Assembly (NCBI GenBank): GCA_001179505.1
Contig: CDMY01000366.1
Location: 372,001-436,000, forward strand
Direction of reading: 5' to 3'
DNA from: Vitrella brassicaformis CCMP3155
Taxonomy: Eukaryota; Protista; Chromerida
Length of the DNA stretch: 64,000 nt
Below are positions 1-64,000 of this stretch, piece by piece. Under the pieces are notes generated by a model. That model had not been told where the DNA came from. It saw nothing but the letters and a program-made list of their open reading frames with translations, and did no database searches. Within the stretch, counting starts at the first letter, position 1, and every line of letters begins with the position of its first letter. Position numbers and translations under genes: made by a program.

Positions 1-653
1 ACATCTCTGGCTGGACTACTACGGCAACACACAACCGATTTGCTGCCTCCTCGTGTGTGCGTCTGTCTGCACAGCACAAGCTGCCACTCACTGAGACTCA
101 GCCAAGCAAGCAGTCTGGTCGTCTAATTCAGTACGGTGTGCCTGGCTACCATCAAATAAAACAGGAAGGTTCATACTGATGTGGTGGTGTGAGGCGGGAG
201 GATGGGTGATGCGGTGGAGGCAAGACGGCGGGGGAATGGAGATCAATGCGTGAGCGAAGGATAGCTAGCTAATGGGGCGGGGCACTGCTGCAGTGCAGTG
301 CACTTACTGCAGCAGACGGTTGTTATGCGCAAACGATTGATTGCTATGAGGCAGCGTGCGCCAAGCGTACAGTGCCTCTTTTTCAAGCATGTTATCCGTG
401 TGTGTGTGCGTGTGCACGGTATTGGACATGAAAGACAGTGCTATTTGTGAAGAGATTGCATGTCTGTTACTCCCCCGCACGAAACGTGTGTGTCTGTCGG
501 TCCTGCAAACCGTAAAACATCGTCACCACACTAACGCTAACCACACTTGTGACCACACAGACACCCACACTATGCACAGACAGAAAGGACCATAGAGACC
601 CACGCAGACAGACAGACGCCCACTCGCATTCGTTCGGGTCGGTCGCACACGAC

Positions 654-2508
654 TCACTGATTGACTGGCTGACTGACTGACTGATCACCAGCTACCTGCA
701 CTGGCCGGCTGACCATACCGTCTCTCGTCTCTCCTTCCTCCGTCTGTCTGATCCACAACATGACATTGACCAGCGAGAAGAGAATCGCATACGACACGGC
801 CAGCACTGCCACCCCTTCGGCCGTCATCAGTCGCTCCACCAGCAGCCGCAGCCCCTCCAGGCCACACGCAAACCCGCACAGGTTAGCGGCCATCATCCCA
901 TACACATTCAGCGCCCCCGCCGCGGCCACGACGCGCCGGCTCCACTTAGCCCTCGCCCCCTTGGTCACAGCCGTGTGCCACAAGCGCCTTGCGAGCAGCT
1001 CGGGCACCAGAATGGCGCACAGCAGTGCGGCCCAGCTGATGAGCTTGAGGCGGATGTCGTGCCACACGGCCACGTAGGCGAAGACCACCCATATGTTGAG
1101 GGCCTTCCATTTGCCGCCCCCCAGTGGCAGATAGATGTACCGGACGAGCCACTGGTTGAAGCTGCGGTGCCATGTGCGCCAAAACTCCTCGGTGCTGCGA
1201 ACACATGAAGACACACGGGAAGATGAGCATGGCGTCACGTCACATGTGGTGTTGATATGTGTGTGTGTACCTGTAGTTGTTGTAGACGCATCTGCCCATG
1301 TTCTCGTGTGTTTCGACCCCATCAGCCATCGCCCACAAGCGAAAGAACCTCCAAATGACCAGAAACTTGAGCCAGATGAAGCCCAGCGTCGTGAAGGCGC
1401 CCACAGCCAGCTGACCCACACCCACATGAGCCCACTGGTGGAACATCCGCTGGTTGGAGATGAGGGCATTGGACCAGTTGACACAGAGGAAGGCATCCAT
1501 CAGCAGCACGCAGGCGACCCACCTGGCGAGATACATGGCGAGATGCCGTCTCGGCGGGTGGGCAGGGCTGGCCATCTGAGAGATGAATGCGTTGTACGTG
1601 AGGATGGGCCCTGCCAGATAAAGAGGCGAATAGACCACATAAGCCAGATAGCCGAGAAGATGGTAATCACTCAGCGGACGGTGGCCCCTCTCTCTCTCAC
1701 GCAACGTCAGCGGAACAGCAGCAGCGCCACCATCAGCACACCAACCATCCCCTGCTGCCTTCCTCTCCTTCAGCTCCACCGCAACCGCCTCCTTGCTACT
1801 CGCCCGAGCCGACCAGAAAGCGTCCATGTTGAAGGATATCATGCGCAGCGACACAATGGGGAAGTGCACGTGCCATCTCGATTCGCCTTTGAGCCCGTCC
1901 AGGAAGCCCAGCCGTGGGTCTAGCCACGCCCACTTGTAGCCGCCGAAGCGATCGTTCAAGAAGAGAAGCCCAATACTCATCGCCCATGTCAGACCGGGCA
2001 CACCAGCAGACACTCTCTCGCTGGCCGCCATCCGCGAGAAGGCGTAGTTGATCATGACGAATAGCAGCGTGAAGAGGGCGCCTGCGCCGTGGAGGTAAGA
2101 GAGGTAGATCAAGCCCACGACCAGCTGATACACCAGGGCCCCTGTCACCCATCCACCACGGGTGCTCGCATCCTTCCTTCTCCAGCCCCGCACCTCTCTC
2201 CCCACTATCACGTGTACCAAGGCCACCACGCTGAGCAGCACTAACGAGCCGCGGAAGGCTCTCCACTGCAGATCATAGTTGTCATACGGCAGCTTCAACA
2301 ACGAGCTCCTCGCAACGCCCAACAGGCGCATTCTCGTCACATCCCAGTGGGAGTCGGCAAGCCACGACAGCATTGATGCCCTCGTTTGCCAGCCATAGAT
2401 GACCATCAGCAGGGGCAGCAGCACCACAGCAACGAGGAGGTGATAGCAGAGCTCGAGAGTAGGCCACGAGAGAGGAGGTGAAGGATCATGTGGCTGAGAT
2501 TTCATCAT
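654..2508 (-). CDS. GUP1: Membrane-bound O-acyltransferase (MBOAT), GUP1/HHAT-like; 2 exons (2508-1271, 1194-654)
   Basis: Removing a 76-bp GT..AG intron (1270-1195) gives [35 protein letters not shown], the MBOAT/GUP1 signature. Also RMISFNMD, YSPLYLAGP, catalytic His in VAVWHD, and many TM segments. Confidence 0.9.
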
Positions 2509-2726
2509 GTTTCTTAAATGCGCGCTCTACTTTGACTCCCGATCGCTTTTTCTCAGTGCTGCGAGCTAAGCCGAGAGGGGGAGGGATTTTTTCAATGCGC
2601 TTTTCAGTCTCCATCGGTGTGTGAAGGCGCTCGTCACTCACGAATGCACAAACGGGGATCAGCCATCACATTCATCGGGTCAGTCGCGTTTTCTCCGTTG
2701 GTCCACTCACTGCCTAAGCTACTCAC

Positions 2727-4703
2727 TCATGACTTCTGCACATTCATGGGGCCTACACCCGGGGGTTCGGCAGTGGGCTTGCCGTCGGCGTCAGCGACGC
2801 ACACGGTGGCATTGGCACAGTGGCTGGGCGTCTCTTCGATCGCAAACGAGATGCGCTCGGGCAGAGGGCCTGCACACCAGGGAGGGGAGGGACACTTATT
2901 CGTGGGGGTGGCAGGTAGTCTTTCTCTTTGTTGTTGGCGCTGACTTGTCCTTGTGAAGACGCCGACGTTTTCTTTGAAGTACCACACTGTAGCAGCGTCG
3001 CGGGCTCCCTCGCTGAGGGCCTGACCAAAGCAGAACAGACAGGCCATAGTGACTTCATCCATTTGAGTGTCTGTGTGACTGTTTCCTCCATCCTTTAGCA
3101 TGCCCACCTCGTGCAGTTTAAACGACGTTGTGTTCTGCACGAGAGCCACCCACTCGGTCATGTTGCGGCCATTGATGTGGCCTTGACCTGACACACACAA
3201 CATGCCATGGCAGGCGCTCATTCAAGGGTGGTCACAGACTGACTGACACATTGAGAGGATTGTGGCGACGTGTCGCACCTGGTTGGTCGGCCTGGCCCCA
3301 GCTCATGACTATGCCGTGTCTGGCGTGTCGCTGCAGATTGTCTAGGAGGGTCTGTGTAGCGTGTGGTGGGATGTGCTCCGCCACCTCCAGACACATGACC
3401 CAGTCGAAGGCACGCGGCAGCTGGAATGGCTCGATGAGGTTGAGCGACTGGACGGCTCCGTCCGTGATGGCTGCTATGCTGTCGATGCCGTCGAATGCAT
3501 GGATCTCTACCAAACCAGTCTCGCTCAACCTTATCGAAAGAAATGGGATAGGAGACGCGCATGGATTGCATGTGCGTGTGTGCGTATGTGTGTAGGCGCG
3601 TACCACTGAGCCGCCTTTCCTCCCCCGGCGCCCATGTCAGCAATGACGGCGTCACGTGGAAACACCTTCCGCAACAGATAGCGCAACAAACCTGACACAC
3701 ATCACCATATCGTGGAGGCATGAGCGGCATCCATCCCCCGCGACTCCTTCCTTCTCTCTTGGTTGGCACCTTTATCGAGGCTCCATCCATCAAATATCGT
3801 CCTCTTGAGGGCCTCCCCAAGCGTGAATGTACCGTCAGCATTCGACGACTGCTGGTGCCACTGCTGCAGGGCAGCGACGTTATCGTATGTGTCCCTCCTA
3901 TAGCTCTCATCCCCCGGCCGTGACGCCACCAGGTCCTTCTTGTGCTCGAGATAGGTCTTGAGGTTGGCCACCTCCTGGGCCATGGCGTGTGTGGCCAGGG
4001 AGAGCCAGTCTTGCAAATGGAACAGGAGGACCTCCGGCCTGACGCCCTCCATAATGCTGTACAGCGTAAAGAACTCCCCATCGCTGACCCCCTTGAGCGT
4101 CGCCATGCCGACGAGCAGACGGAATCGCGTCGTCATGTCAAAGCACTCGGGGCGCCGGTTGAGGAGGGCCGCGTTGAGGTGGAAAAAGGTGGACAGGTGC
4201 ATGGACGACTGCGAGAAGACGTTGAGCATCACCGTCACCTGGTGATCCTGGTCGTCTTTGGACTCCTCCATGACCGATTTCGTCACGTTGTTCAGCATGA
4301 AGTGCAGGTGCTCCATCAGCCGAGATCTTGACAGGTATAGGAATTCCACCAGCTGCACGCAGCTCATGTTGGAGGTGCTCACAGCCGTGGCATTAAAGTC
4401 CTCAATGTGGCTGTTCACTCCCCCATCCATGTCTTCAAGCTTCTGGCAGTACGCCGACTTGAAGATTTCGCGGTCCGGAGCTCCCCTGTCCGCTGGACTG
4501 ACATCCTGGGCACCAAACACCACCGGCAGGATAAAGATTGCGATGACGTTGGTCCACATCAGCACTGGCAGGCCTCTCCAATTTACGTGCCCCAGGCCCC
4601 AAATCTCAGAATCTCGACTTCTTGCATCTCCCTTCGCCTCCGAGTCATCCGTCATGTTGCCGTTCCCCCTTGCTGTCGCTATCAGCGTCACTATCACTTT
4701 CAT
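2727..4703 (-). CDS. Class I SAM-dependent methyltransferase with N-terminal signal/anchor and helical stem; 5 exons; start may be the ATG at 4559
   Basis: Introns 3769-3692 and 3603-3530 plus two more join DKGLLRYLLRKVFPRDAVIADMGAGGGKAAQWLSETGLVEIHAFDG (motif I), FDWVMCLEVAEHIPP and GIVMSWGQADQPGQGHIN. Hydrophobic MWTNVIAIFILPVVFGA starts at 4559. Confidence 0.8.
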
Positions 4704-4947
4704 GATGGGAGGCCTGTGGTGGTGTCTGGACGTGTATAACGACCTGCACCGAACGGGTCAAATCCCCCGCCTTCCTTGAAGGGAGGGACGAGGAGGGAAA
4801 CGACTAAGGCCTGCCGACCGTCTCGCTCTCAGCTGCCCACCTTCTCTGCTGCTGCCTGCGGCAATCCCCACGTCAATGCAATCCAGTGAATCGTGAGTGG
4901 ACAGCCACTAACACGCCTTTCCCATCATCGCTGCAATGGATCGCTGA

Positions 4948-7767
4948 ATGAACACATATACGCAGGAGAAGTATTTCAAGGACACCGAGACGGCCTTCAC
5001 GAAGGTGTTCCACCCAGTGGCTCTTGAGGCGCCCATCAAGAACAACGAGGTGGTCAAGGCCATCGACGATTATGTAGTCAAGGACGACATAGAGGACTGG
5101 AAAAGGGAGATATTCGAGTCGGCCAAGGAAGGGTCAGTTGTCACACGACGCACACAACGCAGGGATGGATGGGTGGGCAGAGGAGATTGTCGTGCAACTA
5201 ATGCTGTCTCAGGTGGGATAAGGTCATGGAGACGGCCGAGTCGCTGTTCGACATATGGACTGGGGTCAATATCAAGAGCTGCATCAAGGAGATCACGGGC
5301 TTCTACGAGGACCTGTCGTGCTCAGCCTGCGGCCCTGACTTCCAGAAGAAGTACGTCAACGAGCAGAAGAACCTCATCAAGATCGACCAGACCTCATGTG
5401 ACCTCGTCTACGCCTTCTGTTTGGACGGGTTTGAAGCCATGCTTCAGGTGAATCGAATCGATTTGCCTTGATGCTCACGCACATCACATGTGCGTCTACG
5501 TGTGTTCAGGGCCAGGAGGAGATGCGTGCTCTGCACGGCCGCCTGATGAAGGACTGGGCCAAGCTGCGGACGGAGCTCCATTCCCAGCTCAAAAAGCACA
5601 TCAGCGAGAACCTGGCGTCATACGTCGGCGAGGCTGACTCAGAGGCCAAGCGGGAGCGGGAAGCCGAGATGCAGGAGGAGAAGGAGCCGCCATCCGTCCT
5701 CACTGCAGCCCCAACTGCCGCACCCCCGCACACAACGACGGCAGCTCCCACAACGACCCCCAAGCCACGCAGGAAGAAGCCGGCAGCAACAAAGCCCCCT
5801 TCTCCCCCTCCCACCCCTCCGCCCGTCCCCCCGACCCCCAAGCCAGCCACTACCAGCACAACTACCACGAAGAGCCCAGAGGAGGAGCTTGAAGACCAGC
5901 TAGCAGAGGAACCTCTTCTCGAAAAGGAGCAAGTAGAGACGCCGACCACAGCCAAGCCAGCGAAGGTGGCCACCACGACAGCGCCGGCACATCACGCCAG
6001 GCACCCGCCGGGTCACCAGAAGCCCGTCAGCGAACAGGAGCCTGCAGCGGGCGGTGAGGAGGGTGAAGGCGAGCAGCTGGAGGAAGAGGAGCTGGAGGGC
6101 GAGGCCGAGACAACGACAACGACAACGACAATGACAACGACAACGACAACGACAGCCTTGCCAACCAATGGAGAAGAAGAAGAGACCGAAGACGAGACAG
6201 AAAATGAGGGGGAGGAGGAGACTGAGGGTGAGGAAGAGGCGGCCGTTGCCGCTGCCGGATTCGCAGAGGAAGGCGGGACTGTCCATCATCACGGGAACAG
6301 GAAAAAGCACCGGAGACGCAACGACAGACATCACTCTCACAACAAGAGGAAACACAAGCTGAAGAGGGAGGAAGCACAAGAGCCCATGGATCACCATATA
6401 AGCTTGGAGGGGGAGGGAGATATCTCAAGCTCAGGCCACCAGGAGGGCTGGCGCGCCAAGCGGGATATACAAACAAAGAAGAAGAACGACCCCATTTCTC
6501 TCTTATCGACCAACACCAGCACCAAGCCCGTCGCTGCGTTCATCCAAATCGGCCACAGGGGGCAGCTACACGACCTCTCAAAAACAAGACAAAGACACAG
6601 GCGGCCGCCATCCTCACACAACAGGAAGGACATGCCCTTATGGCTGAGCCTCCTGGCCGATGTGGGTGCTCTGGTGCCGTCCGGCGAGCAGCTGCTGTGG
6701 CCATCTCGTGACGAAGACAAAGATAAGAGAAGGCGGCATTCTTCCTCCATTCCACAGCAGCAGCAGATCCCCGTGTCTCTGGTAGAGTCGGCCGAGTCTG
6801 AAAGGCGGGTGGGTGGCCCTGACGAAAGCGGCGAGGGCGAGCTGACTGACTGGGACACCGAGTACCCTGTGGTGCCCGTGCCAGTCATATCCAAGCCCCA
6901 CTTCTGCAGCACCTTCCTGCACCACCTCAGGTATCTATCGTACATACACACATGCGATATACATACAACATCGCCCACATACATATGACATCAGGTTTGT
7001 GTGTTCCTTCATATTTTGTTTTCAGGCCGGGTTATTTCCGCGCCGAGATGGTTCGCAAGCAGAAGAGGCTGTATGACTGGCTCAAGGAGCTGGAGGCGGC
7101 CTCGGTGGACCCCCGGCAGCTGGCGGTGCTCGAGCGGGAGACCATCAATATTGTCAAAAGAGCCAACAAACTCATGGACAAAGAACTGGAGAAAGAGGTC
7201 CGCAGAACGGCATCGCATCAAACCAACGAGGGGGGAATGGTGCCAGCCAAGTGTCTCTCTCTGTCTTCAGGAAGATAAGGCGCGTGAGAACCTCAAGCAG
7301 CTGGACGCCTCAAAGACAGAGGCGGAGAAGCAGGCCGAGGCTGCAGGGGAGGGGGCAGAGGCCGCCTTAACCGACCTCACGCCGCCATTCAACGAGACAC
7401 GACAACGTCAGCAAAGAATACACCACCACCACCAGGACAGAACGACCTCTTTGGTTGACGAGCATCAGCTTCAGCACCAGCACCAGGGTTTGGACCCCGC
7501 CCCTTCGATGGAGTTTGTGGCTGACGGCGGGGTGGACGTCGAGGGAATGGCCAGCAGGAAACTCATCACCAAGACTTGGGAATCGGTCAGTGAGACACTG
7601 GCTCTCGTACGTCAGGGGCTCATGTCTCTGTGTGTGTTGCGTGTTGTGTGCAGGAGATGGGCGATGAAGTGCCAAGTTCGCGGAATGGCGCACTCAGGTG
7701 TCTCGTGCAGCTCAATTGGTTGGTCTCTTTGCTGCCCCTCGCCGTTGCTGTCTTATTGCGTATATGA
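4948..7767 (+). CDS. Probable GPI-anchored mucin-like surface protein with Cys-rich N-terminal domain; 5' end unresolved
   Basis: Six in-frame exons (EKYFKD..., EGWDKVMETAES...CSAC..., GQEEMR..., LRPGYFRAEM..., EDKARE..., EMGDEV...). Long Pro/Thr, Glu and basic His-rich tracts. C-terminus SSRNGALRCLVQLNWLVSLLPLAVAVLLRI* (TGA 7765-7767) looks like an omega site plus hydrophobic tail. Confidence 0.7.
6108..6152 (+). repeat. Coding (ACAACG)n repeat encoding poly-Thr
   Basis: acaacgacaacgacaacgacaatgacaacgacaacgacaacgaca, read as TTTTTTTMTTTTTTT. Confidence 0.9.
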
Positions 7768-8439
7768 CATGTCGTTGGTCCATTAGGACGCTCGCTGCTC
7801 TGAATATGACGTGTGCCTTTCGTGTGGATGGTGTGTCACATTAGTGGCATCGCATCATTACATGTGCTCTGTGGACTTTGTGAATGCGCGAGTAACTGAA
7901 GACATGTGCCTGTGTGTGGATGGGTGGGTGCAGTGCATGACCCTTCTCGATCGATTCGACGATTGCAATGTCTGCATGCGCCTTCACCCGCCAAGCACCA
8001 ACCGATCCACGCGCACAATTAATGTATGTCTGCCACGGCACGGATACATAACATAACACGCAACATGACAAATAAATGTCTGGATGGAGCAGCAACAGCC
8101 GCTGGGAAAAAACAAAAAGGGACAAGAGCGAAAAAAGGAAACGGGAAGAACTCGTCGGGATCACACGTACATGAAGGCGCCTATATGCTGGTGCTGCGGC
8201 TGCGGCGTTGCTGGCTCCCTCCCCCCCTCCCTGGCTCCCTCCCCTTTATATGTTGGTCAGCCCCTGTATCTGTACGCGGCTGACCGATCGGCCGACTCAC
8301 GGACGTCTCAGGAGAGAACAACAAAAGAAAGGAAATAGCTGGTCGGTCATAGTATCACGATATCATATCATAAGTGAGTCGCTCGTTGTCTTGATACCAA
8401 ATGAACCGCACGGGCAATGCAATGCCTATCCTGTACGTA

Positions 8440-8532
8440 TCACCAAGTATGTATGTATAGGTATGTGTTCATGTACACATGTACATACGTACATACTGTA
8501 TGTGTCTCTGCATATGTATGTATGTATGTACA
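8440..8532. repeat. Degenerate (TATG/TACA)n microsatellite between convergent 3' ends
   Basis: gtatgtatgtatag...catatgtatgtatgtatgtac seen directly. Confidence 0.7.
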
Positions 8533-8652
8533 CGCCGCCACCGAAAAACAATCAATCAATGAGAGCAACAACCAACCAACCAACCCACTGCGCTCACCGC
8601 ATCCACCCCATCCATCTGCCTGTACATATCCCTCTCCTCCGCCCCCGTATAT

Positions 8653-10250
8653 TCACTCCCTCCGGCACCCCTCTGCGTCCCGCCTGTCGGAGCACTCGCC
8701 TCGGGCACTGCTCGTCCGCAGCCCCGCCACACCACCACCACCACCACCAGCACCAGCACCAGCAGCAGCCTTCTGTGCATATCGTTTGGGGTCATACAAG
8801 ATGGAGTTGGCGTCAATGCGATAGCTGATGGCGGCGGGGATCGTCCAGTCCCTCGGCAGCGGCGTCAGGGCCTCCACCAGGAGGTTGAGGCACGCTGACC
8901 GGCGGAACGCGGCGACGAGTGCGCCGCCGTTGCGCCACGAGAGGCCCCATAGTGAGGACCAGTTCTCGAGTGAGCGAGCGTTGTCGAGGTAAAGGGCCGC
9001 CTGGCCGTCGGGGGAGCTGTGGGCCGCCACCCAATTCATCGCCATGTCCTCGCAATTCAACTCGCGGTTGAACATCTCCATCAGCCCGCTGCACACACAA
9101 CGGACACACACCATAGCAACCGGGGAATGAATCGCTTGTCGTTCCTCTTGGTGCGTGTGTACCGGGGCATGGTGTGCTCGTATTCGAGCAGCAGCCTCCT
9201 TGGCACGAGTGCAGCGGCGGTCAGGATGATGTTGCCGGGGTCGGCCTGATAGTGGAACTCCCCCGTCTCGGTGCAAACGGCGAACGACCGCGAGAGGTCT
9301 TCCGTGCCCACCAGCTTGCTGTCGCCCCCGTACAGGTGAGCCACAACCGCCATCTTGAAGATCGTCTCGCACTCGAACGACCGGTCGTCATCGAGATTCA
9401 GCACGTAATCGGTCGACGTCTCGTTGCCGATGAGGAACCGCTCGCCGAGGTCCCTCTTGCCGGCGATGAGACGCACGGTCTTGGGGAAGGGCACTGGCTC
9501 CTGTGGGGGGGTGGGGGTCTCCCAGAGGGAGCTGTCCTGGGGCAGCGGGCCGAAGGGGACGTCGGGCCACCAGTCGATGAGCACCTCCTTGACCAGGGGG
9601 CATGTGAGCAGGGGGATGAGGTTATGCGCCAGCCAGCTGTCGCGCCTCTTCTTGCCCATGTACACCACAACCGTCACCGTGTCGTTGAGCTTCCCGGGGT
9701 CGGCCACCATCCACATGTCGGCGGGAAGATCCATGTCGTCCCTCTCCGTCTCGGCCCGCGACACAAAGGCCGTGCTGGGACACCTGCACGGCTCCCACTG
9801 GTCGAGCTTCACGTCGGGCGGTGGTCCAGATGCGGGGATGGGCGGCCTGTCAGGGCTCTGGAGGAAGCCCTGGAAGCCCCGACAGGTGTGCACAATGGAC
9901 GGCGTCCAGTCGGACCACCTCAGGAAGGCCCAGAAGCTCACCAAGAAGATAGCAAAGAAGGCCAGCAGCGGCCCTCCCACCCTAATCACCGGGTGCCTCG
10001 CCAGCTTGCCAAGGCATCCACACCGACACCTCACGCACCGACACCGGCCGCATGCTAAAGACGGCGGGCACGCACAGCGGCACCGGCAAAGGCGCGACAG
10101 CCTGCACAGAGGCCGCGAATTCGGGGACGGCGAGTAGCAAAGGGACGGGAGGCTCCAGCAGGGACGGGAAGGGGTGGGGCTGGGGGGAGGACCGTCCGCA
10201 CGGGGGCTGGGCGACGACAGGCACGACAGCCGAGTTGACCGAAGGAACAT
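8653..10250 (-). CDS. Glycosyltransferase family 64 (EXTL2/exostosin C-terminal-like), type II membrane protein; 5' end uncertain
   Basis: TM helix PLLAFFAIFLVSFWAFL, then LGERF...VLNLDDD (DxD). A 74-bp intron (9162-9089) joins MPRGLMEMFNRELNCEDMAMNW (the GT64 NCED.AMN motif), followed by RRSACLN. Confidence 0.85.
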
Positions 10251-10690
10251 TGTGGGTCAAGGCCTTGCAGCCGTAGACAATATATGCCCCCTTCTCTGCT
10301 ACTTGTGCACCGACAGGGATGGGTGCACGGCTGTCATGGGCTGTCGTGGTCCGCCAGCAGTGAGCTCCACCGCCCCCCACATCCTCCGATGAGTCCTCGT
10401 GACTTGGTCTTGCCTCACAGTCGCAGGCGTCGAGAAGAAGAGAGCAACGGGCTCTAAGACCTCGACGGTTGGCCCCTATCCTCCTCTGTCCATCGCCTTT
10501 GCTTCCTCTTTTTCCTTCTTCCCCTCTCGCAGCAGCGGTTTCAGGGAGCACCCTAGGCGCCACTTTAAATTCATCTGGGCTAGGGTAGCGCTTCCCAGAG
10601 CTGTGTCCCAGAGCTGCGGGCGCATCATTTCCTCAACATCATAACCCTCCCCTCCCCTCGAATTGAATCATCCATCGCGTCACGTCCACG

Positions 10691-12094
10691 ATGCAGGCGA
10701 ACCAGCCGTCACACGGGGATCGCACGCAGCCCACCCCGGGGAAGCCAAAGAAGGATGTCGAGTTTGGGTATCCATGGCCTGAGAGCTTGCTGTCCTGGCT
10801 GGGTCTACACGCCGTGTTCTACGTTCTGGAGAACGGCTTCCAAATCCTCCTGGCCTACGCCACCACGGTCAGGCATGACACGGGGCAAAAACATCTTGAG
10901 CAGGCATGTGTGCGACTGTGAGATCTCTGTCTGCTTGTGTGCCTGTCTGCAGGCTTCCCTGACGCCGTTGTTCCTGTGGGCATTCGCGTCTGAGTGGGTC
11001 AACTCGAGCGTCTTCCTCTACTGGCTGGCTCTGTTCGTCCTGACATACATTCTGTCACTCTCCGAGTACTTCGCCGTCTCAACGATGGTCGATTTGCTCG
11101 CCGACAGCGACTGGATCTTCCCCCCATCCATCCGATTCAGCTCACACAAACGCGACCAGCTGCGCCGGAGGCGGGCCGACACCACTGAGACCGTCGACAC
11201 AGACACCGACCACAAGGAAGCAGAGCAGCAGCAGCAGCAGCAGCAGCATGAGGGTGTGGATGAGCACGGAGCGAGCAGGTTCGACTACTCCCACCGGCAG
11301 TACCTGCGCAACCACCTGCTGTTCACGGCCCGGTGGGCCATCCCGATCGCCGTCGGCAGTGTGATCTGGATACCCCGATTCCACCTCGTGCACAACCCGC
11401 CAGTGTGGATGATACCCCTCAAGGTGCGCTGGGTGTATGCATACATGCACACCAGACCAGCTGTCTTGTGTGTGGTCTGCTGTGCTGTTTGTGTGTGGGT
11501 GCAGGTGCAGCTCTCCCTGATCTTCGCCGACCTGGCGTATTGGGTGGTGCACTACAGCCAGCACCGGTGGCGTTGGGTGTACAAGTGGACCGACCACACC
11601 TACCACCACACTTTCCAATACCCATGGGGGAGCGCCGGTCAGCCAACACACACGCACACACACACACACGAACAGCCAGAACGTCAACACATCTGAATGA
11701 GTTGATGTGATGTGTTGGTCATGCATCAGGCACGTGGTTGGGCACGTGGGATCTGATGCTTTCCGCGCTCTCCCTTGGCTCAGTCAATGTGTTCCTGATC
11801 GAAATGATGTTCGGCCGCATCAGTCTGTTCGAGTACGTGCTCATGATGAACTACGTGTTCGAGATGGTGTGCGTCGACCACTCCGGCAGCCAGCTGCCCT
11901 TCTGGTCGGGCTGCCCGTACCTGCCGCCTCTCGGGTACTTGCTGGGGTTCGACAAGTCCATCGCACTGCACGAGGCACACCACAACTTCAACCGCTACAG
12001 CTATGGGCTGCTCGGGGTGGGCGACTGGTTGGCCGGCACTCGCATGTACCCCGCTGAGTACCCCGGCCCACACCCCAAGGGCAAACAGTTCTGA
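10691..12094 (+). CDS. Sterol desaturase / fatty acid hydroxylase superfamily protein; 4 exons
   Basis: Three His boxes: VHYSQH, DHTYHH and LHEAHH. Also DLAYW, DHSG and the terminal YGLLGVGDWLAGT; several TM segments. Confidence 0.9.
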
Positions 12095-13530
12095 CTGACT
12101 GCCTGGTCGGTCTGTCTGGCTGTGAATCAGATTTTTCCTTCGCTGGGCTGGCTGCCTTTTTCGTTGGTCGTGGAACGCCACCGTGTGGTCGTCACACGTG
12201 AAGGCGGTCAGCAGCGCCTGCCGTGTTTTTTATGGTCCCCCCCTCTTTTTATCTCCTTGCCATGCCAGCTGCCTCGGTGCATGCGCATGGCCACATGGTC
12301 GCATGTGTGTGTGCTTGTTGTCGTGTGTGTGGATGGATTCATGTATGGGTGTAGTGTATCTTCGAGAGGCCACGGACCACGCGCAACTGCGCCTCGATGG
12401 TGTCGTGTCGTGTGTCCGTGTGTATGTGCTGTACATGCCCTGACTGGGTGCACATGTTGAATGAATGGGGGGGGCGCGAAGACATCGTCAGTCGATTCAT
12501 GTGTGTATGTTGATGTTTTTATCCGTGTGGTTGTGCGTGTTCTGCGTGTGGTGGGACATGATTGATTGTTGGGCTGTGCGGTGCGGCTGTGTATGTTCAC
12601 GTGCCGCGCCGCGCCCAGGCAACAACATGTCACGACCCACAGGCCCAGCCCACTGACTTGCTGAGACAAAACACGGGGTGGGTGCGGTGCATTGATGGGT
12701 GGGTGTGCTGCAGGGACGGACCGTACGCGTCTCAGCTGTATTTTGTATAGTAGAGCGTGAATTCAGCTTACGCGGCAACTTGACTTCCCTCCATCCATTG
12801 GTGTCCAGCCGGCGGGCGGCGAATGTGACCACGTGTGGTTTGTGCATGTCAGTTTGTGTGTATCAGTCAGTATCTTTTTCCCTTTGCTCGTGCACTGACT
12901 GCCCCAGTGAATGAAAGCAACGGGGATGGCAGCGTTGAGTGTGTTGTAACGTCGGTGGCTTGTGTGGTCCCTGTCTTTGGTCGGCGGATGAATTGCAGCC
13001 TCGAGCACACGCACGCACGGTCGCTTCCTTGGGGATACGTTGGTCCATGGGTCGCGACAGTGTGAGTGTGTTCTTCTGGCGGCAGCTCCGCCAGCGAGAT
13101 GGAGTGGAGGGATGGAAGGAATTCGTCAGTTTTGGACGTTTATTAATGACCTCAACAGAGCGACCGGAACGCGCCGCGCCCCACGTACGTTGTATATGGA
13201 TGAGCAACAAGGATAACCGGTCAAGCATCACGTGTGTCTTCATATGGCACGCTCGCGGAAGTCAAATTACACGCACGCATCCATCCGTCACCCACAGTCA
13301 GTCATCGGTCCGGTCCGCCAATCATTACTCACGGCTGTACAAAGCTTCCAATCACTGCGTCGCGCAGAGAGACTACCGACGCCCTCCAGTTGGGCAGGCG
13401 GGCAAGCAAAGAGTTGACCCCCAATCCGTCAGTCAGTCAGTAGTCCGTCGTCGGTCAGTGCTTCTTGCCCGACGTCTTGCGGGGCTTGCTCGACTGCCCA
13501 GCCACACTGCGGCCCTCGTCCGTGAAGGCA

Positions 13531-13996
13531 TCATCTGCATACCAACACACCACAGCGGCCAAGATCAGCATCACCACTGCCTTGCTTGCGTGTGTGAGTG
13601 CGGTGTGTGGTGTGTGGTGGGTTCTTTCGTTTGCTGACCTTGGACGTTGGCGTGTTGCGGCGGCATCAGGCCGTTGATCTGTGTGTTGTCCATGGCCATC
13701 TGTGTGTGCAAGTGCTGCATCTGCTCGAGGCTCACGACGGGCGACGAGAGGGAAGAGCGCGAGAACCAGCGGTCCTGGTCCTTGACGGGCTCGGCGTTGT
13801 CAGCTCGTCGTGCGTTCTTCTTGTTGATGGCCGTGTTGTATCCGTCCCACCCCTTGAGGATGTTGCCGAAGGTGGCGGTCTCGTTGAGGTAGTCGGACTC
13901 GAAGTCGTAGATCTTCTGCTCTATCTGGCTGAGGCTCTCCTTGAGCTCCTCACGCGCCTTCTTGATCTCCTTCAGTGTGCTCGACTCTACACGCAT
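13531..13996 (-). CDS. EAF6: EAF6/MEAF6 subunit of NuA4/MYST histone acetyltransferase complexes; last exon uncertain
   Basis: ATG at 13996. LSQIEQKIYDFESDYLNETATFGNILKGWDGY and DQDRWFSRSSLSS match the two conserved Eaf6 blocks. Confidence 0.9.
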
Positions 13997-14136
13997 CGCC
14001 AAGCCACAAACGAGCAGGGGGGCACAACGAGTGCACTGCTGGGATAGTAACTGGCTCAAATAACGGAGATTCAGTTTTTGCTTTTTCCTTCAAGCTCGCC
14101 AAATCGTGCGAGCTTCCCTTCTCCAGGACGGGGGAA

Positions 14137-15799
14137 ATGGGCGAGGCAGCACGAGATTTGTTGTCCAAGGCGGACAAGAAGCTCAAGGGCGGGCTGCTCA
14201 GCTTCTTGTCTGGCTCGTCGCGGTACGATGAGGCGTGCGAACTCTACCAGCAGGCGGCGAACCAGTTCAAGCTGCAAAAGATGTGTAAGCGGACACAAAG
14301 GCAGACGCATCCTCTCATTATCTGTCGCTGATCTGTGTGTGTTGTGTGTTGGCTACGGCAGGGCAAGATGCGGCCGAGGCGTTCATCCGGTGTGCGCATT
14401 GCCAGCACCAGTTGCAGAGCGCAACGGAGGAGGCCAACTTCCTCATGGAGGCCGCCAGTGTCATGAGGAAATACTCCACTTCAGGTGCACAACACACACA
14501 CACACACACACGTGTGCACATCCCACCAGTGTTGATCTGTACAATGCCTCCCTCTTTCCTGTCCTCTCTCCCTTTGTGTCGCTGCGCGTCGGTTTGTGTG
14601 CTGGTGCAGATGCCGTGGAGCAGTACAACAAGGCAGTAGAGCTGTACAGCGCTGCGGGTCGTTTTGCCCAGTCGGCCAAGATCCTCAAGCAGGTGGCGGA
14701 GCTCTACGAGGGCGATGGCGACTACGAGCGGGCCGTTCAGTTCTACAGGAGGGCCGCTGACTTGTTCGAAATGGACGACTATGGAAAGTCAGCCAGTCAC
14801 AGCCACCATACCAGACAGACACACAAAGGCGATGGATGCCTGTTGTGTATGTGTGGATGTCTGCGCGCAGGTCTCAGTTGACGGCGTGTATGCTCAAGAT
14901 TGCCGAGTACATCGCACGGTACGAGAAGAAGCTCGAGGAGGCCATTCAGGTCAGCCAGTCCACCAGCCAGCAGACCCTTCGACGATGGAGGCGCATCCGT
15001 GTCTTGTGTCCCTCGCGGCATTGTCAGATTTTTGAGAAGGAGGGCCAGAAGGCGTTGCAGAACAGTCTGATCCAGTTTGGCGCCAAGGAGCACTTTCTCA
15101 AGGCGGGCATCCTGCACCTGGCGACCAACGTGGGCAGGCACATCACACCACACACACACCCATGAACGCACATTGCCATCCATCCATCCATCGGTGGTGT
15201 GTGCGGGTGCGTGTGTGTCATCAGGACGCCGTGAATGCCAAGTTGGCCTACGAGAAGTACGAGGCCATGGACCCAAGGTGGGCGGCCCACCGATTCACTC
15301 GCACACAGAGATACACAAAGCAAAAATGCGGTCTCTGCGTGTGTGTATGTGTGACAGATTTGGTCCGTCGCGGGAAGGACAGCTCCTCAAGGTCCGCACA
15401 GTGCATGTTCGAACACATTTGACGGCGAGCGGTGCCACAACCCTCGGCCGTGGTGTGGTTGCTCTTTTGTGTGCAGGCGATGGTTGAGGCCTTCGAGCAG
15501 AACAACGTCGACCAGTTTGTTGAAGCCATGTGAGCCCCACACACCACCCATCATACGTGTGTGTCGTGTGTGTGTGTGATGGTTATGTGCGTGGTGTCAG
15601 CCACGAGTATGACACCATCACCAAGCTGGATGCCTGGAAGACACACTTCCTCTACAATGTGAGCCAGCAAATGCCGACCAGCACACCACACGGGCTGCCT
15701 CTTGATGTGTTGTGTGTGCTTCATTGTGTGGTGCAGGTGAAGGAGCAGATGGCGCCCTCAGCTCCCGAGGGCGAGGGCGGGGAGGTGGACCTCACCTGA
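14137..15799 (+). CDS. SEC17: Alpha-soluble NSF attachment protein (alpha-SNAP); 10 exons
   Basis: Spliced product: ADKKLKGGLLSFL...RYDEACELYQQAANQFKLQK, GRFAQSAKILKQVAELYE, FGAKEHFLKAGILHLA, HEYDTITKLDAWKT, and C-terminal EVDLT*. Confidence 0.95.
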
Positions 15800-15945
15800 C
15801 TGAGGGAGGGCACGTGTGTGCGCTGAGTGAGTCAGCGTGTTTTTGACTGACTGGAGTGATAGAGGCTGCGAAGATGATGCACTCGATGCATGCAGAAGCT
15901 TTTTCTCGTGACTGAATAAATCCTTGACTCAACTTTTGATATGTA

Positions 15946-15973
15946 TTCCATCGGGCTGATTCCATCGGGCTGA
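15946..15973. repeat. Perfect 14-bp tandem duplication TTCCATCGGGCTGA x2
   Basis: Read directly at 15946-15959 and 15960-15973, about 115 bp upstream of the EF-hand gene ATG. Confidence 0.9.
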
Positions 15974-16087
15974 ACCATGGAGTGAGCATCCAATCACTAG
16001 GAGGGTTTCCGCTAGGGTCCAGGGTACGAGACCCTGAAAGCTGAGTGTCGAAGCCTTGTGGCGACCCGTTGGCTCCCGCCGGTTTTG

Positions 16088-17435
16088 ATGGCCCACCGTC
16101 AGGCGCAGCGGTCTCTCCGAGCCCTTCCCGCCTTCCCCACCCCTCCCCCGACCCTCCTCAGGCCCGTGCAGGCCACCAGCGCACGGACGTACTCATCGGG
16201 AGTCGTCAATGTACAGGTAAGTACCGACACACCCACCGCACCCAGCCTCACAAGAATGCAGATGTGCTGGAGGAGAGTGCTGTGCTCGTGTGTCTGTGGT
16301 TGGTTGTTGCAGCCCACTTTCTCTCCCATTCGTGACTTTGCCGAGTTCTACACGTCGCTGCGGGTAGTGCCCAAGACCGACCCTGCCGCCAGCCACGTCG
16401 ACCCGGGGACGGCCTTCCTCTATGTGCGCAATGTGCTTAAGGACGTGCCCGTGGCTGAGGCGCTGGAGATATTCTCGATGGGCCAGGTCAAGGGCTTCGT
16501 GGACGAGACGGCGTTCAAACGGGCCCTCACCTGTGTGCTGGAGAGATACCACAACCACCCGCTGCACCACAGCAACGGGCTGACCATTCCTGACGGGCTG
16601 CTCGACGGTGCGCAGGGAGGGAGAGGGAAGAGAGACGGGGGATGGGATGCTTTGCGTCACTTCACTTGGTCTCTCATTTGTGGCGTTTGTGTTGGTGCGT
16701 GTTGTGGTGTGGTCAGCTGCGTGGGGGATTTTTGACAAGTTGCGTCAGGGCAAGGTGAACGTGCTGGAGCTGACGCCCACCATCTGCTTCTACTGCAAAG
16801 GCACCGTCGAAGACAGAATAGATGGTACTTACACATATGTCAAGAGGGAATGGAGGCGGGGGACGCAGATGTGCAGGTGTCGGCACAGACGAGTCTGTCA
16901 TCATGTCACGTCAGCTGTGTTTGCGTTGTTTGATGAGGACCACAACGGCTACATTGAGTTCGAGGAGATGACCAAACTGCTCACATCGCTGTACAGAGGT
17001 GCGCACCGTGCTGACAGACAGACATTGGTTGGTTGATGCGGTAGCAAGACGCCACCTGGCCTGACCGTGTCTGCCGTGTGTGGTGTGGACGCAGTGACGT
17101 TGACGGAGAAGACCAAGCAGGTGCTATCCGACTTCAAGATTGACGTGCAGACACCCGAAGAGGTCAGTCAGTCAGGCGACACACGAGCACGCACAGCACC
17201 ATTCCACCCACACCCACCCATGGCATCTCTTGACGTTTGCCCGCAGCTCTCCAACCTGACGGCGACGGAGTGCTTCAGGGCGGCGGACGTCAACCACGAT
17301 CGCAAGCTGTCGCCCGAGGAGTTCAAGGTCTGGTGCCTCACACCCCCCACCCAACTCTCACCCGGGGAGTCCCTCCTCCGCACCCCCCTTAGCAACCTGC
17401 TGCTCGCCATCATGGAGCCGCAGAAGCCCTTCTGA
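16088..17435 (+). CDS. EF-hand Ca-binding protein (calcineurin-B/NCS-like) with mitochondrial-type presequence; 6 exons
   Basis: EF loops DEDHNGYIEFEE and DVNHDRKLSPEE, plus degenerate DKLRQGKVNVLE; KGTVEDRIDAVFALFD. First in-frame ATG is 16088 (the track start at 16058 is GTG). Confidence 0.85.
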
Positions 17436-19244
17436 CTGCTGCAGCCCTGGCTGCCTGGCTTGTCCAGAGTGTTGTGTGATACGTGTTGTGTAGGGGGCGG
17501 GGGACTTTGAGATTTTTTCGCGTGGATTGCTGTGGTTATGATTGGAGAATATGGCTGCGAGGAGCTTCTTTTGTCGCGACGAGAGATGCCAATTGACGAG
17601 AGGGAGAGAGGGAGGGAGGAAGTGCAGGCAGGTTTTCCGCCGTGTCTGTGAGTGTGCCTAATGCTCATCCACACATGTATGGTGATCATGGCTGGCCTCA
17701 GGTCAGCCGCCCTATGGACCAACGACATGCACCCACACGCGCACACTCCCACACGGGCATACACACACACATACTCGCTGCCTTGACCGGCCTTCAGTCA
17801 CTCCTTTCGGGGGCACCACGCCTCTCATACAGACACAGACAGACAGACAGAGGGAGGGAGGGAGGGAGGGAGGGAGAGAGGACATGTGCAGGTGTATTGG
17901 AAGCAAAGACGCAGCCCAAAGGGAAGAGTTTTTGCCGGCAGGGGGATGGACGTGGGTGAGTGGGGGGACTTTCTGTGTTGTGCTTCCAGCTGTGTGTGAG
18001 CGGTTGTTTTTGGGTTGTCTATCGCTGTGCAGAAATGGGGAGAAGTGTGATGACGGACGGATGCACTCATACTCGAAGAACAGAAAGTGTGTGAGGCTGT
18101 GTTGTGGAAAGGAAAGATGCTCGCTCTTTCGATTCCTTCCTCTGTATCTGGCCGATGTAATTCTCACACAGAGATCGATGTGCCGTTCTCTGTGTCGGCG
18201 TCGCAACGGGTCTGTTGCAGAGGAGGAGTCAGGAAATGCAGCAGCAGCGGCGAGCCGAGTCTGTGTCGCTCCTACTGTCTGTCTTGTGTACAACAGACAG
18301 ACCACACATAGCTACCGTCGGCATGCATGCAGATGTAATGTGTCGAGTTTGGTTGGCGAGAGAGAGAAGTGTCGTGTGTCATCGCTTGTTCGCTGCTCGT
18401 CTGTCGTGTCATGCGTGCTTTCTGGTGCGCGTCGCGGTGGCGCGTTCTCTTTGTTGCGAGTCTCAGAGGGGCCAGATGTCGGCTCATCTGTAGGCTTGCA
18501 TGAAGAGGATGTGTCAGCACTGTGCGCGAAAAGGCCGCAGGACAAGCTTGGCTCATCCATCCACCACGGCTGATTTTTCTCTCCATTGGCCTGTGATTTT
18601 TCCGGACCGACCTCAATTGTCTGGTCTGTCCGCCTCCTGCCTCCGTGTGTTGTGTGTGGCGAGCGCATGTGCTCTGTGTGAGTGTGCTGCTCTCCACTGG
18701 AGTGTGTGTGTACGTGTATGGTGGTGTGGCTACCCTTGTCCGTCGAGTGAAGTCCGTTCATGCAGTACAGGGGTGGGCCAGGCGGAGCCGTGCGGCGGAG
18801 CCGAGCCCGCCCTCCTCTCTCACTTGCCTTGCCTGCCTTGCCTGCTGCATGTTGCTGCTGCTGCTGGTGCTGCTGCATAATGAATCTGGTTGCCTGCATG
18901 AGGAGGGGATGCGTCTGTGCGCACGCACGTACCAACGTACGTGTCGTGAAAGACGGGAGGGGGAGGGGGAGGGGAGGGATGGACAGATTTCTGTTCGCAC
19001 GTCCATGCGCATGCATCAGTCCAATCCATGCAGCTCACGATACGTTTCTATGTGCACAATGTCGCGTGCAGTGCATGGGCAGACACAAACAGAAAAACCT
19101 CTCAAACACCTTTCGGGACAAAGATCTGCGACCATTTTGCATGCATGCACTCGCCGAATGCGCCCCCCATGCCCCCAGTCTCAATATCGTCCAATCCAGC
19201 TTGCCCGTGGTGTTCTGCGCCAATAGGCACCCGGCCCTCTCACC

Positions 19245-22200
19245 ATGGCTCCCAAGAAGAAGCCTGCGGACGAGATCGTCGAACTGCAGCAAAAGCTTGC
19301 CGCCAAAGAGAAGGAGAACGAGGCCCTTTCCAAGGACATGGACACCAAGCAAACCGCCCTCACGGCCAAGCAGCTCGAGCTGGACGACGAGAAGGCAGCA
19401 AGAGAGTCAATTGCCCAGGAGCTGGCGGCCAAGAAGGAAGAGGCAGAGGCGCACCAGAAGGCGGCTGAGGAGCTGCAGCGGACCATCCACGAGCATCGGG
19501 AGCAGCTGCAAAACCTGCAGAAGACCAACACTGAGAACAAGGACATCGAGCGGGACAAGGCCGCACTCGAGCAGCGGATCAAGGAGCTGGAAACCGAGAA
19601 AGATGAGTTGCAGAGAAAGATACCCAAAGAGATCGGGGGAGAGGTGGCGGATGGTGCCACTGCCATTGCCAGTGGAGATGTGGGAGTGCTGGACGTGTCC
19701 ATATCTGACCTGGAGTTCGCCAGGCCCTTCAACTACTTCCTCAGTGTGCAGGTGGACGGCATCGGCCCCAAGAGGCGGAGTGACGTGTCGGCCGTCACCG
19801 ACAGACCCACCTTCCGCCAGTCGTCCTTCCTCCTGCCCCTCCACGACGCAACGCTTACAGACATCCCCTCCCGCTCTGTTGACATCGCCGTATATGTCCT
19901 CGTGGGCGCCCCGCCAGCTGCAGCATCAGGGAGCGATGTGCCGGCCATCAGGGACGGCGCAGCACGGTTCCTGGGGGAGGGATCGGTGAGTTTGCGGAAG
20001 TTGAACATCCAGCAGCCGGCCCCGATTACCCAGGCTATCACATTCATCAGGAAGAGTCAGCAACAGGCAGAGGGCGATCAGGGCAAGACAATCACAGTGG
20101 GTCGGGGGGTGGTGACGGTGAAGCTGACCAGCATGCGGAGGGACGATGCGTGTGAGCTGGAGCTGCCTTCGGCGGCTGACGGCGAGGCTGGTGGCCCTTT
20201 GCCGCAGCTGGAACACTCGCTGTGGATTGCTCATCCATTCAGGTAGGGCGTGGGTGTGGAAGGTGTGTCTCCCATGTGTCTTGTGTCTTGTGTATGTGTG
20301 TGTAGGTGTCGGTTGCGAGCTGTGGTCCGGTCGGCCCGCCTGGCCCCGCCTGTTGGTGCTCCGTCAGCTCTTTCAAATGTAAGACAATGTCGTGCCTCTC
20401 TGCAGCCCGTAAGACTTGGCTCTCATCAAATCTTGTGGGTGGTCAGGTGGTGATGCGTTTGCTGCGCTATGACGGGTCGGTCTTATCGGAGAGCGCCACG
20501 TCAGATGTGCTGGTCACCACGTCAGAGCCGCACACACTGGTCTCATTCAACCAAGAGGTGACAGATGAGTGTGTGTGTGTGCAACGGTGGAAGCCACCTG
20601 TATATGCTCGTGTGTATCTGATGTCAGTGCAGGTGGTCCTTCCGCTTCCCCCCGACGCACAGGCCGACGACCAGCGGCTGCAGCTCTCCCTACACGTGCA
20701 GTCTGGCAGCGCCTCCCACTCCCTCCTCACCACCTCCCTCTTCCTCAACGCCCTCCCCCCCTGCCACCCACTGCACCTCACATGCGACCCCTCCCCATCC
20801 ATGTCCATGTCTCTCGCTCCACCGCCATCTCTGCTGCTCTCCCTGACCATGGAACCATCCCACCACCAGCTGCCCGCCAAGACCCCCGCCCACCCCCCTA
20901 CACACCCCGTGGAGTTCCGTCTGCACGGCGTGCCGTCGCATCGCCCCCTCCCTGAGCCGCTCACCGACGTCATGGCGGTTCTGTCGTTCGACGGCGATTC
21001 GAAAGATCCCTCCATCCCGCAGTTGCCGGTGTTGACGCACTATTACGACGGCAGGCTGGACCTTACGACGACCGTGAGGGATTACTTTGCCTCCGACAGG
21101 CCGGCGAGGCGGTTCGCCACTCATGTGGTCGACAACAGCCGGACGCCGTGCTTCGATGGGTACGTGGTGAGGGCGCTGGTATCGCCAGCTGAGCTGTCGC
21201 GTGTGACGGTGCTGCTCTACTGCCGGGGGCCTTCCACTCTCGGTGACGCACAGCTTCCTGACGTGCTCGCGGGGTTTGCCACTGTCGGTGAGGGAGAGAG
21301 ACATCGCTAGGATACCGAGAAACGGTCTTTGTGTGTCTGTGTGTCTGTGTCTGTGGGTGTCTGGATGGGTATACGGGTGCAGATGTGTCCCCTCTGCTCC
21401 CTCCCAGTGGGTCAGCGCCCCTCCAGCGGTCCTTCCTGCTGGATGTCCGTCTGCTAGAGCACCCCACTGCCGCTGCATCCTTTGAGCTGGAGGCACGGGT
21501 GTGGCCGTCGATCAACACAATACGGAGACCATCAGGGGTGACCGTCATGGCGGGAGAGCAGCAGCCTCACCTGCCACCACCACCACCGCCACGAGACATA
21601 GACATGCCGTCAGCCAGAGAGAGAGAGCCGCCGGCCGCTGCTGCTGCTGAGGGGCGTCAAGAGCCTGCCAGCAGTGCCCCTGCTGCCCCACCCGGTGCAT
21701 CCTCATTGGCAGCGCCTCTGACGGTAGCTGCCTTCGAGCAGAAGCTGGGCGAGCTGCGGCAGGACCACCAGCTCACCGCCCATCTCATGAAGGAATTCAA
21801 CATGAGGTCACCCCAACCGCCACACACTCTCCGACCACTCCCTGCATCCCGTTCCTGCCATGTGTGTGTGTGCGTGCGTGTGTGTGTGTGTGTATGTGTG
21901 TGTGTCAGGGCAGCTGCTTTGAAGCAGGCTGGGAACGATATAGTTGAGCTGAAGAAGCAGATAAGTCTCCTCAAGAGCGAGCGGGACAGCCTCAAGGAGC
22001 AGCTGAGGGAGGAGGAGGAAATCTGGGCGGACACCGGCAGCGGCAGACCGCCCGAAGGCGACCCTTTGCAGCACATACCCCTCGACCACCTTACCAACGC
22101 AGAACTGGCCATCAAGCTCAAAACGACTCTCTACAAATACAGGGAGGAGAAGGGCAAGGTGGTCGAGATGCGCAAGCGTCTCGAGGCGGCGATGAAGGAG

Positions 22201-23252
22201 GTGGCGCGCGGCCGTGGGCTGCAGCGGCAGCTGGAAGAGATCGAGAAGGCTCACGTCGAGCAGGCTGCCGTGCTGCAGCGGCTGCAGTCGGAGAACGCCA
22301 AAGTGGGGCTATATCGGCAGACGGCCAAGAGCCAGGAGAAGGTACGTCTGCTGCCGATGCCGCCACGCCCACACATGAGGATTGGATGTGTGTGGCGTGG
22401 TGTTGTTGGCTGTGCAGGTGATCCAGAAGCTTGAGAAGGTGCTGGAGTCGTCATTGGATGAGGTGCAGCGGTCGCAGCAGCTGCAGCACAACAACGAGAT
22501 ACTCAAGACAGAAAACTACAGACTACAGGCAGGGACACACTGAAACACACAGAGACACCCCGAGAGAGACACAAGTACCCGAGAGAGACACAAGTACTTA
22601 CTGTATGTGTGTCTGTCTGTCTGTGCGTGTGTGTGTGCAGGAGAGGGTCCGTGGTCTGCTGGTGCAGAAGGGCTACAACGACGGGATCGACCAGGACATC
22701 GCCGAGCTCCAGACACAGATCAAGGACAGGGTGAGCATGACCACGCCAAACCAAACCAAACCAAACCAAACCGCACTGTATACGCCATCCCTCTACATGT
22801 CTCTCGTGGATCGCAGGACGAGGAGATCCAGCGTCTGGAGGAGATGGTAGAGACCTTCGGTCAGGAGCCACCACCAGGCGCAGCCAGACGCAAGCAGCCC
22901 TCGGCGAGGCCACAGGCGCCCCCCGGTCCCGACGTGAGTCGGCTGGACGAGGAGCGGCAGGAGTGGATGATGAAATGCGAACAACTCGAAATCAGAAAAG
23001 CCGCACTCGTAATTATACACCCATTCACACAAATACATAGACAGAGAGAGAGACATGTGTGTTCAGGAGAATGAGTTGCGGGAGAAGGCGAAGCATTACG
23101 GTCGTGAGCTGTCGTCTCTGAAGGTGGAGCTGGCCAAGCGCGACGCGCAGATACTCCATATGCAGATGCAGATACGTGCCAGGGGGGGCGAGCCCGACAT
23201 CACTGAGCCCAACATGACGGGAGTGGGGTTGGGGCAGGAGGGGGGCATCTGA
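19245..23252 (+). CDS. Coiled-coil plus C2-domain protein, CCDC33-like; multi-exon
   Basis: N-terminal coiled coil; C2-like strands VLDVSISDLEFARPFNYFLSVQV...RPTF. C-terminal EKAHVEQAAVLQRLQ...YRQTAKSQEKVIQKLEKVL resembles the CCDC33 coiled coil (recalled similarity, not searched). Stop at 23250-23252. Confidence 0.7.
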
Positions 23253-24742
23253 TGAGGGATGGATGTGTGTGTGTGCGGCTGAGTGGGGTAAGTGAGTGGG
23301 TGGGTTAGCTCTTGTCGCACAGCACATTCGTTGCACAAGTCAGTCAGTCAGTCGCATTGTTGTATTGTATCTGCTCAGGACTCCACACATCCACGCATTC
23401 AAGAACCAACGGACTGTTTGTCGTGCCTACCAAGTGGTTTCTCGCTGGTCCATTCCCTACAAGTCTTTACTAACCAGTGAGTGCCATGCAGGCCACGGCG
23501 CGCCACGGGGGCCTGCCTGCCTGCCTCCTACTGAGGCCACCCACTATCCCACACATCAGGCACGCACACAGGCATTCAAGGGCAAAATGTACACTCACAC
23601 GTGTAGTAGCACCCCTAGACACGGTACGGCACTGCACGGCACGCAACACATGCACCTGTACACGCAGTCACCAGACAGACGGACAGACAGACGAGCAAGA
23701 GTGTGTGTGAGAGGGAGAGAGGGAGCGAGAGCCTACAGGTGGGGAAAAACAAGGCGGAGGCAGAGCCGTGTGGTGTGGTGTGGTGTGGGCGGTGCAGTGT
23801 ATCCAGCTACGGCAAAAGCGAACGCATTTGGGTTCAGCTCTTCACGGCATGTGATGTGCACATCTGTTCCCCATGGCACAGGGCGTGCGGCCCGCGAGTC
23901 ACAGATGCAAATCGAATAGCGACGGTTTTGTGCCGCACCGATTTGCATCCACTCACGCGAGACAACACGCCCACCATGAGGAAACAGACGGCAGCCGAGA
24001 GGAGGCAGCTAGGCTTACCAGGTCTCTCTCTGGTCTCAGTGTATGTATCTGTGTGTGGGAGTGGTGTGCGCATCTGTCAGTCAGCTCATATTCACATCAG
24101 CACGGCCCCGACCAGACACCACAAACAAATAGACAGGCAAGTAGAGCGACTGAGAGAGGCAGGCAGGCAGGCAATTAGGCAGTTGGGCTGTCTGGTGAAT
24201 TAGCCTCTATCTGGGCGGATCGACGAGAGTCATCATCCAGCTGTGGGCGCCATCCATTCACACACACGTCCATCCGAGAGGGAGGGAGGGATCTCTGGTC
24301 GGCCATCTCTACTCAGTCGTGGCGACCACATCCACCACCCTCCCATCTCCTTGCCATGTGACGCGTATTACACACGTGTGTGCGTGTGTGTGTGTGTCTG
24401 TCTGTGTCGCATCAACGAAATGCAGCGAAGCAACAAACACGACAACAAAACACGGTGTGTGCATGTGCGTGCGTGTGGGTGGGTCGTGTGCCATCCATCC
24501 ATGCGAACCATCACAGGCATTAATTACCACCATGCATCCAAAGCGTGTCACCACCGGTCGTCACGCAGACACGCAGACGCACAGGCAGCAAAAAACAAGG
24601 ACAAGTGAATTGGTTAAGTTAGCGAGTCGAGTAGCATCCATGGGTGCCCGCACACGGACGGGCGGCCTCTCTATCTCTCCCTCATCTACAGGGGACCGTG
24701 TGTGTGTCTGGAGGGGGGCGGGTGTGTGGGGGGGAGGGGGTG

Positions 24743-27700
24743 CTAGTCGACTTTGATGGAGCCGTAGATGGCCCGCACAAAGAAGAATGTCGCCACAAAC
24801 CCAATCGCACCTGCACACACACATACACAGAAGACCACCGAGAGAAGTTGGGGCCATTTGTTGGGCTCGCAGTCGCGCGCGTGTGTGTGTGTACCGGTGA
24901 GCAGGAAGAAGGAGTAAGATATGATGGTCATGTAGCCGAAATACAGCAGCACCGACACGAACTTGTTGATGTTCAATCTGCCCACCCACAAGACACACAC
25001 ACACGCACACACACACACACTCACATCCCTCCATCGTCCCGCCTTTCCGTCCTCCGTGCGCATGGCACCTGGTGTAGAAGTAGAGGACGGAGTAGAGGAA
25101 GACGTACACGGCCGAGCACGCAGACGACAGGAACGATCGCCACCACCAGCGGTAATCCTCACTGTGACAAGCGAGGAGGAAACCACACACACACAGGCCA
25201 TCCATCCATGTGGCTCTCTATCTGGCTGTCCCAATTGCTGACATACATACCCGGCGAGTTGGAAGTAGGTGAATGCGATGGAGATCTCAGCGCATGTGAT
25301 GATGAGAATGACCAGCACCAGGGTGAGGAAGCCGAACAGGTAGTAGAACTGGTGCTGCCACATCGACGACATGATGAAAAACAACTCCGTAAACACAGCC
25401 CTGAACGAATGGTGAGTGGGTGGGTGGCACACGCAGATGGACGGACACAATGGCGACCCTGTTGCTGCATGATGGTGTGTAGTGTACCCGAAAGGCAGGA
25501 CGCCTCCAATTAGGCATGTCATGAGGGGGTGGGTCAGCCAGTGCTGGGGCTGCATTCACGCAACCAGCATCCACACACACACAGAGAGAGAGAGTGGCGC
25601 ACATGGCCGTGTCTTGCTCCCCCCTGTCTGTCTGTCTGTCTGTCTGTGTTGCTTACGGGTATTTGTCTTGGGATCTGGTTGGTGCGGACGGGCAGCGACA
25701 TCGGACCCTTCTTGTAGCCGAAGTACGATCCCTACACACCCACACCCACACACACGTACCGACCTCTGTCTTTACCGACAGGTCGACATGGACGGGGTCG
25801 TGTGTTGTGTCCGTACCATGAAGACTAGGGGCACCGAGATGCCGAACCAGAGCACCAGCAGCAAAAACATGGTCGAAAACGGCACCTGCACACGAAGCAA
25901 AATGCTGTGCACACGTCGTCTCGCCTTGCGTATGGGCTGCCAGCGTACCGCGCCTGACGACTGCTCTCCCCAGATGAGCAGATCCAGGGTGAAGAATATC
26001 CCAAATGTGACGGCTGTATATAACATTACACAGTCATGTGAGATCTTGGATCGGTGCTCTGTGCGTGTGTGTGTGTGTGCATCCAGACCTGGGAACAGCA
26101 GCGCTGTGTACAGCGTGACGGTGTGGCTCCGCTCGCAGTCGTCACCCTGCACACAGAACAGAAGACCAACAGACAGAACAGCACGTATGTGTGTTGGCTG
26201 CACGGCAGACTGACAGCACAACTGCTGGCTGACCTCCATGACGTTGTTGAACCTGGCTGCCGTGTAGCCGGCAAAGAAGCCCATGAACGTAAACAGCACC
26301 AACATGGCCTGAAGCAGAACCACACGACACATAAATCGACACATACGGCGCTTCTGTGCTCTCGCATTGACAGACCTGCAAGAGGCCGCCTCTGTGTGCG
26401 GGTGAGAGCAGGCCGAGTGCCGCGAAGACGAGCGTGACGCAGGTCATGCCGAGGATCTGCACGCCCGATCCGGTGCACACGGCCAGCATCTGGTAGTAGG
26501 GGGGCCGCCGGAACACGTCACCGTGCACCAACTTCCAACCCGACTCCTCCTGGGCCTCCTCCAGCGAGTCTACCATCTAAAACACAGACAGACACACGCC
26601 ATCGTGCATCAGGTGTGGATGTGTGTGTGTGTGTCTGTGGTCGTGCGTCTACCTCGTTGTATTTGGCGATATCCCTTAGGAGAGTTCGCAGGAGGATCAT
26701 GGCGACCATGCCGGAGAGGAAGAGGACGACCATGAGGGAGTTGATGATGGAGAACCAGTGGATCTGGCTGTCAGTCATCTTCAGGTACATGTCCCAACGA
26801 GACGCCCACTTGACGGGGGACGGCTGCACACAGACACAGACACGGACGCCAACCCACCGACAGCAAGACTCATGCATGCCACGTGCGACAACGGGTGCTT
26901 TCTTGTAGTGTGGCTAGCTGGTGCTGACCTCCCATCTGACGTCATAGGTGAAGACCACCGAGTCGGCCTTCTCCACATTCAATGTGGGACCTGCGCACAC
27001 ACACACACACACACACATGCGCGCACACACACACATAACAGACACACGCAACGCCGGTCACGGCACCACCGCACAGCCAGCCCTTCCCACTGCTCACCGC
27101 TGCACGAGTAGGTGGGGTTGGTCTCGTCGGCAGACACCGGATGCTCAATACTGCACACACACGATCAGCCCATGTAAGCACACACCACGAGACCTTCCTT
27201 CCCTCCCTCTCCCTGGCCCGCCTCACCTGACGGGCTCGACTTCGAATCCGACAATCCTGGCAGCCTCGGTGCCGCCGGTGTCACTGCGGCTGTGGTACTT
27301 GAACGTCATGCGCACGTGGTTGTGCAGCACGTAGGCGCCCTGCAGCGGCTGGCCGACCGGGAAACCCGCCAGGTAGCCCGTCTGGTCGCCCGCCTTGTAC
27401 TTCATAGCCGCGGGAAGGTTGTCCACTATCCTGAATGGATGCGGGTGGGGGAGGCGGGGTGTGTGAACGCATCGACACACATCCGTTGTGCGTGTGTGTG
27501 CGGACTGACCAGTTGACGTAGTATTCGTCGTCGATCATGGTTTTGAAGAGGTCCTTTTCCTTCTTCTTGAGATCCTTCTTGCACAGCACCTTGCACTCCA
27601 CTGGCATGAGCATCTCAATCTGCATGATACACACACACATCCACAGAGAGATGCACACATGTCGTCCAGATCAACGCTCACCTCATACGGCGAGTTTTCG

Positions 27701-28030
27701 ATGACATCTCCCTGTAGGATCTCGCCCAGGTTCTCTGCCTCGTTCTTGATGTCCTCGGGCGTGCAGAAGGGCAGATGGTAGTACTTGTACGGCAGCTGCG
27801 TCTTGACGCTCGTCAGCTTGTTCACTTTCAGCTTCACAGGAGCTCCCCGCTCGTAATCCTTCACGCCACACACAAAGGCACAGCATTGGTGAGTGTGCCA
27901 ACCCCTGCCTGCCTATCGGTGTCTTTCTCACCCGTGGCGCCACTCCTGGCAGGTACCAGCCATCCACCAGGTGTGTCAGGATTCCCAGGGCGACGAGCAG
28001 GGCTACCGACAGTCGAGTGGTCGTCAGCAT
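24743..28030 (-). CDS. TM9SF: Transmembrane 9 superfamily / endomembrane protein 70 (TM9SF2/4, EMP70-like); more than a dozen introns
   Basis: Signal peptide then [11 protein letters not shown]; [23 protein letters not shown]; [17 protein letters not shown]; [17 protein letters not shown]; [13 protein letters not shown]; C-terminal IYGSIKVD* (KxD/E Golgi motif). Confidence 0.97.
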
Positions 28031-28235
28031 CTTGACACGAGATGCGTTGCGTTGGCGCAAGCTGGCGACGCGCGTGGGACTCTCCGTCGAGAGCGCGGGC
28101 AGGAAGGTGAGCCCTGACCGTTGACCAAGGAGGCGCAACCAAACGCTCTTTCCTTCACAAAAACGGCTCAGGAGCCCCTGATAGGCTGATCCCTGAGCTA
28201 TATACTGAGGTTTCAGACTTCACTGCCCCCTCAGC

Positions 28236-31200
28236 ATGCAAGCTCGCAGCCCCCAGGGCCCCCGAGACGGGACACGCGTCAAAACAGCTATCGTCAGGAT
28301 GCGTCGTATGCGCCTGATAGAGCCGTCCTCCAAGGGCATCGAGGTCTCAAAGCGGAGGCTGGTGGTGGTGCAGGGCGGCGCCCCCCTGGTGGACTTCTAC
28401 CACATCTCTCTCAGCACCAAGCCCGAGTCGCCCGTGGTGATCTCCATCAGAGCCAACCTAGGCGCCGTGGCCGTGCGGCCAGACACATTGCAGTTCAAAC
28501 CCAACGACTACCACCAGCCGAGGCAAGTGGTCGTCCTCACCGACAGTGTCGCATCTGCCAGCCAGAGGGGCTGCGGGGGGGCGGGGGGCGGCGGCGCCTC
28601 AGAAGAGATCGATCTCCTGCACTACGTCACATCTCAGAGCGAGGATCTGGACTCCCTCTTCTTCAAGTCGATTGTCTATGTGGTGGAGAGCGGCGCTGGG
28701 GCTGATCTGCTCAAGTCCTTCGGCCATGATGAGTCCCACCAGCTGGGGAGAGGGGGCAAAGCCGTTCCGAAAGGGGGCGGTGTCGGCTCGCCACAGCCCG
28801 TGCGAGGGTTGCCGGTGAAGGGCGGCGTTGCGCAACTTGCAGGAGGTGTCGGCCACAGCTGTGCGGTGATGACGGACGGCACGGTCTACGCTTGGGGGGA
28901 TGGTTCGAGGGGGCAGACGGGACTGCTGGCAAGCAAACCTCCGCCAGCTGGGTACAAAGCCGGCGGCCAAGCGCCAAATGGAGGTGGAGAAGGGGAGGAA
29001 GAATATACGTTGGTGGCTCCTGCGCCGAGTCTTGTCAACGCGCTCGAGAGGGAGTTTGTGGTGCAGGTGGCATGCGGGGCCGCACACACCCTCGTGCTCA
29101 CCGTTGAGGGCAAGGTCTTCGCCTTTGGCCACGCAGCACACGGCCGCCTCGGCCTTCCCGCGTCCCGGCTGCCCCTGATTGAGCGGCAACCGGCAGGAGA
29201 CATCCCCTTCTCACATCCGGCAACACCACATCGGCACTCGAAGCTCACCCTGACACTGCCTCATGGAGCATCAGCTGTCACAATGACGGACCCCAGCCCA
29301 GCGTCTGCCGGCCGGCAGTCGTTTGTCCACCAGGCGTCTATTCTGTCGGGCATAGATGTGCTCGGAACAGAAAGAAAAAGATCTATTGCGGCCCAGTCTG
29401 GTGTGGAGGAGAGGGAGAGGGGAGGCGAGAGGGGCAAGGATGCCCTGGATGACGTCTATGTGTGGAAGCCGACCCTGATTCCTGATCTTCATGACGTCAC
29501 GCATATCTCATGTGGCAAGGCCTTCTCGGCATGCATCGGTACAGCAATTGAAGCAGAGAGAAAGTGAGAGGGATACAAGCTTATCGCGCCTGTCTCTATT
29601 TTCACAGGGATGAACAGAGCGCTATACACGTGGGGCGAGGGGGCCTCAGGCGCACTCGGCACTGGCGACTGCAAAGACTACTGGACGCCACAGTGTGCCA
29701 AGGGACCAAAGAGAGGATTTCTGCAGGTGGCCTGCGGCCGCTTTCATTTGGTGGCTCTGAGTGTTTCGGGAGAGGTATACTCAACTGGCGCCGCTGAGGA
29801 GGGTCGCCTGGGCCTGGGCGACGTCAAACAGCGCAGAATGCTTACCAAGTGACGGTCACACACACACTCACACAGAGGGAGACCTCTGTGTGCACACCAG
29901 CACGTGTGTGTCCAGGGTGTGGCGGATCCCCCTGTGTCGGCTGATAGCGTCCGGTGGTGCCCACAGCGGAGCGATAGACGAGGAGCTGAATGTGTGGGTG
30001 TGGGGCAGCAACAACTGCGGACAGCTCGGCGTGAGCGACAAGTGCGACCACCCCAACATTCACAATCAGTGCGTGCCCAGGAAGCTGGAGTTCTTCAAAG
30101 TAAGTTTATGCCAAGGAGAAAGAGGCACTAGCTCTATGCCAAGGAGAAAGAGGCACCGGCTCAATCCCATACGTGTGTCTCAGGGCAAGGGCGTGTGCTC
30201 CCTCTCGTTCGGTGCCTCACACAGCTGTGCCCTGACGTTGTTCGGTCTGCTGTACACCTGGGGCAGCCACGAGTGGGGGCAACTGGGCCATCCATTCAGA
30301 CCTGACAGACCAGAGAACCAGGTTAAAAGAGATGCACGGACAGCAGCTGATTGACTCTTTCATGTCCTGTCTCATTTCATGTAGGTCCAGCCTCAGCTTG
30401 TTGAGGACTTGCTGCTCCAGCCGGTCGTGCAGGTGGCTGCCTGCGAGTCACACACATTTGTCGCATCGGCATTCGTCCACACCAATATCAACAAGCCGAA
30501 ATTCGACGTACGCTGACATCTAAAGGTTGCTGCGACATTGAGTACCGTTCCACCTCTTTGTATGGATAGGCGTGGAAGGCAAAGGTCCGGGCGGCTGATG
30601 AGGCGCACCGACGTTCTGCGGATGTGGACTTCCGTGACTTGCTCGAGGACGAAAGGAGACATGAGGTAATAACGGCGCGCAGTGCTATTGAACCCCAATC
30701 ATGCCTTCTTTTGGTCGCTTTGCCTGCTAGGCCAAGATCGCGTCGATCCGCTTCTCAACCAAGTACGACAGATGGCTGCGAGGCAAGGAGACCTTCAGAC
30801 AAAGGTGAGCGGGAGTCGCTCCCACGTCAAGCACTTGAATGGCACACTCTCATTTCCACTGCAGGCAGCGCATGCGTCAGGATGCCGCGCGCGAGATGAA
30901 GGAGCAGGACGCAGAGAAGGCCGCCTCGCCCCCATCTTCCGCCCTGCCCCGTCCCCTCCGCGCATTGCTGCCTCCCCCGTCTCGCGAATCGGCCGGCTCT
31001 TACGGAGGGGTGAGGGCCATACTGCAGGAGCTCAAGCCGCCGCACTTCAAGGTTCCCGCCCCACTTGCACTTTCGCTGCGTCCGTTTTGGGATCTCACCG
31101 ACGAGCCCGATGCATCCATCCTCATGGATGCCGGCGTCAAGGGCATGCACGAGATGCCTCCGTCGGCCTCTGCGTCCTCTCATCCCGTGTCGCGAGGCCG

Positions 31201-32130
31201 CTTCCCGCCGTCAAGCAGCGGCAGAGCCCCTGACGTGACAGAAGACGAGAGCACGGAACAGGGCAAGCACAAGAGGAGAGAATGCGCTTTGGTTTGGTCT
31301 GTGTCACATTCATTTGGTGCATTGATATTCAGGCGCCGGCTCGAAAACGGATGAAGGCTCTGCGCCCGATGACTTTGAAGGCGACATGCTCAGAGATGCC
31401 TTTGGTGGTGAGCTGCCCACCATCCCTCGCTGTCGTATCAGGGGCGGCAGGCCTGTGGGCCCACAGGGCGGCCTCGAGGAGGCGACCGCTGGCCGTGAGG
31501 TGACTTTGTTCGACATGCCGCAGAAAAGCTCCTACAGCACTCTTCTCGTCGGTTTCATGAGGCCGTCAGAAGTCGTGAGGGTCAGCAGAGAAAAGTAGCC
31601 ACACATGTCTCCATCGAGAGGTCGTCTTTGCCACTGCAGGCGTCTGCCGCTGGGTTTCACTTGTCGAATCTGAGCTCGGTGCTGGCACCTCCGAGGCGGG
31701 CAAGCCACCATGCCCATCATCAGCTGTCTCAGCTGCAGACACTAGAGGTAACCACACGAAAAGGAGCGAGCGACTTGTGGTGACCACACACCTCGATGTT
31801 GTCTGTCTGTTTCAGTTGTACAATATCCCGCCCGCATTGATGTCCGGCCCTGATAATGTCATGCGAGTCGATGACCGGCGCAAAGGGGACGTGAAGCGGC
31901 CGTCGACACAGATCACAAAGCTGGCTGTGCCCACAGGAGAGAACGCCCTATCCACAACTGAATCTGCCGCTTCTTCTGCGGCTTCCTCGGCGGAGAGGTA
32001 CGCCGATGATGGTCCTGGTCTGTGGAGGGACGACGAGGAAAAAGACCTGTGGGCACTGCAGTGCAAGACACCATACGTGTCGTTCTTCGGGCAAGCTTTT
32101 GACTCCTATGAGGGGGCGGGGCCGTGGTGA
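28236..32130 (+). CDS. RCC1-repeat (7-blade-like) protein with N-terminal Ig-like module and low-complexity C-terminal region
   Basis: RCC1 repeats include GGVGHSCAVMTDGTVYAWGDGSRGQTG, ACGAAHTLVLTVEGKVFAFG, ACGRFHLVALSVSGEVYSTG, SGGAHSGAIDEELNVWVWGSNNCGQLG and FGASHSCALTLFGLLYTWG. Spliced frame can be followed to TGA at 32128-32130. Confidence 0.85.
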
Positions 32131-32214
32131 TGGAAGGCTCATCGATTCATTCATTAGTGCACTCATTCACAGACGTGTCTCATGGCTGAATACGTATACA
32201 CGATCGATCGATCA

Positions 32215-32341
32215 TGTATGTGTGTCTGTGTGTGTGTCTGTGTGTGTGTCTGTGTGTCTGTGTGTGTGTCTGTGTGTGTGTCTGTGTCTGTGTGTGTGTC
32301 TGTGTGTGTGTCTGTGTGTGTGTGTGTGTCTGTGTGTGTGT
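32215..32341. repeat. Compound (GT)n/(GTGTCT)n microsatellite, about 125 bp
   Basis: Almost pure G/T/C run tgtgtctgtgtgtgtgtctgtg... between the RCC1 and RING genes. Confidence 0.95.
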
Positions 32342-32442
32342 CGAGTATACGTACACGAATGCTGTTCCCTGTACAAGCGTGCTTTTATGCCCTGAGCAGC
32401 TGTCCTTTCTTCCACTGATGTTGCCTGACTGATGTTTGTATC

Positions 32443-33562
32443 ATGACTCGGGTCAAGACCACAAGACGGCTGCTCGAGGGTCCGAATGCAGAGAAGCAGG
32501 TGCGCACTCTAGATCTGTGTCTCGTGTGCTTGTCCCATTCTGCTTGATTCTGCTTTTGCTGTAGGCGGTGCTCCGTCGCTGCGGCAAGCCCAACCGACTG
32601 ATTCTTCAGAAGAATGCTTCTCTGTTTGCTCGGGCTGTCAACATCGGCCGCACTTTTCTACGCGTGACCACTGGCGGGCTGCTGTGTGCAGACCACAACA
32701 CCAACAATCAGCAGCGTCGTGTCAGCTGTTCGGCTCAGCAAGCACAGCACGACGTGAGTGATAGAATGGGTCACAGACACTCAGAAAAGCGACCAATCAC
32801 TCAATCATGCACTGCGTCTGTGTGTAGGATGATGGTGAGGATTTGATCACATTCGACGGCTCCCCGACGCAGTCACACCACCACCACCTCCCAGCAGCAG
32901 CAGCAGCACCCAGCCACTCCCGCCGTATCGACATTCACTCTCTGCGTCTCTCTCAACACACACGCGGCACTCGCTTGTCGGGTCGTCTGCTCTTCAGCCC
33001 CTCATCTGTCAGCTCGCGTGCGTTCCACAGTGCCCAATCCAACCAGTCGTGGTTCGATGAGTGCATGGGCGAGGGAGCGACAGAGGGCGAGGGGGCGGCC
33101 GAGGGAGACGAGGGCTCTGCTGACGAGGACAAGGGCGACTCGTGTCGCCTCTGCTGGGCTCGGCTGACCGAAGAGGCGTTTCACTGGTGCGCATCGATCA
33201 TGTGCGTGTCCATCTGTGTGTTGTGTTGTGTTGCGTTGTGTTGTGTTGTGTACAGGACGGAGGACACAACTCTGTTCACGCTCGAGTGCGGCCACACCTT
33301 CCACACAGCCTGCCTCAAGGAGAAGACATGTGAGTGTGGCTGGCTGACATATACACGCCCTTCGCTCATGAATGTCTCTGTGTGTGTATTGTCCCCTTTC
33401 CAGCCCGTCGCGAGACCATGAGACGCCAGCTGTGTGACGTGTGCTATGCGCCCATCTCGGCCACAGACAAACTCACCATCGCCAAGCAATTCAAACAAGT
33501 CGACAAGGCAGTAAGCAGACCCCACGTGCACTGTTTCTCACCTGCACCTCAGATCGAAGGGG

Positions 33563-33598
<36 letters not shown>

Positions 33599-33632
33599 GG
33601 CTCGAGCGAAGCACAAGAGGCCGCCCAAGTGA
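32443..33632 (+). CDS. RING-H2 finger protein (probable E3 ligase); 6 exons; start uncertain
   Basis: Splicing gives CRLC-WARLTEEAFHWTEDTTLFTLE-CGHTFHTAC-LKEKTSRRETMRRQL-CDVC (C3H2C3). Last exon ARAKHKRPPK* ends at 33632. Confidence 0.8.
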
Positions 33633-33807
33633 TGAGGAGTGTGTCCATCCATGGCACATCGCACCGATACATGACATACAAACCTGACAGAACGCGTCTG
33701 TGACATTCGTGAAGTGTGCGTCCGACTGAAGTGTGTGCGCATGGATCTGTCTGGTTGAGGGGTCATGACGCGACGACTCCCCACCTTGATATTGTCGTCG
33801 AGATTAG

Positions 33808-33835
33808 GAGACAAACCCTAAGAGACAAACCCTAA
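33808..33835. promoter_or_regulatory. Tandem 14-bp repeat GAGACAAACCCTAA x2 with telo-box-like AAACCCTA, upstream of the ATG at 33876
   Basis: Read directly. AAACCCTA is the plant/apicomplexan-type telomere unit that acts as the telo-box promoter element in plants; function here is inferred. Confidence 0.55.
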
Positions 33836-33875
33836 ACATAAATTGAATTCCGCAGCAGCTCTTGCCGCTGCCGCC

Positions 33876-35557
33876 ATGTCGGTGCGTGAGAGCGGGGAGG
33901 TGCCTGAGGACCCGGCAGCCGTCCTTCTGGACCCTCGACAGCGTGCGCTGAGGGCCGAGGAGGCCGACAAAGCGCAGAAGGGCCTGGCCGCTGAAGCTGC
34001 CCATCTCAAGGAACAGAGGAACGCCGCACTGCGTCAAGTGGACAGTCTGCACGAGCATCTCAAGGCCATGAGGGAGCCCAGAAGCGCCTGGCCGCTGAGG
34101 CTGCCCATCTCAAGAAACAGAGGAACGCCGCAGAGCAGCAGCTGCGTGGCTCAAGAAACCGTGGGTGAGTGAATGGCCACGCCAGGCTTTCACTATTAAT
34201 TGCCTGTGTGTCACACGTGTCAGGACCTGAAGACCAAGTGTGACACACAGGAGCATCGCAACAATGACCTCACGCACGCACTCTCAGTCAAGGAACGGGA
34301 CCTCAGCACAACAGCCGACGAGCAGCGCCAAGCGCTGTGTGTCGTGTCAGTACGTGTCAGCGCTTATCGACCGTAATGCCGTGCAGGAGGCCGCCACTCG
34401 GGAGAAACGGTTGGCCGAGGAGGAGGTGCAGCGAAGCACCGCCAGCACACAGGTACGTCCCTCCCCATCACTCACCTCCCGTCACTCACCTCACAATACA
34501 TACTTACAATGAATAAGCAGCCCAGCCCCCTAAATTGATAGTGTCTTGTGTCTGGCTGGCGATTTTGTTTCATCTTTCTAGGCGGAGGTCTCTCGCTTGC
34601 AGAACCTGCTGAAAGAGGCGCAGGAGGTCAGCCAGTCAGTCAGTCAGCGCCCCCGGTCTCCCTCATGTACATTTGTTGTGTCAGGAGGGAGGCCGAGATG
34701 GACCGAAATGCCGCCACCCAGGCAGCCCGCCCCCTCCTGCCAGTGGCCTCGCCGACCCCCACGGCCACCCCCAGCCCCACCAGCCCCGCCACCACAGTGG
34801 TCCTCGAGGACATGCTGGCCCAGGCTGTTGCCGCCGGCATCGCACCAACGCTGGAGGTAGGACTGCACCGTCACCATGCAGACAGGAACACGCTTTGATG
34901 GATGCGTGTGTGATTGGTTTTTCCGTTCATCCATCAGGAGCTCAAGGAGCGCAAGCGCGCGGCCTGAGGGAATATCTGGGCACCCTGCAGCCAGCCGCCA
35001 CCCCCCCGCCACCCCCCCGCCAGACCGAGGCGCTCAGAAGGCACCATCAGGGTGAGTGAGTCTATGTGGACGCCTACGCCGAAGGACACATGTGTGTGTG
35101 CCTGTTGTGTGTGTCAGGTGATCTGCCCTCAGTACCCTTCAGCGGCGACGAGCCTCTGGACTCGCTGCCGACGAGACCCAGACGGAGGCCCATCCTGCAC
35201 GCACTACGGTCGTCGTTCATCTCATCTGTCCGTCGTGCTGTGCTGTGCGTCACCAGATCGCCTGAACTCATGTTTGATCTCCTGCCTGCCTGTGAACGAG
35301 CCTCGTGTGTGCAGATCGCTGTCTCCATTTTATATCCGTATGTTCCTGCAACCATCGATTCCGCGCAATGTCCGGCAGGTGCACGAGGGGCTGCGACCCT
35401 TGCCGATAGGGAGAGGGGGGCTGTGCTGCCTGCCTGCCGGCCGGCCTGTCTGTCTCTCTCTCTCCCCCATTATTCCCCCATCCATCGCTGCCTGCATTTT
35501 ATATCTGACGTTTGTGTGATCCGTTTGCGATGCCTGTCTCCTCGACAGATGACTTGA
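33876..35557 (+). pseudogene. Coiled-coil protein gene with apparent frameshifts (pseudogene or assembly indels)
   Basis: gccgccATG at 33876. The internal 45-bp repeat is out of frame by 1 nt. In-frame TGA at 34965-34967 is followed by coding-like sequence and intact splice sites in another frame. Confidence 0.5.
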
Positions 35558-35691
35558 GTGGCCGACAAACAAAGACGTGCAGTTTGATGAATAAATGCAT
35601 ATACTATGAAACGCTGTGTGCCGGACGAGTCATACGTTCATCAAATGCGCGTGCGTGTTGAATTTGGTCACCAAACACACGCACACACGCA

Positions 35692-35726
35692 CACACATAC
35701 ATACATACATACATACATACATACAC
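35692..35726. repeat. (ACAT)n tetranucleotide microsatellite
   Basis: acacatacatacatacatacatacatacatacac read directly. Confidence 0.9.
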
Positions 35727-35847
35727 TCACACAGGAAGTGTGGCCGTCTCCGCTCATCTACTGAAGGTCCAATATGTGCTGCACCCTGCAGTCGGAACAG
35801 ACAGCCCACCACATGCAACCATGTGCTGGATTGAGGACTCATGTCTC

Positions 35848-36566
35848 TCACATTTTGTTGACGTCAGCATACGGTATCGCGCCGCTGCCCTGCTTGACCT
35901 GCAGATACTTGAACGCATCATCAACCTCACCCTCCTGCAACACACCAGCACACAACACACACACCAAAGATCCACCCACCCACCGCTTTCCGTCCATGCC
36001 TCCTCCTCCTGTCCACCGTCATTCTGTCGCCACACGTCGTGAGTGCCGTCATCAACATATTGGCATCGATGACGCCACCCTGCGACTCATCCAACACCTG
36101 AAAGCAACGGAGTCAATGACACCAGCAGGTCGTGGAGGTGCCGGTTATCACCCTGAACGCGCGCATGAGGTTCGACTCGTCCTTCGCTACGGGCGATCCA
36201 TCCCCGGCCGCATAGTACTCCGCCGCGATGGCCATAAACTCCGTCTTAGTCACCTCCCTGCCACGCAACCCTGCTCCCCCAACACCCCCCCAACAGCCCC
36301 AAGAGCCTCACTTCAACTCGCATGGAGCATCCGTTGACATTCACCTGTCATCTTGTCCTTCATTTCCTCCTCCGTGAAGCACTGCCCGAGGGCCCGCAGG
36401 CAGTTGGGAACCTCAGCGATGGATATCTTGCCAGATTTGGCCCTGTCGTAGAAGCAGAACACCTCATCCACCTCACGCCTCTGAAGGCCTCGAAAGGACA
36501 CAACCAGAGAGCGTAAACGACCGAGCGAGTCCTCACGCATACCTGAGAGGCTGTCAAGGCCTCCAT
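35848..36566 (-). CDS. Calmodulin-like / myosin light chain-like EF-hand protein; 5 exons
   Basis: Spliced: MEALTASQRREVDEVFCFYDRAKSGKISIAEVPNCLRALGQCFTEEEMKDKMTGLRGREVTKTEFMAIAA...NLMRAFRVLDESQGGVIDANMLMTALTTCGDRMTEGEVDDAFKYLQVKQGSGAIPYADVNKM*. Colinear with calmodulin. Confidence 0.9.
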
Positions 36567-36797
36567 TCTGGCCCCGGAAAGAGGGATCGCCTTTGCGAGC
36601 TATTCCTTTTTGCGAGCTAGGCGCGCGGGTCCTCCTCCCTCCCTCTTTCCTCCTCCCCTTTCCTTTTTCTTTCGCCCGCTCGGCGTTCAGTGCGTTCGCC
36701 ACCCCCACACCATCCTCAGTGGCGCATTTCATCAAGCTTGTGTCCCCCTCGGGCTGGCCCTTACCCGCAGTCTTTTCTCAGCTGATCAAGAGGAGCC

Positions 36798-38125
36798 ATG
36801 GGTATCCTTTCGCCTCTCCGCGTGTCTGGCGGTCTTCCCGGCCTGAAGGGTGACCATGATCATCCCCTGGCTGACGATGCGAGTGAGATCAGCATGGACG
36901 ACTACTACTCCGCCGTCAGCCAGATCTCCCCGCAGGACAGCGACTCTTCTGATGGCGAGCGAAGCACTGAGGGGACAGGTACACACAGACAAGGATGCCG
37001 CACCCTTGTCTGTGTGTACCTGTCTTTCTTTGCTGTAACATGCCACACAGATGGGCGAGTGCCTTCGTCGGCGGTCACGACCGCGTCGTCCGCTACCTCG
37101 CCGGGGCCGTCACCCCGGGCACAGCAGTTCCGAAAGCTGGTGGGTCACAAATCAGATGGATGCACCAACCAAGGCTCGCTGCACGCAACGAACGGGTATG
37201 TACGTGCGCATGGGTCCGTGCCTGTCTTCCAGGCGTTTGCCAAGCGCGAGAAGCTGCTGGAGTTTGCTTTCGGCGAGGAGGGATGGAAAGACTGCGGCAA
37301 GCTAGAGGGCGTCCAGGTAAACAGAGAAGCACGGCGGGCAGAGGACGGCTCATTGACCGTCCCTCCTGTGGCTTGTGTGTTGATTGGTACGTCAGCTCGG
37401 TCGCAAGGACTTTCCCTCGGGCCCCTCGGCAGTGCGCGGCCGCCTCAACTTCGGCAAGGCGTACACAGCCAACCAGGTGGCCGACTACGTGAGCATGCTG
37501 GACACGAAGCACGAATGGGACAGCATGTTCGACAAGGGTGAGCAGGCAAAACAAAAAAGAGTAGCAGGAAATAGGCGGATGTTGCTGACTGATGGTCTTG
37601 TCCTGTGCCTGCTGCTTCATTCAGGTAGCGTGCTGCACTCGTTCGGCGAGGGGCTGTCGGTGGTGCACCAGGTGTACAAGCCCCAGATGGGCACCGCTGG
37701 CCGCGACTTCGTGGCGCTGGAGCATCGTTATGAGGACCCCACCACCGGCAGAGTGACCATCACCAACGCCTCCATCGACTGGAGTAAACCTGCTGTCCCT
37801 GGCCTCGTCCGAGGTGATATCCTTGTAAGCAGCACCACGGGAGTAGGCCATCCCATTGATGCTCTGAGGTTCGTGTGTGTGTGTGTGTGTGTGTGTGTGT
37901 CTGACGCAGGTTGCTGGGCTGGTGCTGCAGCCGCTGGCTGACGGCACTCTGGAGGCGACGTACATCAACCGCGTGGATGTCAAGGGCAACGTGCCACACT
38001 TTGTGGTGCGGATGGTGCAGACCAAACAGCCCACGACTCTCAAACAAGCCAAGAACATCCTCGACAAGCGCGGCCTCCCACACAGCGTCTCGGCACCGGC
38101 TTCCCACAGGTTGCGTGTTGCTTGA
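36798..38125 (+). CDS. START lipid-transfer domain protein with acidic Ser-rich N-terminus; about 6 exons
   Basis: KHEWDSMFDK, RDFVALEHRY, TITNASIDWSKPAVPGLVRGDIL, ATYINRVDVKGNVPHFVV: the usual START order of motifs. Confidence 0.9.
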
Positions 38126-39044
38126 GAGGGAGGGGAGAGGCTCAGTGTATGCCTTCTTTGTCAAAGTGGCTCAGTGCGGAGCCGCCGCATTATTTGAGTC
38201 AATCGCTGTCTAGTCGGTGCTCGGCTCGGCCCTTCGGGCCTCACTTTCGCAGATGAGCTGTGTGGCTGTGAAGCCCAGGTTGCGTTGCATTCGTGACCTA
38301 GTTGGTGCGATTGTTTGTGACAGATGTATGCGGTCTGTGTGCGTGTTGCGTGGTGTCTTTCGTGACAACATGTGAGTGCGCCATTCGCCCCCCTGCTTTT
38401 TTTGCTGTCTGGCATTTATCCCCCCATTCATAGTGTAGTGAGTGAGGCTCTTTGCGATGCAGTAAGTGGCCTGCCTGCATGGTCTTCGATCGGTCGGTCG
38501 ATCAGCGTCGGCGGGCATCTGTCTACACAGTGCCCTCACGCCTGGCTGGCCGCTGGTTGATCGGGCCTCCTTCTCTCGGCTGATTTGTTCTTTCTGATCG
38601 CCTTTTGCTGTGCTTGCGGTGCATCATGCCTGCTGCGTTTCTGTGTGCGTGTGTTCATCAACCTGGTCTGTGGATTTTGCTTGACCACGTGCCTGCTATT
38701 GCCTGAATCAGTTGTGCTGACCGCGTAGACGCTTTCTTCTGACAACCTGAGCATGCTGGCGTAGACACGACATGAGGCAGGCAGGCTGGACGCATCCGTA
38801 GGTTGTCCTCTATGTGTGAGTGGACCCTTCAGTGAATCAATGCAAGTGATGTACGTATCTACATTGCTCTGCGTGCGACGAAGAGCACGCATCCAGCTGT
38901 GTGTGTTTGTCATCTTTTCAGATTGCTGCCTGCGCCGTCGACCAAACATACATGAAAAAGTCGTTCAATCGTCAAATCAGGCGCACGCGCGCAATCAGGC
39001 GCACGACGCGTAAAGAGAACCCATCAGCGCGCCCGTCCTCATCC

Positions 39045-40039
39045 TCATGACGCTCCAACGCCACCCCCACCCCCACCATGCTCATGCCCATCCTCATCCT
39101 CATCCTCATCCGTATGATGCTGCACCTCCGTCGCTGCCATCTCTAAGGACCGATGCTGAGGTGAGGAGGAATCTCCTGAACCCGAGCGCGAACAGCACCT
39201 GCTCCAGCAGTCTCTCGTGAAGAAGGCATGGAGGGCCTGCCAGTACCACCATTGGAAGAAGAAGGCCCCCCAGACGGCTCCAAAAACGGTTGCGAGGGGC
39301 CATTGGTCTCCGAAGGGCCACGCCGAGAGGAGGGGTGTGCCTGATGCCCACTCGACGAAGAGCGTCGCCGCGATCCCCACAAAGGACAATCCGACCACCA
39401 CCGCGACACCTTCGCCGACAGCTTCACGACAAGCCCTCTGCAGCACATCATAAGCAACACATGTGGTGTCTGTGCTGAGGTAGTGTAGTCACAGCCCACC
39501 TCAGTACTTGTGTGGATATCATTTCGTCCTTCTCCACGGCGATGCCCCAATCCGTCACGAGTTGTTGACGCAGTCTGTCGAGGTTGACTTCGTCCGGGAT
39601 CCGTAGAGGGAAGCCGCCTTTGTAGAATCCCCGCACGTGCTCACAATCCTCCTCGCGCCCAATGATGATGAGAGTCTGATTCTCAGCCGTTGCCTTGTCC
39701 CATGTGCAACCTTCACACACAAAGACAGCACGTCATACACATGCTGCATAAGGCAGGCAGGCAGGCAGGCGCTAGGCAGGCGTGTGTGTCTCTGTGTGCG
39801 CACCGACCTGCATCATCCTTGTCACCACAGTTGACTATGCGATACAGACGGCTTCCCTTCCACATCTCTTCGTTCCTCTTCCCTGTGGCGTTGTTCGGCC
39901 ACTCTCGGTTGGCGTCCAAGAGGCGGCGCGGAAGGCCATGCGATGCCTCCTCAGTAGGGCGGAGCTCGACGATCACAAGCTCTCCCTGCGCAGGCAAGTG
40001 CGGGGGGGGAGACGTGGCGGACGCGCTTTCTCCCACCAT
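39045..40039 (-). CDS. Unknown membrane protein with two C-terminal TM helices; 3 exons
   Basis: ATG at 40039. In-frame splices DDAG|CTWDK and ISTQ|RACRE. TM-like GVAVVVGLSFVGIAATLFV and LATVFGAVWGAFFFQWWYW; acidic/Gly tail. Confidence 0.65.
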
Positions 40040-40072
40040 CTGGAGCTCAGCTCCGCGCTGTAGGCATGTAGG

Positions 40073-40151
40073 AGGGTTTCATATACCCTGCAACCCTATG
40101 AACACTATGAAACCCGTCCAAGATCCGGAGGGTTTGCAACCCTACAAACCC
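40073..40151. promoter_or_regulatory. Cluster of AGGGTTT/AACCCTA/AAACCC motifs in the bidirectional promoter
   Basis: AGGGTTT at 40073 and 40129, AACCCTA at 40092 and 40138, AAACCC at 40110 and 40146, all within the 223-bp gap between divergent ATGs. Confidence 0.55.
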
Positions 40152-40262
40152 AAGTGGTTGGCCAGGATTTGCGAGCCTGAAGGTGACTTTTTTCATGAAA
40201 CCTGCAGCTGCGCATATACACATCGACGCGGATTGGCTTGAACTATTGCTGTTTCCTGAAGA

Positions 40263-41423
40263 ATGAAGCTTATTGTCCTACTGGTCATCCTTCCCTCGGC
40301 GTTGGTCGACGGCATCTCGCTGAACCGAGGCACACGAGGGCGCGGACGGACCGACGGCAACTACACGCCCTCGCCACTCTCATCTCCACTCTGTGCCCGT
40401 GATGACCAAGCCATCCATCGCACTCCCACGTGCAAGGCGGCCCTGCCTAGCGGATTCGAGCAGCTCAAGAGGAGTGTGCTCAGCCAGGCGTCATCTCTCT
40501 GCCAGTCGGGTGACGCTTCGTCCTGCAGCGATGAGGAGTGCAAGCTGACGCCCGGCATCATCGACTATCATCATCAGGGGGAGGATTGGTCGTGCGGACA
40601 GTGTGGCTGCCGAAATCGGCAGTCGCCCATCGACCTGCCCGTCACTGCTCCCGTGTCGGCAACCACCTTCAAGTACGGCTTCCTTCCCGCCGGGAGCATG
40701 TGCATGGCCAACACGGGCTTCACCATCGAGCTGCGGCGCCAAACCATCACCAGCGACGCCATCCCCAACTCCTTCGAGGGCGCGTGTCCAAGCGCGGCGC
40801 CGTCAGTGAGCGACACCGACCAGGCGGACATTGAGTATGATGGCGGAAGCTATGTCCTGGACAACATCCACTTTCATGCCCCAGCAGAACACACCTTCCA
40901 GGGCCAGCGGCACTCCCTCGAGATGCACGTCGTCACGAAATTCATCCCGGCGACAGAGGCGGATGCAAACAAGACGCACTTTCTGGTGTTGGGCTTTACC
41001 TTTGTGGAGGGGCAGTCGAGTGCATTCCTGGAAGAGATCCTGTCGCGTGGGGTGCCCGCCGTGTCCAACCGGGTGACCCTCATCCCTTCACAGCCGCGCT
41101 TTGACGTCAACGAGCTCATCCGTGAGGCTGCCGAGTTCATCTACTATCCGGGCAGCCTCACCGTCCCGCCGTGCTCCGAGAACGTCGAGTGGTTTGTGAA
41201 TCGCCGGCCGCTGGAGGCGTCCCCCGCCCAGCTGGCGGTGTTTCTGGCCGAGTTCACCAGCAACGAGTGCTGCGAGAACTCCAAGGGCAACTACCGTGTG
41301 ACGCAGAACCACAAGAACCAGCAGCTGCACCACATGGCCATCGTCAAGGGCGTCCCACTGGCCAAGAAGCGGCCCTTCAGCCTGGGCAAGAAGAAGAGCA
41401 GCATGCGGGCCGCGGTGGCGTAA
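40263..41423 (+). CDS. Secretory-pathway alpha-carbonic anhydrase; intronless
   Basis: Signal peptide MKLIVLLVILPSALVDG; RQSPIDL; Zn ligands NIHFH and LEMHVV; EHT; YPGSLTVPPCSENVEWFV. Confidence 0.95.
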   Translation: MKLIVLLVILPSALVDGISLNRGTRGRGRTDGNYTPSPLSSPLCARDDQAIHRTPTCKAALPSGFEQLKRSVLSQASSLCQSGDASSCSDEECKLTPGIIDYHHQGEDWSCGQCGCRNRQSPIDLPVTAPVSATTFKYGFLPAGSMCMANTGFTIELRRQTITSDAIPNSFEGACPSAAPSVSDTDQADIEYDGGSYVLDNIHFHAPAEHTFQGQRHSLEMHVVTKFIPATEADANKTHFLVLGFTFVEGQSSAFLEEILSRGVPAVSNRVTLIPSQPRFDVNELIREAAEFIYYPGSLTVPPCSENVEWFVNRRPLEASPAQLAVFLAEFTSNECCENSKGNYRVTQNHKNQQLHHMAIVKGVPLAKKRPFSLGKKKSSMRAAVA

Positions 41424-41912
41424 GTAGATACGAGCGGCCGGGGGTGACCTGACATGTCGATACGGTAGATGAGGTAGATGAGATGGAGGAACATTGCATC
41501 ATCCGATGGTGCAGTTTCTTCGGTCGGTAGATAGCTGGTTTGCTGGCTGCTGTTAGGATGGTTTTTCTCGTCTGTTTGTCATCCAGTAGGGATGTCAATT
41601 CACTGAGTGGTCGCTGTGCAGATGCCTACTTGAATGCGTGTACGCGTTTGGCTGTGCCTGCCTGCCTGCCTGCCTGTGTGTGTGTGTGTGTATGATTGGC
41701 TGGCTGCGTCACGATAGCTGCTGCTGCATATTTGTACAGACCGTCTGTGTTTGTCGTCCGTGGCCGTCACGCGACCATTTCGAGGACACGAACGTTCAAT
41801 GGTCCACGACCATCCATGAGCCAAATACACGCTGCATCATTATCTTATGCACCAAGACACACGCACACTGCTCATCTCATACGCACCCACCCACGCACAA
41901 CCGGTACACACG

Positions 41913-44900
41913 TCAGTAGTGTTTGGTGAGCAGGTTCTTCCTGAGCTCCCCCATCTTAGATCTCAGCTTGTGTCTCTTCTCCCGATCCTCCCTCTTGCTG
42001 GGCTGCCGCTTCCGCTTCTGCTCCAGCCGCTTCTTCAGCGCATCTGCACGAGCCTTGTGGAAACCCAATGGCCTTCAACCAACACACCACAGCACAGTAA
42101 CCACAGCAGACGGTGAATGCATGTCGTGTGCTCGCTTCGAGGGTGGATTGTGTTGTGTTCGCTCACTTTGGTGGTGTGTATCCGCTCCGCCTGGCGCGGT
42201 CGACGAGTTTCTTGGGGCGTGAGAGGTCCCTCTCGGCCTTGCGGATGCCAAAGCCGCCTGATGTGTACAATGACGGATGAGAGAGAAACAAGGGCGGCGT
42301 CTCCTTTGTGTCACCCACTGACTGACCAGCTTGGCTGAGTTGTTCGAGCCTCCCCCCCTTCTCGTAGTCCTTCCTAGAGGATGACAGGTCGGACAAGGGC
42401 CGCCCCAGACGGATCGCCCTGCACACAGCCAACGAACAAACGACACGAACCGCACACAATCGGTCCACGCCTTCACTTGCGGCACATACGGATGGGCGTA
42501 CCTCTGCACACCCGTGGCGAGCACTCGGTCTCGCCTCTGCAGCAGGCAGAGGACCGAGCCCTTGCTGCCAGCGCGGCCTGTGCGACCGGCCCGATGAATG
42601 AAGTCGATGGGGTTGAGTGGGAAGTCAAACATGACCACCTGGTCCACCTGCGCGATGTCCAGACCCCTACACACACACAACACCACAATGCGAGACGAGA
42701 CGGGACGGCACATCGCAAGCAAAGCACACGTGTGTGTTCCGTCTGCTCACTCACCTGGCGGCAAGGTCGGTGCACACGAGGTAGGGCACCTGGCCGTGTC
42801 GGAAGGCCTCGAGGTTGGCCTTTCGCTGCTCCTGCGGCACCTCACCGTGATATGCCTGGATGGATGGATGGATGGAACACACACACACACACACACATAT
42901 GGCCTCCCTGCTCTGCTGATGCGGTGCCTCCATTGTCTTTGTGTTCGCACCAGTGAGGTGAATCCCGCCTCCTGAATGGCATGCTGGCATGCCCTGCAGC
43001 TGTTGACGGTGTTGCAGAACACCAGCGTGCTCTTACGGTACACCTCACCAGCCCCTCTCTGACCATCACCTCCCTCTGCAGGCCGCTGCGGCCCCCTCAC
43101 CTTCAGCAGCTCTCGCAAGGCGTCAAGCTTGTCCTCTCCCTGTATCCACAACAGCCATACAGAGATTGGGATGGCATCATGGATGGTCTCTCAATGAGTG
43201 TGTCTTTTCCTCACCTTAGTGTCGATCATTTCGTATCGCACATTTGGGAGCGACTTGTGCAGCCCCGGCGCCTCGACGTAGCGCACGGCCGGGAGATCCT
43301 CTTGGTCCAGCAGCCGCCTGACGGCCTTGGTCAGGGTGGCAGTGGCAAACACCAGCTGGGGCTGCTCGGTGTCGGGTCTGGTGATGAGCGGCTGTAGGAG
43401 TTTGTTGATGTCGGGGCCGAAGCCCTGCATGAGCATCGTGTCGACCTCATCTATCACCACGTAAGACACCTGCAGACACAGATATGGAACTACGATCATG
43501 TGACGGTTCGTTCGAGGTCCCTGGTACCTCGCTGAGCGCTAGGTTGCTCTTGTCCCAGTGGAACAGGACGCGCCCGGGTGTGCCGACGACCACATCGAGG
43601 ATCTTGGACAGGTCGCGCTTCTGCTTAGCGAAACTATCGCCACCGATGACCGAACACGACGACAACTGGCACCCACAGCGCACACACATGGAGTGAAAAG
43701 AAAGGTGCCTTGTTGCGTTGTCACCTTGGCCAGCTGGCTGCTGCCTCTCAGGACCTCCAGTACTTGTTGGCTCAGCTCGCGTGTGGGGGAGAGAATCAGA
43801 GCACGGGGCCGCTTCGGCCGCCGCAATGACCGGCCGTCCAGCTCCTGAGCGAACACGCAAGTGACCCACCAATCGTCCTCATGTGCTAATTGTCTCCATC
43901 TCTCCCTGCGTACCTCTGATTTCAGGTGTTGCATCATGGGCAGCAGGTACGCGAGCGTTTTGCCGGATCCCGTCTCGGCCGCGAACACGATGTTGCCGCC
44001 CGACAGCACCTGTGGGATGGCCAGCCGCTGGATGGCCGTGGGCTCCACATCGCCCAGCATGCTAGCCGTGCCACGAGCTATCGACTCCTCCAGACCCAGC
44101 CGGCGCCACTTGAGCATGTGCTCACCCTCGACCTGGACCTGATGTGCGCTTGTTGGCTTGACAGCTGTGACGACGGGCTTGGTCTGCGGTGTGTCGGGCG
44201 GGTTGTCTTTCGGTGTGGGCTCGGACTCGTCTGGTTTCCCTTCCGACGTCCACTGTTCCCATTGGCCGTCAGAGCCGCTGGACGTCCACTGCTCAGCCTC
44301 TTCGTGCTGTTCTGCGGCTTCCTTCTCTCCTTTGATGTCTTCTTCCTCCTCGTCCATGAAGCCCTCCTCTAGGACCGTCATGAGCATGGTGCCCAGGTCG
44401 ACTGACGGCAGCTGAGAGAGCCGCAGCCTCATCCCATCGGCATCACCGCCCGTCTCGGATATGAGCTGCTGCAGCTCCGGTATGCCGAAATCATCAAGTT
44501 CACCATAACCATCCTCCTTAGCACCGGTCGATTCGAGGATGAGTTCGATGGCCTCTGATCTCGTCACGCCCATGCCGCTGAGGACCGAGTCATCATCGGC
44601 AGCTTTCTCATCCGCCGACGGTTCGCCAGACAGGCCTGTTTGCTGGTCATCCAGCCGGATGCCGACCTCAGGCACCTTCTGTGCGTCGTCTGGTGCATGC
44701 ACAGCGATGGGCGCGTCACTCGTAAGGCTGTGAGGGAGAGCAACAACGTCACTACCGGAAGGCTCGTCGTCCGAGTTGGTCGCCAGGGACGCCGCCGCCT
44801 CTTGCTCCTTGGTTTCATCTTCGGTTTGCGCGAAAAGCTGAGTGAATGTCGTCGTGACTTGCTCGTCCGTCATCTGTGGTAGGTCGGCCGCCAGCTGGTC

Positions 44901-46931
44901 CAGTGCTGCCGTGTCCCCGCCACGCTCTTCCTCTGACACCCGCGCCGCCTGCATGATTGCCTTCTCCATCTCACCCCGAGACACGTTGACCACACTCGCC
45001 CCTCCCGTCCAGCCGAAAGCAGCCAGCGAAGCGTCCGCAATCCGTCGCAGCGCAGTGACGTCGAGACTCCGCCACTCCTCCTCGGTCTGCGGGGCGTCAG
45101 TCGGCAGCATGTCGTTGTCCTTCAAGTCCCCCATGAGCTCAAGGAGGTCGTGACGAGACATCCCCGCCAGCACTTGAGGTGCAGCACGCTCCACCTCGAC
45201 AGTGTCTGACACCTCCAGCAGCGGCTCAAGGGGGCCACCGGCCTCGGCAATAGCGGCCGACCTCTCAGCTCGCTCCTGCGAGGCGCGATACATGTTGCCC
45301 CAGAGCGCCCGCACCTCCTCGTCAGTCATGAGGGGCACGTCGTCTCGTGTGACGCCTTCTTGCGTGAGGAGGAGGTCGGCGTTGCCTTCGTCCAGGACGA
45401 TGCTCTCCAGCACGTTGCGGTCAAGTCGTGAGGCCCTGGCGGGGTCAGCCGCATCCTCCAGCCGACACAGGGCCTTCGCGCAAAGCAACCTGCACACACA
45501 CAGCCACAGTTGTGTCCTTCCTGTTGCGTATAGTTGATCACCGACCTGATGCGCTCTGTTGAGATGGTGTCGTAGTGTTCCATCCCAGCCGCTTGCTCGG
45601 GCAGCGCCGCCGCCACGATGGGCAGAATGTCCAGCAGATCATCGCGGGACATGGCCTCAAGGTCGCTGAACTTTTCTCTCACCCCCTCACTCGCCTCCTC
45701 CTCCAACTCCGCCCTGAGAGCCGCCTCCCGCTCTGCACGCCGCCACTCTTTGGCGACGCGCCGCCTCTCCTTATCTTCCTCCTGCAGGCGGCGCTCCTCG
45801 GCAGCAAACTCTGAAAGGTCCCACCCGGTCGACCCCACGGTCGCCGCGAAGATGCGGAGCAGCTCCACGTCGGATGCCGCCGTGAGGTACTTCCGTGTCC
45901 TCCGCTTGGGCGGGGCGAACATCTTGTTCTTGCGGATGAGGTCAACCATCTCGTCGCGAGTCAGGCCGAGAGCAACGGTTGCTGAGCCGCCTCTGTCGGC
46001 TGGTGGTGTGTGGTCAGCCGTCGGCTGAGTATCAGGTAGATCGTTGACCACAGGAACTGTGCTGTCTGGGGTCGTTGAGGGCGACAGCTCGTGAAGAGTG
46101 TCTCTGAGACCTCGTTGCAGCCTCGGATCTGGGAACAAGGGGACCAGGCATCAAGATGCGTCGAGGCTTCCTGTCTGTGTCGGTCTCCCCACCTGGTAGC
46201 ACAGCGATCATTGCCGTGAACAGATCCACAGCATCGACGTGCTCGCGCCACTGCTCACTCCTCCTTGCATCCCCGAAGAGCCCCAGCACCTTCGACAGGT
46301 ACTCCCTGCTGCCCATCCGGCCGTCACGCCAGTCCACCGACAGCGACTTGAAGTCGCCAAACGCCACATCGCCCACATAGGCCTTGAGGCGCTTGGCAAA
46401 CACCCTGTTTTGGGTCACACGCTGATCTGCGTTAAAGGTGCGAGTCGCCTTGAGCACACCATCAATCTGCACACAACGAAGGCCGGCAAAGACAACCACA
46501 GTGGGAGCAGCAACACGTGTCAGTGAGCCAGCATGTGCGTGGCTGACCTCTGCCTGTGCACCCCTCAGCAGTTGCAGCTCCTCGATGTCCCACAGGTGCT
46601 GATCGGCAGGAGGTGACAAATCCGTCTCAGCAGCAGGTGGTGATTCCAGTGATGGCTCCATGATGTTTGGCGCTGCCGAAGCAGGCTGCAGCACCAAACC
46701 TGCCACGGTGCACACACATCAGCAGCACATTGGAGGAGTCAAATGAGCTGCCTGTGCAAGAAAGCATCCATCTGTGATTCGTTCACCTGACGAGCGGCGT
46801 GGGAGTCGCTGTCTGCGGGGAGGTATGTGTGGCACCACTGCATTCGGCAGATGGATGAAGCCAGCACCACACACCGCTGATGGGATGCCGGACGCCGCCG
46901 CACCACCGACCAAAGCGTTGATCAACTTCAT
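41913..46931 (-). CDS. DEAD-box RNA helicase (DEVD variant), plant RH39/RH50-like, with bipartite plastid-type leader and about 850-aa N-terminal extension
   Basis: Q motif [63 protein letters not shown]. Exon 1 (46931-46787, [28 protein letters not shown]...[10 protein letters not shown]) splices in frame to the downstream exons. Stop at 41915-41913. Confidence 0.9.
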
Positions 46932-47149
46932 CTTCTATTGAGTAGCTGGCTGGCCACATGTCCACTGATCCGCGAGAATGGCTTCATTCAGCAAGGTCTG
47001 TTTCTCAATTGGGAAGCTCGCCTTGCAGCTGCGAGCTCGCGTCTTGTGAGCTGGAACGCAAAGAGTGGGAAGGCTCCCTTGACCTGCATCTGACCTCTGC
47101 ATGCCGAGATCTTCGGAGTTTCTCCAACAGTTGCCGGCGCGATGAATGA

Positions 47150-48607
47150 ATGAGCTTTGGTGTGCTTTCGATGAGGCAGATCCTGTTCTCCGTCGCTGTA
47201 TCCCTGCTCTATGGTGCTGCTGAGGCGCATTCACTCATCGCTTCCATGCGGCGGCGATGTCAGCCATCCCCATTTCAATCAACAGCCGACGCCGCCTTTA
47301 TCCCCCCTTCCATCTACCATCCACAATCTCTGTCCCTCTCACCGGCTCGGCCAGCCACCAGGGCGTCCTCTGCTGCCAGCAAGCAGACGGCAGAAAGGGC
47401 CACCCGGAGGAAAGGCAAGGCCAAGAAGGTCAAGCAGCCGCTGCCGCCGAGGAGCCTGCGGGTGCGGACGCGGGTGAGCCAGTCGGGTGAGGAGCTCAAG
47501 AAGTACGAGACGTCGATAGAGAAGAAGGTGGAGCTGCAGAAGGGGCCTGACTGGGTGCACCCGTCGCTGCGGTGGCTCAGCCGGGCGACACTCGACCGGC
47601 TGTGGCGGCGCGTGTCCAACAAGGAGGTCCTGCTGACGACGGGCAAGTGGGGCGTGGAGGCGACGCACGTCAACTCGCTGCGTGACCTGGTGAGGAGCCA
47701 CGGCATTGTCAAGGTCAAGGACAATGACGTCAAGCAGCTCAACAGCACCAGGACGGCCATCCAGCTGCAGAAGTGGGACGAGGGCGTCCCCATCGACAGC
47801 GGGGCGGAGATCGTGCAGGTTAATTTGAGCGCCATGACAGCTACGGTCTTCCCGACAGTTGCTCACTGCCGTGTGTCATCCATCCTGTGCAGGTGAAGGG
47901 CAAGTTCATACAATTTGCCCTACCTGAGAATCTCACCGACCTTGCGGGCGACAGCGATCTCATATCGGCCGTGGCGCAAGGAGGCGCCTTCGCCGACCTC
48001 ATCGAGGACCTCACAAATGAGGGCGTCTTCCAGACACTCATCGACCGGCTGGAAGACGACGGCCGCTTCCAGCGTGAGATCGACGAGTGGGAGGAAAGGA
48101 TGGCCCGGGAGGAGAGTGACAAGGCGAGGGGCGTCAAGCGGCCCAAGGGCGTCAAGCCGGCGGGTGAGAGGCCCGACGCAGAGCTGCTTGCGGGCAAGGT
48201 GGGCGTGGAGGGGTGGTATGACGACCTCGTCAAGGACCTCAACAGAAGGCGGGTATTCGAAGAACTCGCTGACGAGCTCACAGGTAGAGTAGATGGATGG
48301 ATAGATCACTGGACCCACCGGCAGACCGATAGATACATGTCATGGGCGAGGGCATGCATTCTTCTCTGTGTGTTTGTGTGTGTGTGTCTGGTCGGCGAGA
48401 CAGCGAATGGGGTGTTGTCTCGTTGGGCGGACGACCAGGTCGCCACCAGGGGCATCGAAGCGACGGTGGCGAGCAACCTCGCCCTCAGGTAAATATCTGC
48501 ATGGCTGGCTGTATTCGTTCAGCCATCGATCTGATGCATGTCCTATCTGTGTCTGCAGGAGGAAGGAGAGCGAGAGCGACAACGATGATGAGGATTATGA
48601 TTACTAA
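47150..48607 (+). CDS. CRM (CRS1/YhbY) domain RNA-binding protein with signal peptide plus transit-like leader; 4 exons
   Basis: LLTTGKWGVEATHVNSLRDLVRSHGIVKVK...IVQVKGKFIQF matches the CRM pattern (IGKxG...H.lIKVK...vq..G..). Leader MRQILFSVAVSLLYGAAEA followed by an Arg/Ser/Ala-rich region; acidic C-terminus ends at TAA 48605-48607. Confidence 0.8.
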
Positions 48608-49599
48608 GCTACTAGTGTGATAGCTACCTCCTGTGACCTCAGAAATCAGCCATTCGTTGATCCAGGGGGCGAGCGGGGCGGGGGCGTGATTAAGACGGTG
48701 ACACGGGGGTCGATTTATCGGTTGCGTGTGTGCGTACGCAGTTGTGCGTAAGTGCGAGGGTATAATTTGTGTAAGAGGGCAGGGAGGGGGGCGCTATCTG
48801 TCCATCGACTGATTGGTTGATTGATTGATTGAACTGCAGCCATGAATGCATGTCCTGCAGGCAGTACCATGATCCGACTCAAGCCAACACTCAGACTAGG
48901 GCAAGAACATGCAACACGCCACGCATCAGCCGAATTATGTGGCCGCCAAGCACGCCGCGGACACAGCGCGGCGGCGAAAACGCGAAAAAGACGGCCCGAA
49001 AGAAAGGAACCGCTGAGACTCAGCAACGCTCGCTGTCTTGTCTATTCTTCCCATCCATGAGTGTGATCAGATCACACTCAGACCACCCTCATGGATGGTA
49101 AGTACGTCTGCATCTTCTGTATGCCTCTCTACCAGTCATCCCTCATGCTGCTTTAAAAATCCCCACCCCCTCTCTCTACGGCACCGATCTGCTCGTCTCA
49201 TGCACACCGGTTCTGTGCTACGACATCGTGTGTATGTGTGTGTGGATTCGTGTGTGTGTCTCTGTGTGTGTGTGTGTGTGCGGTTGGTGCAGTGTCGTGC
49301 CTACCACCGTCCTCCTCCTGTTGATGACAAGAAGCCACCAGGTGTCGTAGTGGACGAGATGCGGACACAAGGCAGGCACACATGGAACCACATGCATGCA
49401 CTGGCAGGCGCCACAGCTCCAAGCCCCTCGCTCACCTACACCCACACACACACGACTGGCACTGACATGAATGCAGGCAGGATCTTTCCTTGTGGGTGTG
49501 TGTGTCCGTTGTGCCGTCGGTTGACCTGACCTGTGTGTGTGGAGGTGACGGCCTCGGCACCGACCACTGGACACTCCCGCAATGGACGGACGAATGCGG

Positions 49600-52500
49600 T
49601 CACTTGATGGTAGGGGGCTTGAAGCGACGACGCGACCGGTACTGCATTCATTCAGACCAAGCAGCAGCAAGAGATACTAATCTGCCCCTTTCCCACCCAC
49701 TGCAGGGGCGCCTCTTTTACTATTACAAGTTCTTGCAGGTTGAAGGTGGCTTGTGGAACCACGACCTCCTGAGGAGCCTCCAGAGGACGACAAATCGCCT
49801 GACGGTTGGCGTCAGCCACATGAGATGAACGCCCACCACCACCACCAGCAGCAGCAGCGGCCGCGCCTCCACCTTCCACTGTGCGCCTGGGGGCGATCAC
49901 GCGGCCATCATCGTCTGCTGGTTGACCACCCTCCACCCCCTCCCCCTCTCTCTCCCCTTCCCCGCCGTCTCTGCCCATCTTCCTCGTCTTGGCCCCTCCT
50001 GCTGCTGCCGCTGCCTGGCCACCTTTCTCGGGCGACCTTGGCCGCTTCAGTCCCGCCCTGTCGCTCTCAACAGGCAACTGCTCGTCGGGGATGAGATTGA
50101 TCGGCTGCACGGCCGTCCCATACTGATCAGACAGCTGCTGCCGCTGCCGGTCACCCTGCTGCACCTCCTGCTCCTCTTGGTGGATTGGCTCGTATTGCTG
50201 CTGCTGCTGCTGCAGCATGGGCTCGTCTGCGGCTGTGAGAGGGAGGGGAGCGGGGCGTGGTGCGTCAGGCATGGGGATGGCGGCGTCGGAGGGCTCAGAG
50301 AGCTCATCCTCGGGCGGTGGTGGTGGATGTGGCGGGGGAGCTGCCGCTGCGGCTGCCGCTGCTGGTGCTGATTCGGATGGTCGTGGGACGTCCTCCAGTT
50401 GTGGTAGGGGTGAGGGCGGCGGCTCTTGCTTCACCGCCTCACCCTTGACCTTCTTCTTGACAGATGTCGCACCCTGCACACATCGATGGATGGATAGATA
50501 GATGCAGCCGAAAACAATCAATCTTCCTCCCTCCCGCCGTGCCTCCTTGCGTGCCTCACCACGAGCATTGTGGCCTTGCTGAAGGCATCGACAAGTTTGT
50601 TGAGGTGCTGCATGCCCTGCACCATCTTGGCCCGCGTCTCCTCCAGTGCAGCGTCAGTCATGTCGGCAGACAGCTCCTCGGCTGCCTCACCGATGCGGCT
50701 CGCGCCCGTGTTGTCTTCCTCCTCGTGTGTGAGGTCGACCACTCGCGACACGATGGCCTCCGGCACGCCTGCCGCCCTCATCAGCTGGTAGGGGTCGCTG
50801 AACATGCTCCCGCTGACGGGCAGGGGGTTGCCGTCCTCACCAAGCTCCCGCTTCGGTTCCCGGCCGGTCTCCTCGTCTGCCGCCTCCACATCCTTGTCAC
50901 GCCCTCCACCACCAGCAGCAGCGGCGGCAGCAGCAGCCGGGACCTCCTCAGCAGGCTTTTCCTGTCGAGGTCGGTCACTGGCAGCATCCGCAACAGCAGC
51001 AGGGAGAGGCGAGGGAGTTTCGACCCTGTCTGCAGGCGACTGAGCCTGATCGGGAACGACAGCTGGGGGTGCGAGCAGCAGGGGGGGCGGTCGCTTGCTG
51101 GCTGCTTTTGGAGGGGGCCTGGGCTCCTGATCAGATGCTGCTGCTGCCGCTGCTGCTTGTGGGGGCGGTGCTGTGCTCTTGGGCGGTGGGGGCGGTGGAG
51201 GAGGGGGCGTGGCGGCCAGCGGGGGACTGGCGAACTGCACACACACACCCATGCACGCAGATCAGTACATGCATCAAACCACCCACTGCGTCAGTGACTC
51301 ACCCCTTTGTTTGGTTTGCCCTTGTCCTTCTGTGCCTTCTTGATGGCGTCGAGCCTCGCCTTCAGATCGCTGATCTTCTGCGGGTCACGCTGGGACTCCG
51401 GCTGCGCCCGCAGCTCCAGAATCTGGGCCTGCACGGCAGCCTTCTCCTGCTCCAACGACATCTCGGGCTCAGGTGACTTGGGCGGCTCGGCAGCCCCACC
51501 TGCTGCGGCCTCGCCTGTGATGTCGACAACAGGGGCAGGCGGCATCTCACTCGGCTCTTCTTGACGCATGACAGTGTCGGCCACGGGTGGCGGGGCAGCT
51601 GCCGCACCTGTTCCTGCTGCGGCAGAGTCATCCATGTTTGGCGCGTCGACCATCACCGCATCTCCGTCCCCCCGTTCTCTGCTGGCCTCCAGCCCCCCGG
51701 CAGGGGGCTGTCCCTCATCCCCCGCCCTCTCGGTCTCTGCCGCTGGCCTGTCAGCTGCTCCCGGCTCGGGGGAGAAGCGCCTGTTCTGGGCGTTCTGCCT
51801 CAGGATGCTCTTGAGCTGATTCAGTCGCTCCGCCTGATTCATCCGCTCCGCCGCTGTCGCATCGGCCGGTGGCGCCTGGGGGGGCTCCTTGGGGAGCGGT
51901 CTCACAGCCCCTGTGCGGCCCCTCGCCAGGCGAATCGATGAGAGCGGCTTCCCCTGCCCCTTGTCGTTCACGCTGAGGGCATTCGTCGCAATGTCTTGGA
52001 ACTGATCGCTCAGTGCCAAGCCGGAAACCTCAGGCCGCGTATCCTGTTCGCCCACCGCGGCCCTCCAAGGCTCTCGGTCACGGCCGTCCGGGCCAGGCAG
52101 GTCAGAGCACAGCTCGATCAAATCGCCGACGGCGTTGACAATCTCGGTCAGCCGATCGCCGCTCACATTGCCGTCAAACACGTCCTCAGCATGCTCCTGC
52201 CCTTCTTGCTCCCGCGGCGGTGCCACTGGAGCAGCGGGGGGCACAGGTGGCCGTACCGAGCGCGGAGGTGGGCGCGGAGGGGGTGGCGGTGGAGGGCGAA
52301 TCGGCATATCAGCGGCTTTGGGGGCGGGAGGACGGGAAGGAGGCGCCAATGGTGCGGCTGGCGGCCGTCCGTCGTGGAAGGATGGAACAGGGGGGATGCG
52401 AGGGGCAGCAGGCGGAGCCTTTGGGGCCTTCGGAGCCATAGCCTTCGTAGGCGGTGCCGACGCAGCTCTTTCGCCGCCGCCCCCATCCTCTGGCTCCTTT

Positions 52501-55500
52501 TCCTTGTCTCCTGGCGGCGGCAGCAGTGGTGAGTGCCCTCCACTCTTCAGGCCCAGCTTCTGCAGCTGCTTGTCGCGAGCCACCAGCCGCTCCCGTCGCT
52601 GCTCGCTGACCATCCACTGTCTCTTCCACTTTGTGAGCCCAGCCTCGAACTCGGCCGCGTCGTCCGTCTCTGTCTTGATCTGGCTGGGCTTGACGGTCAG
52701 GTGGATGCGGACGTCTGGACGGCGGCGGGGCATGCCGTCATCCGGCTCCTGCTTGATGACCACACGACGAGGCTCGTCTGCCGCCGCCACAGTCCCCGCC
52801 GGTCGGCTGCCGACAGCAGGGGGCCTGGAGGGTGGTGGATGGGGGACGGCCGCACCAGCGGCTGCCGCAGGGCGCTCTTGGTCGTCTGTGATGGGTGACG
52901 GCTCACGGCGCTGAAGGGGCTCGGGAGAGATGTGATGTCTGTCACGGTTGTCCTCTCTGTAGTCACGCCCTCGGGCCCTCCTGCCTCTCTCCTCCCTCAC
53001 ATCCCTGATCCAAGCAAAAGAGCACAGTCAGTGTGCGCGACACACACAAGTGTTCGTCCAGGTCGTCGTGCCTGTGTCATGCATGCCCTTGCTTACGTCA
53101 TCCAGCCCTTGTCCTTGTCCGCGTCGCCCTCCCCGCGTCCCCGCGCGGCGAGAAATGCCATCCGTCGGTACTTCTGCCTCTCTCTGTCCTTGACCGTCTT
53201 GCCCTTGTACCGACGCTGCTTCGGCGGCCGATAATTGGCTCGCCGCCGTCGAGGTCGGTCGGACTCGTGTCGGTAGGCGCTGCTCTGCCGCCTCTTGCTC
53301 CGCGGACTGACATGGCGCTTGGCTCCCCGCTCAAAGGACCGCTCGCGTGACACCGACCGCTCCCGGGATGACGGTGTGACCTCACTCCATTCCCCATCCG
53401 AAGAGAGGGAGACCGACGAGAGGGATCGGTGTCGGCGTGACGGGTGCCTGCGGCGGCGGGACGGGCCGGCAAGTCGCTCGCGTGACCGTGACCGTGATCG
53501 GTCCCGTTTGTCCTTGAGGCGAGGCCGACTCCTGCGGACGTGGTCGCTCGATATGGGCGATATGGGGCTGAGGCTCGACGTCTCACTCACAGACAGCGAG
53601 CGGGGGACACGCTTCTTGCCCCTTGTGACGTCACGACGAGACAGCCCTCTCCCTCTGCCGTGCCTGTCGCCAGAGGGTTCCATACTCCTGTCGGGCCCGC
53701 TGGACGACCCCCGCCTCTCCCTCCTCCTTGGAGGCGCCGCGTCTTCCTCAGAGTCATCCTCGATCTCTATCACCTCATGCCGCTGCTGCTGGGGCGCCGC
53801 TGGACGGGAGGGAGGGGGCCGTTTTGATGGTGGTGCCGCTGGTGTCGGTGGGTTGCTGGCGGCCTTGGCTGCCGCCTGTTTGGCCTGGGCGATGACCGCC
53901 TTGGCTTCGGCCTTTGCCTTGGGGGCCGGGGGAAGGTTGATGCGGACGGCATCGCGGGCGGCGCCTGGAACTTGTGCAGCAGCGTTGATACTCTGATGCG
54001 AAAAGGACGACAGCAAGGGAAATGAGTAAACACCTCATGTCGATCCCTCCGGCTCACCGCTTGTCGTGGCGTCAGCACAGCCTTGTGTACAGGGCCGGTC
54101 GCACCCACAGCACCATCGCCCGACGCAGCCACACCAGCAGTGGGGAGCATGGGCGGCAGTGACGGCGCGCGAGCCCCTACGGGGGGCTGTGGTGGCTGCG
54201 ACGGTTGGCCGAAGGCACTGCCGTAGAAGGTGAGATCGTGGTGTGGCGGCACCTGATCGTCCCTGTGCGGGTGTGCTGCTTTGGGGATGGGTGGCTGGTG
54301 CTGCGCCTCGCCCCAGAAGCCTCGATTGTCGCTGGGGGCAGCACTGGGTGGATCGAGGCCTGGGGCTTGACCAAGGGACTGAATAGACTGAATGAATGAA
54401 CACCAAAAGAACAAGAACGAGACAGGTAGAGGCACGCGTCCGACACGAATGGCTCTCCCTCCCTCCCTCCCTCCCTCGTGTGTGTCTTGTTGTCTTGTGT
54501 GCATGACTTGACTGACCTCTGGCTGCATGGGGAATGGGGGCCAGACGGGGGGATAGGGAGCGTACATACCCTGGGGCGGATACGGGACCCACGGCGGCAT
54601 AAACGCCTGCTGCTGCTGCTGCATGTACTGCTGCTGCTGCTGATGCTCAGCAGCTGCTATGGCCTCTTGCTGAGCATACTCCACATAGATGGGCGCCACA
54701 TTGGCAGGGGGTGCAGGTCCAGCAGCAGGTGCTGCCATGTCGCCTTGCCATGGCTCCATCCCCTCCCAGCCCATCAAGCCCGGCTCGGCAGGGGGCCCGC
54801 GGTGCCGTCCGGGGTGGTCCTCCTGGTACTGCTCTGTGTCGACGATCTCCTCGTACGTGGGCAGAGTGCGGTGGTGGCCACCGTTGGCTGCAGGTGTGTG
54901 TGGGCGGGGGTGTGCGTGCTTGGGTCGGTGGCTGAGGCCTGTTGCCTTGGCCTTGGGCCGCGAACCGGTCGTGACGAATCCAGGGGCCTTGGCCTTGGTG
55001 GGGTTGGAGCTCACATGGGCCACCGCTCTGGCAGACAGACAGGCAAGCAGAGACAAACGAAACATGCGCATCCGTGCATCGATCCGATCCTATCTGTCGG
55101 CGGTGCCCGTCGTGTCTTTGTTCTCCTTCTCACCCTGATGCCTTGGCCTGCCCTTGTCCGCCGTTGGAGCCATTCGGGCTCGCCTGACCCGCCACATGTC
55201 CGAACCCGTCCTCAATCCGCTTCCCCTCTCCCTTCTTCTCGCGATCGCTCCGACCTTTGACCTCCGCCCACTTCTGCGCCACCACAGACTTCAACGCGTT
55301 TGTGAGCTCGGCGAAATGCGACGCCTCCACATCATCACCACAACCATTCAGCTGCTGTTGTTGCTGCTGTCCTGGAGCTGCGGCAGCAGGCGCCGCTGAT
55401 GAGGCGGCGCCATTCGGCGGGAGAGCGGCCGAGCCGGGCACGCCAGACATAGACGCTTTGCGCTGGCTGCCGATCAAGCGCAGTGCCACTGCGGTAAGGG

Positions 55501-55876
55501 TCTCGGGGCGCGGCTGCGGACCCTGCTGGTCAATGCCGTTGACGAGCGGCGGGCCACTCTGCGTCCTCTTGACTGCTTTGTGGCTCTCGCACATGGCCAG
55601 AAAGGCGTCACCCGGTTCAGATTCCTCCGCATTGATCGGTGGCGTGGCCGCTGGCTCGGGCGGGGGAGCTGGGGGAGCTGCAGCAGCAGCACGAGCACCA
55701 GCGGCGGCGGCCGGGGTGACGTGTTGCTTGGTGCCTCGCTTGGCGACGGCTGTCCCTTTCGGCTTGGCTTTCGCCTGAGCGGGTTTGGCGTTGGCAGACG
55801 AGCGTTCGACCAGCTCTCCCTCCTCGATCTCGCCCTCCTCTGGCCCAGTCGCCCCGACATGCGACGCAGCTGCCAT
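49600..55876 (-). CDS. Large (about 1,900 aa) intrinsically disordered Pro/Ala- and RS-rich nuclear-type protein; 8 coding exons, probable 5' UTR intron
   Basis: Consecutive in-frame splices link the ORFs at 55130, 53770, 53093, 51291, 50518 and 49652. Contains PEEGEIEEGEL, RDRSRSRSRE and QQ/Pro tracts. Last exon and stop (49600) are tentative. Confidence 0.7.
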
Positions 55877-56179
55877 CGCGGTAACCGGAAACAGTCTCCG
55901 CCTGCACAACAACAGAAGAGACGCACAGAGAAGGAGGAAGTGAGCGTTATGCATCTCCCAGTGGAGACCACATGCCTCTCCTCTGTGTCCTACTTGGATC
56001 AAGCACCGATGCGTCAGGCTTTCTTCAAGGCTGAAGTGAAGACTTTCATGCACACACAGATCTGACTGATCACACACACTCTGGCTACTATCCTCTCTGC
56101 TTCAAAACTCTGCTACAAATTCCCAAAGCTCGCAGTTCCGTGAAACCATTCTGTCCCTTCGACGCTCCCTTCGTTCACG

Positions 56180-58071
56180 ATGGCGGATCTGTCGGATGCC
56201 GAGAAGAAGTTTCTGGGTACACTCAGACCAAGAGATGCAGGGATGTGTACACACCACCCCCTGCGTGTGTGCTCCTGATGCATGCAGCCTTTGACTTCAG
56301 CAAGAGCTCAGAATGGCAGTCCTATCTGGGTTCACTCTACCCGACGCCGCCGCATGACAAGATCCTCAAGTGGAAGAAAAAGTGGTACCAGAAAAATGTG
56401 GTAAGTGCGTCGTACGCAAGATGACACGCACAAGAGAAGCCAGGCACAAGCAGGTGGGCAGGCAGCAGCTGATCTGGCTGTTGCCGTGCCATGCAGGACA
56501 AGGATTTCCCCCTGGACTCGTCGGCCGGCGAGCCAGCACGCGACAAGCCGTCATCGGCAGGGCCCAGTGGTGCATCATACACACAATCATCGCCCAACAG
56601 GAGCACTGCAGGCACGCAAGACACTGGAAGAGAGGGCACGAGCACGGCAGTGAGTGATTGAATGGAAGTGATTGTGTTGTGCGTATCCTGCAGGTCGGTC
56701 GTCATCCGGTGGCGTCCACCGGCCGATGAGCAATGCCGAGAGCATATCGGTGACGGCACAGCTGGTGGCCATCGTGTGTGCCATCATCTACCTCATACCC
56801 ATGCTAGGCGTCGCCAGAGTAGGACCACCAAGGCAGGAGCATACGACTCACCATCGCTGCGTATATCACCATGTGTTCGTTGCGCCGTGTCGTGTCAGCG
56901 GGCTTACACCTTCTCGCTCGGCGCCTTTGGGATTGGCTTTTTTGCAGACGTCGTCAGCAAATGCGGGGTGAGCACCACACAAACACAGCCACACCAATCC
57001 CTGCATTCCTTATGTGTGGTGCTGTGTGCCATCCTGCCCGTCAGATGCCCAAGTTCAGCACGGAGTACCTGCAGCGTGCGGTGCAGGAGGACGTCTTCTT
57101 CATGATCATCTACTGCATGTTCTTCCTCACCTCACCGCCCTTCGTGGTGCTGCTCGTGCCCCCCGCCATGACCGCCTTCATGGCCATCGTCGAATTCTCC
57201 GAAGTCCGCGCCGGACCCATGAAGCAGATTGTCGTCCAGAAGATGCCTTCCATGGCCGCATCGTTCGAGTCAGCACACACACAGCTGTTACAGCACATGT
57301 GCTACACATACACACGTGTTGCTCCAATGGTGTGATGTCACGTTGCTGTGCAGTCAGGTGACGACTTTTGCTCGTAACATGGGTCGCCAGGTGAGCAGAG
57401 AGGAACACACAGGACACGGTTGGTCTATCCACTCATCTCATCCGTGTGTGTGACATGGTTGCCATTGTCAGCGTTACCAGATCATGGGTTGGCGGGCGGA
57501 CTGTGAGGTCGGCATCGGATTCCTGCTCATTCTTCTCGCGTTCGGGTCGGTCAGCACACGGCCGCCGAGTGTCCTGTTCGCTCCTGCGCATTTCATTCGT
57601 GTGTGTGTGTGCAGGAGGAGGATGAGTCCCCTGACAGTGTTCATATACTGGTCCACCATGAGACTCAGGTCAGACGCACTTGCAACCCAGACTCACACAC
57701 TGCTCCGCGGCAGTCACACATTTTCATCTGTCTGCTGTCTGTCTGTCTGTCGTGTGTTGTCTTGATTGGATGTATGGATGTGTGTAGGTACATGATGAGT
57801 GCCTTCACGCAGGCCTCGTTCCGCAAGCTGGACACGTCCATCACGAGACTCCTCGCCGCACCCATGGTCCCATCCGCCGTCATGACCATCTACCAAAAGG
57901 TAGGCACTCACACACATCTTCGTGACCATCCAGAACATACCTGACCGGCGTGCCGTGTGTGTCGTGCGCATGCAGATTCGGAGTTATTGTTATTCCTTTG
58001 TTGACGAGGACCAGTTGCGTCAGCAGCAGGCGGGCGGGGGAGGGGCGGGACGGATGTGCACCATCATGTAA
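56180..58071 (+). CDS. TMEM33: TMEM33/Pom33 (UPF0121) family ER/nuclear-envelope protein with C-terminal CaaX; multi-exon
   Basis: N-terminal AFDFSKSSEWQSYLGSLYPTPP...KKKWYQKNVDKDF resembles plant TMEM33. Also YLQRAVQEDVFFMIIYCMFFL, RADCEVGIG, VFIYW...RLRY, and terminal RMCTIM*. Confidence 0.85.
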
Positions 58072-58225
58072 CGTGACTGATGGGGGGTGAGTGGGGGATT
58101 GATTCCTAATCGACCACTCGGTGTATTTATCTACTGGGTGATTTGCGAATGAATGAGTGTCTGCGGCACACTTTTTTGGGTGGCACTGATTTGAATGTAT
58201 ACCTCAACACCACCATGAGCTAGGG

Positions 58226-58290
58226 ATGCATCCACACGCACACAACACAGCAGACACACACAGACACACACACAGACACACAGACACACA
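58226..58290. repeat. (CA)n/(CAGACA)n microsatellite
   Basis: cacacgcacacaacacagcagacacacacagacacacacagacacacagacacaca read directly. Confidence 0.8.
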
Positions 58291-58917
58291 TGAGGGACAG
58301 CCGGGACACCTTCAGTTCTTGAAAGATGGAAACGAGGAGCGCCCGATGTCGGCCACCAGATCGTCTACCAGCTGCCTCGTGACCGCAGCAGCGCATCTGA
58401 TGGATCAAAGAGACGTCGTTCCAACGCACGCGGTGTGTGACCTTTCGGGACGCATCCTGGCCGCCCTGAGCTCGTCCGCGCAAAACCCAACATCATCGAT
58501 GCGTTGTGCGCAAAAGCTGTCATGTGGAGGCGTTGAGGCAGAGGATTATCTGACGATTCGGCAACATCATGGCGTCACCATCACCGAATGGAAAGCGATG
58601 CACCTCGTCGCGTGATCACATCCTTCACTGGCAAACGTCATTTCCAAGCTGGTTGGCCTCTCGCGCATTACTGGGTGGTGCGCCGATAGCTCATCGGCGG
58701 GAGGCGGCCAATGCGGTGAGCATACCGATGCGCACACTGACACGCGTGTGGACCAACTCTCATGCATGACCTGTTTGTTCTTGCTTCTGTGGCGCTCAGC
58801 CAACCGAGGTACGGGAAGCGAAAACATGCCGCTCGGATGTTGACAGATCGATGAGGCGCCACGAATGCATTCACTTATATGATGTCTGTGTTATGTCTGT
58901 TTGTGGGTGTGCAGATC

Positions 58918-60190
58918 ATGTCGGGTGCGGCTGATGGAGCTGGTGGCTCGATTGCTGACGAGTCGGCCTCATCGGCTGCGTCTGCCGCCAAGGGTAACCA
59001 ACACTTTTGCTGCAGAAAGGCACAGCCATTCAAGCACACAGCTGTCTGTATGTGTGAGGCGTGTTGCAGGTGCGGCCAGTGCATCGTCGGCGAAGCAGCA
59101 GGGCGGCATTAATGCCGCTGACGTGCCGCAAGCTGTCGCCCCGACTGTAGCCGAGTACGTCAGGAGTTACTCACAGCTGGAGGCCCTCATCGACGCCCAT
59201 CCCACCCAATTCACCGCCGCCGTCCTGCTGCCCATCCTTACCCAGCTGCTGCCCGTCGTGGTGGCCTTGATCTTTGGCGCGCTGGTGCAGGTGCCCCTCC
59301 CCCAGCTGACCCAAGGTGTGGCCATCATTGTGGCCATCGCACGCCGGCTCGTCATGCTTGAGAGGGGCGGCGACTGGGCCAGATGGCGGCCGCACTTGGA
59401 GATGCTTTATTTGCTGAGAGGAATGAGGCCTGTGGTATTGGGTGACGACAACTTCGGTGTGTTCCAATATAGATATATTGGTGTGTTCGACCGCCGGGCG
59501 TTCTTCATCAGCGAGACGGAGGCGGTCTGGCAGTGGAAGATACTCAGCTGGGGCGTCACTGTCGCTGATGGAGGACAACAGACACGACTGATGGACCTCT
59601 CCTGCATCGGCGACAGCATCATCCTTCTCCCCCACGCATGTCGTTTCACGCCCACCCTCCTCGCCTCTGCCAGCCACCTCTTCCCCTCTGACGCATTCGA
59701 CCCCACCGACCCGCCCACACAGCTGGCCGAGTACACGTACCCCAACTACACATCAATGGTGGCATTCGTTCTTTTCCGCTGGCTTTTTTGCGGCGGCCAC
59801 ATCCGTCGCGTCAGAGAGTGGTGGTCTTACCGGTCTGCTTATGCTGCATTTCGGCGTGTGGATGAGCTGCTGGCGGCCTCTCCCAGCGATGCGGCACAGT
59901 GGGGGGCGGGGGTGGCCATCTTCGACGGGAAGCGGCCGGACGGGAAGGGGTTGTCACACTGCCGGTGGGTGGTGCTGGGCAGTGAGGTGATGGGCGAGGG
60001 CCACATGGCAGTGATTGAGCTGGTCGATTGGTGGGGTTATTCTCGTGATGTCATCATATACTCAACCGAGCCGGCCCCCCACGCTCAGACGCGCAATGTC
60101 GTGATGAGAATGCTGGGGGCTCAGCTGGGCGGTGTGGTGTGGCGGGGGGAGCATGAGGCCAGGCAAGCGACGGCCTGCACTCTGATGTGA
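58918..60190 (+). CDS. Unknown protein, probably from a lineage-expanded family; 2 exons, upstream exons possible
   Basis: 76-bp intron (58994-59069), then one exon of about 1.1 kb with RRLVMLERGGDWARWRPHLEMLYLLRG, FISETEAVWQW and FDPTDPP. I recall these motifs from repeated Vitrella hypothetical proteins (not searched). Confidence 0.75.
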
Positions 60191-61220
60191 TCGGGGGCTT
60201 TGACGATATGTCGATTGTCCATCCACGACAGAGGGATGCTTGGCGGTCAGTGAGAGGGGAGACAGACAAACAGCCAGCCGGGCAACGGGCTTTTCTTGGC
60301 CTTCTGTGTTATTTGGGCGATTCTGTCTGTCTGTCTGTCTGTATTTGCCGATGAGCGTGTGTGCCCGGTGCGGTGTATGCGTATGTGTGATGTCGATGTG
60401 TGTGTGTGTCTTCTCTCTTCCTTTTGTGTGTGGCGATTGAGTTTCTCTTGCCGTCCTACGTCACACTCACACGCACCGCACACAAACAAAGGGGGACCGA
60501 GGGGACCCACACACACAGACACAACCCACACATAGAGGGAGAGAGAGATATGCCCGTCTGCCTGTGCAGTGTGTAAGGTATAGGGTGCATGCCCGTGTGG
60601 TTTGTGCAGTTTCTGGCGACGTGGCTGGCTGGCTGGCTGACTTGATGGATGTGAGTGGGTGGCGAAGACAGCGAGTCCCGGCCGGTGTCGGCTGGCCTGG
60701 CGAGCTGTTAGCCGCATGTATACGCGGAAGGAACACAGACCGACCAATTTGTACATATTCATTCACATACACGCCATGCAGCAAAATGAGTATCTCAACA
60801 CACGCACTGTGATCACTCATGCACACACGCCACGCCCCTGTACACAGCAGCTGGCACATAACACGCAGGGACAGCTGACTCTCGACTCACCTTCCCCCCT
60901 CCACTTTCTGCCCCTCGTACGCCCCCAGCCGTCCAGCCAAACATGCGCCCCGGATAATGCCGCAGGAAGGTCCACAGGCGCTCGACCGCCTCCCACATCT
61001 GCGAACCCTTGCGGGCCCTCCTGGCGGGCGGCTGCTGGTTGGTGTCTTCGGCCTCCTCCCTTGTCACTCGTTGGATGTGAGACGCCTTTTGCTCTCCGGC
61101 AGTGCAGATGGCATGGGGGGAGGGAGTGGGGTCGGGGCGAGCATCTGGCTTGGCCACAAGCTGACACGGGCGAGCACCTCGGCGGGATGGCTGCAGGGTG
61201 GGCGTCAATTGGTCGGCATC

Positions 61221-62290
61221 CTAGGGCAAATACCTGACAGACAGACAGACAGATGGATGGATGGATGGACAGAAGCAGTCTGTGTTCCCCCATCCCTTCT
61301 CACACAGTACACATACATGTCTCTGGGTCGCCGCTTGTCGCAGTCTGAGAGCCTCTTGTCCGGGGCCGCATCCTCTTGCTCCTGCCCGAATGCAACCATA
61401 CACGCACACACACATACACACATCAAGAGAAAGGGCAATTGGCGCCGGACCCAGGATAGCTGTGCTGATGTGCGGTGCATAGTACCATCACGAAGTTCTC
61501 TCTCGCGTTCTTGGCCACCTTGTTGCTGCACTCATCAGACACCCACACACACACGCGTGACAATCCGCCCCGCTCCCACCCACCCCACCCCAGCAATCAT
61601 ACCGGCGTCAGGTGGCTCTCAGATGGGTTGTTTGAACCAAATGGACTCGAAGAACTTCACCTTGCGCAGCATGCCGCCCGTCACGAAGCTGCGGACAGCA
61701 CATGTGATGGATGAATGGATGGATGAGCGCATGGCATGGCTTACTGTCTGTTGGCCTCCAGGGCCGACATGTTATGGTCCTTGTCCCCGAACGACCACAC
61801 ACACGACACACCGACCCCCTTCTGACGCAACGCCTGGAACAGAGTCGCAAAGCAGCCACGCTGCACACACGCACACACGGACAGACAGACAGGATTGCCC
61901 TGATTCCATTCGACGCGTCCCTGTGTGTGGGCCTCCTGCATACCTTCCATTTGCCCGGGTGGAGGTCGCCTCGGCCGGTCGCCTCGGCATGGCTGCGGGC
62001 CGAGATAACGGGAATGTGGCGGCTCGTCAGGTAGGCCCTCACCCCCTGGTACCCTGGCTGCGCCAGATCTCTAGAGTCTTCTCCAGCCTACACACACCAA
62101 ACATGCACACCGTTTGCACTGGTGGGTGGTCTTGTTGTGTATGTGTCTGTGCGACTGACCATTCAGGTGAAGCGTTCGATGCGGGAGATGCCCCTGAGGT
62201 CAGCGTGGGCGTCGTAGGACACCTGCCGTGGCACGAAGGGCACGGTGACGCACCCGCCGTGACCTTCCTGCACACAAGCCTCTGCAAAGC
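61221..62290 (-). pseudogene. Protist HAD-like family gene with apparent frameshift(s); 5' end unresolved
   Basis: Motifs in order: SNASPEWLEKTL, IPVISARSH, PGKWKRGCFATL, VWSFGDKDHNMSAL, RKVKFFE. The first two lie in different frames across a GGG run at 62052-62054. Confidence 0.5.
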
Positions 62291-62652
62291 ACTCGGGGCC
62301 GTCGTATCCAGCGAGAACACCTGCGGGATGTCCGGCGTCCAGAACCGAGATAGGGTTTCGACCTGCGAGCTTGGCGTGCCGAGGCAGAATCTATTCCGGA
62401 GACAGTCCGGGGCCGCGAGTGGATGCTATTCCGCCAGAAGATCTGCCTCTGTTCAGCATAGATCATCCTCTCTCCGTTCCCCCGAGAGACCTATCTCTCT
62501 TCTGTCGCGGGGAAGACAGTCTACTGCAGTGCCGAATTGGCCCAGCTTGTATGCTCACCCCCCGTCAACAACCCATTGCCTTCTCCGTCCTTCCGCTTTC
62601 GTGTTAACTGTATCATCGACTTGCAGTCACGTCGTTCTCTCTATCTCTCAGG

Positions 62653-63778
62653 ATGCTACAGATCTTTCTGTGCCTCATCGGCCTCGCTGCTGTGTGCGGT
62701 ACTGCCTCCTCCAACACCAACACGACGGCTACTGCGGCCAACCCGTCAGCTGCTGATGTCACCACCAACGAGACGGTAGGGAGGCTGCCTGTCACTGTGT
62801 GTCGGTTCTCTTTGCATCTGCTGCTGTGAATGTTTGTGTGTGCAGTCGGTGTCGATGCCCGAGGCAGATCTCGATGCCACTCCTCTCAATAAGAACGTGG
62901 GCAGTCTTAGTTGCTGATGCGTGTGTCTGTGTATGTGTGTGTATGCGGCGTCTGCGTGCAGGTCGCTGATGGCGAGGACGGCGACGAAGAAGAAAGAGCG
63001 CGGCGACGTCTGCAGTTCGGCGTCGGCGACATCCAGATTCCCGATGTTGAAGATATTGAAGCACAGCTTGATGCTGCCGAGAATACATGGTCCGAGGTAT
63101 ACCCGTTCTCGCACGAGGGCGTTCAAGGTTGCAATGACCAGGACCTCATCGACATGGCAGCGGCAAAGGGACATGAGTTTGCAGAGAAGTGGGGGGGCGG
63201 ATGGCGCTTCTACGATGCCGAGATTGATGGAACCCCCAACAAAATTAAATCCGGGGGGGACGTGGGGCTCTTTGGCGTGGAACCGCGCAAGTGCTCGATA
63301 ACGGGCAGGGTGGAGATCACGATGGTCAAAGAGGATTACGTACGCGGCATACACGCGAGTCAGAAGCTGTCCTTTCGATTCGACTCATTGTGCATGTGTG
63401 TCTGAGTAGTGGAGGAAAATCTACCTTCGCAACAGATGCCACGAGCCCATCAAAATTTTCGCCCGCTACAAGACGACGTCCGGTGAGTGGGACTGCGAGT
63501 CGGAGACAGTCAATCCCGAGAAGGACTTTTACATGTCCGACGGCGGCAAGGATATCCGGGTGGATGGCGACAGTAGCCGCATCTACTGGTACGCGGAGAG
63601 CACCGTCAGCAGCAAGAAAATTTCAGATCCCGATGCTTCTCCAAGAGAGTGTGACGGGCGCGATCTGAAGATGAGGACCAAGGACAAAGGCGACCTGGAC
63701 ACAGATGGGAATTGGCGCATCTCTATACCCCCCTGCGACCGTCGCCTCCGGGGGGTGACAGCCGACGATGAAGATTGA
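62653..63778 (+). CDS. Secreted protein with DUF1036-like C-terminal domain; 4 exons
   Basis: Signal peptide MLQIFLCLIGLAAVCG. Phase-0 splices lead to WRKIYLRNRCHEPIKIFARYKTTSGEWDCESETVNPEKDFYMSDGGKDIRVDGDSSRIYWYAEST. Stop at 63776-63778. Confidence 0.75.
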
Positions 63779-64000
63779 GTGCTGATGCGGGGTGGGTCAT
63801 TGTGTTGATGTACATGCTGTTTTGTTACCTGGCGCCCCTCTGTCGAGGGGGTCTGTGCGTGGGTGGGTGGGTGTGCTACACATGGGTAACAGACCGCTTG
63901 CTCTCTACATGGTGGCCCCCCTCGGTTTCGGTGTCTTGTTTGCTCAATCGGAAGGGGGCCTGAGTGCATGGGTGTGTGTGTGTGTGGTCAGTCATGTGTG

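What the first reader, a model, noticed from the sequence alone, without database searches (positions are those of the whole stretch)
41913..48607. Head-to-head pair of two apparently plastid-targeted RNA/ribosome-maturation factors (RH39-like DEAD-box helicase and CRM protein)
Seen: the ATGs at 46931 (-) and 47150 (+) are 218 bp apart, and both proteins begin with a hydrophobic signal followed by an Arg/Ser/Ala-rich, acid-poor stretch. Established: such bipartite leaders target complex plastids; plant RH39 processes plastid 23S rRNA; CRM/YhbY domains act in large-subunit maturation and organellar RNA splicing. Inference: one bidirectional promoter co-expresses two partners of a plastid rRNA/RNA-processing module in a red-lineage secondary plastid.
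Basis: partly seen in the sequence, partly recalled or inferred. Interest (0 to 1): 0.78.

Follow-up and report, generated by a model that had tools for sequence, protein, structure and literature searches.

The report
Plastid-type RH39 helicase beside CRM-like gene
In the alga Vitrella brassicaformis, a very long RH39-family RNA helicase and a small protein with a divergent CRM/YhbY-like domain are transcribed back to back; both probably go to the plastid, but this spacing is routine in this genome and the pairing is absent at five relatives' loci, so nothing shows they work together.

Summary
The window is Vitrella brassicaformis CCMP3155 nuclear DNA. ATGs at 46931 (-) and 47150 (+) lie 218 bp apart. 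Both genes are spliced and present in transcript assemblies, whose 5' ends lie about 46 nt apart.

The minus gene (14 exons, 1346 aa) is an intact DEAD-box helicase. In a careful ML tree it sits in a 100/99 clade with stramenopile-alga and apicomplexan sequences, inside the clade that holds plant RH39. Diatom orthologues carry SAF/AAF-type plastid signal-cleavage motifs. Toxoplasma, Besnoitia, Eimeria and Babesia orthologues start with strong signal peptides.

The helicase also has about 800 extra N-terminal residues. These include a ZNF598-PAH-like module that is shared with gregarine-like relatives.

The plus gene (390 aa) has a signal-like start, an 86-residue basic, Ser/Ala/Pro-rich stretch and one domain resembling CRM/YhbY. 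That match is below Pfam's threshold, and structure prediction failed.

The "co-regulated module" reading is not supported. All three divergent gene pairs in the 21-kb locus have 224-304 bp spacing. The helicase has other neighbours in Toxoplasma, Babesia, Nannochloropsis, Tribonema and a diatom. Targeting predictors, Chromera synteny and co-expression remain untested.

The scan had already noted this same stretch (s1-218539) and the PAH-like domain (s1-218619).

The parts
41913..46931 (-). RH39-family DEAD-box helicase gene, 14 exons, 1346 aa. Exons: 46931-46787, 46699-46548, 46466-46193, 46128-45546, 45489-43914, 43844-43725, 43665-43528, 43469-43215, 43139-42951, 42855-42755, 42666-42502, 42418-42327, 42257-42167, 42072-41913.
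   Evidence: Transcript-contig joints support eight introns directly, and a loose end at 42754 marks a ninth; the intron at 42856-42950 lies in a skipped repeat. All those introns are GT..AG. The last three introns lie outside the laid stretch and were inferred from GT..AG sites and the annotated length of 1346 aa.
46787..46931 (-). Exon 1: putative bipartite leader. It has a hydrophobic start of 24 residues, Phe at position 25, then a Pro/Arg-rich stretch free of acidic residues.
   Evidence: Composition; comparison with orthologue N-termini. No predictor was run.
46193..46466 (-). Exon 3: ZNF598-PAH-like domain (protein residues about 100-190).
   Evidence: Pfam PF23202 at 27.4 bits against a threshold of 25. 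The same domain scores 31.6 bits in orthologue P0005. An HMM of the module also finds Selenidium at E 9e-10.
44133..45808 (-). Acidic N-terminal extension (residues about 298-837; 123 Asp/Glu against 50 Lys/Arg) with a recurring motif [LMV]-[ST]-R-x-[DE]-[ML]..L.
   Evidence: No relative of this part was found among 1.84 billion representatives.
42327..44132 (-). DEAD-box core, interrupted by introns. Motifs Q, I (AETGSGKT), Ia (PTRELS), Ib (TPGR), II (DEVD), III (TAT), IV (FCNT), V (TDLAARGLD) and VI (HRAGRTGR) are all intact.
   Evidence: Pfam DEAD and Helicase_C; motif alignment; 42-52% identity to algal and plant RH39.
41913..42257 (-). Exons 13-14: Lys/Arg-rich C-terminal tail (28 Lys/Arg in the last 76 residues).
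46932..47149 (.). Shared 218-bp upstream region. Assembled transcripts end at about 47004 (minus gene) and 47051 or 47089 (plus gene). Overlapping palindromes GCAGCTGC (47025-47032) and GCGAGCTCGC (47031-47040) lie between these ends.
   Evidence: Contig ends are not mapped transcription start sites.
47150..48607 (+). CRM-like protein gene, 4 exons: 47150 or 47171 to 47818, 47893-48283, 48404-48488, 48559-48607. It encodes 390 aa from the annotated ATG and 397 aa from 47150.
   Evidence: The translation equals database protein P0001 exactly. Two introns have joints in transcript contigs; the 48284-48403 intron overlaps a skipped repeat, and its limits come from the match to P0001.
47150..47485 (+). 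Putative bipartite leader: a signal-like hydrophobic start, then 86 residues that are basic, Ser/Ala/Pro-rich and nearly free of acidic residues.
   Evidence: No predictor was run.
47588..47910 (+). Single divergent CRM/YhbY-like domain (P0001 residues 140-222), split by intron 1. The GxxG motif (GKWG) is at 47642-47653.
   Evidence: Pfam PF01985 E 5.5e-4, 20.7 bits, below the threshold of 27. Atlas first hit is a CRS1_YhbY cluster. Colinear alignment to E. coli YhbY, z 3.25.
47911..48607 (+). Acidic C-terminal half with no recognised domain. A low-confidence model suggests it is helical.

Best explanation
These are two ordinary, expressed nuclear genes of Vitrella brassicaformis, transcribed divergently from one short nucleosome-scale region. 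The minus-strand gene encodes the chromerid orthologue of the plastid-type RH39 DEAD-box helicase. It is catalytically intact and most likely enters the ER through a weak signal peptide, then reaches the plastid through a short acid-free transit region with Phe at the predicted cleavage site. There it would remodel plastid large-subunit rRNA during ribosome assembly. It carries a myzozoan-specific N-terminal addition: a ZNF598-PAH-like module plus a long acidic linker, whose role is unknown and may be a docking or regulatory arm. It also has a basic C-terminal tail that probably binds RNA. The plus-strand gene encodes a small protein with a similar two-part leader and a single divergent CRM/YhbY-like RNA-binding domain. 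By analogy with bacterial YhbY and Arabidopsis CFM4, it most likely acts in plastid rRNA processing or ribosome maturation. What is shown: the gene structures, transcript presence, helicase family placement and motif integrity. What is inferred: plastid import, the rRNA substrates and the CRM fold. The adjacency is best read as the default head-to-head packing of this genome, not as evidence of a dedicated two-gene module.
For: Organism and annotation. Splicing and a single mRNA. Helicase core 42-46% identical to plant RH39 and 47-52% to stramenopile algal orthologues, against about 30% to DDX54. Careful ML tree: family stem 100/99; ochrophyte plus myzozoan clade 100/99, within an 83/84 clade of plastid-bearing lineages that includes plant RH39; fungal members are sister. 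Named members of the plastid-side clade are all photosynthetic organisms or apicoplast-bearing lineages and their gregarine-like relatives. Orthologue N-termini: diatoms show SAF, AAF and TAF motifs at the end of a hydrophobic start, while Toxoplasma, Besnoitia, Eimeria, B. bovis and GHVS have strong signal peptides. DEVD at motif II is shared with a red alga and a brown alga, and the diatom and Nannochloropsis have DEFD/DEMD, while green-lineage and fungal members keep DEAD. CRM: with GKWG at P0001 158-161. Established functions: RH39 in chloroplast 23S rRNA maturation (PMC5442247); YhbY on pre-50S particles and single-CRM CFM4 in chloroplast rRNA processing (PMC4021458). Chromerid plastid leaders are a signal peptide plus a transit peptide, with Phe at +1 less conserved in Vitrella (PMC6668581). 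Default layout.
Against: No targeting predictor was available, and no localisation data exist for either protein or for any orthologue I could trace. The helicase signal-like region is weakly hydrophobic. The CRM-like leader has His rather than Phe after the likely cleavage site. Both mRNAs may carry upstream out-of-frame ATGs, so the true N-termini are not certain. The CRM match is below Pfam's curated threshold, and both AlphaFold runs failed (pLDDT 39 and 33). P0001 has no detectable relatives by word search or in JGI metagenomes. The tree lacked named RH50, DDX28 and Mrh4 sequences, so the nearest outgroups are inferred rather than labelled.
Confidence: 0.6

Rival explanations
1. A true co-regulated module. 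The shared promoter exists because the helicase and the CRM-like protein act together on plastid large-subunit rRNA and must be made in step.
For: Assembled 5' ends lie only about 46 nt apart, with two overlapping palindromes between them. Both transcripts are present in the same three RNA-like runs. The functional classes match: DEAD-box helicases and YhbY both act on pre-50S particles (PMC4021458, PMC4042851).
Against: Three of three divergent pairs in the locus have the same spacing, and their partners are unrelated (carbonic anhydrase with an unknown protein; TMEM33 with an unknown protein). The pairing is absent in Toxoplasma, Babesia, Nannochloropsis, Tribonema and Stephanocyclus. Contig depth cannot measure co-expression. 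With thousands of head-to-head pairs in a genome of this kind, about one chance pairing within a functional class of this size is expected (my rough estimate, not computed).
Confidence: 0.2
2. The helicase is mitochondrial or dual-targeted, like fungal members of the same family, and has nothing specific to do with the plastid.
For: The family clade includes two fungal proteins with mitochondrial-type presequences. By my own knowledge, mitochondrial large-subunit assembly helicases (DDX28, Mrh4) are the animal and fungal counterparts; this was not tested here.
Against: Vitrella groups at 100/99 with ochrophyte and apicomplexan sequences that begin with signal peptides, not with the fungi. Its first 37 residues hold one Lys and no Arg, which is unlike a mitochondrial presequence.
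Confidence: 0.1
3. The plus-strand protein is not a CRM protein. It would be a lineage-specific secreted or ER-route protein whose weak match to YhbY is chance.
For: The Pfam score is below threshold. BLASTP to E. coli YhbY gives only E 0.035 over 24 residues. There are no relatives and no usable model.
Against: The Pfam match covers positions 4-80 of 84 at E 5.5e-4. An independent language-model search puts a CRS1_YhbY cluster first, with 192 shared features. The colinear alignment keeps the GxxG, H-x-[IV]-K-V-K and V-Q-V-x-G-K blocks, and 21 of 2000 shuffles reach its score.
Confidence: 0.15

Closest known systems
Arabidopsis RH39 (nara12), chloroplast DEAD-box helicase needed for 23S rRNA hidden-break maturation
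   Same: Same helicase family by tree. 42-46% identity over the whole core. Shared family signatures: TAT at motif III and FCNT at motif IV. A basic C-terminal tail is present in the Vitrella protein.
   Different: The Vitrella protein is twice as long. It has a bipartite-type leader rather than a simple transit peptide, about 800 extra N-terminal residues with a ZNF598-PAH-like module and an acidic linker, and DEVD instead of DEAD at motif II. It is not known whether Vitrella 23S rRNA has a hidden break.
Apicomplexan long DEAD/DEAH-box proteins (Toxoplasma gondii 1841 aa, XP_002365218.2; Babesia, Theileria, Eimeria; gregarine-like transcripts GHVS01042506 and Selenidium pygospionis)
   Same: Same subclade (83/98; 98 SH-aLRT). 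Long N-terminal extensions preceded by signal peptides. The PAH-like module is shared with GHVS and Selenidium, and marginally with Babesia and Theileria.
   Different: The parasite cores are much more divergent. Pfam does not detect the PAH-like domain in Toxoplasma, Babesia or Theileria. Their genomic neighbours differ. I found no published localisation for them.
E. coli YhbY and Arabidopsis CFM4 (single-CRM proteins)
   Same: One CRM-like domain with the GxxG motif, little else recognisable, and an N-terminal organelle-type leader as in CFM4 (PMC4021458).
   Different: The sequence is far more divergent (below Pfam's threshold). It adds a 150-residue acidic C-terminal half. No relatives were detected.
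Bidirectional promoters of head-to-head gene pairs in compact eukaryotic genomes
   Same: Divergent transcripts whose assembled ends lie within about 50 nt, and ATGs 218 bp apart.
   Different: Nothing marks this pair out from its neighbours, which have 224 and 304 bp.

Membership tests
DEAD-box RNA helicase (SF2) | Two RecA-like domains with motifs Q, I, Ia, Ib, II, III, IV, V and VI | tested here: met
   Pfam DEAD and Helicase_C on the exon translations. All motifs align and are intact; motif II reads DEVD.
RH39 subfamily (plastid type) | Phylogenetic placement with plant RH39, to the exclusion of other DEAD-box families | tested here: met
   Family stem 100/99. Vitrella lies inside the 83/84 clade of plastid-bearing lineages that includes plant RH39, and DDX54, DeaD, DDX4, DBP2 and DDX46/RH42 fall outside.
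RH39 subfamily (plastid type) | Plastid localisation | not testable with these tools
   Only indirect evidence: a leader-like N-terminus and classical bipartite leaders in diatom and apicomplexan orthologues.
RH39 subfamily (plastid type) | Required for plastid 23S rRNA maturation | not testable with these tools
   Function is known only for Arabidopsis and tomato (PMC5442247, PMC7384196).
CRM / YhbY domain (PF01985) | Score at or above Pfam's gathering threshold | tested here: not met
   18.6 bits for the whole protein and 20.7 bits for the domain alone, against a threshold of 27. E 5.5e-4, covering profile positions 4-80 of 84.
CRM / YhbY domain (PF01985) | Conserved GxxG loop followed by the H-x-hydrophobic-K-V-K helix/strand | tested here: met
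   GKWG at P0001 158-161, followed by SHGIVKVK. It aligns colinearly with E. coli YhbY GSNG...HHELIKVK.
CRM / YhbY domain (PF01985) | YhbY alpha/beta fold | tested here: inconclusive
   Two single-sequence AlphaFold2 runs gave pLDDT 39 and 33. No homologues were available to build an alignment.
Bipartite plastid-targeting leader of complex red plastids | ER signal peptide followed directly by a transit-peptide-like, acid-poor, hydroxylated or basic stretch | tested here: inconclusive
   Composition fits for both proteins. SignalP, ASAFind and HECTAR could not be run. The helicase hydrophobic core is weak.
Bipartite plastid-targeting leader of complex red plastids | Aromatic residue (Phe) at +1 of the signal cleavage site | tested here: inconclusive
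   The helicase has ...CGAG|F at residue 25 if it is cleaved there. The CRM-like protein has ...AEA|H. Phe is only weakly conserved in Vitrella (PMC6668581).
Co-regulated bidirectional gene pair | Divergent transcription start sites within a shared short region | tested here: met
   Assembled transcript ends at about 47004 (-) and 47051 (+). These are contig ends, not mapped start sites.
Co-regulated bidirectional gene pair | Correlated expression, or conserved adjacency | tested here: not met
   Adjacency is absent in five orthologous loci. Expression correlation could not be measured. Chromera was not available.

The most novel reading that the evidence does not exclude
Myzozoans (chromerids, gregarine-like lineages and apicomplexans) rebuilt the plastid RH39 helicase by fusing on a ZNF598-type PAH-like module and a long acidic arm. 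In Vitrella this helicase would be co-transcribed from a palindrome-centred bidirectional promoter with an orphan YhbY-like partner. Together they would form a plastid or apicoplast large-subunit assembly or ribosome-surveillance unit with no counterpart in plants.
Probability: 0.12. Interest if true: 0.6.

Novelty: new variant of a known kind. Interest (0 to 1): 0.35.

Why it matters
Factors for plastid ribosome biogenesis are almost unknown outside land plants, and nothing is known about them in chromerids. This locus gives a well-supported chromerid orthologue of RH39. It also shows that the whole apicomplexan-related lineage carries an enlarged version with a conserved N-terminal module. 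That nominates uncharacterised helicases in Toxoplasma, Babesia, Theileria and Eimeria as candidate apicoplast ribosome-assembly factors, which can be tested by tagging and knock-down.

Tried and rejected
- **Structure of the CRM-like protein.** AlphaFold2 was run on the whole protein and on residues 112-238, both as single sequences. Both were unusable (pLDDT 39 and 33), so no fold search was run.
- **Solved structures.** A PDB sequence search with P0001 gave no hit even at E 10.
- **Relatives of P0001.** The word search found only the protein itself. The JGI metagenome scan matched 200 patterns, none confirmed.
- **Whole-library search.** It was run with the 652-aa exon-5 ORF to retrieve the annotated full-length helicase and any relatives of the extension. 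It returned neither the protein itself nor any relative of the extension, only DEAD-box N-domains.
- **A CRM-like gene upstream of the Toxoplasma orthologue.** A tblastn hit at E 0.019 dissolved on inspection: E rose to 0.84 with composition statistics, and no ORF supports it.
- **TgmRHel.** This published Toxoplasma mitochondrial helicase is a different, DDX5-like gene, TGGT1_313240, so it says nothing about this family.
- **Literature on localisation.** Searches for an apicoplast localisation of the orthologue found nothing usable.
- **Non-coding features.** Rfam and Tandem Repeats Finder reported nothing in 41000-49500.
- **Self-similarity of the acidic extension.** A self-BLAST found no long repeats; only a short motif recurs.
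Full report
**Identity of the locus.** The plus-strand ORF at 47150 retrieves a 100%-identical 390-aa "unnamed protein product" of Vitrella brassicaformis CCMP3155 (P0001). Its public contig is CDMY01000366.1 of GCA_001179505.1. There the minus-strand neighbour is annotated as a 1346-aa protein with PAH_ZNF598 (weak), DEAD and Helicase_C hits. Window coordinate equals locus L001 coordinate plus 37170, so the annotated genes span exactly 41913-46931 (-) and 47171-48607 (+).

**Observation.** I laid assembled contigs of four public runs on 42701-48700, which is 6000 letters. Three runs behave like transcript assemblies. They skip every intron that lies in the laid stretch and outside the two skipped microsatellites, with CT..AC or GT..AG ends.

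One 4362-nt contig joins the 5' exons from about 47004 to the DEAD-box core and the 3' UTR. This shows a single mRNA for the whole 1346-aa protein. From these joints I rebuilt the first 11 exons (no stop codon, all introns GT..AG). The last three introns lie outside the laid stretch. I fixed them from GT..AG sites and the annotated protein length.

The four-exon model of the plus gene translates exactly to P0001. Transcript contigs of the plus gene begin at 47051 and 47089, so the assembled 5' ends of the two genes are about 46 nt apart. Contig ends are not mapped start sites.

If those ends are real, both leaders contain out-of-frame upstream ATGs. That leaves some doubt about the true N-termini.

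**N-terminal leaders.**
- Helicase: residues 1-24 are small or hydrophobic with one Lys and no acidic residue. Residue 25 is Phe. Residues 25-62 have five Arg and no Asp/Glu. The next 768 residues are strongly acidic (159 Asp/Glu against 80 Lys/Arg).
- CRM-like protein: about 26 hydrophobic residues ending in AEA, then 86 residues with 18 Lys/Arg, 2 Asp/Glu and 48% Ser/Thr/Ala/Pro.

This is the shape described for chromerid plastid presequences, a signal peptide directly followed by a transit peptide, with Phe at +1 less conserved in Vitrella than in Chromera (PMC6668581). I could not run SignalP, ASAFind or HECTAR. The helicase hydrophobic core is weak: its best 12-residue Kyte-Doolittle mean is 1.54, against 2.6 in the Toxoplasma orthologue.

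**The helicase.** Every DEAD-box motif is intact, and motif II reads DEVD. A word search with the Q-to-Ia region returned algal proteins and many plant proteins named RH39 as the best hits. No other plant RH paralogue name appeared among the 120 rows listed. The spliced core is 47-52% identical to stramenopile algal proteins and 42-46% to plant RH39, but about 30% to DDX54.

A search seeded with the best hit, P0005 (1882 aa, from a gregarine-like transcriptome), brought in long orthologues from Toxoplasma, Hammondia, Besnoitia, Neospora, Cystoisospora, Eimeria, Babesia and Theileria. It also supplied named outgroups.

In the careful ML tree (47 rows, LG+C20+F+G4):
- The family has a 100/99 stem of length 1.3.
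- Two fungal members are sister to an 83/84 clade of plastid-bearing lineages: a red alga, green algae, streptophytes with RH39, and a 100/99 clade of ochrophytes plus myzozoans that holds Vitrella.
- The myzozoan subgroup (Vitrella, GHVS, Selenidium, coccidians, piroplasms) has 83/98 support here and 98 SH-aLRT in the larger quick tree.

The fungal proteins have mitochondrial-type presequences. The diatom orthologues show textbook SAF, AAF and TAF motifs after a hydrophobic start. Toxoplasma, Besnoitia, Eimeria, B. bovis and GHVS begin with strong signal peptides. DEVD is shared with the red alga and the brown alga, and the diatom and Nannochloropsis read DEFD/DEMD, whereas green-lineage and fungal members keep DEAD.

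**The N-terminal extension.** Exon 3 alone scores 27.4 bits on Pfam PAH_ZNF598, against a threshold of 25. The same domain scores 31.6 bits in P0005. Residues 99-298 align with P0005 221-431 at E 3e-10.

An HMM built from these two sequences finds Selenidium at E 9e-10, and Babesia and Theileria marginally. Ochrophyte and plant orthologues are too short to hold this module. It is therefore an addition that arose in the myzozoan lineage.

The acidic part, residues 300-835, has no relative among 1.84 billion representatives. It contains five copies of a short motif, against 0.12 expected in shuffles, but the pattern was chosen after looking at the sequence.

**The CRM-like protein.** Pfam CRS1_YhbY matches residues 140-222 over profile positions 4-80 of 84. 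The E-value is 5.5e-4 at 20.7 bits, below the threshold of 27. The language-model Atlas search puts a diatom cluster annotated CRS1_YhbY first, with score 0.87 and 192 shared features.

A local alignment with E. coli YhbY, fetched from NC_000913.3, is colinear over about 70 residues. It keeps the GxxG loop (GKWG), the H-x-[IV]-K-V-K block and the V-Q-V-x-G-K strand. Its z-score is 3.25, and 21 of 2000 shuffles reach the score. BLASTP alone gives only E 0.035. Both AlphaFold runs failed and no relatives could be found, so the fold is unconfirmed.

I put about 0.85 on a genuine, highly divergent single-CRM protein. Its closest functional models are YhbY, which binds pre-50S particles, and chloroplast CFM4, which acts in rRNA processing and has RNA chaperone activity (PMC4021458).

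**Is the pairing meaningful?** In the 21-kb annotated locus the genes alternate strands. All three divergent pairs have 224, 240 and 304 bp between start codons, and the other partners are unrelated: an unknown protein with a carbonic anhydrase, and an unknown 1881-aa protein with TMEM33.

The helicase orthologues have other neighbours:
- Toxoplasma: 8 kb with no called gene upstream, then a short-chain dehydrogenase.
- Babesia bovis: POP1.
- Nannochloropsis: an acyltransferase.
- Tribonema: a trigger factor.
- The diatom Stephanocyclus: a protein with no Pfam hit that reads like a LYAR-type zinc finger (my reading of its translation).

A tblastn search of those loci with P0001 found nothing credible. 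Both genes appear in the same three RNA-like runs, but contig depth cannot measure co-expression. The shared region does hold two overlapping palindromes between the transcript ends. This is a lead about promoters in general, not about this pair. The "module" reading therefore rests only on functional plausibility.

**Verdict.** The identification of the helicase is well supported, and that of the CRM-like protein moderately so. Plastid targeting is likely but unproven. Functional coupling through the shared promoter is unsupported. The new element is the enlarged, PAH-like-bearing architecture of the plastid-type RH39 helicase across chromerids and apicomplexan relatives.

Noticed in passing
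window 47025-47040; also 40204-40211 and 55866-55873: The palindrome GCAGCTGC lies in or within 10 bp of all three divergent promoter regions of the locus. It occurs 13 times in the window against 3.6 expected. In the helicase/CRM gap it overlaps a 10-bp palindrome, GCGAGCTCGC, that is unique in the window and sits between the two transcript ends. It may be a core element of bidirectional promoters in Vitrella, or a by-product of Ala/Gln-Leu codons.
   Followed up: partly
L006:809-5541 and 6001-10623 (Tribonema minus): The Tribonema RH39 orthologue lies head to head, 460 bp apart, with a trigger-factor gene (Trigger_N/Trigger_C). Trigger factor is another plastid ribosome-associated protein. 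A 2025 paper on a truncated chloroplast trigger factor in ribosome biogenesis mentions RH39 16 times (PMC11731035, listed; not read).
   Followed up: no
window 44133-45808 (-), protein residues 246, 350, 495, 554, 693: A short motif, [LMV]-[ST]-R-x-[DE]-[ML]-x-x-x-L, recurs five times in the acidic extension and twice in orthologue P0005. Shuffles give 0.12 and 0.10. The pattern was chosen after looking at the sequence.
   Followed up: partly
window 46987, 46959 (-) and 47101, 47142, 47146 (+): Out-of-frame upstream ATGs lie in both assembled 5' leaders. One gives an 81-codon ORF that overlaps the helicase start. Either the true start sites lie downstream of them, or translation is controlled by upstream ORFs.
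   Followed up: partly
window 43845-43913 (-): Helicase intron 5 (69 nt) is in frame and free of stop codons. If retained, it would insert 23 residues between motifs I and Ia. The transcript contigs have it spliced out.
   Followed up: no
window 42849-42906 and 48359-48396: Short (CA)n/(GT)n-rich stretches lie inside introns of both genes. Read laying skipped them as repeats, but they fall below Tandem Repeats Finder's score.
   Followed up: no
window 40263-41423 (+): The neighbouring single-exon gene encodes a 386-aa alpha-type carbonic anhydrase with a strong signal-peptide-like start. It lies head to head, 224 bp apart, with a 275-aa protein that has no Pfam hit.
   Followed up: no
window 49600-55876 (-): The gene convergent with the CRM-like gene encodes an 1881-aa protein with no Pfam hit on record.
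   Followed up: no
helicase motif II, window about 43440-43451 (-): DEVD replaces DEAD in Vitrella, GHVS, Selenidium, the red alga Pyropia and the brown alga Cladosiphon; Nannochloropsis reads DEMD and the diatom Attheya DEFD. Green-lineage, fungal, Toxoplasma and Babesia members keep DEAD. This may be a red-lineage signature of the plastid-type helicase.
   Followed up: partly
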